From: Atractiella rhizophila
Lineage: Eukaryota
Direction: 5' to 3'
Length of the DNA: 53,512 nt
Assembly: GCA_021432655.1 (NCBI GenBank)
Contig: MU271389.1
Location: forward strand, 12,075-65,586
Both the position numbers and the translations under genes were made by a program. Below, piece after piece: positions 1-53,512 of this stretch. The notes beneath the pieces were generated by a model. That model searched no databases, was not told the DNA's origin, and was given only the letters and a program-made list of their open reading frames with translations. How positions within the stretch are numbered: the stretch's first letter is position 1; each line of letters opens with the position of its first letter.

Positions 1-268
1 AGTGGCGGTTTCCATTCTGCTGCCAAGGAAGGAAGTGATGGTCGTGGAACAAATGATCGAGATGCTCCAAAGCTGTTAACGACGCTAACGCCGAAGCAGG
101 TAAAACACAAGCTTGCTGAAATCCATTTCAATCCCATTGTCCATGAGAGCATGCATGAGCATATACATCAGGAAGACCAAAGCCACCAGGTAATAAGGAT
201 ATCTATAACTGTAACAAAACTAAACTCATTCAAGAAAGCACGAAACTGCAAACGATAAAACAAAATAC

Positions 269-2683
269 TTATTGTTCAATATCCCACTTCTTATCCACCC
301 CCACAGCCATTCTGAGAAAACAGTCATCTCTATCTTTTACGCCGTTAAACGTATAAACAGTGTCTCCTCTAAAGTCCCTCGTCGTGACCTCGAGCCCCTC
401 CTCTCCCATCCCTTCATCCAACTTCTTCAAAGAGACAACATCCTCCAGATCCAGCTCCAGAGACTGCAATATGTGTCTTGAACTGCGCCGTCGACCATGC
501 GAGAGACTCTTGGATGTCGTAGCGCTCTTAACGGGCAGTTGGGAGGAGGCAATGCCAGGAACAAAAGAGAGTGTGGCTTTTGAACGACGGGACGTTCGCG
601 CCCTGGGGAGGGGTACAGAGAGGACGAGATTACCTGGGATATTGTTGTGTTGGCAATAGAAGGCTATTTAGGATCGTTCAGCAACAGAAAATAGCGATGA
701 TGCAGCGAAAGAAACACACAGTCTGTTGTTGAATGAAGGCGCTGCGAAGCTTCATCCAGCATGTCACTCCACCTCTTCTCCCTCTCATCATCGGACGCCG
801 CATCGTCGACACGCTGTATTGAGTTTCGCTTCGTAGGAGCCGAAAGACTTTCGCTCTTGCGTGCTGGACCGGGTACAGAGAGATTTCTAGGTCGCACCTT
901 CTGCACATCCAAAAAGGCAGACGAGACGACACCAACTCGTTCAGGATGGGCTGTCGGAAACGTTATCTTGTCCTCCGTTGTTTCAAGGGTTGGACTCCTC
1001 CTCTTTCGCAGGATTTCTTCCGCAGGCGCAAGACGCACCACATCATCGCTTGAAGTTTGAGATTTCGCGATAACAAGTGAGTTGCTTCGCGTCGGGGTGA
1101 CGCAGAGTGGGGCGTCTTCGGGTTCGACAGCAAAGATAGATAGCCCGTCTTTCCTCGCCGTCCGGATCGTGCGAAACGACATCTGAACCTGAGTTGGAAA
1201 AGCAGATCGCAGCAGGCTGTCAAATATCAGTCGGTACTTTATCAGGATGAATAAGGACATACCGTGCGACTTTCGCTTTGAGTTTGATGACAGCCCAGAG
1301 CTCGTTCCATACGCCCGCAAATGGTTTGCCAAAGAGCCAGAATCCAACAAAGGCGAAGGCAACTTTAGAGATGGTTCGCAGCCCAACAGAGACGAGGAAG
1401 AGTCCACTTGCAAACACTGCGAGCGACAATACCGTTTTAGGATCTTTAGACCAATGACGGCCACGGTGCAGGTCCGAAATGTTTTCCTCCCTCATCAAAT
1501 CTTCCAATTTCCACTGCCACTCTTCCTTCTCCTCTCGCTCCAACAACTTCTCATTCTGTGAGCTCTCGAGGACAGCGCTCAGACGCTCATCCACTTCAAT
1601 CACTCCTCTTGCCACCGTTTCGATTGGATGGACAAAGCTGAGGAATGAAGGACCAAATGCCTCAGATATGCTCATGCTCCTGTTTTTCAACTTCGGTGCA
1701 TTAGTCGATCTTCCTTGCAATGGAGTAGCAGGTCTTCCAAAAGTCGGTGTTTCCGGACGAACAGGAGGCGTCGAATCTGAACGTCGAAGAGAAGGGGCGA
1801 TCCAGCTTGGTGGTCGCGTAATGGCCGTTTGAGGAGTGCTTGCAGTCTGCTGGTGACGTCTCATGGCGCTCCAGCCGCCGGATGAGAAGGTAGGTGAGGC
1901 AGGGGAAGAAACTACGGGGGAAGAAAGGGTGGACGAGGAGTGTATTGAGCTGTAGGCAGCCAGCGGCGAGTTGAGAGAGGTGAGAGACTGGCGTTGTTGT
2001 AGCGAGGATCGGCGAGTGCGAGGTTGGAATGTTGTAAAATTTGTAGGTGTTTCTGTCCTCTTGGAGGTCTGAGGTAGGAGAGAGGAGAGGAAGGCAGCCA
2101 GCGCATTGGCACGATCGCATGGCGTCGGTAGTGATGTGTCTGTTGGAGAATCTTCGGAGCCAATTCCGGAGTCGGCGTCGTCGATCAAGATTGTTGGATG
2201 CGACGCCGAGAATAGAGGAATTGGTGTGAGGTGATAGCAAACAAGGAGGCAAAGCAGAAATGGGACTAAGTTGAGGTACCAAAAGATGAAGTAGAGCTAA
2301 CGCAAAGTGGATCAGAGATTAAACTTTGGACTTTTCCCATTCCCTTTCTACTTGAATGCAGACAACTCACAATGAGACCGTAAGTATTCCTGCTCTGCTC
2401 ATGCTCCCAGCCATTTCTTATTCTCCAGAGTTCAGCATTGAGCTTATGTAGCCACTTGTCTAGGATCAAGTAACATTTCACAACATTCTTCTTGAACTTC
2501 TCAATGTCTATGTCTTCAGACTCATAGCGAGAACTCCCAAGCCGGGTGAGCTGAGTGATATTCTGCTCCAAAGTCAGAGATAGTCAACTTAGCCCTCCCA
2601 TCACTCACTGAATTGAAATGAAGAATCGACTTTTCGATATGACCTTCCGCAATGTTCTCTGCTGCGTCCTCAAATTGGTCCAT
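269..2683 (-). CDS. Multi-exon hypothetical protein: low-complexity S/P-rich middle, predicted TM segments, possible C-terminal GRAM/PH-like domain
   Basis: ATG at 2683 (MDQFEDAAENIAEGHIEKSILHFN) followed by a GTGAGT donor; minus-strand ORFs 2266-2571, 1220-2188, 664-1464 and 269-469 appear to join via GT-AG introns; hydrophobic VLSLAVFASGLFLVSVGL; C-terminus FYCQHNNIPGNLVL...LDLEDVVSLKK...YTFNGVKDRDDCFLRM. Could be more than one gene. Confidence 0.55.
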
Positions 2684-2860
2684 GTTGGGTTGTGTTGTAG
2701 AGGAAAATATAAACCAAAAAAGGAAATCTATAAGGAATGTAGGTGGGTAGGAACTCGCATACGCGACTTGGGAGCTTGAGGTACTGCAAGTTAGGAAGAT
2801 TGAAGAATGAAGAATGTCGTCGTTTCCTGTTCTGTTGGTTAGCGTAGAGTCGTGCGTCAC

Positions 2861-2905
2861 NNNNNNNNNNNNNNNNNNNNNNNNNNNNNNNNNNNNNNNN
2901 NNNNN
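2861..2905. other. Assembly gap (N run)
   Basis: 45 N bases. Confidence 0.99.
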
Positions 2906-2952
2906 GTGTTGCCCCTTTCAGTGAAGTCTCGGCTGACAAGTTCATGGAATAG

Positions 2953-3440
2953 CCAGCTTCTGAACCTCAGTACCCGGTTTATTACTGTCTATGTGGCGAA
3001 TTCGTCTGTGTGATTGACAAGCGTCTACGGCTTCTTCCAGCAAGGCCAGAGGATGGAAGCTACGTAGTGAGGAACGTTAACGCGCCAGATCTAGGCAAGG
3101 AGAAGCGGGTGTATCGCATTAATGCGAAGCCGGGGAAAGTGACTGCAGTTCCAAGGTCTGCTGCACACGTCAAATGTCTGTAAAAAACGAAAGAACTAAT
3201 GGTAGACGTGTAGGGGAAATGATTACGAGATTCAGCAGCGGCTTGAATGCGCTCGTTGCGGGCTCTGGGTCGCCTATGAAACAGAAATTGCTCCCAGGAA
3301 GGGAGACTTCACGTTTATCTTGCCTGTGCGTCTGTTTGTTGTCGCGTTTGTTCGCATGGTGATCTGGATCACAGGGAGCGTTGACAGAAATTCAGAGCGT
3401 AGTACCGAAGGATGCATTCGGCGAAGGGGACCAGAAATGA
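2953..3440 (+). CDS. STEEP1/CXorf56 (UPF0428) family protein, 5' end in or near the gap
   Basis: Manual translation across 2 introns: PVYYCLCGEFVCVIDKRLRLLPARPEDGSYVVRN...RGNDYEIQQRLECARCGLWVAY...FTFILPGALTEIQ...*; the YYCLCG and CxxCGL motifs are characteristic of CXorf56. Confidence 0.8.
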
Positions 3441-3541
3441 TAAGAGTAGTATTTGTGCATTACTTCGTACTGTGCCAATTAAATCTGTGTATACAACAGT
3501 CATAAGCACTATTTTTCGCTTCAGCCGCAAAGCACGCACAA

Positions 3542-4016
3542 CTATTTATTCCCAAATAGTCGGGAGAACAGGCCTCCTTTACCTTCAAGATAGGCATTCA
3601 CGTCCACCGGAGTACCTTTGTCATACCTCTCTCTTCCATCCTTGAAAGCTAGTGTCAACCGTTCAAAGTACTGTGGCGAGGTTGCAGGATGAAGTATCGA
3701 CCCTGGCGTTGGATACTGTTTCAAAAATTTATTAGAGCGTTCTGCAGCAATGTGAACCTGTAGGTAAACTCACTCGTTTGTACGCCTGATTCTTCAATAA
3801 CCTCTCTAAGGAGTTCAGCATGCCTTCCTCGTCCCACTTCGGCTCCTTGCCTTCCTTCGTCATTTGTGGTTGTCCAGGTTTAGAGTCGCTCTCCATCCAT
3901 GTCAACTCTTTGTGGAGAGTCTTCAGGGAGTCGCGAAACTGGTATCGCATCCGCAGAGGATCCTTAGGCCATCGGCTGGCGATGTTGTGGAGACGAACGC
4001 GAATGGGGTTGGACAT
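3542..4016 (-). CDS. CBP6: Mitochondrial complex III assembly factor Cbp6/UQCC2 family
   Basis: Two exons (intron 3716-3773, GTGAGT..CAG): RWPKDPLR..QF...LNSLERLLKNQAYKR|YPTPGSILHPATSPQYFERL, a typical Cbp6 pattern. Confidence 0.75.
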
Positions 4017-4838
4017 GATATCAGTCTCTTGGAACTGTCGTGCTTTGGGTAGTTTGAAAATGCAGAAGGTGACCAGTTTCGGCTCCGAAAGGAATTGGTT
4101 TGGCGCGCCTTTGCCAATGTCGAGGCAGTTTCAATTGTTCACTTAGCCTTTGCGTTTCCATCAGAATGGGACCGTAGGAGAATGGGATGCTAGGTTCCAC
4201 GAAACCCTATAAGCAGCATAACGTATATAACGACAGATGCTTCAGAAGATATAAAGATGAAAGCTTAAATAGGTGCAATAAAAGCAGGAGCCTAGGCACT
4301 ATCGCGGTCCACCGTCTTTCTCATTCGAGAAAACATCCTTCATTGTCGGCGCTTTAGGAACAGGATGTTGCTCTTTTGAGAGCTCGTTTTGCTGGATCGT
4401 AATCAGACGTCCAACATCGTATACCATGGTACCTACAGGTTATAATAACGGTCAAGAAAGTCTCCCGAGCATCGCGAGAGACATGCCTATAGCCCAAGCA
4501 CCAAATCCAAGGGTCCCAAGGACCTAAAGTCGAGCAAGCATGAATTCAACAGGCATTTGTTGGAAAGAGTAATAAAACTCACAGCCAACTGCCTTCCGGT
4601 CCCCATTTCTGGGCTAAATGCATCAATATCTGAGGATCACGTTGCTTAAGAGACGCTCACGTCGGAAACCAGCGAAAAAGGACATCTTGTTCCAAAGCTG
4701 TAGGTGATGAGTAGTAACGATTGGCTGTGTTTGCGTGCCGGCACTTTTCGGTTGCATTAAACCCTCAAGGGGACAACACCGGACATTCTAACTTAACATC
4801 CACCACCCTCATTCCTCCACCACACATACTTCCTCAAA

Positions 4839-6988
4839 ATGGCTTCGCTAGCATTCAGAAGCTTGGCCAGGTCTTCAAAGCCTGCCCAATCCGTACGCAC
4901 TTTTTTCACTCTTCAGACCAATTTTTCCTGACGAAAAACATGGAAAAATTTTCACTCCTTGGAAACGTGGTTGGACTTGGTGACAATTTGTGAACGACAG
5001 TTTATTCGCTCAGCTCCGGCTTTTAATGCCATTAGGACATACGCTACCCCCAAGGCTGGTGAGTTTTTATTTTTTTTCGGCACAACGGCCTCCTCTTCGG
5101 CGTTGGGGGATGGTGTCGTCAAAAGTGGTGGGACATGGTTTACTGACAAACTCTTGTTTTCTTTCCCTCTCTATTAGCTGTGTCTGAAGTCTCTTCCATT
5201 CTCGAGTCTCGCATCGCCGGAACGAGTGCTAGCTCCGACGTTCAGGAAACTGGACGTGTATTGACTATTGGTGATGGTATGGAGGTCTTCCTGCAGTAGA
5301 AGGAACAGAAGCCTGACGAATACGCATTGATAAGGTATCGCCCGTGTGTATGGTCTCCGGAACGTGCAAGCAGGTGAGCATGCCCATTTTTTCGGACATT
5401 CTCGGGTTAAACGAAATGGTTGCCGTCCCTCTTGCGACTCCCAGAGGAGATGGTGGAATTCTCTTCTGGCGTTCGTGGCATGTGTCTCAATCTTGAAGCC
5501 GACAATGTCGGAGTGACCATTTTCGGATCCGACCGTCTTATTCGTGAAGGAGACACCGTCAAGAGGACTGGACAAATCGTCGATGTCCCCGTCGGACCAA
5601 AACTTCTGGGACGAGTTGTTGACGCTCTCGGAAATCCCATCGACGGAAAGGGACCCATTGAGGCTGCCGAGAGGAGGCGTACCTCCTTGAAGGCTCCTGG
5701 TGTCTTGCCCAGGCGTTCCGTCAACCAGCCTATGATGACCGGTCTCAAGTCCATCGACGCCATGGTTCCCATCGGTCGAGGACAGCGAGAGTTGATCATC
5801 GGTGACAGGCAAACCGGAAAAACCGCCGTCGCTATTGACACCATTCTTAATCAGAAGCGATGGAACGATGGTCAGGACGAGGCTCAGAAGCTCTACTGTG
5901 TCTACGTCGCTATTGGTCAGAAGAGGTCCACCGTCGCTCAGTTGGTGCAGACTCTGGAAGAGAATGACGCGATGAAGTACACCATCATCGTCGCTGCCAC
6001 CGCATCCGAGGCTGCCCCTCTTCAGTACTTGGCTCCTTTCTCTGGTTGCGCTATCGGAGAATGGTTCAGGGATAACGGAAAGCACGCTTTGATCATCTAC
6101 GACGATCTGTCCAAGCAGGCCGTGGCTTACCGTCAAATGTCTCTTCTTCTCAGGCGTCCTCCTGGTCGTGAGGCTTACCCTGGTGACGTCTTCGTCAGTT
6201 TTTGCCTCCTTTCTCTTTTCAAAGACGAATGTTAACGGGCTCCATAGTACCTCCACTCCCGTCTGTTGGAGCGTGCCGCCAAGATGAACGAGTCGCATGG
6301 TGGTGGATCTCTCACTGCTCTACCTGTCATCGAGACTCAAGGTGGTGACGTGTCGGCTTATATCCCGACCAATGTCATCAGTATCACTGATGGTCAAATG
6401 TTTGTCTCTTCTTCTATCCATCTTACATATGGCCAACGATTTGTGCAGCTTCTTGCAAGCCGAATTGTTCTTCAAGGGTGTCAGGCCCGCCATCGATGTT
6501 GGTCTTTCCGTCTCCCGTGTCGGTTCCGCCGCCCAAACGAAGATCATGAAATCCGTCGCCGGTCGTCTCAAGCTCTACCTCGCCCAATACCGTGATGTTG
6601 CCGCCTTCGCCCAATTCGGTTCCGACTTGGATGCCTCCACTCGTTTCCTCCTCAACAGGGGTTCGAGGTTGACGGAACTTTTGAAGCAGGGCCAATACCA
6701 ACCTTTGGCTTTTGAGCTCCAGGTCCCCATCATTTATGCCGGTGTTAACGGTCTCCTTGATAAGGTCCCCGTCGAGAAGATCACTCCTTGGGAACAGAGC
6801 TTCTTGGAGCACCTGAGGGCGAACGAGCAGTCTCTTTTGGCTGAAATTTCGAAAGGTTCCATGACTGATGCTATCGATGCCTCCCTCAAGAAGACCATCG
6901 AGAGGTGCGTCTTCTCTTTTATATGCAAAGTATAGAGCTAATCTTGGTGGTGACGAACAGCCACGTTGCAAGCTTCCTGTCTGCGTAG
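4839..6988 (+). CDS. ATP1: Mitochondrial F1 ATP synthase alpha subunit
   Basis: Walker [55 protein letters not shown]; presequence-like N-terminus from ATG 4839; multiple GT-AG introns; TAG at 6986-6988. Confidence 0.98.
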
Positions 6989-9662
6989 GTGGATGAAGTT
7001 TGGGTGGATTGAAAAGAGCAGTAGATGTAGGCTCCTGAATATTAATAAGATTCCTTTTTATCTCCCAATCCAGCAGTTCACCAAAGTTTGGAATGAGTCT
7101 TGAGTTTCATTGAGGAACAAGTTTCATTTTGGACCTCTTACCTCTTATTGGGACTTCCTGTTAAGATGTCCTCGTTCAAGCACAACACCCCTTTATTCCC
7201 AACCTCCCTTCTCGTTCGGAGAGACAAATTTCGAAGTGCAAACGGTGATGAAGAGTGCGAGTGCATGGTAAGGACCAATTGCGCCAATTCGTCAAGGTGA
7301 CGAATTGCGATAGGGATGAAAATGTAGGACAGGAAGGTGTTTCGAAGAGCACCCCTGATTGCGACACGAGGCATGCATAATACCTAACGAATTACTTTTG
7401 TCGATGTCGTCGAGGAGCACATGCGAGTTAACCGCGATTCCGCGTTGGAAGGATGTTCCATTTCCCACCGTTGCTTGCTCCCAGAATTTCCATAACGTTA
7501 ACTTTTCCAGGCAACCAAGGGTAGTTCCCTCACGATCACATAACGAAAGCTCTTCAAAGGGAACTAGTGTCTTTCTCGTACCGAAGAAAAGCGTTGTACT
7601 CAGTGCGTCCTCTACTGTCTTCTTTTTTGTCAGTACAAAACCTGACTGAATCCAACGAGGTGTGAAAGGTGTAAAAAGTTCCCATCTGCCAATCCCCTGT
7701 ACTGATCGTTACAATAATCATTATTGATAATCGGATTGATCACCATGCACTCCAAAACATCAACGATCGGGCAGCTAGATGGTCCATCACCGTTGTTTGA
7801 TCACTCTGGGGAAAGGGCAAAGTAATGTCTTTTTGACATTGTCAGTGCATCTCTGGGTTTGATACTCCGATGCCTTAATAGTCGACGACGTTTTCCTCTG
7901 CGCAACAGGGTACTTACTATCAGTGGCAGAAACAGACCATCACGGCTGTGATCGATTGAGCTGTCCGCTCCTTTGCTCAGCTGAAAAGGTTTGAAATGGC
8001 CCGAAAGAGAGGGATTCGAGGTTCAAAGCGTAAAAACATGCCATCAAATGAAGCGATAAGAAGAATGACGACTGAGCTTTTCTTTCATTTGATGTTCACG
8101 CGTTCACGTGCTGTTAAACTTCATATCGCCATATTATGTGAAAGGCTGGCTGTGAATAATAATCGGAAGAACACCATAATATCGATCTAGAAAGCGAAAT
8201 AAATTGCTACGCGCTGAAAACAGTCGCCCAACCTCAATGAGGCGATTACGATGCAATTGGCTCCTCTCCGAGCAGAAAACACTGACAACATTCAAAAAGG
8301 TCAGAGGTTTATCCACATTTTACTGCCCCAAGGACAAGGTCTCTTTCTTTCGTCCGATAGCTAGGAAACTCAAATGAAATGATAACTTTGCATAAACCAG
8401 CAAACCATGCATGAGCTAGTCGCATTGGCATTGGCGCTTACAACACACTTCTTCAAGACAGCTGTCAATAGATGAGAAGTGTAGAAGGACAAAGGGACGC
8501 AGCATCGGCACGTCAGGTATTCCCAGTTTGGCAGTTCCCCCGACGCAATGCCAGGCTGTATGTAGCTGGAGTTGGTTCCCTCATCCCATGATGAGGCATC
8601 CTTCGGAGCTCTTTGAGTCGTGATGCATCCATCTAAAGTAGGATGTTGGTTATAGAAGATTGCACAAAGATGAGCTATGCCCTGTTGAACACATTGAAAT
8701 ATCGGGGGGTGGGGTAACAAATTCCCTTTTCATAGGGACGAAGAAAAGGCTACTTGGCCGTTTGGTCGGACCCGATAGTGATGAGCTTAATAAGGTTTCT
8801 GCTACTTTGTGCGTTCCCTTTGAAGTCAACTTTGAGACAGACTCTGCGAAGCCTCTTTTTGAACGACGAGAAGCTAGTAGTTAGTTGCGGACTCCGCTCA
8901 AGCGAAAAAGGGGAGCCAGTCCCTCAGCAAGCTCTTGGTGCTCAGCAGAGTGACAAGGTTGAGGGTTGTGTTGAGTTGTTTGGCAGTGAGCACCACCTTC
9001 TCCTCAATCTGCTTCTTTCCATTCAACCAATCTTAATCTCGCGTATTCCCAGCCTATTCAGTTTCAGTCAGCATTCAGTGTTCAATCTCAGTCCGAGTTT
9101 GAGTTCAAGCACCCCTACTTAACCCTGCTCAGCCAGCTAACCAGCCGCCACTTCGCATTCACCTCCGTCCCAGCCAAGCTGCGACTTTCGCCCTGTTTGT
9201 CCTTTGCAAACAGTTGAATACTCTCCCGAGCTCACGCTACAAACAACGAACGAACGATTTGGACCTTCGACCGACCTTTTTTATTACCTTTTCAGCACAA
9301 CTACATCGATTTCACGATCTGGTCATCACTCTAGGCTATTTGTCTGCATATTTGTCGAGATTTATGCCCCAACCCGCACAAACTCATCAAATCCTATCGA
9401 CCATCTCGACCATCCCTTCTTCTTTTCCCTACTTATAAAGATATCTAAAGTCTCTTATTCTGCTTATCTTCCGTCTGGAAGCTTATTTCACTTTTCCTCT
9501 AAGTGCCATCCGTGTCATTCAACTGCTGACACCATTCGCGCTTCGAGGGGATCTCATTTCCTTATTTCCCTCGCTTTTCGTTCAAGCAAGGGTTTCGCCA
9601 CATCAAATCTTTTCTTTCAGCCTAAGCCTATCCGCCTCTCTCCTTCCAACCTACAAACCACT

Positions 9663-11591
9663 ATGGACTCTCCCCCGGCCGCACCTCCCACCCAGGCTCA
9701 CAGGGATCATGGACCGAGCCCATCTCCTCCATCTTCTGCAGGTCACTCCGGCTCCTCAGCTCGTCATTCCTTCTCTGCCGTCCTGAACCCAATGTCCGAC
9801 GCCCCGAACGGTACCGCCACATCCTCCTCGTCCTCAGCCCAACTCCCGTACAGGCCAGCTGGGGGTCCTCCGCATTCGAACGGATATCACGAAGAACCAG
9901 CACCGAAACGCCAGAAGCGCAATCGTCACAGTGGAGACGGGGACGAGTCACCTCCCTATCCGAGAGGACCGCCGTCGGGGTACGATCGCGACCGTCAATT
10001 CGTCCCCCCTCCTTATCCCGAAGCCGAAATGGGTGTGAGGAGGCGACCGTCGGTCCCTGTCATGCACGATGCTAACCCCAGTCCTCCTGGTCCATACGTC
10101 CCTTCTCACTCCCCTCGTCCAGCCGGAGGTGGATCTTACCCTCCTGGCGCGCCACCTATGCTTGGACCGCCTTATTATCCCCATCATATGCCTTACACTG
10201 CGGCCCCTCCTCCTCCCCCAGCTTCCGGATCCTCTTCTTCCCATCAATCCCATCACGGAACGCCCATGCGAGGGGTCGCACCTCAGCCTCTTCCTCCGTC
10301 ACATCCTCATGCCTTCCCTCCTTCAGCTCACATCCCGCCGCCCGCTCTTCCCCCGGCCTCTCTCAGGCGTCCGCCTCCGCAACAAGACATGGTGCTGCAA
10401 GACAGTTTCTTTGCCGAATCGCCATTGGACGAGGTGGTGAAGCATTTGGCGGATTGGATCTGGGAGGCGGTCAGGAAGTATGCAACTGGGAAGCATCCGA
10501 ATGCGCCAAAGCAGGAGGTGGAGATTGAAGCTAAGATCGGTAGGATCCTGGACAATAAGACTGGCACGAGATTAATGTTGCCCGTCGTGACAGAAACCAG
10601 TAAGTTCTTACCCTCTGATGAATGCGAAAGGCGAGAACTGACTACATGACAGTTTTGGCACCTGGTATGCCAGGTATTCGATTCGAGAGCATCATCCCTC
10701 CCGTGAGTTCTCTTGATTTTATACACCATATTATAACTCAACTCTTGCAACCCGGCGTTTAGGTTCAACACAGTCACTTCAACGATCTCTTGAACCAACG
10801 AATAGAGAAGGTGGCGTCCGAGATGAAGGGCACGCTGAGAGGATCGGTTTACGATTACGTCCAAACGAGAACCATAGACGAATTCTTTCCCTCCGGCCAG
10901 CGCGGTGTTAAGACGTAAGTGGTCCCTACTCCTTCAAGCTGACGCTCGACGTTTACTCCTGTGCATCCTTGGGTTACCGATATAGTCGCGTCTCGAGAGA
11001 CTATACCACGAATGCTATCATCGAGAATGGAGTCATGCAGAAAACCAAGTTGGGGGATCTGAACGTCTACTGTCCTAAGTACGAATACGACTGGAGGATC
11101 AGCGTGAACCTCGAAACCCAAGGTTCGTAACATCTCTGTCGTAAACTTAGGTGACTGATCTCCCTTTGTCATCCTAAATTGTAGTAAAGGATGTGCCTAC
11201 CGGACAACCATCCTATCGTAGGATCAAAGACCGTGTTTCGTACACACACCAGATTCATCGAATCGACCTTACCCAAGTTCAGAGTTCGGATCCTGTATGT
11301 TTCCAGCCTTTCTCGTAATTTACTCAAAGCTAATACCGACATCAGGCTGCCAATCCAACACATGAATTGGAGCTGGAAATGATCTCTATGCGCGAGTTCC
11401 TCTTGGAGGGAAGAAAACATGAAGCTGGCGTCTCCAGCTCTTATTTGGCCATGGTAGCCATTTTCCTTAACAACATTAGTAAGCCACTCTCTTCCCTGCC
11501 CGTCCCTTTTCTTGCCAATGTTGTATGCTGAGCATGTTTGACAGGAATTTTGCTTCGTTCATCGAAGGATTTCCCGTACCCTAGCAGGTAG
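9663..11591 (+). CDS. CET1: mRNA capping enzyme beta subunit (RNA 5'-triphosphatase, CYTH/TTM fold) with Pro-rich N-terminal extension
   Basis: Motif A EVEIEAKIG, LNVYCPKYEYDWRISVNLE, RIKDRVSYTHQIHRIDLTQV, motif C HELELE; multi-exon; ends NNIRILLRSSKDFPYPSR*. Confidence 0.92.
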
Positions 11592-12340
11592 TCCTCGACA
11601 ATCAATCAAAACTCATAATAATCAAGAATGCGGTCTCAATCTCGATTGCCTCGACTCGTATATCCAAGCTTCCGTCCACATTTATTTCAATCCAGCCAAC
11701 CAGCCTTTGTACTGGCTGGCATACGCTCCCGTTTCCGTTTATTAAGTTAAACAAGCATCCGTACCACTTTCTTGCCAATTCCTGCTCTGAATCTGAAAAT
11801 TGCCAGTTTATCATCGTTACCTTACCGAACGATCGTCTGCGTTGTTGTTCTCCCTTCCCTCTCTTCTCTTCTCTTTCAGGTCCTCCCCCACTCTTCCTTC
11901 CGGTCTCGTTTCCGACTCCTTGCTTGAAAAGTGAATTAATTCAGTCCTTCTCGACTTATGCTTTGGAATGTCCCCCTTCTCAACCCTTACCTTGCCTGAC
12001 TTACCTCAATTCTTTGCAGAGATATAAAATCCCTAATGCATTGTGCTATCTGTTATTTAGTGGAGTGAAATGCATACATTAACGATGCTCTTTAGAATGA
12101 TCTTGTTACGATATGGGTTCAACTTCAAAGCATATCTTTCCTAAGGATTGGGAATGAACACAAGGTAGAAGATGTAAGAAATGCAAGGTACAGAAAAATG
12201 ATGTATGTGCAAAGAAAGCGTCCAATGAAAGTTCCGACCGTTTACGAAGCTCAAAAAAAAACGAATAGGGACAAAAGAAAGGACCTAGTGAGATTTTCTT
12301 TGTTCAGAATCACAACAGGAACAGCTTCCTCGATCTTGAT

Positions 12341-13889
12341 CTATTCTCCACTGATGCTTCTATAACGTCTCAATAGCTCCCTCGCTCCAGCTAATGCGGG
12401 CTCATCGACCTATTTAGCAGTCAGTCTTCCACAATCAAGCAATAACCAAGACTGGCGGACCATTTGCACTCCTCCCCATCCGCCCTTTCCCACCCAATCC
12501 TTCTCCATCAATTCTACCACCGTTCGTCTAAACCCTTCGCTGCTCCACATTCCCGTTCCCAGCACCAAAGTACTTTCTCTAGCATCGATACCATGAGCGA
12601 TACAAAGATTTTGAACCATCTCTGACAGCTTTTCGGCTGCCATTCTAACAACTCGGAGAGAAAGCGGATCTCCTGCTCCTGGAGAAGGAGGTGACGAGGA
12701 GTCTGTGGGGAGGGAAATGGACGGGAAAGCGCAGGCAACCACAAGACGGGCGACTTCAGCAATCTTCACTTTCCGGTTATGCTCTGAAGTTGCTTGGCCT
12801 TCCGATCCTGGCTGAGAGTATACAGCACCTTTAGCCCACCAATCAGTCCACATCAAGCGTTTGACAAGCAGGGACACGTACCAAGCAAATCTGATTGTTG
12901 GGACACTCCATAGTGCTCCAAAGTCAGATTTATCAACGGTGAACTATTCTCGAGATGCATAGTTGTGCCTTGGAAAGCTTTTGATTGTGAATACGACCCT
13001 GTATGCCAATCGCCAATTTCCAAAACGGCTTTAACAGCTTCTGCTCCAACCCAATATGCACTTCCCTCATCCCCTAATAGATACCCATAACCTCCCATCC
13101 GCCCTAGCTGCAGGATATCGCCGTCGATCTCCTTCTCCATGTCCATGACCTCTTCCACAACAGTATGATGCCCATTCATGCCAGACGAACGCCGTGCGAA
13201 CGCCATTCCTATTGATCCGGTGCCGGCAATGAGGACAATACCCCACTTGTGCGAGACATCAATTCCTGAAGCGAGGAGGTAACAATCGTTCGAAACCTTG
13301 AGCCGCTTCTTCTCACTTTCGCTCTTGAGTCCGAAAAGTGAGCTCAATTCAGCATGCATGATTTCAGCATCCTTCTGGACATCGATACCTGCTAATCCTG
13401 CGTGGAGAAGAAGGAAAGGACAGAGAGATGCGGGTGAGCGTGAGGAGGAAGATGGTTGGTCCGGAAGATCGAGAGAATAGGAGCTGAAGAGGTTGAACGA
13501 CGGAAATCGCTCGCGTGCCATATCCATTGCCAGATTCACTGCTCGTCCGATCGAGATGGCAGCCTGACGAGCTCCACGCTCAGTCATATTACTCCCAAAA
13601 CTCTTCCCTCTTCCCAAAATAATGCCATTCCTTGTCGATCACAAAAAAAACATCAATCTCCAACCCGTGCTCTTGACGGGAAGAAAAGAGCTCACGCGTC
13701 GAGAATGATCACATTAGTCTTCGTGCCTCCTCCATCAATACAGCAGAAAAAGGGCTCTCTAGGTTGAGCAGTAAGGTCCTGCAGGAGCGAGAGAGATTGA
13801 GCTGCAGGACTTGGGGACGGCAGGAGTGGGACTTCATCGGGAACTGCTGCTAGATTGGAGAGAGGTTTGGGTTGTAGTAGGGTAGCCAT
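12341..13889 (-). CDS. BadF/BadG/BcrA/BcrD-family sugar kinase (N-acetylglucosamine/MurNAc kinase-like)
   Basis: IDGGGTKT phosphate-1 motif, GLAG, SND, GIVLIAGTGS, GGYGYLLGDEGSAYWVG, C-terminal VDEPALAGA; 3 introns. Confidence 0.88.
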
Positions 13890-14225
13890 CGTGGGAGCTG
13901 TTGCTGTACCGGAAGGCCTCTGGAAGGTGGATTGATGAAGGATATTTTAGCTGGATGTTGCACACGATCTCGCAACAAGATCAGCTCCAAGGTTCCGAAA
14001 TTGAGCCTTCCCGTCCTTTCATCATTTTCTCTCGTTGTAAAAATAAAGAGGTTCATACATTTTAGCAACAAGGAGCCTGCGACATTACACTGGCTATACA
14101 CATAATGCACTGCTGAGAATAGGAACAAGCAATCAAAGCAATAATGAGAAGAAGAATGCACGAATGGAGATACACAACCCGATGCACATGTAAAGTGCTT
14201 CAGCGTTTTCGAAGGGAATGCAGGG

Positions 14226-16615
14226 CTACGATTTGGTTGCCAAACTTGCGATCGTTTGCGCAACAACGACAATCGACCCAGGAGCAATGCCACCAAACAC
14301 TCCGAAATCCTGCCACTGCAATCCAACCCACGAGATTAATGTCAATTCAAGCACGTCGTGCGGAGGATGGAAGGACAAACCATTCTTCTCCCACTCAGTC
14401 GTCGCTGCAGCTCTCGCTCCTTATGCATAAGCAGAGAGTCTTGACTTCCAGCGGGGTCACTGCTATGCTCGCCATCGAAAGATGGATGTTGTTCTGAGGT
14501 CGGAGAGGTTGGGGAGATAAATATCGATCGTGCTTTTCGGACATGAAAGAGGATTATGAAGTGGAAAGCTGTCAAAGCAAATCATCACTCCTGTCAACAA
14601 AAACGAGGTGACCTTGGAAAATGACGAACCAGGTGTCAACCACGAGTTCAAAGCCACGCCAAATCCTCCAACAAGTTCTCCTAAGCTCACCATCCCCTCA
14701 CTCCAGCAAATAGCCACTGCAGCGAGTGAACCCCAAACCAAGACCTCCCTAGTAAGCCAAGCCAACATCTTCCACATTTTCTGAGATTTCCTCTTCCTCA
14801 CTTGCGGTTGAAGGATTGGTTCATACCCCTCCTCCCGTCTACTCTGAAAAGCCCACCACCCAGCCCTAGCCAGAAAGCTAGACGTCGGCTGTAAGATTCT
14901 CCTCAGATTTGACAGCGTTGCCAATACCATCCCCACTCTCAAAACATCCATCCATCCATCCGGCTGAGAAATGGCAGGTGAGAGAAGCACATTGCTCCTC
15001 ATCCCCTCGCTCCCTCCCACGACATGCCATCCGACAACCGCCCACCCCGTCGCCAGCCCAAAAGTAACCACGAGACCTGAGAAGCATGCGAGCTCCCATC
15101 TGTCGCTCCTCAACTTCCTCAAAATCCTCTTCCTCCTCCCAAACCCAATATTGGAGAAAGCATCTGCTCCTCCCATGCTCGCACGCTTATTCGAAGGCGT
15201 TCTCCTTAGAGAACGGAGCAAGGAAAATGCGTGAGGATGCGGTGCGAATGTGGCGAGAGCTAGGCAGATCGCCCCCCATGAACTGTTATGCAGGATATCC
15301 GGCTTCTCTAGAGGTAGGGAAGGGTCGTCAATGCTAGGTTCTTGAAGCTTGCGAGGTCGTAAACCAAAGATCAAGAGACCGGCGGAGTATACAGTGAGGA
15401 CGAAGAGTGTCGGAAGACGCTGCAGAGAGAATAGTGAACCGGAGGATGCCTTAGCTGTTTGCTTGTAATGACGATGACGGGACGAGGCGTGCGGTGGTAG
15501 AACGGGTTGGCGAGGGATAAAGAGAGATTTGATTGGGGGAGTGAGCATGAGACATAGAGAGAGGAAGACGACGACGAAAACGCGAGTTCGGAGTACTGGG
15601 GCATGTGGAAACCAGTGCTTCATCAGTTGTTGGACCTGCAAATAGGATTAACACTGTCTCCAATCTGCAAAAGAGCCATCGAACTAGATCACAAGCACCC
15701 ATGAATCCTACTGTCGCTCGTCCCCATTCCGTCCCTCCTCTCCAAAGTTCGACCCCGATCTCGCCTAGCTTTGCAAGCCAAGAACCATACGGGAACACGG
15801 ACTTGGCTAAGCCGGGAAAAGACAATGAGCCCGTGTATCGAACCTATCCGTCAATGCTAAATATACTGAGGCTTGGTGAAGAGAAGTAGGGTACAAACCT
15901 GCATAGATATGAGAACGAGAGTGAACCAGCTACCAAAAGCTGCTATGAGGAGGATGGGGATGAACAATTTGGCGTGACCTCCCAAGAGGTCGAGAGCATA
16001 AGGAAGAGAGAAGACGACCGGTGGTAAACTATCAACTCCTTCTCCATTCCTATTCTCTTGATAAGGAAGAGAGACACACCATATTGCAATGATTTCGCAG
16101 CCGACTTCTGTCCAATGCAATTCTCCACCAGCAAAGATCTCTTGCTCCCTTCCACCTCCATAGACTCTCCGCCGTCCTCTCTCCCGTTCCTCATTCCACA
16201 CCTCTTGCCTCCCGTCTTCTAAGCCATCATACCACCAAGCCACATCCTCCTCCTCTTCCTCCTCCCGGTCCCTAGACCTATCTCTTTCGTCACGGTCATC
16301 CAATTCGTCCAGCGGTTCCTCTGGTCCTTCAGTCTCATCATCGGAATGCGAAGCCACCCGTGTTAACAGCTTCGTTCTGCGTGAAGGAGAGGCATCTTCA
16401 CGTTCAGTCTCCGTAGAGGACTCGTTGGATTCTGGAGGGGAAGGAGTCGGGGTTGGAGCGAGCTCGAGTGATTCGGGGGGGTTGAAGTATTCGGTGTCGC
16501 CGCTGCTGGAGGCGAAAGAAACGCTCGACTTTGGCGTTGGCGGAACCGTCGAGAGCGAGAGACGATGGGAGCTCCGCGACTGGGAAGAACGTGATGCGTG
16601 CCGTGACGAAGACAT
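14226..16615 (-). CDS. Polytopic membrane protein, amino acid transporter (Aa_trans/AAAP)-like, with acidic Ser-rich N-terminus
   Basis: FSLPYAL, several hydrophobic TM segments, G.SFPGLAKSVFP; last exon WQDFGVFGGIAPGSIVVVAQTIASLATKS*. Confidence 0.7.
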
Positions 16616-17057
16616 GAAAATTGTCGACAATGTTGGTGGTTATTTCCAAGTTTAGCGCCTCCCGAGGTCCCATATTTCAAATTCCAAACAGGGGCATCTT
16701 GCAAAGCCACATGGCCGGCAACTTCCTGTTCATCCTCATGCTGACTTCAGCGATCGAGCAGCCGACTCACTGTGGAGCTCACCAACATATATAAAGGTTT
16801 AGACCAAGAAAGGTCCGCCCGCGAACGACCATCCAGATCCAAACCAGGGTCCGCTTCCAGCACGTGTTCCGAGCTCGCTTGAAGGCTTTCTTCAGAGCAA
16901 CCAATCTGCAGTGGTATCTACATTACCTACTACTTTTCGTAGTCGGATGTCCATGAAAGGACTGTCGCGTGTCAACCCCTTATAATTGCAATTGTAACAC
17001 AAGACATCTCAAAGTTCCTATCGCAAGCTGAAGATCCTGAACTGCCCATCTGCAGCA

Positions 17058-18079
17058 ATGTGCATCATATTCTGGTCTACTTCTCACCCTAAATACTCTC
17101 TGTAAGTATTCCATCGGATGTTGACCGTCGACTGATCCTCCAATAGAATCCTGATTGCAAATCGAGACGAATTCCTGGCACGCCCAGCGCTTCCAGCGTC
17201 CCTCCACAATTTCTCTACCACCTCTTCCGATCCCCCTTCCTCCCGTCCCATCCTCAGCGGCATCGACGTCCAAGCCTCTGGAACATGGATAGGTGTCAAT
17301 CTATCCACGCTCCACTTCGGCGCGTTGACAAACTTCACTGAAAACGTAGAGACCATTCAAGGTCGACCGTCCCGGGGCGACTTCGTCAAGAATTGGCTGT
17401 CGGACGGCGGAACGAGCGTGGAAGCCTGGCTGAGCGATGTGGAGGAGCGAAAGGAGCCCTATGCAGGATTTAATTTTTTATTTGGAACCCTGAATCCATT
17501 GAAGTTGGCGTATGTCACCAATCGGAGTGGGAAGGGAGGGAGGGTGTTGGTTCAGGAGGGAGAGATGGGTCTCACGAATAACACGCTCGATGATCCGAAG
17601 TGCTGGCAGAAGACAGAGATTGGACTTGCCGCGTTCAAGAGAGTCCTTGAAGACGAAAAGGAAGACAAGGAGCTAATCAAGGAACTGTGGGAGGTTATTT
17701 CGTAAGTATTTCCTCAGGCTCCCCCTCCAGGCTGATGAGCTATCAAACACGACAACCTACAGACAACCGTCAATTAAAGGGAGCACGAATAGAGAGGAGA
17801 TCAGACAGACCGTCCTCGTCCCTCCCATGCCGTTCCCGGATCCTTATGGAACATATGCAACAAAGGTACAAACGATGATCCTTTTGGAACGTATGGAGAC
17901 GAAGGAGGGAAAGAGGAGGCTCGTCTTTATTGAACGCGACGGCTTTGTACTTGATGAAGATGGAAATGCGAATTGGAGTGGGGAGGAAAGGAATTTTGAG
18001 GTAGAAGTTCCTATCCTTGTGAGTAGACATTGTTTCCAGCACGTTAAGTTTTGACTGATGCTTTGGAAAGACCGCATAA
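17058..18079 (+). CDS. TANGO2: NRDE/TANGO2 family protein
   Basis: N-terminal MCIIFW, ILIANRDEFLARPA, GTWIGV, LTNF, SRG, YAGFNFL, YGTYATKVQTMIL; last exon encodes only TA*. Confidence 0.93.
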
Positions 18080-18377
18080 GCAATGGCGCCGCCCAATAAA
18101 AACTGTTGTAAATCATTGGCCGAGACTAGTATAAATGTCATTGCATTCACTAATTGACTTCAACTATTTTTGCAACATTTGGTTCCGCTTTGGCGTTGAC
18201 TTTTGAAGATGTGAACAACATATGAGAATGATCTGGCAACATACTGAAAGATAAAAGGGGTATGGCGAGGGGCAACAACATGGTGCGGTATAACAATGGT
18301 AGGGGTATATCTTCAACGATGAACACATAAGCAGAAGATCACATTTCGAAAGAACCCAAAAGAAGAGACTTCACGAT

Positions 18378-19708
18378 TTAAGAGCCATGGTAGAAAACGC
18401 AAAGCTCCACATCGACTGTGCCGATTCTCGTATCTCCAAAAGAAGCCGCCAATGCTGCATTCCATACCTCGAGGGGTAACAAATGCATGAATTTGGCGTT
18501 GATTTTCCTGAGATGGCCCCTGCGCGGATTGAGGAGGATTCTGAGAAAAGCAAGATAGTCGTTCCCAAAGTCCATGCTCAGGATATGAGGAACACAGTCC
18601 ACTTCTGTGAAATTCGGAATGATGTGAGGCGCTTCAAGGTGTTGGAGCTTGAAACACGCTGGAAAGTCGTCGGGTAGCTCCAGAGCGCCATTTCGATTTG
18701 TCGTCGTGATTGAAAGACTGCGAAGGTTGCGTGAAGCTGGCCCAATGATGTCGTATAGGTCTCTTATCGCTGTTCCATTCTCCATGTTCGCCTCTGGTCG
18801 CACCTCACATCCTAAATGCTGGATCCTTTCGAAACCTCCCCGCAACATGTTCGCTACTCCGAGCGCGTGATTTGCTGGTCTCCTCCCCCGTCCGACTGGC
18901 AGCGAGACACCCAAATAATTGAGCCTGAAAGCAACCCTGAAACCTTCTGGAGCGTAGCAGACGAATTTGGAGGAAAGGTCCAGTCGAAGTGTGTGGAGAT
19001 GCTTCAAAGGAGTCAGAACGAGAATGATCATCTCGAGCGTAGGTGGCCAGCGGAGCGTGAGTGACGTAAGGCGAGCGAGCGCTCCAACCGCGAGAGAGAG
19101 GTCTGTCACATTCCTCGTAGCGGACCAGTACATGTAATCGAGCTCAATCTCTTCCACCAACGAGCACCTTCGCAGAAGGAAGCCGAACATGGCACCAAGC
19201 TGGATTTGCTCCTGTGGTCTGTCCACATTGGGTGCAAGTTGCAAAACCATTTCGGTGACGGAATCATAGAGCGTTTCGTCTACTTCAAATACTTGACGAA
19301 TGGATGGGTAAGAGATGGTATTTCGACCAATTTGGGTCTGTTGGATTTGAGAGAGTGCAGTGATACAGACGCGGGAAAAGTAGGCGCGGCGAACTAGCGC
19401 TGTCCAACTACTATGCACTGTCGAGAGCTCTACACTCCCCATCGCATCAGATGGTGATTTGCACAGGAAAGCAAAGGCGAACGACGCCAGACCCTGAGAC
19501 GCCCTGCCCTGTCGTCTCGTCTCAAGAATCGCAAGGTCCAATTCAGCTCTCGACATGTTCGCTCATCGGCTGCAGCCTGAAATACGAATCTGAAAATGTG
19601 CTCCTTCAAGTGCTCAGACAAGTCCTGGAAAGTAGGACCGCGTTGCCTTGAGCTATGCAGGAAGGAATGAGAGGTCGAGCGCTGGGGTGGTGGACGGTAC
19701 CAGGCCAT
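18378..19708 (-). CDS. F-box-like / RNI-like leucine-rich repeat protein
   Basis: Exon 1 FQDLSEHLKEHIFRFV (F-box-like); long ORF with LSTVHSSW and LxxLxL repeats (LTSLTL, LHTLRL, LRSLSI, LQHLEA); intron position near 19430-19490 uncertain. Confidence 0.55.
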
Positions 19709-21059
19709 GCTCGTTTTCGAGCTCGTTGTGTGTTTGATCAGGACGCCAAAGTTCTATCTGACCTCTCCATAGATATCGGTGAACCGAAGGCTGAAGGGAG
19801 ATCTGCCGATTCAGCCCTGTTGACGACAGTTTAACAATTTGAGGAGAATTTTGAACCTACGGGGTAATAAAACATGATACTATCCGCTGAGTAACTGAGC
19901 TTCAACTCAGCTTTCAGTTTGAGGAAATTTAGATTTGACAGAAATTGAAGCGTTTAGACGCAAACATTTCGCCTTTGCTTTCACGTTCAATCAACGTCCG
20001 CAAAACTCGTGCTTGATTGGCCCTACAATATTATCTGATATTGTTCAATGAGGTTGCACGCCTACGCCTCTTCCTGGCGGCTGGCGAGCTAGCCGACGCG
20101 ATCCAAACAATATACCCGCATTCTCGTAGCCGATTTTCGACAAACATGGAACAACTCCACGAAATGTTTGGTGGTTTGGATCGAGAATTCCTTGAGCAAG
20201 AGCAGAAAGACTTCCCTAATTGTTCCCAACAAACACGGACTGACATAAACGAATTCAACAATGTCCAGAGAGTGAGAAGAAGAAACTAGAGGATGACTAC
20301 ACGCCGTCTGACCTGTTCGACATGGAACTCTTTTAGAGTGCGAGTTGATACGAGCTGACGAGATAACTGGCGAGGAGGTTCGAAAAGATGGATAAGGCGC
20401 CGAGGAAGGGAGGATAGTGTTGTTTAATATGGCTTGGATGGCGAGTTTGACCTGTCAGTGTGGAGCCGTGTGTTCAATTTCCCCAGAATTCCTGTCCTAA
20501 ATTATGCAAGTTTGCGAAAGAAGGGATGTTGTTGCAGCTGTGAAAAGCCGGAGGAGGGATGTTTGCACCAACCCTCTTTGAAGGTCTTGATGCCATGGTC
20601 GACGATAGAGAACTGCAGCTTACTCTTTTCTTGCGACATGTCACCAAATAGTGGTGTATTTGAACGTTGTCAATACTAGACAGCAAAATTACGCTGCACA
20701 GCTCAGATCATTTGTTCTGGAGCAGCCATTATGCCACAATTTGTCGGAGCCTCTTTGTAAAGAAGTCGCTTTTTCTCCATCGTGATTCAAATCAGTTTAG
20801 CTCGTTGGCGATTTGTCACTTGAGGGTAGACCGAGAGAGCTCCTATAACATGGCTATCAGAAATGACAAAACATCATTTGCCTTTAAGTTATCGAGCGTT
20901 TAACTGTGAAAGAGATGTCGCTAGGCTCTTCCGGTGGACATAATGTTGAGGTCGAGGTCGAACGCTTTGGCGACCTTACCAGAGCGGAGTGACGGAGAGC
21001 TCAGGCGCGATAGGTTCAAGGAAACATCAATTTTACTGCTGTATATGAATGTCCATCGA

Positions 21060-21557
21060 CTATTGGCTAAGGTCGCTTCGTCGAGCTGACTCTTGTCTGA
21101 GTAAAGCTTTGGTGCGAGGAGAAAGGGGGTTAAGATCCGTTTCAATGCAAAATCACTTCTTCACCGTTATTTTCAACATCCTCCACCACTTGTTGGAACG
21201 ATTCTTTTGTCTTTTGCGCACGCAGGCCTCGATGGCCTCTCGCAAAGAACGTACATCCGCTTCCTCCAGCAGATATTGGTTTTCTCTGTTGATATCGGCA
21301 AGTTGCTGTTCAAATGTCTGAACCCTTTGGTCGAGGGCTTCCTTGATTGCGTGTCGAGCCGCTGTACATTCGCTGCAGGTGCAGTGGTAGGAAGAAGGAG
21401 GTGTTAGGGGTTGGGCAAGCGAATCGCAAAAAGGAATTGGGTGAGAACTGTCCGCTTGAATATCGTTGTCTCCTCCGACAATTAAGGAACTTGGAGGGGT
21501 GGGAGGACTCGGATTCTGGATGCTTTCTCTCTTCGTTGAGTATACAGCGCCATCCAT
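21060..21557 (-). pseudogene. Gene A copy 1: coiled-coil protein paralog of 31157-31603 with premature TGA
   Basis: ...KNRSNKWWRMLKITVKK*FCIETDLNPLSPRTKALLRQE...; TGA at 21153-21155 aligns with TGC (Cys) in copy 2. Confidence 0.7.
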
Positions 21558-22071
21558 ATGTTACTCGTGGTGGTTGGTGCTGGGGATAGAGGGGACGACC
21601 GCACCCTTTTGCGAGTAACGGCAAATATTGGAACGGTGCCGCTTGGTAGGTCAACTTGACTTAGTTTCTTCCTGGATCAGTTCACTTCGATTCGAGTGGC
21701 AGGAAGAGGAGCTTACAAGATGGAGGATGTGTTTGTGAAGGGACGAAGCAAACTTGAAGACCTTTAGAGTTGCTTGAAGATGCTGCCGAAGGAAACTGTG
21801 GACCGGCGCGAGCAGAAGCTCTGGGGACTTGGAGACTCCGAAGTCCAGCCCTGCCTCTTATAGGTTCTCTCATAGACTTCCCGCCTCCTTTCTCGTGAGA
21901 AACGGAGCAAGCTGGCGTGGGAACGGGAAACAAAACGGTATCAGACTTTATGGATATTGCAACGCCGATTTTCAACCTGTTATTCATTCTCAACCACTTT
22001 CGTCTGGCGCACATCAGTAATCAGACACCATCAGCCCTTTCTTTACTCAACGACGAACGGGATCCTCAGCT

Positions 22072-22895
22072 ATGACTTGCCCTTGCCTGCTGGAACACCT
22101 TCGTTTTCTTGAGTGGATTTTGGCAGGCGACGAGCGAGATGATCAGGAGGGAGCCTTAAGAGCACACCAAAGGAAGAAGGAGAGGATGCGCCCTCTGATG
22201 CGAAAATTAGGCCGCGAGAAAGCTATATACCACCGTAATCAAGTTACTCCTGAGAAGGTCTGGACCGAGAAAAGCGACGGCGGAGACGTGATATTGCTCA
22301 CGAAGTTCAGATCTGGAGAAGGTGAGGAGAGCTCTGCAGGGTTCAAGACTCAGCTAATATTTATCTAAGTCGTGGTTGATAACTCGCCGACTACCTTGTT
22401 GGAGGCAAGAAGCGGACCTAGTGAGGTGTTCCTCTCTATCATTGTTCGTCAGCTGAATCAACCCTTCCAGTGAATAACAAATCACGCCCCAGGATCCCCA
22501 AAATACTTGACTTCGACTTTGCAAGACGGTTGCATCTTCCTGTTTGGCTTGAATCGCTCCGCCAAAAAGGCAACCGAATCGAAGGTCGGGTGGATCGCTC
22601 GATTCACCAGCGGCGCGCTGGTCACCTTCACTAAATGGAGATTTGGCCAAGGTATGTGGAAAGTGACCGTATGGTCACGGGCTTACAGATTCTGTAGTGA
22701 CTTGGGAGAGCCATACCGAAGGCTACGTGTACGGCTGCGTCGAAACTGACGTTTACATGGCTGGTACGACCCTTAGTCTCAGTCCTTTTCGTTTAGCTGA
22801 CAGGGAAAGCAGCGCAGTATAGCCTCGAGGCCGGCAAGAATAAACATCTTTTCAGGAGACTTAGACTCTCCGACGGTATGATGAGCGCTCGATGA
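22072..22895 (+). pseudogene. Gene B copy 1: 5-exon hypothetical protein with +1 frameshift
   Basis: Same exon/intron layout as 29803-30630; extra G in GGTCGGGTGG (22588-22590) versus GGTCGCTGG in copy 2 breaks the EGRWIA frame. Confidence 0.72.
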
Positions 22896-23622
22896 GCGTT
22901 CGACCTCCAACGATCGCGGCTCCCCTTCGTATCGCGCTGCCGGAGTTTGCAGTCCTTAATGCCTGTAACCATTGCTTGTTTCGTTTACTTATCATCATGA
23001 TATCGTTCCATCAGCGTACGATTATTCCAATTTCGATTTCATCTGCTACTGCTCTTCTTTTTCCGTTCCCTTTGCTTCTTCCAGATCACTGTTTGCGACT
23101 GCTTCTACTTTTGTGGAGCATCGAAAAAGACTTGTCCTGTTCCACCGGTGGGACATTTCTTAGTGAAGGAAGTATCCTGCCAAGACGAAGCAACGGCACG
23201 GCTGGGTAATGTGTCGAAGAACATCTATGCATATTCGAGGAGCACAAAATGGTCGGGCGTCACAGAACATGATGTCGAGTAGGGGCAACAGAACAGACCC
23301 CTTCAATCAATCAAACAAGGGAGACATGGAAGCTCGCAGTCAAGTCCAACGAACGAAATTTGAAGGGAATGGGAGGCACTGGATATACCGGACGATTGAA
23401 AATCAACACCAGCCTGAATCACTGTTTCAATAAATTGAAGATGAAGGAGAGAATTATGGGATTATTAAAGCTCCTCTAAGAACAAACTGAAGCTCAAGAC
23501 GTAACTTAGATCGTTGAACATCCCGGGATACGGACGAAACCTGCTTTACTATCGTCAATCCTTTAATCTCGAGTGTGACAACGAGAGGGACAGAGACTTA
23601 CCCAACTATGTCAGCGCTGTGC

Positions 23623-26079
23623 TTAGAAGACATCTCTTTCTCCTCCACTCCTTCCTGGGGTAGCTTCTCTCTTGTTCTCCTCCGCCAACGCCGCGCTCCT
23701 TCCCCGCGAACTCTCCCCTCCACCAGTATAGATAGTTTGGTGATCCGGCGGTGTTCCAGCTTCCATAGTATCATCGATCCCCAACTGGTCCCTCATCCTC
23801 TGTAAGAGCTCTGGAACGAGAGTGTTTCCCTCTTCCACTGCTCCTCCTCCAACCCGAATTCCGAGTCCTGCACCAGGTACATAGTCATCTCCATCTTCGT
23901 CGTCGTCATCATTATTAGTAAAGACGTGCGTAGACAAATTCGAGTTCGACGGAACACGTTGATTTCCATTCACGCCAGTGGGCGGGATCGGGGATGTAGG
24001 AGAGCCATTGTCGAAAGTGACGGGGAAAATGGGAGCGACGCTCAAGCCTCCTGACGTCCCATTCCTCACACTTCCGGGCCGCGAGGCTCCTTCATTCCTG
24101 ATGCTCCCAGGCCTCGATCCCCGATTTCTACCCGTTATGGCGAAAGGCACAGAGTTTCCATTCGCGCCAGAGATAATGATAGAGGACCGTCTATTATCGA
24201 CTTCTTGATGGAATGCTTCTTCGTTGACGGGATCGATGGTGGGCATAGGAGGGATGGGGTGGCGAGGGAGCGGGTTGGATGTCGCCACAAGTGTTCCGGT
24301 GCCTGCTTCAGGGTCGAAGCTGGGCGACATCCCGCCATCTGGAGGGACTGAGGTGAGTGGACCGGCTTTATCGTCGTCATCTGTTGAGTGCTCTTCCTCT
24401 ACCGGTTCTGGGTCGATCTCTACGTCCGCGTCCAGGTTGGCAAAAGTCCGACAGAGGGGGACAGTTGAAGCCTGGATAATGGAGGTTGATCATTGGCCGT
24501 ATACACTATTTCCTAACTCAATCCATATTCCAATTGCAAAGGAGAGAAAGGGACCTTGAAATGTGTTGTATGACTGCAGGGTGCGATGAAGAGTGCTTGG
24601 CACACGGTGATGGGATATAAACCTTCACCCAGCGGAGCAAGGTTAAAACGAGGGAAGAAGGAATGGAGAAGACGAACAGATGCAGCAATCTGTCAGTTGT
24701 TCAGCTGGCTCGGCGGGTGCTGCCGCTTTCGAGGTTGCCGTCTTTGCAGGTGTGACCGAAAGGGCCCTCAGCTGCTTGAGTGCATTCGCACTATTCATCA
24801 GTGCTAATATCAGCATTTTAAACATTTAGAGAGAATGGAAACCATACTTGAAGGTATTGGGACCCTTTTGCCAATTCCTGCCAATCTCCACCCTAATCTT
24901 CACGCATCTATATTGCTCTTCCGTTCCTCCCTGGTAATCTACCCCAAGCTGGACCACATCCCCATCTCTCAAGCTGAATAATCTGCTCTCTAATCCCGGT
25001 CCACTCAGTCTAATATGATTGAGAAAAGTCCCAGAGCTAGAGCATGTATCCTTAATCTGGAACGTCACCCCTCCATCGGCGGCGGAAGAGATGAGGTGAA
25101 TCTCAGCGTGTGTGCGAGAAACGACTTTCGAGTGGAAGGCGACCTTTGTGGAAGTGAGGGCATCAGGACCTAACCCGCTATTTGGGTTGTTGGAATTTCG
25201 CTCTGTGAACCTGCCTATCTTCAAGCTAGAACCAGGGAGGAGTGCTCTCTCGATCGGCTCAAAGTGCAGGGAACGCGTAGACTCGAGGTGAGGCACGAGA
25301 CGGATGTGCGTCCGTTTGGGCGAATCCGCCCCGGATCCCGTGGAGGGACGATCACTCGTTTCCCCACTCCCGCTGTTGACGGTGGTGGAATGTTCGACTT
25401 GGGTGGTGGAGATTGCGGGGAGGGGAGAGAGGGAACCGTGTACTGCGGTGTGGGAGCGCTGATGGGTAGACGGCGTTCTTGGTGATGTCAATCTTGGAGA
25501 AGAAGTGGATGCCATGTCTGATTCGTTTGTGTTCGTTGTAGAGTTCGAGCTGTGATTAGGAGTTTGTTGCGCGGGTGGTTGAGAGGAAGATCGGCGCGCG
25601 CCCCTTCCGCTCGAGAATAGGTGATGGTGATGACCACTTGGAGAACCCGATCCGGCACCGATAGCAGAAGAATTATTCCTCTCACCCGAACCAGAACCAG
25701 AGCCTGATGCTTCTCCTGAGGCTTCTGCAATGTTTGAATGTCCACCAAAGCTCAATAGTCTCCTGCTTCCCTTTCTTCTCAGTCCAGGAAAATAGCTGCT
25801 CCGACCTTCTTCGGCGCCACCTGCCGTACCAACCGGCTGTGTGGAATTCGTTGGCGGTGAAGGCAGCGGGTCGTTAGACGCGGTCGTTGGCGATGGCGGG
25901 TTCCTGTCGTTCGCTTTGAGCGTGTTGCCCCTTGGACGACGTATGAGACCCCCAACGAGCGAGAGGGTGAATCTGTTAGAGTTAGGCGACGAGGGGCCGC
26001 CTGAGGCTGACAAGTTTGGAGAATTGGCTGAAGGGGAAGACGGTGGATTGGCAGGAGAAGTGGAAGTCGGTGATCCCAT
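23623..26079 (-). CDS. DMA1: FHA + RING-H2 E3 ubiquitin ligase, Dma1/Dma2 family
   Basis: FHA: LKIGRF..KVAFHSKVVSRTHAEI..IKDTCSSSGTFLN..GDVVQLGVDYQGG; RING: DCCIC..VCQALFIAPCSHTTHFK..PLCRTFANLDADVE. Confidence 0.93.
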
Positions 26080-26110
26080 CAGCCACGAGATTTATCGAAT
26101 CGTCGTTTCA

Positions 26111-26148
26111 AAGCCTGACTAACTCACAGCGTGATTAAGCCTGACTAA
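26111..26148. promoter_or_regulatory. 12-bp direct repeat AAGCCTGACTAA containing TGACTAA (AP-1/Yap-like) sites
   Basis: Copies at 26111-26122 and 26137-26148, in the divergent intergenic region between DMA1 and the Mid2-like gene. Confidence 0.35.
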
Positions 26149-26446
26149 GGTCCACTCACACCACGTGACCCATATCTGAAACGCTTCCGCTAAGGCTCAC
26201 TTTGGCTCAAACGACCATCTCCTTCAGGCGACTCGGAAGGCCTTCACGGGTTCAGTTCTCTCTCTCCAAGTGCGAACGACTCCACCACACTCTTTCCAAT
26301 CTCCCTCGTTTACCATACACAACCCACAAAAAATTACACAAACCCCTTATCCCCTTCCAGCCCACCGACTTCTCGCCCTCATTCGTTAGTTTACTCAATC
26401 ACGGTCATTCCAGAGATATAAGCGAACGAACGAACGAACGAAAAAG

Positions 26447-28944
26447 ATGGGAAAACACTCGCAAAATTACGGTTTCTTGGCCAGGAGGCAGCCTCAACCC
26501 ATCCCTCAAAGTCTCGCAGATCTGCTCTCTCCGGATGCGGCCGATGACAGCGGAAGCGGATCTACCAACAGTGAGTCCTTCGTTGACATTTTGTGGTATT
26601 TGGTCTTGGTGTTGCTATTATTATGGGTTGGGTGTCCTTTCGGTTATGCTGTGTGAGGCCGGTTTGGAGTTTCACTCCAGTTATCGAGCCGTATATATGT
26701 GTGTGATAATGAGGCTACCTCGAAGCCCTCATGTTTGATGTGAGGACGCTTGGGTAGTCCTGAAGCGAATGCAACCTGTGGAATGAGTGCCAAGTGCCAA
26801 ACTCCGCAAGCCTTTTTCAGCAATTCTGTTGCTGAGAGTGGAGTTGACACCTTTGGGAGGTGACTATCAAAGGACAATTTTCGAAAGCTTGGGTCCGTAC
26901 GTGCAAGGCATGACTGCTCAATTAGTCACTGTAATGGACGTCGACTTTTTCCTTTTAAACTGAAGCTGCTCGAGGTGAAAGTGACGCTGTGCCACGAACC
27001 ATCAGTGATCATTCTTCCCTCCGCGAAGCGAAGCGAACAAATCAACAGTTTTATTTCGGACATTGTTATTTTTTCGGTTCGCGGTAGCGGAGAGGTGATC
27101 TACAAGCTGAAACGAGTGCTTGGCATGAACGCCTTACGCTATGGCAATTCTCCCTCCATCTAAAATGGAGGAGTTGAAGCCATGAGTACTCACCAATGAA
27201 CGGATCGATATAGCAAACTCGAGAGCCAGCGCCGACGATTCAAGCTCAGGCGGACTACTTGACACTCTGGCGAATGGAGTCGCTAGTCTGGGTGGAGGAA
27301 ACAGCAATTCGGCAGCTGCTGCTGCTGCCGGGGATGATAATAGCAACGACGGTGGTCTGATTGGTGGCATCATAGGGGGTGGTGACACCACCAGTGGGAC
27401 CACAGGCGCCACGACGCAGGACACGGCAACACCTCCGACTGGCACCACACCATCTACGACCTCGAGTACCAGTTCGATCAGTCTCCCGAGCCCTAATGCC
27501 TCTGACTCGACGAGCACCACTGTGTCCACCAGCAGCGAGTCGTCGACTCAATCCACTACCAGTTCGTCCTCTACTCAGTCGTCGTCTACTACCTCTTCAA
27601 GGTCCGATAAGACGACCTCTACCCCCCCAGTGGTGCAGACTAGCACTCAGTTTGTGACGTCTAGCGGAACCACAAGCGGTGTGCTGGGCAGTCAAACTTC
27701 CGCTCCGGATTCGCATAGCAGCGGTGCGTTCTCTTTCTACGTCCTATCCCTTTTAAAATCGGCCTTTCTCACGCCTGATCCCTATAGGCCTTGGTACCGG
27801 TTCCATCATTGGTGCTGTCGCTGGAGTAATCGTCGGTCTTGTCGCCCTCTCTGCTATCGTCGCATACTTCTACAAGAAGAAGAACAAGGACTTCGACGAA
27901 CATGAAGACATCTTCAGGGACAACGGACACGATTGGGACCGTTCTGCTTTCAAGCGAGACTCCCAGCGTTTGGACGATGACGACCCATTCAACGGTTCCA
28001 ACTCTGGCGGTTCCCAGTACGGAGGACACAACAGGGACATGTCATATGCCAGCTCTGGAAGAGGACAAGGTGCCACGACACTCGCTAGAGCGAATACGGG
28101 AATGAGCAACTTTTCTTCTGGCAGCGGCAGAAGCATGGCTGCATACATGGGTGCCGGTAATCTCGCGAGGCAGAACACTACTCTCCCTGGTGCTCAACGT
28201 GGTCAAGGATTCGAAACCCCGAGACCTCCTTCCATGATCCATCGCCACGTCGTAAACAACAATGCGTTGGGACCGATGCCTTCTGTCAATTATGGGAACC
28301 AAGGAGGATACGGAGCGGCGAGGGGATATGGTGGAACCATGATGCAACAGCGCGGATTGGATAGGTCCAACACGGTCAATTCTCAGGGAAGCCAATACAG
28401 CGCTTATCAAGGTGGAATGGGAGGCGGATTCGGAAATCTCCAGAGAGAGAACAGCGTGTCTTCGAACTACAGCCAGCCTGCTCTGCCCCCTCTTGCCTTC
28501 GGTCGAACCTCCCCTACCCATGCGAATCCCTTCGCTGACAAACTCTCGATCCTCCACGAAGACGACAGTGAAGAAACTTTCTACGATCCTCAAGGTGGAT
28601 ACAGCTCTCGCAAAGGCTCTCCCATCAAGGAGAGGTTCCCGTCTCGCTCCGGAACCCCAGTCAATGCTAACCCTCAACAAGTTCACTATGGCATGGCTCG
28701 TGGTTCGGACAGCGCCTCCATCAACTACGTTGTCGCGGATCCCCAACATGATGGATACGAAGCCTCGATCCATGGTGGAAGCCAGAATGGCCACGCCGCG
28801 ACCGCGAGACATGGCGCCGGGTACGACTACGCTGGTGCGAAAGAGGACAGGGCCAAGAGGACTTTGAGCGTTAGGAATGGAGGGTTGGATGACGTCGACA
28901 AGCAAAGGCCCGTCAGCACTAGCGATGCATATGGAGGAATGTGA
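26447..28944 (+). CDS. Ser/Thr-rich single-pass membrane protein (Mid2/Wsc-like cell-surface sensor architecture)
   Basis: Exon 1 26447-26570, long intron 26571-27213, S/T-rich ectodomain, intron 27724-27787, TM SIIGAVAGVIVGLVALSAIVAYFY followed by KKKNK, Gly/Tyr-rich tail ending DAYGGM*. Confidence 0.72.
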
Positions 28945-29802
28945 GCTGTCCTCTAACGATGGATAAAGCTCTGCTTTGGTGGTCGGTTGTCGTTGCCGGT
29001 TTTATCGCTGCGTTCACGGTCTCAGATCTGTTCTCTCCCTCTACAGGACAGGGAAGAACCACTGTACAAATTGTTTCGATACAAAGAGTCTCGGTATCCC
29101 ATCTCTCTTGAATTTTTTGATCTAATTATTATCTTTCAACCTTCTGCCAACATGATATTCTCTTCGACCTTCAACTCGCCTGGAAATTATATTTCATTGT
29201 ATTTCTCAGGTGTCAGTGACACTTATCTCCCTCCCCTCCCCATACCCCTTCGACCCATTCCGTCTTTTTGCGTTTGATTTTCGCTGTTCACAAATATCGC
29301 TCCATTCGAAATATGCTCTCGCCTTTTTGATTGCATACCTCTCGAACCTGGCCTTTCCTTCCACGTCCAATATTCTCATGATATTGTGCTGCCGGTACTC
29401 TGATCAAATACATAGCAATGTCGACCTTATAAAATCTACCTACGTCCTCAGCACGCCCTTTGCTTCGTCTTATATGACTTCTTACCAGGGCTACTTGCTT
29501 CGCTAAGAAATGCTCACTCCGCGGCCAGCGTCTGCAACTTTTAGGAACAGTGAAGGCTTTTCGATGCTCTTTGATTCAGGAAAGTGAAGACAGTAGCAAA
29601 CAGTGACCTGAAAAAGCAAAGAAAACTAAAGAAAACAGGTAGCAAAGGAAATCGAAATTGAACGCAGCAGATATAATCATACGTTGTCGGAAAAGAAAAA
29701 ACCAGGATACTGATGATCTATGAGCTAGCAGTAAACATGGGCACCGCGATAAGAAGTGGGAAACGAGCAGCTGCGATCGTTAAACGTAGAGCGTGTTCAC
29801 GT

Positions 29803-30630
29803 TCACCATTGACTGTCTGAGAGTCTAAGTCTCCTGACAAGATGTTTATTTTTGCCGGCCTCAAACCCATACTGGCCTGCTAACCCTTATCACCTAAATG
29901 AAACTGGCTGAGATAAGGGTTGTACCAGCCATATAAACGTCGGTTTCGACACAGCCGTAGACGTAGCCTTCGGTATGGCTCTCCCAAGTCACTACAGAAT
30001 CTGTAAGCGCATGACGATAGAGTCACATTCCACGTACCCTGCCCAAATCTCCATTTGGTGAAGATGACCAGCGCGCCGTTGGTGAATGTAGCTATCCAGC
30101 GACCTTCGATTCGGTTGCCTTTTTGGCGGAGCGATTCAAGCCAAACAGGAAGATGCAACCGTCTTGCAAAGTCGAAATCAAGTATTTTGGGGATCCTGCG
30201 GCGTGATTTGTTATTCACTGGAAGGGTTGATTCAGCTGACGAACAATGCATAGAGAAGAACACCTCACTAGGTCCGCTTCTTGCCTCCAGCAAGGTAGTC
30301 GGCGAGTTGTCAATCACGACTTGGATATCAAGTTAGCTGGTTCTTGAGCCCGCAGAGGAACTCCTCACCTTCCCCAGATCTGAACTTCGTGAGCAATATG
30401 ACGTCTCCGTTGTCGCTTTTCTCTGTCCAGACCTTCTCAGGAGTAACTTGATTACGGTGATAGATAGCTTTCTCCCGGCCTAATTTTCGCATCAGAAGGC
30501 GCATCCTCTCCTTCTTCTTTTGTTGTGCTTTTAAGGCATCCTTCCTATCATCTTGCTCGTCGCCTGCTAAAATCCACTCAATAAAATTAAGGTGCGACAG
30601 CTGGCGTTGAAACTTGGTCCTTTCGGGCAT
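29803..30630 (-). CDS. Gene B copy 2 (intact): hypothetical ~210-aa protein, 5 exons, internal 24-aa repeat
   Basis: MPERTKFQRQLSHLNFIEWILAGDE...LLTKFRSGE|VVIDNSPTTLLEARSGP|MNNKSRRRIPKILDFDF...FTKWRFGQ|VTWESHTEGYVYGCVETDVYMA|GQYGFEAGKNKHLVRRLRLSDSQW*; four phase-1 GT-AG introns conserved with copy 1. Confidence 0.75.
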
Positions 30631-31156
30631 CTTAATCAGGTTTCAATTTCGAGCAAAGAAAAATGCGAGGAGCGTGAACAGAGAGCAATTGAAGACTGGG
30701 GTCGAGGCTGGGGTAATTATACAGTCTTACATAGTTTAAGACCAGTTGTCGTCCCGTTCCCGCTTTTCTCATGAAAAAGTGAAGCGGAAGCGGGAAGCAG
30801 CCCATATAAGGTGTCATCTCCTGATCATTTCCCAGTCTCCATAGCATGTTCGTGGACCTCGTACGTCTACTTCTCCCAAACGTCTCTCTCTCTCTTTCTT
30901 TAAGCATTGTCGGAGAAACTGTCGTCGAGCAGCAATCGAGGCTATAGATCCACTTCCTTCATCAAAGGTATTCCACGAGTAAGCTTCTCCCCCTCCTTCT
31001 GCAGACGAAATGCCAATGAACCTATACAGGGACGGATCGTTTACTTTTACCATCAGCCCGCACATTGGCTCCGTTCGTCTGTCCCCTTCTCTGGAGTACC
31101 CACCGGCTCATATGCTCATATAATGCTCTGTGTAGTCAAAGGATATAAACCATCGA

Positions 31157-31603
31157 ATGTCCAAGTCCTCTGACTCCGCCGCCAATTTCTTCGACAGGGG
31201 AAAGCATCGAGATTCAACGATATCATCTTCCTCGCCTCGTGGTGGGGACCGACTTTCCCTCCCGCCGACGCAATCCTTGCCGGATCTCCTCGAAACAAGT
31301 GAAGATGCGGCCGAAGTTAGGAAGATCGCCAAGGATAGGATCCAGAAACTGGAACGGAAACTGGTTGACGTCAAAAGAGAAAACGAACGTCTGAAGCGGG
31401 AAGCCAGTCAGCGATCTCTGCAACACGCCATCGTGGCCTGCGAACGGAAAAAGAAAAAGAATCGATCCAACAAGTGGTGGAGGATGTTGAAAATAACGGT
31501 GAAGAAGTGCTTTTGCATCGAAACAGATCTCAACCCTCTTTCTCCTCGCACCAAAGCTTTGCTCAGACAGGAGGCGGCAGAAAGAAAGAACCATAGCGAG
31601 TAA
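31157..31603 (+). CDS. Gene A copy 2 (intact): 148-aa coiled-coil protein with basic/aromatic KWWRML..CFC segment
   Basis: Open ORF; heptad region RIQKLERKLVDVKRENERLKREA; 3' part differs from copy 1 mainly at synonymous sites. Confidence 0.72.
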   Translation: MSKSSDSAANFFDRGKHRDSTISSSSPRGGDRLSLPPTQSLPDLLETSEDAAEVRKIAKDRIQKLERKLVDVKRENERLKREASQRSLQHAIVACERKKKKNRSNKWWRMLKITVKKCFCIETDLNPLSPRTKALLRQEAAERKNHSE

Positions 31604-32648
31604 TTGACGAGCATTCCTTTCCGCATGTAGTGCAAAATTGAAGTTTTGATTTCTTGGAATTCATGTGATTTACTTCTTGAAGCTTTCGCATCTGCGCTCC
31701 TGGCCACTCCGCTATTAACAACTCGAAAGCTATCACAACATTCTTAGCGGCATCTCTTTCGTAAGTAAACTCTCGGGAACCTAGAGACGAGTGGTGTTCT
31801 CATTTTTGAAAGGATATATCTTGCGACCACTCGGACTACTCTCAAGCGACACATTGCCAATGAGATGGACGTGACGCACAAGAGGAAAGGACACTTTGTT
31901 ACAAACACAAGTTGACAAAGCAGACAAACCGAACTGTGACAAGTCTGACCCAAGAGCTGCTCTGGAAAATCTGAGCTGAGCAGTGAGTTAGGGATCAAAG
32001 AGGATGCCTCTTGTATTGACAATGCTCAAATATAACACAATTTGACGCCGTAGCGACGTGAGGGCTCAGGGGAGCCAGAGTTAGACAACTACGCTGCAAC
32101 TCCCAAGGTCAAATTGCGCTTCTCTACCATTGACTGATCATTGTCATGGTGTGAAGAATTCAAAGGAACGATGCTGAACTCAAATTGTATTGAGCGTTAT
32201 TCAAGTGCTGGACCCAACGAAGGCAATTCCTCACCATGCAGGCCATATTACGACTCTCCCCCCTCCTCGCCACTCCTCATCGCTTTTAGTGCCTCTGTGT
32301 CAGGCAAACCCATAGTTCATCTCTAGTTTGGTTATCACTACGTAGTATAGCCACTTCTTCCCATGTAATTATTGGTGCCCACACGTAGCGATCAACAAGT
32401 AATGCTTTGACGTTCTTAACTCGTGTAGACTTCTGACGTTCGAGCAGTAGGCTGAGGCATTTGCTGCGATCCAGGTCTTACTGCGGCGTGAATGACTTTA
32501 GCTTGCTGCCTTAGGCGACGCTCCTCATCGTTCTGTTGCTGAACGTCATGCATTAACGATAGACATAATAACTCTGTCCTTTTCCACTTCATCAACCACG
32601 CTCTCCTCGTAGTCATAGAGTCCACTAGATACATAAATAACTTGAAGC

Positions 32649-34557
32649 TCACTAGATAAACTACATCAGTATCCATTCGATGTAAGAGGACGAGAAATGC
32701 AAAACGTACCAACTCGTCATGTCCTTCAACCTTTCCGTCGAAAACGATTTGCTCTCCCTTGTGATCCGTGGTTGCGTTTGGTACGGGGGTGATGTCATTC
32801 TTTGCGTGCCTCGAGAGGAACTCCACGAAGTCAGCCAAGTCCCGAGCACCGTCATAATCGATGAAATGATCGCTGCCTGCTGCCTTGAACTTGATGGTGG
32901 GGAAACCTTGGACTTTGAAGCCTGCAGAGGGAGGAATGTCGTTCGTCGTTCCATCAAGCTTGGAGATCAAGAGCTTGTCCTGCTCATCCGAAACATTCAG
33001 CATCTGTCAGAACAAGGGAACAGACTAAAAAACGCACGGAAACGGACGCATACTTCTCGGCGAGCGTCTCATAAGTAGGGGCAAGTTTCTTGCAATGTCC
33101 ACACCATGGCGCATAGACTTCGAGGAGAACATCCTTATCCTTTCCCTTTCCGAAAACTTCGTCGTCGAACGCATCTGCAACCATGACGTGGACAGGTCCC
33201 TCCTGAACCTTGGGAATGGGCTCAGACTTGATGGAAGGAGCAATCTTGCCAGCGAGGTAGTCGGAGACAAAGTCTTTGACAGATTTCGCGCTCAGAGTTG
33301 TGGACTGGGACATAGGGTACTTCAATCCCTCGGAGATGTCTTGAATCGCGAAGGAGGGCCAGTTAGTTTGGAGGAGGTTGAGTGATTTGGCGTGATCAAC
33401 GAACTACAAGTATGCAAAGGGTTACAATTTTGACATTAGGTAGAAGACATAATGAATTACTAACCTTAACAGCGTCAATGTAAACCAAGTTGAGTTTTCC
33501 TCTGAATTCCTGAGCCACGGGCCTGATCTCCTCCTTGATCTTCTTCAAGCCTTCAACATCTCCATTCGTATCTGCGAACACGTAGGCAAGCGGAATGCCT
33601 GCTTCTGCGTAGACAGCGAAGTTATCGGGCGAGATTTCATCGAAAACAGGCACAGATTTCTCCTTCAAGAAGGATGTCAAAGCATCAGAGTCGATTCCCT
33701 TCGCATAGCTAACCGCGTCCTTCTCTCCGTGGGCGACCTTGTAAACCACAACGCTAGGCTCGTCCGCATTCGCTCCCTCCTCAGTGGCGAGGGAAGGTGA
33801 GTCCACAACTTGACCGAACAGGTATTCGTCGCGGTGCAGGTTTGCGAGCGACTCGAACGCCTTTTTGTCCTCGGCGAAGGAAGGAGAAGAGGAAGAAAGG
33901 AATGCGACGACGACGACTTTGTCGGAGCTTGTGAAGCTTGAAAGATCGGTGGGGACAACATTGGACACTGGAGGAAGCGACTGCTTCTTCATGTATGAAA
34001 CGATGCCGTCTGTTTTCCGGGGTCCATTATAAGGGGTTGGGACTCCAGAGCGCATCACCTTCAGGGTACTGTATGTTCCAAGAGTCAATGTTTCAAGAAT
34101 CAATGGTTAGAAGAGGAGGGAGGAGCCACGGACGGATAGCCTTGAATACCATGCTCCTGGCACAATTCGGCTTGGTCGACACAGTCTACCTTGGCCAGTT
34201 TGATGCCTTGCTCCTTTAGGATGGTAGCCGCTTCTTCATACTACACCCGCGCACATAAATCATGAATTTGCTCGCTTGCAGGAAGAACAGCAAACACGAA
34301 CCTGAGGCGCAAGAGCTTTGCAATGACCACACCATGGGGCGAAGAACTCAAGAAGCATGAGGTCTTCCTTGTCAACGACCGAATGGAAATTGCTACATTT
34401 CATAAAGCAAGCATGCATCAGTGAGCTGATGACCCACAAACCATCTAACAAAGAAGCTGGCGCACCTCTTAACAACATCAATAACATCGCTTTTGACGAT
34501 ATCGTCGGCGACTGCCAAAGCAGCCAGAAGTGATAAGAAAGCTGAAGAGGGCTTCAT
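32649..34557 (-). CDS. PDI1: Protein disulfide isomerase
   Basis: Signal peptide [17 protein letters not shown], two APWCGHC active sites, GYP/GFPTIK, C-terminal HDEL. Confidence 0.97.
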
Positions 34558-34599
34558 GGTTGGAGAGAGCGGTTTGAGGGGAAATTGTCGGACGGAGGG

Positions 34600-34695
34600 T
34601 GTGGACGTTTTATTCCAACTTGAACGTGTCGACGTGTAACTTTATGCACGTCTGCTCAGTCAGCGCGTCCAGCGTGAGCACTTTTGCCACCACCC
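34600..34695. promoter_or_regulatory. UPRE-like bZIP site cluster upstream of PDI1
   Basis: ACGTG 34624, GACGTG 34631, CACGT 34647 and CAGCGTG 34670-34676 (yeast UPRE-1 core), all within ~120 nt of the PDI1 ATG. Confidence 0.5.
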
Positions 34696-36069
34696 CGAAA
34701 TACAAATAGAGCGGTTATCTCCTTATATCTGCCTAGGAACATCGCGAGGAAGTTGAGCAGACGTAAAGAGAGTCATTAGACTCGGAAACATATCATATTT
34801 AGTGTGAGAGAGAAGGTGTGATGGCTTTTATTTCATTTACAGGAGGGATGGTGACGCGTACTTTCGAGATGAGAGCGGGACCTAAGCCTTCTGCCGTGTT
34901 TAGTTGGCTTGTGCATAGCTATATCGTCCCGAAAAGGGCGAAATTGGATTAGTGATAAAAGTTACATAGGCCCATTCACATCGTATGCTGCCAATTTTGC
35001 CTTTGCTCCTTTTCAGAGAGCAGCCCTGCATCATACTAGCATCAGCCAATCTCGTTCTACATGCTATATGTGAAACGGCGGTTACAAGGATGTCATTCTT
35101 AACGGTCGTTGATGGGTTTATGGCATCCCTCTGTTCAAATCTGAGGTGGCCCACAAGTTGAAACTGCATCCCAACTTACAATGGAACCTTTTCTTTTATG
35201 GAGAAGCGGTTGTTAGACAATACGAACCATCAGAAGGTCCTGCAAGCTCGGTACTCAGTCTCAGCAATAGAACTGTTTGCAGTTTGAGTCGGGCTCCTAG
35301 ATAGAGCTACAAGTTGAACCATTGGCTACATCATTGGCATTGATGAGTTTCGCACAAATTGACGAATGTTTTCTTCTTTGATTTACACTCTCAATGGAGA
35401 CGGTGAGGATCTTGACAGCTGCTCTAGACGCAACTTCTAGAGGTAGGATAGTATCATATAAAGGGAAAGTATTGCAAAGCGAGAGTGAGAGTGGTTTGGA
35501 ATAGTCAACTCGATGTTATTTTCCCTCGACAGAGACCGGAAGGACTTATACCTCCATACCTCCATACTTCTTTATGTTTTAATGAATAATCTCCAAGGGA
35601 TACTGAGTCCATTGACAATGGTACATGTGATAGAGGTTAAACTCACATTCAAGTTCGGAATGTCACGTATGGGATGTGGAAAAGGGACTGGGCTTGCGCG
35701 GTTGTGTTGATGAGGAAGGCGGAAGAAAAGACGCTGTATGTTTGTTTGGGAAGAGTCTTCAATGACTTTCTTGGTCCTTCATTGAGGTTGCCTCGAAGAA
35801 GTTTGATGGAAGGGAACATCAAACAGCCAAGCAGACTCCTCAGTGGACTTGGAAGTCGGAGTGCGACGAGTGCGACACTCCTGTATTGTTCAAACTTCAG
35901 GGGCAATAAAAAGTATCAAACTCTGTCGGACTGTTAGTAGGCAATCATCGTTACCTCCAGCTCATGTACTGCGTACTTCATCATTCAACATTGTTCTTGA
36001 TTACGATGCCACAAGACAATGCGTCAGCATCGGTTGTCACTGCTTCTTCTCCTCGAATGACTTTAGGCA

Positions 36070-36755
36070 GCAGATCATCGAGATCATAGAAGGTTGTTTG
36101 AAAGCACATCAAAAGAAGCAGGAACAATGTGCCGTCTGATGCGAAAATTAGAGCGCTAGAAACTATCTGTCATCGCAATCAAGTTCCTCCAGAGAAGGTG
36201 TGGACCGAGAACAGCGACGACGGACACTTCAGATTACTCACAAAATCAGATCTGGGGACGGTGAGGAGAGCTCCTGCCAACATTGATACCCAAGTAACTC
36301 TCCCATCGCTGCACCTTGCTGGAGGCACGGAGAGCGGAGTTTCTCTGGACCGCCCTGCCATCCTGCTACCCCTGCTTGAGAATCAATCCTTTCAGTAACT
36401 AACAATCGCACTCCACGATCGCACAAATACTTGATTTCGACTTACTACTCAATTGCATCTTCCCATTTAGCTCGAATGGCTCCGCCAAAGGGGCAACCTA
36501 ATCGAACATCGCTGGATCGCGATTCACCAACGGTGCGCTGGTCATCTTCACCAAATGGAGATTTGGGCAGGATACGTAGAAAGTGACTGCATGTTGCCTT
36601 GAGAGAGTTATACCGAAGTTTAATCAGTTACCTCTACAGATGTGTCGAAACCGATGTTATAACTCTCAGTCAGGTTCTTTCAGCTGACATGGCAAAGTAG
36701 CGAGTACGGTTTGGAGGCCGGAAAGAATAAACATCTAATTAGGCGACTCAGGAAG
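36070..36755 (+). pseudogene. Gene B copy 3, heavily degenerate
   Basis: HRNQVPPEKVWTENSDDG, GTGAGG donor, TTCACCAACGGTGCGCTGGTCATCTTCACCAAATGGAGATTTGGGCAG, GAGGCCGGAAAGAATAAACATCT; multiple indels and stops. Confidence 0.85.
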
Positions 36756-36854
36756 AAAGTGTGCTCAGAACACGCTAGATTAGTCACGTGCCCACCTGTT
36801 GTGAGGGTTTTGAGCCTTCTAACCAATAACTGAATAGTACACCAACCACAAAAA

Positions 36855-37498
36855 ATGACCGTCCCTCTTCAAGTCGCTCGCCGCCTTCCCACCGCTTTAC
36901 GAAGTCGCCCTTATTCGACTCAGCCTTCCGTCTCTGAATTGAGCTCGAAGGCCCAAGCAAAAGCGTCCGAATACTCTTCCAAGGCCACCGAGGCGTTAAA
37001 GAATGCTCAACTAGGCTCGCGGGCACAAGAGGCATGGAATAAGAGCTCCCAGTACCTTGAAGGAGCCGGAAAGTTCGTTGGGAGCCTCGATGGTCGTATC
37101 TCGAAGCTTACCGGTGGTATGTTTCTCACACTTTGGAGGTTGTGACGGGATGAATGAGCATGTTTGGGAAGGTACCTCCCTCGTCTACAACTTTCAAGTC
37201 TTCCGCGAAATCCTTCGACAGGTTTATATCGCTGAGGCTCTCAGCCCTCCCAGGTCGCTTCAGGCTTTCCGAGATGGATGGGGAACAATCTATGGAAACG
37301 CCAGCAGCTTGAAGTGGTGGAAGAGTGCGGTTGAATCCGGAGAGTGGAAGCGGGTCGGCATCTATGCTATTGAAGCCTATGGGATCTTTCACATTGGTCA
37401 AATGATTGGCAGAAGGCATATTGTCGGTGTGAGTGTTTCTTCAAGGCCTTACACAGATAAATCGTTGACGAGAGAATCTTCAGTACAAGCTGAACTGA
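36855..37498 (+). CDS. ATP20: Mitochondrial ATP synthase subunit g
   Basis: YNFQVFREILRQVYIAEALSPP...EAYGIFHIGQMIGRRHIVGYKLN* (GxxxG motif and C-terminal GY); 2 introns. Confidence 0.93.
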
Positions 37499-37736
37499 GT
37501 GTTCAAAACGGTCTACTTCGACTGACTACTGGCAACTAATACTGTCACTCCTTCCCTGTTTTCCTATCAAGTATCTATAGAGCATGGAATACTTCATGTA
37601 GGATTGACGGCATATCTCGGCTATCACAGCACAATTCTGACACAACAGAAACCACAAAATGAACCAATTAAGCTTGACAAGAAAACTACTCCAAAAAACA
37701 ATCCGAAGGATTCAAGAAATAGTACACAGAATTTCA

Positions 37737-40411
37737 TCATCGTCTTCCAGAAAACAAGTTCGATCCACCGACACTTCCCCAACCCAATGTACTCGAACCA
37801 GCGCCTGGCGTTTTCCCTCTCGGTCGATCGACCTTGACTGGACTAAGTATCGAAGGAATACCCAACGCGCCGCCAGTCTGTATCGCAAATCTGCAATGAG
37901 TAACCGATAGTGCAATAAGAAATATGAAACGTACGTCTTTTGAAGCGCTCCACAGGAAGTTGTTCGTCTTTCCTCCTAAAAGACGCATCTTCTTTCTCCC
38001 TGGCTCTTTCTTCCCCTCCGCTTCTTCCGCTTCGTCTACCATCTCACGCCGTTCTTTGCTCTTCTTAGGAGCTTGGACGGTTTCTTCCCCTTCTTCCTCC
38101 TCTTGCACAATCGACAGGTCCACAGTCTTGGATTTCGACGGTGGCTTGCTCGCAGCCCGCTTAGATCGCCCTGTCTTGCTCGTGACGGAGGTAGCTGACT
38201 CATCGTCTGAAGCGCGAGAGCGTTTCGTTTTAGCGGCATTTTTCGCCTTGGCTTTGGGAGCTGGAGCGGCTTCGTCTTCTGACGCATGACGGGACTTGCT
38301 CATACTCTTCTTCGAGCGTGCTGCAGGCTCTTCTGCTTCGGTTTCGGAAGCATCGGAAACAGGTCGAGACTTGGACTTGGACTTCTTGACCTTTTTCCCC
38401 AAAGGTTCCTCCTCTTCAACCTCCTCAAATGTGGACCGAGACTTTGTCTTCTTGCGGTTCCCTCGTGGCGCAGGCTCTTCCTCTTCTGTGTCCAAGGCGG
38501 TAGCAGGCTTCTTTTGCCTCCTGTTTGAAGAAGGGGATTCTGCCATCTCGACATCTTCGTTTTGTCCGTCGTCAGACACAGGATGGGACTTAGACTTTGT
38601 CGCCTTCTCAGGAACAGGCGTTGCTTCCTCCGCCTCTCGCTCGTCCTCCGAAACCGATTTGGAGGTAGATTTACCCTTCGCTTTCCGTTTCGCCTTCTTT
38701 GGAGGAGGGGAGTCGACATCCATCGGATCCTCCTCCTCATTGTGATCCACTTCGATTTCTGGCGGAGGATCGTCTTTGGTGATGGAAGAAGGGATGGAAG
38801 GCGGAAGGATTTGGGCATGATGATTCGCCTGCCGTTGAGCCTTTATCTGGCTCTTCAATATCGAGATCTGGCTCCTCGCTGCTCTCAGATCCACTTGGAC
38901 GCTTTCCAACTTGGACCTGATGGCGTCCTGTTCCTTTTTCGCCTCCTTCTTCATCTCCTTCTTCTCGCTCTCCAGGACCACCTTCTCCTCTTCCCACTCC
39001 TCCTTCTCTCCTTCCAATCTCTGCTTCTCTTCCTCCACCTCAGCGAGGGCAGCTTCACGCTCCTTCTTAAGCTTCGTTCGTTCCTTCTCCCACCCCTTCC
39101 TCTCCTTCTCCATAGCTTTCTCAGCTCGCTCCTGTTCTTCCCGTCGCACTTCTTCAAGTCGTCTATCCACCGCTTTTCCGGCGTAAGAATGGTCGCGGGC
39201 TTGGGTTTGAAGAGTGGCTATTTGCGATTCGAGGTCGTCATGGGATTGCTGCAATGCATCGTGCTGAGCTTTGAGGTTGTTAAGATGCTCGAGGTACGCG
39301 TTGGCGACCGTCTTGTGTTCGAGAGCTTGAGAAATTGACAACTCGTTCTGACTCTCTAGGTCATCGATTTGGGCTTCGAGCTCTTCCACGTGGGCCTAAT
39401 CAGTCCGCACAGAGCCATCATCAACTATTCCATCCGTATTTTATCTTGAAGAGAACGGGGAAGACGGACCTGCAACACCTCCAGACTATCCGCATTTCGC
39501 TCGCTACTCAACTCCGTCATCCTCCTCTCCTCATCCTTCATCCTGACCTCCCTCTCAAGCGCAGCAACCTCCATTTCCCAGTCCTCTTCCACCCCCTTCT
39601 CTTCCGCCTTCCTGGAGTTGAACTCCGCCAATATCCTCCTGCCGTACATCTTTGAAGACATAAGCCTGAGCTCGAGTCCCGCGATCTGAGTCTGCTGTCT
39701 CATGGACTGGCAATATAGCTCACGAAAGGCACGCATTAGCGCCTGCACTTGAGGTATGGCGGTGATGTCCCGATTGTCGACCTTAAGCGAATGTTGCGGC
39801 GTTCGTTTGGTTTGAGAAAGGACGGTAGGGGATTGTTTGACGCCTGGCTTCGCTGCAGGGGTTGTGGAGGCATAAGAAGAGACTCCAATGAGATTCTGCA
39901 GCCGTTTATTCTCCTCCCGAACTCGCTCAACCTCTTCAGTTCCCTTCTTCTGCTCCTCCCTCGCTGCCCATACCTGATCCTCCATGCTCCTGAGTCGCTT
40001 TTTCAACTCTTCAAGCTCTCCTTCTCCACCGACAGCGTGTCCCAGATTCTCCTTGTCAAAAGAAAATGATACCTCTTTTCTTCCCCCAAATCCTCCTCCA
40101 CTTCCACCTACAGTTCCAGCAACAGATCGCAAATTAACTCCCCATCGTGACGCAGCGCTCCCAACCGTCCCCAGACCTCCAATTCCAAGTCCAGCGGTAG
40201 GAGTGCTCATGGAATGCCTGAGCCTCTTGCTGGGGCCAACACTGGGTCCACCAAGAGCAATCCGGTCCTCATCGAACTCCAGAGGAGTTGGACGTTTGCG
40301 AGTGTTCTGCGAACTAAAGAAGGATACTGATGATTTGGAGGCTGGAAGTGGCGAAGGAATAGGGATTCGAGATGTTGGGAGCGGGCGAGAGACTGAGGAT
40401 GGGGCTGACAT
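37737..40411 (-). CDS. Long coiled-coil protein with Lys/Glu-rich disordered C-terminal half (function unknown)
   Basis: ORFs 39425-40447 and 37737-39389 joined by introns; E/K/R heptads; C-terminal GIPSILSPVK. Confidence 0.75.
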
Positions 40412-40696
40412 GTTGATCGTTTCGATTCGTCCAAGAAAATAATCCAAAATGAAAATATCAACGATCCAAGAGTATCAAACGCGTCTCCAGCTGTTTCCTG
40501 AGCCCACAAAGCGTAGAAGAGCACCCGTAGCAAAGGAGCTGAGGAAACAAGGCGCGGGAAGGTGGTTGTTTTGTCACGTGTTGACCCACTATGGTTCAAT
40601 CAGTTAAAAACAAAGGGAGATTAACATCAATCTCGACTCGATCCCATCGAGAGAGCTCTTTTTTTTATTTTTCTTTACTCCCGCTGAATAACGAAC

Positions 40697-42226
40697 ATGA
40701 GCTCTGAAGAAGCAGCAGCAACGACTACTCCAGCGGCGGAAGCGCCAGGTGGATTAACTGCCGTACGTCGTTCCTTTTCCCAAATGAGTCGTCTGATCCC
40801 ATCTATTCTTGCTCAACAGGATGTTCTCACGAAATACAAGACTGCAGCTGGTATGTTTTCTCCAATTTCCTCTTGACGCGTATTGATCTAAGGTTGTGGC
40901 GTGTAAGATATCGCGCAGAAAGCTCTCAAAGCCGTCATCGCTGCTGTCAAAGTCGGGGGTTCGATTTTGGACGCTGCAACTCTTGGTGATAAGTTGATAG
41001 AGGAGGAGACTGGGAAGGTGTACAACAAAGGAGGAGCGACAAAAGTCTCCAAAGGTGCGTTCACTGCTCCGTATCGATGTATCTTTTAGTTTATTTCGAC
41101 GGAGATCGACTGAGTGGGCTGTTGATGAAGGCATCTCATTCCCCACCTCCATCGCAATTAACAACATTGTAAACAATTTTTCGCCCTTGCCGACGTCCGA
41201 AGGTCCCTCCACTTTCTCTGCAGGAGACGTGATCAAGATCATGCTCGGAGCTCACATCGACGGCTATGCCTCCATCAGCGCGGAGACGATCGTCCTCAAC
41301 TCCGACCCCTGGAGCGCCTCTAACCCCTTAACAGGCGTAAAAGCCGACCTTCTCCTCGCTGCCTACCAGGCTTCAGAGGCCGTTCTCAGGACGGTGAAAC
41401 CGGGATTGAAGAATTGGGAATTGACCGACGTGGTGGGAAAGGTATTGAAGGAATATGGGGAGGAGGAAGGGAAGGGAAGTGCTTTGAAAGCGGTGGAGGG
41501 CCAGGTGTCTTATCAGGTCTGTCCTTCTCCCCTTTCCGTCTTCTTGCGATCCGAGCTGCAGTATAAGACTTACGATTTATTTCTATGTGACAGCATGAAA
41601 AGGATACCCTCGATGGCAAGAAGCGGATCTGGTTTGCCCCTACAACCGAGCAGCGCGTAGACAAGGAGTGTCAATTCACTCTGGAGGAAGGCGAAGTCTT
41701 TGGGTTGGATATCATTGTCACCAACTCAACTGACAAGGTAGGGTTCTCATCAGCCCGATATTAACAACGAGAGATCTGATGGTCAACCGATGAAAAGGCA
41801 AAGACCGATGCCTCACGGACGACGATCTATTCCAAGACGACTTCCACCTACTCGCTCAAGATGAAGACCTCGCGTTCAACATTTTCCGAAATCTCCAAGA
41901 AAGCCGGTCCCTTCCCCTTCACCCTCCGTTCTCTCGAAGACGAAAAGAAGGCACGAATGGGCGTCCAAGAATGTGTCCAACACGGCCTCCTCCGTCCCTT
42001 CGAAGTGTCCACCACGGCCAAACCGAACGAACTCGCGGCTCAAATCTTCTTGACGTTTGCAGTCGGAAAGAATGGAGCGATCAGGATCACACATCCACCC
42101 CTTTGGGAGGGCTATACCAGTAGGGAGATATTGAAGCCGGAAAGGGAGGTGAAGGATGAGGGGCTGAAGGAGCTCTTGACCAGAAGCCTGAAGCCGGGAA
42201 AGAAGAAGGCAGCGAAGAAGGATTGA
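40697..42226 (+). CDS. PA2G4: PA2G4/EBP1/Cdb4 (peptidase M24-like, Arx1-related) protein
   Basis: DVLTKYKTAA, LGDKLIEEETGKVY, GISFPTSIAINN, DVIKIMLGAHIDGY, YSLKMKTSR, FPFTLRSLEDEKKARMGVQEC. Confidence 0.92.
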
Positions 42227-42481
42227 TTTATGCGGAAGGATGTGGAAGGCTGAATATGACTCCAGATGTTGTACTCGACAAAATTGTGATGTCAAAGAAT
42301 GAACAAAGATAACTGTTGGAATGCTCAATATCTCTCTACATTAACACATATATTCCAACGCCTCCCTAACAAGCACTACAGCCTTCCCAAATTGGACTAA
42401 GATGATGACAAAAAGGAGTCCATGTATTCCTACAATTTTACTGTTCTAGTGTAATCACATTTCTTTTTCCTCTCTTCCCTA

Positions 42482-43801
42482 TCACAATTTACTTTCCTCC
42501 CCATTTCCGACATTTCCAAAGAAATGCTCATAAGCCCCACCAATCTCTTCCAACAGATCAGTGGTGAGCATCGCCCTCTTCTTCTTCTCAAAAGCCTTCC
42601 TCGAGCAGTATCTCGTTATCGAGCTCGCCGCCCAAGCCGCGATCAAAGGGACGCGTTCTTCTTGGATCCTTTCTTCGTCTCCTTTGCTGTACACACATTG
42701 TAACAAGGTCAGACCGGGGTATCTGAGAATGATGCAGGAATGAAAGGTGGGAGGGTACGAACGCCGACAGTCCGTCGTCCAAATAGCCCTTTCCCCATGC
42801 AAGGAAAGTGCCCACTGTGCCAGAGAGAACGTCTCCCTGCCCACCGCATCGCTTGAGTCCACCACCCTCTTCGCCTTTTATCACCTCCTCCCCATTCGTG
42901 ATTACGTCCTCTCTGCCCTTTTGGAGGATAGTGACTCCACCCAGCGCTTTCGATAACGCCCGAGCGGCATCTTCGCCCTCTTTCTTTTGGTCCACTCCCT
43001 GTCCTCGCCCCAACCAGTCAGAAACTGAATCAAGTGCAGAGGGGCAGAGACGGACCAAGGCTTCACACAACCTGCCGAACTCAGCCACATTTGGGGTCAA
43101 TATTGCCCTTTTGTATCCCTTGACGACTTCTGGTTCCTTGCCTACAAGCCACAAGGAATCGGCGTCGAGTACGACGAAGGCATTGTTCTCCCGACAGAGG
43201 GCTAGGGCGACCTTAGCAGACAGTTGCATGTACGGATCCCTCCCCAGCCCCGGTCCAACCACGAGGACGTGAAGACGCGGCAGGAGGTTGGTTAGATGGT
43301 CTTTGATATTGGCTTCTGAGGACGAAGGCTCAAGAACTGGGTGGACGATCAGGTCCGGTGAGAAGGTCTTGATCACCGCTCCTGCTGAGGGATCGCATAT
43401 TACGTGACCCAAATCTGCACCCTGTATTCACATCTTTCATCAGCGAGAGAGGAATGTAACTTTTAGCAAAAAAAAACTGTACGGACCAGTTTCATTGCTG
43501 AATAGCAGGCATAGTACGGTGCGCCGGTGTAGCTTGAAATACTCGTTAAGCCATTTTCGATCATGAGAAAGAGTCGATTTACTCTTTTGACCCTCCTAAT
43601 ATTCCCACCCTTCCTGGTTGTCGCATCGGATAGAAGATTTAAATATGTGCAGTGAATAGAGCAGAGAGACTGACCTGCTTGCCCTTTGTGGAGTTTCGAT
43701 GAGAGTGGAGGGACAAGGCGAGTAGCTTGTGCGAGTAGCTAGAGTTGTATTTAGTCAGCCTGAGCACGCTACTGAGATCTAAAGTATGCATCACGGAACA
43801 T
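42482..43801 (-). CDS. NAXD: ATP-dependent (S)-NAD(P)H-hydrate dehydratase (YjeF-C/carbohydrate kinase family)
   Basis: [70 protein letters not shown]; start codon tentative. Confidence 0.93.
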
Positions 43802-44805
43802 GCAGACAGGCGAAAAATGAGGGAGTGAGAAACCACGAGAAAGGTAGGAAACAGGTGCAGATATATATCGGGACGAAGGGGGACGGACTTGTTTGTTTGA
43901 TGACATTTTGCAACGCTGTAACTTTAAGCCAACACTTGGATTATTTGCTAATGAATCGCTGAGCAGGGCTATGCTGGACGTATCTGGATGGATGAGAGGG
44001 ACATCTTCATCTTACGTCAAGCAGGAAAGACTTCTTGTCAACTTTCCTCATCAACGGCATCAACTCAATAAATCTTCCCTTGCGTACAAATTTACAGTAG
44101 ATCAGGTAATTGAAAGGACTGGGAAGTGTCGCAGGAAGTGTCAGTGTACCTGAGATCTCTAGGCCGTCACAGGAGTAAGTCGGTTTAACTTCCTCGCCAT
44201 TTTGCCTCCAGGCGATTTCTTCATATTCCAATACCTGTGATTTTGGATGTCCACTCCGCTCCTTTAATTCTATAAGTACTGCTCGCTTTACTCTTTTTAG
44301 AGAGGCACATAGGCAACTTTTGTGTCCTGTTTTGTGCCTGCGATTCTGTGCCTCGTCAAAAGTCACGTGATCTATCGCCTTTATAGACTTTGTTTGAGGA
44401 GAGCTTGACTCCGTCTTATTAATATTTTTGTCACCTGGAGTCTGTAGAGATGTTGTGATGGGGTGGATCGGTTCGTTTTATGTCACTTCTTTGATTGTAC
44501 GAGCGCATCTACCTCTTCATAACTGTCCGACTTGAACTTGAGAGGGACAGTGTGTAAAGCTTTGAATAACCAACCCAAATTTGCCACAAAGGATTGAGGT
44601 TGAATTTTGAATTCGGATCTCAAAAGGACTATGACAATGTACTGTTGCATTGCGTATAGGTGCTCCATTCAAAGCATGGCAAGGATACTGCGTCGAAAAT
44701 GAAACTCTGGGTTCTGCTTGTGACTGCATCATGTACAAATTGTGGTTGATAGGATTAAAATTGCTAATAAAACTCATTAGCAGGAACAACAGTAGTCGAT
44801 ATCCT

Positions 44806-45756
44806 ATGGATAAATTACCTGCCGAAGTAAACTTCATTTTGTTTCCTTTTTCCTAACATGAACTCGAATGCCAGCTTGTATACCTAATACACCTCTATTC
44901 TCTGTCTGCTTCTCTCCCTTACGTCTCAAAGTACCTTCGAACACTATTCACGATCCCTCGCCTCACGAAAACACACCAATGCCTATTCCTCATCTACTCC
45001 CATCCCCATCCTGCCTCCCTCCTCTACCATGCCGTCAAATATCCCATGCTCACCCTCGAACTCATTCATCACCTCGAGCACACCTACTCTCGTCGCTGGG
45101 ATTCTTTACGCACCCATCTCCCCGAACTTCGATCGTACAAGACAAATCCAGCCCCTCCAAAGCTGGAATGCGGTCGACTCCCCAAACGTCTCTTCTCCTC
45201 TTCTTCTGGTTGCCTCGACTTTCCCCTCGTGCGATATCTCCTCGAAGAGAAAGGCGCAAACCCAAACTCCCATGGAGGACATGCGCTCCATCAATGCATT
45301 TTGGGACGTGATATGGAAGGTATTCAAATGATGATCGACAGTGGTGCGGACCCAGGATTGAAAGGAGGCAGAAGCGTGGTTCTTGCTCTTGGCCGAGGAT
45401 TAGGAGTGGATGTCGTACGATTCTTGGTTGAGGGATCCTCCTCCTCGCCTGCTCTAGAGGGTGAGGACGGTGGTGAGGATGTGGAAGAGAGGGTGGAAGG
45501 AAAGAAGAAAAGGCGGAAGAGCGCGGAAGGGGGAAGGAAGAGAAAGAGAAGGAGAGTTGAGGACAGGGTGAAAATCGATAGTGGAATGATGGATGTTGCG
45601 ATTAAGGTCGGAGATTGGGACGTCGTCAAGTATTTCCAGGAAAAAGGTTAGGGTGTTGTTTCTCTTCCTTCGTTCACTTATCGAAATATGTGCTAACGGC
45701 ATCGTTTAGGGATTGCGCCATCTTTGGAAGCTGTGAAACGACTTCAATTCACTTAA
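44806..45756 (+). CDS. Ankyrin-repeat protein with F-box-like N-terminus
   Basis: MDKLPAE|LVYLIHLYSLSASLPYVSKYL; LVRYLLEEKGANPN, MMIDSGADP, VDVVRFLVE, WDVVKYFQEKG; basic RKRKRRR NLS-like stretch. Confidence 0.75.
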
Positions 45757-46107
45757 GTGTGACAACCATGTACTCAGTAAGCCATGATTATTCTGCAATT
45801 CCTATTCCAGGCCGACATTGCTAAGTTCCAGTCGGCCAACTAACCTATTACCTTCAACAATCACCGAAGGCAGTAGAGGTTTATGTTCCATATAGATTCT
45901 GTCGTCCAATGACAGTCTAAATATTATCGTGATTCTGCTTGCAAATGGGGAGCCGGGAAAAAGACATTCCGTATGCGCCAATGCGTCGCTGATGGACAAT
46001 GTACCGTGTCTTAAGTCATTGATAGCACCAGTTATAGATGATGAATCGACAATGACCATTTCACGTCAAGTTCCTACTTCATTCAATTCCATTTCAGACA
46101 CGAAGGC

Positions 46108-48020
46108 TTAGTATTCGACTTCTCCCTCTTCCTCCGCGTTCTCCATCGCGACTTCTTCATAATCTACGGGAGCAATCAGCATGATGTTTAAAACAAAGCG
46201 ACGGATTGACCTTTCTCCAGAGCAGCCAAGTCTTCCCTAGCCTCAGAAAACTCTCCTTCCTCCATTCCCTCACCCACATACCAATGGACAAAAGCCCTCT
46301 TGGAGTAGAGCAGGTCGAACTTGTTATCCAACCTACTCCAAGCAGCGGCGATCGCGGTCGTATTGGACAACATGCAGAGCGACCTGCTGACAGGAGCAAG
46401 ATCTCCATCGGGAACGACGGCAGGCTTCTCAGAGCAGATACCCAACTATCACTGTCATCAGCCTAACGTTCTACGCTTTGCTAAAACGGGAAACTGACCT
46501 TGAATCCAGTAGGGCACCAATCGACAAACTGGATAGTCCTCTTGGTCCTAATGGAAGCGACAGCGCTGTTCGCGTCCTTTGGAACTACATCTCCCCTGAA
46601 GAGGAGAGCACAAGCCATATATTTGCCTTGCCTTGGGTCGCACTTCACCATCTGGTTGTTGGGCTCGAAACAGGCGTAGGTCATCTCAGCGACGCTGTTC
46701 TGCTCATGTTGAGCCTTGTCGCGGCTGATGATCGGGGCGTAGGTGACCAAGGGGAAGTGAATGCGCGGGAAGGGAACCAAGTTGGTTTGGAATTCGTTGA
46801 GGTCGACGTTGAGAGCACCCTCGAATCGAAGCGACGCGGTGATGCTGGAGACAACCTGTTGTAGATGTTTCTAGTAAGCAGATTTTTCGACCAGTGGTAG
46901 GATGTCGGCACACCTGAGCGATGAGTCTGTTCAAGTTGACGTATCCGGGGCTAGCGATGGCCAAATTTTTCCTGCAGATGTCGTAAATGGCCTCGTTGTC
47001 GACCATGAAAGAGCAGTCGACGTGTTCGAGAGTCGTGTGCGTGGTCAATACAGAGTTGTAAGGCTCCACAACGGAGTTCGACATTTTCGGCGCGGGGTAG
47101 ATGCTATTGACATGAGTCGGCTGGGAGTAATAGCGTGCATCGAAAGAATAACGCACGCAAACTCAAGCTTGCTTTTCTTACCATAGTCTGCGGATAACCT
47201 CTCCAACAGAAGAGCACCAAACCCAGATCCTGTTCCTCCACCGAAGGAGTGGAACACAAAGAAGCCCTTTAATTATCAAAAAATCAACTAAACCAGGCCG
47301 TGTATGTAGGAAGACCCTTACCTGGAGACCACTGCAGGCATCAGCCAACCTCCTGAGTCTGTCGAGGACAGTATCAATGAGTTCCTTTCCGACCGTGTAG
47401 TGACCACGGGCGTAGTTGTTAGCAGCATCCTCCTTTCCGGTCACGAGGGTTTCGGGATGGAAGAGGGACCTGTATGGTCCAGTCCTGACTTCATCGCTGG
47501 TCACATCGGCATGGAATCAGCAAACATCATAAATAAGACAGGTCACAAGACTCACACGACATTGGGTTCCAGATCGACGTAAACGCTCCTCGGCACAAAT
47601 TTTCCAGCTCCCGTCTCAGAGAAGAATGTGGAGAATCCATCCGTGGAGGCAGACGCGTCCTTCAGCCTTCCGTCAGGGGAGAGACCGTGCTCGAGGGTGT
47701 ACAGTTCCCAGCCTGAAGGTGGCGAGGATGTTCAGAAATCGTGTCTGAATTTAAGAAGAGAAAACACTTACAGGCATTACCAAGCTGGCAACCGGCTTGC
47801 CCAACGTCTAAAAGCTTGAATGAGTACTTATCGGTCATCGTGGCATCGCAACCACTTACGAACACTGCATCCCATTTCAGGTTTGTCAGTTTGTCATACC
47901 AGTAAAAACATTGAAATCATAGGATTCAGCAAGATCCTGGCCTTTTATGACCGATGAACACGTCTCGCTTCGGTGAAGGTTTTTGAAAATTGTGAGAACT
48001 CACGAAATAACTTCTCTCAT
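46108..48020 (-). CDS. TUB1: Alpha-tubulin
   Basis: [67 protein letters not shown]-terminal EEEGEVEY*. Confidence 0.98.
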
Positions 48021-48428
48021 ATTGCGCTGAAGAATTGATTCAGAATCAGTTGATTAGAGATCGAAGTGTTTATGAGGCTCCAGAAGAAGTCCAGTGGCAA
48101 CGATAGAACTTTTCTTGAGCTCAGTCGTGGTTGAAGAGAAAGGAAAGAGAGAATTTCCTTCAGCGCGGGAGGGCGCGCGAGAGCGCTGTCAATGGAAATA
48201 CACTTCTTGTTGTTGGGTTAACTTCCGTGATGTTGTTACTCCTTAAGGAGGTTCGGCTGCTTTGATGTAGTACTAACGTTACAAGGAGACATGTTGAGGT
48301 TGAGAGAGACTCAGTTCTTGGGGATTACAGCTTGAGAGAATGTGATGCATTGCACTTCTTCTCCACTTCCCAACTTTTCAAACAGACACAAAGGACGCAC
48401 CATCATCCAATCCCATCCCACCTCTCCC

Positions 48429-49139
48429 TCATCTCCTTGCATATGGCTTATTGGCGTTGACATTGACATTGAACCTGCTGGTCTTCTTCGGTCCGCTCGT
48501 AGGCTGCTTCTTCTTGCTATCCAGATCCCGTGCCTTTTTCGCACCAATATTCACAGCTCCGACTTGTGTGGTGGCCTTCTTGATCTTGACAGGGCGGGAA
48601 CCAACGTATTTACCTACGCGCCGATATCACTTGTGAATAGACTGATTGATGGGGAAAGCGAGAAACTAACCATCCATCTCCTTCCACGCTTTCATAAAGT
48701 CCTCCGGGTCAGTATAGCTCACAAACCCAAAGCCTCTGCTCTTATTCGTACTCTTATCCCTCACCACCTTTGCTTTCACAAAAGAGGGATATCGTTGAGC
48801 TCCAAACGCATTCCGCAACAAATCATCCGACACATCGTTCGCGAGGTCTCCCACAAACAATCTGAAATGGCTCGGATCCCACTCAAGCAGCGTAGGGTCC
48901 TCCCAAGTCTCTCCACCGCCTTTCCGAATGACGGTCTTCCGCGCGAGGGAAGGACCACGGCCTTGGCGGAACGAATGGGCGTACGATTCAGGCGTGTAGA
49001 TGGATTGTTGGGTGAGGTATCCGGAGTCGTAAGAGGATCCGACGGCGTAGTTGTTTAGCAGTGCTTCCGCTTGCGAGGAAAGAACGGCTGGAGCGTTTGA
49101 GGAGGAGCCAGCACCTGAGGATGTGTCGTAGTATGATGA
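48429..49139 (-). CDS. RBM42: RRM protein, RBM42 family (start codon unresolved)
   Basis: RKTVIRKGGGETWEDPTLLEWDPSHFRLFVGDLANDVSD..KSRGFGFVSY..AWKEMDG|KYVGSRPVKIKKA. Confidence 0.88.
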
Positions 49140-50141
49140 AAGCAGGGGAAAACTTAGGAAAGCGAAGGGATTTGACTGTCTCCTCTCGGCTAAACTCCGA
49201 CAACTGCACCATCCGCCTTCCCAGTCCTGGCAAAGTAGCAGGAGGTAAGAGACTACCCAACAAGAATCTTCTCTTGATCGTAAGCTGGGACAGCAGTACC
49301 TCCTTATTTGCCTCGGTGCGAAGGCTAGGAGGAAGAGGAAGGGTGAAGGTCTACTGCTTCTTCGGAGTGGCAGATGATGGAGGAGGAAGAGGAGGGTTAG
49401 GTCAAGCTTGAGACCGTAAAAACCGCCTGAGACCTAAAACTTACGAAGGTCTTCTAAGGAGAGGTTGAGAAGGGCGTATAAGAAGGAGGGTAAGAGGGAT
49501 CGAACATGGCCTCAAACGTAGTGTAGTGGCGGGACCTTAGCCAACGGCCAGCGCCTTCCACCTCCCAGCTTTAGCGAGAGGCTGCCGCGTTCACTTAAAA
49601 CTCTTCGTCTTCCCCACCACCTTCTCATCTAGACCCCCTTCATCTGAACTTCGCCCTCTCGTTGAACCTTTCTGCCCTTCAACCGCAAAAGAACTGCCTT
49701 AATCTAGGCACGCTCAGAAACCTGCTCTTCCTCTTCCTGCTGCGCTCTCTACTCTCGCTCCCCCTCCTCGCGTTGCTGCCGCGGTAAAGAATGGAAAACA
49801 ATACCCTAAAACTCCCGAGCACTTAACACTACCCTCCACACTGCCAACCCGCAGAGCAACAAAACTACGACGCGTTCCTGCGCAAAGCCTACGTGCACTT
49901 CGGGTGTAGAAAGGAGAAGTTGGAGACGGGTTAAACGGTGGGTCAAAGTTGCTGGTTTCGCTGCATTAGTTATTAAGGTTCCAAGGACGGGTCTCCAGTA
50001 TCTGACACTAACTCACCGGTAACTGATCTTACAGATTGGGTATGTCCAGGCAGAGAAACGAGAGAAACAGGAAGAGTGACTATTGCAAAACATTTGGTTT
50101 TGTCGTCATTAGGGATGTCAAGGATGGGGAGTCGGAGGAGT

Positions 50142-50384
50142 NNNNNNNNNNNNNNNNNNNNNNNNNNNNNNNNNNNNNNNNNNNNNNNNNNNNNNNNNNN
50201 NNNNNNNNNNNNNNNNNNNNNNNNNNNNNNNNNNNNNNNNNNNNNNNNNNNNNNNNNNNNNNNNNNNNNNNNNNNNNNNNNNNNNNNNNNNNNNNNNNNN
50301 NNNNNNNNNNNNNNNNNNNNNNNNNNNNNNNNNNNNNNNNNNNNNNNNNNNNNNNNNNNNNNNNNNNNNNNNNNNNNNNNNNNN
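50142..50384. other. Assembly gap (N run)
   Basis: 243 N bases. Confidence 0.99.
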
Positions 50385-53240
50385 CCTCGCTCTCACTCTC
50401 CAGCTCCACTTCGACCTCGGCTTCGTCCACCATCACGTCCTCTGTCCCACCTCTTAAGAGACCTATGTTTCTACAACCCAAGCGTCCCACGCCGTCCGAC
50501 ATCGCTTTCCACTCTCGAACAGGAGATTCTTCATCTCCCGAAGTGCAGAACTCTTCTCTCTCCTCTTTAGAAAAGGAGCGACACACGGAAGAAGAGACTC
50601 CATCCGCCGAACGCGAGATACGCCGTATCAAACGCGGACCACGACGAGCTGTGCGGCCCATCGAGCCTGAACCGGAACCTGAACGCGAGCGTGATTCAGT
50701 GGCGGAGGAGGAGGTGGAGGAAGGGAGGAGGAGCAGTCGGGAGCTTAGAGAGCTCTTTCATCGTGGGAGCGGGAGTATGAAGAAGACACCCGAACCGTCT
50801 CCTTCGCCGTTGGAGGAAAGGGACGCGTCCACTGTACGGCCGGCGCGAAGGAGCAACTCCCCTGTACACCCAACGAGCACGACTGCGAGGCCGAGATATT
50901 CCAACGATCGCTCGCCGCTCCAGACCAGCACCTCATCTGTACCCTCTGCGGAACATGAAAGAGAACGCGGATCTCACGAGCGCAAGTCCCTCTATGAACG
51001 TCCCTTGTCCAGACTGGAAGGCTCTTTGTCTCGTAGGGAGGCGCATGAGACCGGAGGTGGCAGTAATGAGCGCCCGATGCGGATGGAGAGAACGGCCTCA
51101 CGAGAGGCTGCTGGATCGAACGAACGCGAAAGACCTTTGTCGAGGTTGGACTCCGTCGATAGACCCAGGTCAAGGTTGGAATCCGTCGATCGTCCTAGTT
51201 CTCGGATGGAGAGGATGACAAGCGTCGACCGTGAACGGCCCCTCTCTAGACATGAACGCATGGAATCTGTTGACCGTCCTCTTTCGCGATTTGAACGCAT
51301 GGACAGAGAGAGGGAAAGCATGGATCGCCCTATGTCTAGGTTGGAAAGGAGAAGTCCGGAGTTTGAAATGAGGGCGAAGAAGAGTTCACCCACGGATACA
51401 GGAACTGAGAAGAATTCTCTTACTCTTAGGGGAGGAGACGACAGACCGGAGAAAAGCGCGTTGAGGCATTTTAATGCTGATCGTGAGAGAGAGAGAGAAA
51501 GGGAAGAGCGTGAATTCCAATCCCGACGAGAAATGCCTCCTCCGCCGATCTCTCTGGAACGACAAAATTCATACGGGTATGCACCATCTGCCCAGGAGGA
51601 GTACTATGAATCCTATATGCGTTCGGCATCGAGACCGACAGATTATGCACCTCAGCCTCCACCTTCGATGACACGCTCAAACGAATATCCAGCAAGGCAC
51701 GGCGATTATCCTACTCCCCTGGCACACTCGAATTACCCATCTGCGGCTCCTCCAAGCCGGAATCACGTTAATGGACCTCCTTCTGCTCAACCACAACATC
51801 ACTATCACCACCACGACCCTTATGCACGCAGCGGTGGACCATATCTCCCGCAACAACAACAACAGTATGCAGCTCAACCACCTCCGCCGCAACCTGTCCC
51901 CCAATCGCATTCTCAAGTCTCCATGGGCGGAAAACGTCTGAGTCCCAGCGTGATCAACGGAAAACAATATTGGCGCATCGGCTTGATTGGGAAGGGAGGT
52001 ACGAGCAGAGTTTTCAGGGTGTTGGATAATCTTGGAGGGACCAATGCTGCGATGTATGCTATGAAGAGGGTGGAGCTTCACAGGAGCGATACAGAGAGCT
52101 ACGAAAGCTTCTTGAACGAGATCAAGCTCTTGGAAAGGCTGAAGGGAAATGCGAGAGTTATCAAGCTGGTGGATTCGCAGATCGACCACAACAAGAATCA
52201 GTTGTTCTTGGTAAGCTACGTTGTACTCTTTCCCTCGAAGGCACTCATGCAACACACAGTTGATGGAACTTGGCGAGACGGATCTGAATGGTTTGTTAAT
52301 TGAGCAAATGGGGAAGCCCATTAGTCTGAACTTTATTCGTTATATCTGGGAGCAGGTTTGTCTTGCTCCTCCTGCCTCACTGATTGCTAACGAGGGCGAA
52401 AAGATGCTGCAATGCGTTTCGGTCGTACACGAAGCCAACATTGTCCACAGCGACCTCAAGCCTGCCAATTTCGTGCTCGTTAAAGGCAACCTCAAGCTAA
52501 TCGATTTTGGAATCTCCAAAGCCATCCCCAACGATACCACGAATATCGGTCGAGAGCAACAGATCGGAACTGCGAATTATATGTCTCCCGAGGCTCTTTA
52601 CGACTCCGGCAAAGGCTCTGACGGAAAGAGGCTCATGAAGCTTGGACGACCGAGCGACGTTTGGTCCCTTGGTTGCATACTCTATCAGATGGTCTACGGA
52701 AGAACTCCGTTCAGCCATATCAAGAACGTTTCCCAGAAAATCGTCGCAATCCAGAACGAGAAACACGTGATCGATTTTCCGAGAGAATCTGTGCCGCTCA
52801 ACGAAAAGGGAGAGCCCAACTTGGCCCTGAAGGTCGTGCTGGAACCAGAACTCATCGATACCCTCAGGAGCTGCTTCGAGTTCTTGCCAAAGCAGAGAGC
52901 GACCATCCCTGAACTCCTTCAAGCTCCATTCTTGCGCGGCACCTCAGCTGATAGCTCAGGATCACCTTCACCTTTGAAAGCTGGTGTGTTTATCTAATTT
53001 CCCTAGTTGCGACCCTGTGCTAAGTGAAGGATTAGATGACAAAGATGTTCCCGCAATCACACCGGATTTGGTGTCTAACATCGTCTCAAGAGTGGTCAGG
53101 TGGACTGCCCAGAAGCCAGCGCCAACAGCCATGGAGCAAGATCGTTGGGTTGAAGTAAGTTCACTTTTTCCTTGAAGGACATTCATTGACCTTGAGTGTC
53201 ACAGCGTCTACTTCGCGATCTGGCAGCCAAACAGTCGTAG
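50385..53240 (+). CDS. MPS1: Mps1/TTK spindle-checkpoint kinase (5' end upstream of or inside the gap)
   Basis: IGKGGTSRVF, NEIKLLERLKG, LMELGETDL, HSDLKPANFVLVKGNLKLIDFGISKAIPNDTTNI, GTANYMSPE, GRPSDVWSLGCILYQMVYG. Confidence 0.95.
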
Positions 53241-53512
53241 CGCTTTCTCCACATGCACGGACAACAGCATCCAATTTCTAATACAATCAACTCATACCAA
53301 CAGTCCCGTTTCGTTTTCCCTCTCTGCAAAATAGCTTGCTCAGACCATCGGTTCTTTAGCTCATGCCCTCAGTGCCTCTTTTTCGCTTCAATAAAAAGAT
53401 GACTTGATGCGACCTTTACTGACTTACAGTACTTGTCTTATTGTATTCATTTTATATCTTGTCATTTCTATCCTTCGAATTTCGGTTTGAAGATAAGTTA
53501 GTCGTCGGTGTC

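Follow-up and report, generated by a model that had tools for sequence, protein, structure and literature searches.

Wtf killer drivers produce both poison and antidote from one gene through two overlapping transcripts, and gene conversion takes place between wtf copies, while the proteins of the Spok family are large and carry nuclease and kinase domains. In nematodes, peel-1/zeel-1 is a two-gene toxin-antidote element in which peel-1 encodes a membrane protein, and nematode elements of this kind were discovered by genetics, not by layout. The basidiomycete mating-type genes HD1 and HD2 diverge from a short upstream region that both share, encode homeodomain proteins of several hundred residues, and lie in sub-loci that are often duplicated and partly decayed. 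To our knowledge, no killer drivers have been described in Pucciniomycotina. In the parts of the literature drawn on here, the fungal killer drivers wtf and tdk1 are single-gene systems (PMC5478261, PMC10721834, PMC11551426) and wtf products are multi-pass membrane proteins (PMC10721834, preprint version).

The window analyzed here, a stretch of 53,512 nucleotides from Atractiella rhizophila, contained two inverted arms (approximately 21040-23127 and 31630-29558), each with two genes, A and B, arranged head to head. An initial annotation had proposed that the pair was copied as a unit, and A and B were indeed both present in both arms by repeat search and blastn. The features, numbered along the window, are as follows:

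21040-23127, plus strand: arm 1, firmly homologous part (repeat search, blastn, alignment)
21153-21557, minus strand: gene A copy 1, 134 codons, stopping at a TGA (21153-21155) that is TGC in copy 2
21558-22071, unstranded: intergenic region 1 (514 nt), a putative bidirectional promoter for both genes, with only faint collinear similarity to intergenic region 2
22072-22822, plus strand: gene B copy 1 in the reading of copy 2, its frame shifted by an extra base at 22588-22590
22367-22595, unstranded: near-identical tract, 230 alignment columns with 9 differences, spanning intron 2 (arm alignment)
23128-29557, unstranded: spacer between the arms, 6.4 kb, with highly expressed genes (Pfam scan, RNA contigs)
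29558-31630, minus strand: arm 2 (repeat search, blastn, alignment)
29894-30630, minus strand: gene B copy 2 (P0002), 196 aa, four exons, an annotated model whose intron 1 was confirmed by an RNA contig
30631-31156, unstranded: intergenic region 2, 526 nt (gene coordinates, gap measurement)
31157-31603, plus strand: gene A copy 2 (P0001), 148 aa, intronless, a single 148-codon ORF
36043-36751, plus strand: copy 3, decayed B-like relic with no adjoining A (blastn, frame translations, tblastn)

Like wtf, tdk1 and Spok, the locus combined lineage-restricted genes, turnover with decayed copies and, as in wtf, apparent gene conversion between copies; however, poison and antidote come from one gene there, as far as the cited parts of the reports go, and there are two genes here. 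The wtf products are also multi-pass membrane proteins in those same accounts, whereas A and B lacked a hydrophobic segment, and the large nuclease/kinase proteins of Spok contrast with products of 148 aa (A) and 196 aa (B) with no Pfam domain. The locus resembled peel-1/zeel-1 as a tightly linked lineage-specific pair with presence/absence or decayed copies, but that element was defined by genetics and peel-1 is of membrane type, whereas A and B are known from sequence and are not membrane-like. With HD1/HD2 it shared divergent transcription, a short shared upstream region and duplicated, partly decayed loci, but A and B were short and without a homeodomain at E values up to 10, in contrast to homeodomain proteins of several hundred residues. 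Orphan pairs with a bidirectional promoter in a gene-converted inverted duplication are head to head with roughly 0.5 kb between starts. A and B were similarly species-restricted and encoded short, poorly modelled or helix-rich proteins, their arms showed the same patchy identity, near-identical tract and decaying extra copies, and no difference from this class was found in the features tested, co-regulation of A and B being presumed.

Six inverted repeat pairs were returned by a repeat search of the window, including 22085-22329/30361-30605 (245 nt, 89%), 22440-22588/30100-30248 (149 nt, 99%) and 21047-21326/31337-31616 (280 nt, 78%). Arm against arm, blastn aligned 22085-23127 with 30605-29558 (82.7% over 1073 columns, E 0) and 21047-21326 with 31616-31337 (77.5%). 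Judged from the alignments, firm arm homology begins near 21040/31630. The span of 20645-32045 first proposed for the cassette was thus firm in its inner part (21040-31630) and weak at its outer limits, where support at 20645/32045 came to a single 12-residue tblastx match and global identity was 45-59%. Divergent orientation at a distance of 515-525 bp in both copies, also reported initially, agreed with ATG-to-ATG gaps of 514 and 526 nt, and ORF domain scans of the neighbors bore out a setting among housekeeping genes; the spacer held an FHA-domain gene at 24826-26091.

The product of gene A was basic, its N-terminal third variable and its C-terminal tail basic and conserved; for this protein AlphaFold predicted a long helix at residues 48-101 (pLDDT 94-98) and low confidence at residues 1-40 (54-56). 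The product of gene B, which has three short introns, was also basic (~196 aa), but AlphaFold gave its fold no confident model (pLDDT 40). Copy 2 was intact in both genes, as initially described, A being one uninterrupted ORF and B the annotated four-exon model. Copy 1 had been described as carrying one lesion in each gene. The TGA in A and the extra base in B, both called from the assembled sequence, stood as lesions relative to copy 2; the count of one needs qualifying for B, which also started 12 nt later and had a 1-nt deletion in intron 2, and for which an unbroken NCBI model (P0005, 215 aa, 22072-23282) exists that uses a different splice and frame and ends in an exon (23118-23282) lying beyond the duplicated sequence. 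Beyond the TGA, A copy 1 retained in-frame homology for 30 more codons, up to a second stop at ~21060. Copy 3 was 68-70% identical to B, with all frames broken by stop codons and frame changes; tblastn placed no A next to it, consistent with the earlier description of a decayed B without A, and found no further A-like sequence elsewhere in the window, leaving two copies of A. Gene B of copies 2 and 1 was already annotated as a hypothetical protein, and the three annotated B proteins of A. rhizophila (two on the contig of the window, one on a probable allelic contig) disagreed with each other in exon structure, which makes the locus useful for annotation since these database models are mutually contradictory.

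A and B are both real protein-coding genes, and purifying selection acts on each. Between copies, dN/dS of gene B was 0.29 (25.5 differences at 123.7 synonymous sites and 28.5 at 431.3 non-synonymous sites; Fisher p 9e-6), ranging from 0.48 in exon 1 to 0.04-0.19 in the other exons, and the first 27 aligned codons of exon 4 had six synonymous differences and one non-synonymous difference (dN/dS 0.04). In gene A the N-terminal part was saturated between copies, while dN/dS was 0.32 in the C-terminal part (p 5e-4) and 0.16 in the tail (p 1e-4); read from the alignment, six of the seven inter-copy differences in the last 37 codons were synonymous and the seventh was the TGA. Since its C-terminal 81 codons were under purifying selection, A is maintained as a protein and does not represent transcriptional noise.

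Divergence between the arms was uneven. The B side was 88% identical, compared with 34-68% over the intergenic DNA and the greater part of A, and dS was 0.24 for B vs 0.57 for the C-terminal part of A. The intergenic regions were 34-46% identical in global alignment, with a global score above all of 200 shuffles but a local score that was not. In the near-identical tract, 9 differences in 230 columns compared with 95 in 799 overall, as extreme as only one in 5000 shuffles, and 22367-22595 is probably a gene-conversion tract. Three of the five exon-1 differences between P0003, a second allele of copy 1 B, and P0005 matched the copy-2 residue. Transition to transversion counts between the arms were 48:42 and 35:31, and GC content and CpG observed/expected of the arms were the same as those of the surroundings, all of which argues against mutation of the arms by RIP.

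Outside A. rhizophila, no relatives of A or B were found among 5.8 billion clustered proteins or in a set of 1.84 billion representatives. For A, one of 26 candidates matched, and this was A itself; for B, only three A. rhizophila proteins matched among 236 candidates. A phmmer search of the 1.84 billion representatives gave three matches, to B, to the allele P0003 and, spuriously, to a repeat protein, and the single locus returned by a metagenome scan was a bacterial sensor protein matched by chance. Pfam matched nothing at curated cut-offs in P0001, P0002 and two B exon-1 translations (up to E 10) or in the other arm ORFs (up to E 1), and PDB and Atlas searches gave no reliable family for either protein. 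The suggestion that A and B resemble no recognized family therefore held in all of these searches, and the transposon or housekeeping family match that would have spoken against a new module was not found for A or B by Pfam. Two further refuting outcomes named initially did not arise either: these searches turned up no homologues that might have been unlinked, and B copy 2 was transcribed and spliced, if weakly. With purifying selection in the predicted frame (p <1e-3) and no homologue outside the species, A and B are taxon-restricted genes; the small number of sequenced relatives of A. rhizophila may account for part of this orphan status. A transposable element was rejected, as no transposon-type Pfam domain occurred in the arm ORFs scanned and the window held only two copies of A and three of B; further, unannotated copies may lie elsewhere in the genome.

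One RNA contig joined 30319 to 30369 at a depth of 12.7, which is exactly intron 1 of B copy 2 (30320-30368), so B copy 2 is spliced as predicted and expressed at a very low level. These RNA data are contigs from one run under one condition and carry no levels, strands or transcript ends; their depth was 0.4-9 over the arms vs 700-9800 in most bins over neighboring genes. Part of the arm signal may be background, since low-depth contigs also spanned intergenic 30467-31141. DNA contigs from another sample had about half depth across 30318-32120, although contig depth is not copy number, and a separate 11.5-kb DNA contig carried the second allele of copy 1 B, which differed from P0005 at 5 of 83 exon-1 residues among the very few genomes compared. 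In the same small set, the DNA contigs of the other sample differed at 21 of 1018 letters over 30467-31484 and at 0-9 per 663-1093 in the flanks. The half depth and the second-allele contig may mean that some alleles here diverge unusually or are missing, a feature not required of an ordinary gene pair.

On balance we favor an ordinary explanation, that A and B are a taxon-restricted, co-regulated head-to-head pair in an old inverted segmental duplication with birth-and-death turnover. The layout suggests that the ~520-nt region between the start codons would act as a bidirectional promoter for both genes, which may be expressed weakly or only at particular stages. After duplication, neutral DNA (intergenic and N-terminal A) would have diverged almost to saturation, the B side would have been held similar by arm-to-arm gene conversion, and copy 1 (A stopped prematurely, B one base longer) and copy 3 (B only) would represent ordinary stages of birth-and-death decay. 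The products are most likely dispensable, lineage-specific, small soluble and possibly nuclear proteins rather than parts of a selfish or recognition module. That the two genes depend on each other functionally would also fit, given that the head-to-head spacing was kept in two old copies and that the lone B is dead. If the ordinary explanation is right, the locus is a useful but unsurprising, tidy case of lineage-specific genes being born, copied, kept alike by conversion and lost, and it adds two small proteins without a family, yet under selection, in a little-studied plant-root endophyte.

Alternatively, the pairing may be incidental, with one gene (probably B) of importance and A a young by-product of a divergent promoter that hitchhiked in the duplication. 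We think this unlikely. It would account for the three copies and stronger constraint of B, the B-only copy 3, the higher identity of the B side (88% vs 34-68%), the two-thirds of A that were low-confidence or single-helix, as in many young genes, and the failure of the one-run RNA contigs, which carry no strand, to give a spliced or strand-specific signal for A; the purifying selection on the C-terminal 81 codons of A speaks against it.

It is rather improbable that B is a decayed protein-kinase-like remnant, a catalytically dead C-lobe fragment and hence no truly new family. Kinase-like clusters (Pkinase, RIO1, APH, Kdo) occupied all 10 family-bearing rows listed by an Atlas feature search (scores 0.76-0.78), but a third of shuffled proteins also gave 10 of 10 same-clan matches. 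A phmmer search of PDB aligned B residues 113-174 with the DFG-to-alphaF part of MET kinase (E 1.2-1.3), and by eye HRN at 58-60 recalls HRD and DFD at 118-120 recalls DFG; against this, equally weak matches pointed to other families (DEP domains, E 0.18; YkuD in a structure comparison, TM 0.42) and the AlphaFold model of B was unusable. Pfam Pkinase and related models were silent even at E 10, phmmer found no kinase among 1.84 billion proteins, and BLASTP against the C-lobe of the window's own kinase gave two very short matches that were not collinear.

We regard as very unlikely the initial suggestion that A and B are the two components of a selfish or recognition system (toxin/antidote, killer meiotic driver or allorecognition pair), whose products would act on each other and whose linkage would be selected for joint inheritance. 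The retention of head-to-head layout and spacing in two old copies, the death of the only B without A, the orphan status of both genes, their fast N-termini (saturated in A; exon 1 of B), low vegetative expression and the hints of divergent or missing alleles are in its favor, though the half depth among those hints is contig depth and not copy number. However, the conserved cores were under plain purifying, not diversifying, selection. No transmembrane segment was found in A or B, with maximum 19-aa Kyte-Doolittle means of 0.48 and 1.03 (usual cut-off 1.6), hence nothing like the membrane segments of wtf. In the Pfam scans neither A and B nor the remaining arm ORFs covered had HET, NACHT/NB-ARC, HeLo, NLR or kinase domains, although idiomorphic het genes that carry no domain would escape such a scan. 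Pfam also found no nuclease/kinase of Spok type in A or B at E up to 10, no homeodomain in P0001, P0002, P0005 or P0003 at E up to 1-10, and no homeodomain or pheromone-receptor families among the window ORFs of at least 110 aa scanned. The prior for any orphan neighbor pair is also low, and wtf and tdk1, in the reports as far as used here, are single genes. A still lower chance attaches to the specific proposal that A and B are halves of an undescribed two-gene selfish or self/non-self module in a Pucciniomycotina fungus, in which one product would be harmful or signalling and the other its linked partner, which would explain the retained layout, the dead lone B, the fast N-termini and possibly divergent or hemizygous alleles. 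Products proven to act on each other as poison/antidote or recognition partners would be of far greater importance; the wtf and tdk1 drivers are, in the cited accounts, single-gene, and no killer driver is known to us from Pucciniomycotina.

Scarcely credible, finally, is that A and B are annotation artefacts or long-dead pseudogenes in duplicated non-coding DNA, a reading that would suit the very low RNA depth, the discordant B models and the lack of homologues but is largely refuted by dN/dS, as both genes, read in their predicted frames, had far more synonymous than non-synonymous changes and dN/dS fell to 0.04 at the start of B exon 4, and by the RNA joint, at which intron 1 of B copy 2 was removed exactly as modelled.

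The best-supported reading of this locus is an old duplication of a species-restricted, probably co-regulated pair of head-to-head genes, A and B. The duplication is inverted, both proteins are kept by selection, the B side would have been homogenised through conversion, and the copies would now stand at different stages of loss. The genes were located as follows:

A copy 1: 21557-21153, minus strand, cut short by a TGA in place of the TGC of copy 2
A copy 2: 31157-31603, plus strand, an unbroken 148-codon ORF with an exact match in the protein collection (P0001)
B copy 1: start at 22072, plus strand, 12 nt later than the copy 2 start in the alignment
B copy 2: 30630-29894, minus strand, four exons, identical to an NCBI hypothetical protein of Atractiella rhizophila (BT69DRAFT_1320867; P0002, 196 aa)
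Copy 3 (partial, B only): 36043-36751, plus strand, every reading frame being interrupted by stop codons or frame changes

The start codons of A and B were 514 and 526 nt apart in copies 1 and 2, in line with the divergent arrangement at ~515-525 bp described in the initial annotation, and copy 2 was intact in both genes, as had been claimed. In copy 1, the alignment with copy 2 showed homology of A persisting in the same frame for 30 codons past the TGA, and B as assembled carried one extra base at 22588-22590 that broke the copy 2 frame. The structures of both copies therefore confirmed one apparent lesion, relative to copy 2, in each gene of copy 1, with the single qualification that the NCBI model of B copy 1 (P0005, BT69DRAFT_1298748) is an unbroken 215 aa. 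Before it reaches the extra base, this model switches to a different acceptor and frame, and its last exon (23118-23282) lay outside the duplication. It also read a region 99% identical to copy 2 in another frame. A third B model (P0003, 177 aa) was found on a separate 11.5-kb contig and, because its last 54 residues were identical to those of the copy 1 model, most likely represents a second allele of copy 1 B. The middle exons of P0002, P0005 and P0003 (spanning 22072-23282 and 29894-30630) were mutually inconsistent, which leaves B without a settled annotation; copy numbers beyond the window were taken from annotated proteins only. Copy 3 proved to be the decayed B without A that had been proposed: tblastn with A found no A-like sequence beside it or elsewhere in the window beyond the two copies. 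Directly upstream of this relic (35446-35636), contigs of the DNA runs X1 and X2 skipped 113 nt (35522>35636) and had long loose ends at 35446 and 35595, which is a structural difference between samples.

The inverted duplication extended from ~21040 to 31630, and a repeat search returned six inverted pairs of 76-280 nt at 78-99% identity. With blastn, the B side matched at 82.7% over 1073 columns (22085-23127 versus 30605-29558), the A side at 77.5% (21047-21326 versus 31616-31337), and copy 3 at 68-70% to both other copies. The extent first given, 20645..32045, contains the duplication, but its outer limits were supported by one 12-residue tblastx match, and identity at these ends was 45-59% in global alignment; we therefore regard the duplication as firm only as far as about 21040/31630 (A side) and 23127/29558 (B side). 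Between these limits, identity along the arms was very uneven.

Arm-to-arm identity (global alignment)
C-terminal part of A: 68-89%
N-terminal part of A: 42-65%
Intergenic DNA: 34-46%
B including introns: 76-98%

Locally, the intergenic regions had no significant match (score 14, with 16 reached by the best shuffle), but aligned globally they scored 25.5, above every one of 200 shuffles (mean -13, SD 8.8). On this alignment there is faint collinear homology, as an ancient joint duplication of A and B would predict; the claim that A and B were duplicated together is supported. The sole exact collinear word common to the intergenic regions (21875-21925 / 30750-30790) was the 10-mer GGGAACGGGA, adjoined in the alignment by a short palindrome-like block; the word could be a candidate promoter element common to both copies, or chance.

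Synonymous divergence makes the B side look younger than the C-terminal part of A (dS 0.24 versus 0.57). A 230-column tract within B (22367-22595) contained 9 differences versus ~27 expected, a value as extreme in 1 of 5000 shuffles, and since the tract spans intron 2, it argues for arm-to-arm gene conversion over protein-level constraint. The P0003 model points in the same direction, having the copy 2 residue at three of the five exon 1 positions that differ from P0005. There was no RIP-like signature (transitions:transversions 48:42 and 35:31), the arms matched their surroundings in GC and CpG ratios, and among the arm ORFs scanned with Pfam none carried a domain of transposon type.

A and B are real genes. 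In their aligned exons, the two B copies differed at 25.5 of 123.7 synonymous and 28.5 of 431.3 non-synonymous sites (dN 0.069, ratio 0.29, Fisher p 9e-6), with exon 1 looser (0.48) and exons 2-4 tight (0.04-0.19). For A, the ratio was 0.32 over 81 aligned C-terminal codons (p 5e-4) and 0.16 over the last 49 (p 1e-4), and the 58 aligned N-terminal codons were saturated. In the RNA run X3, whose joints in neighbouring genes are CT..AC or GT..AG introns, a contig skipped 30320-30368 at depth 12.7, the precise span of the first intron of B copy 2. Expression of the arms was low in this single sample, at a depth of 0.4-9 versus 700-9800 in most bins of neighbouring genes. Low-depth contigs also covered the intergenic DNA, so transcription of the intron-less A was not separable from background. 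Soil and root metatranscriptome runs contained 5-7% of the sampled words; in one of them (X4), none of three contigs lay within A or B coding sequence, and it supports no habitat or expression claim.

Neither protein had been assigned to a family from sequence alone, and Pfam likewise gave none; clustered-protein searches with both proteins, and phmmer and metagenome searches with B, yielded no relative outside A. rhizophila. Pfam scans of A and B, of their separate exons and of further arm ORFs (the main proteins up to E 10, all others up to E 1) gave nothing at the curated cut-offs. In a word-indexed search of 5.8 billion clustered proteins, one of 26 candidates matched A, namely A itself, and three of 236 matched B, all A. 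rhizophila proteins. Exhaustive phmmer with B against 1.84 billion representatives returned, besides B, the model P0003 and a 1386-aa repeat protein (P0004; 14 short stretches, E 7.6e-11) that is unrelated and was rejected as a repeat artefact. One of 179 pattern matches from a metagenome scan with B survived tblastn (locus L001, 1464-1634), and it was one short motif occurring by chance in a 1068-aa bacterial sensor protein.

In the AlphaFold model of A, residues 1-47 had no secondary structure (pLDDT ~55), residues 48-101 formed one long helix (pLDDT 94-98) and the C-terminal part held two short ones; the Atlas neighbours of A were generic long-helix proteins, and a weak TSC22 leucine zipper match (E 0.011, 16 bits versus a cut-off of 30) was rejected. 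The single-sequence AlphaFold2 model of B (pLDDT 40, pTM 0.24) was unusable for fold, and the best structural neighbour of its Atlas model (pLDDT 0.54), YkuD, was not meaningful at TM 0.42. Both proteins were basic (K+R 35 versus D+E 21 in A, 34 versus 24 in B), neither contained a transmembrane-grade hydrophobic stretch, and by eye their N-termini were unlike signal peptides. A kinase lead for B, from Atlas feature scores of 0.76-0.78 and an alignment of residues 113-174 to MET kinase (E 1.2), was rejected as unproven, because Pfam reported no kinase at E 10, no kinase was among the phmmer matches in 1.84 billion proteins, and B gave two tiny, non-collinear matches to a kinase C-lobe encoded in the same window. 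DEP-domain (DEPTOR, E 0.18-0.4) and APH (E 0.21-0.75) matches were at chance level and inconsistent with each other; they are as weak as the kinase lead and point elsewhere. A TGF-beta receptor match (E 2) to the unspliced exon 2-3 translation of B fell in intron and was meaningless.

The proposal that A and B form a toxin-antidote, drive or allorecognition module is very improbable. Conserved pairing, a dead lone B in copy 3, fast-evolving N-termini, low vegetative expression, and hints of divergent alleles (half depth at 30318-32120 and the separately assembled second allele) are all compatible with such a module, but none is specific to it. Against it, the defining features of the testable known families were absent from A and B: the nuclease and kinase domains of Spok, the homeodomains of HD pairs, the HET/NLR domains of recognition genes and the membrane segments of wtf. 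Furthermore, the fungal killer drivers wtf and tdk1 are described as single-gene systems (PMC5478261, PMC10721834, PMC11551426), in contrast to the two genes here. A mating-type context found no support either, with no homeodomain or pheromone-receptor family in the scanned window ORFs of at least 110 aa (sets of 16 and 44, from 118 in the window; most of the rest lie in alternative frames that overlap identified genes). The locus-tag prefix BT69DRAFT had no match in a full-text literature search, and the listed papers naming the species with 'genome' did not, by their titles and abstract openings, concern this locus.

The region of half depth comprised A copy 2, the intergenic region and B exon 1. 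Summed DNA-contig depth, which does not equal copy number, was 125-137 versus a flank of ~300 in X1 and 81-94 versus ~210 in X2, and the contigs there differed from the window by ~2%. The second allele may be very divergent or missing; alternatively, the drop may be merely a contig-graph effect.

As the initial annotation had noted, the setting is one of housekeeping genes. The 6.4-kb spacer and the flanks carried ordinary genes, encoding an FHA-domain protein, protein disulfide isomerase, mRNA triphosphatase, TANGO2, ATP synthase subunits, tubulin and others, and the genes of the window had short GT..AG introns. A 552-codon ORF at 37737-39395 on the minus strand repeats itself strongly at the protein level (tblastx self-matches between 38000 and 38700), has an extreme AT skew of -0.32 and no reliable Pfam family, and appears to encode a low-complexity repeat protein. 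At 26570-27214, an RNA contig joined across 643 nt (GT..AG), an unusually long intron compared with those of 49-73 nt in neighbouring genes.
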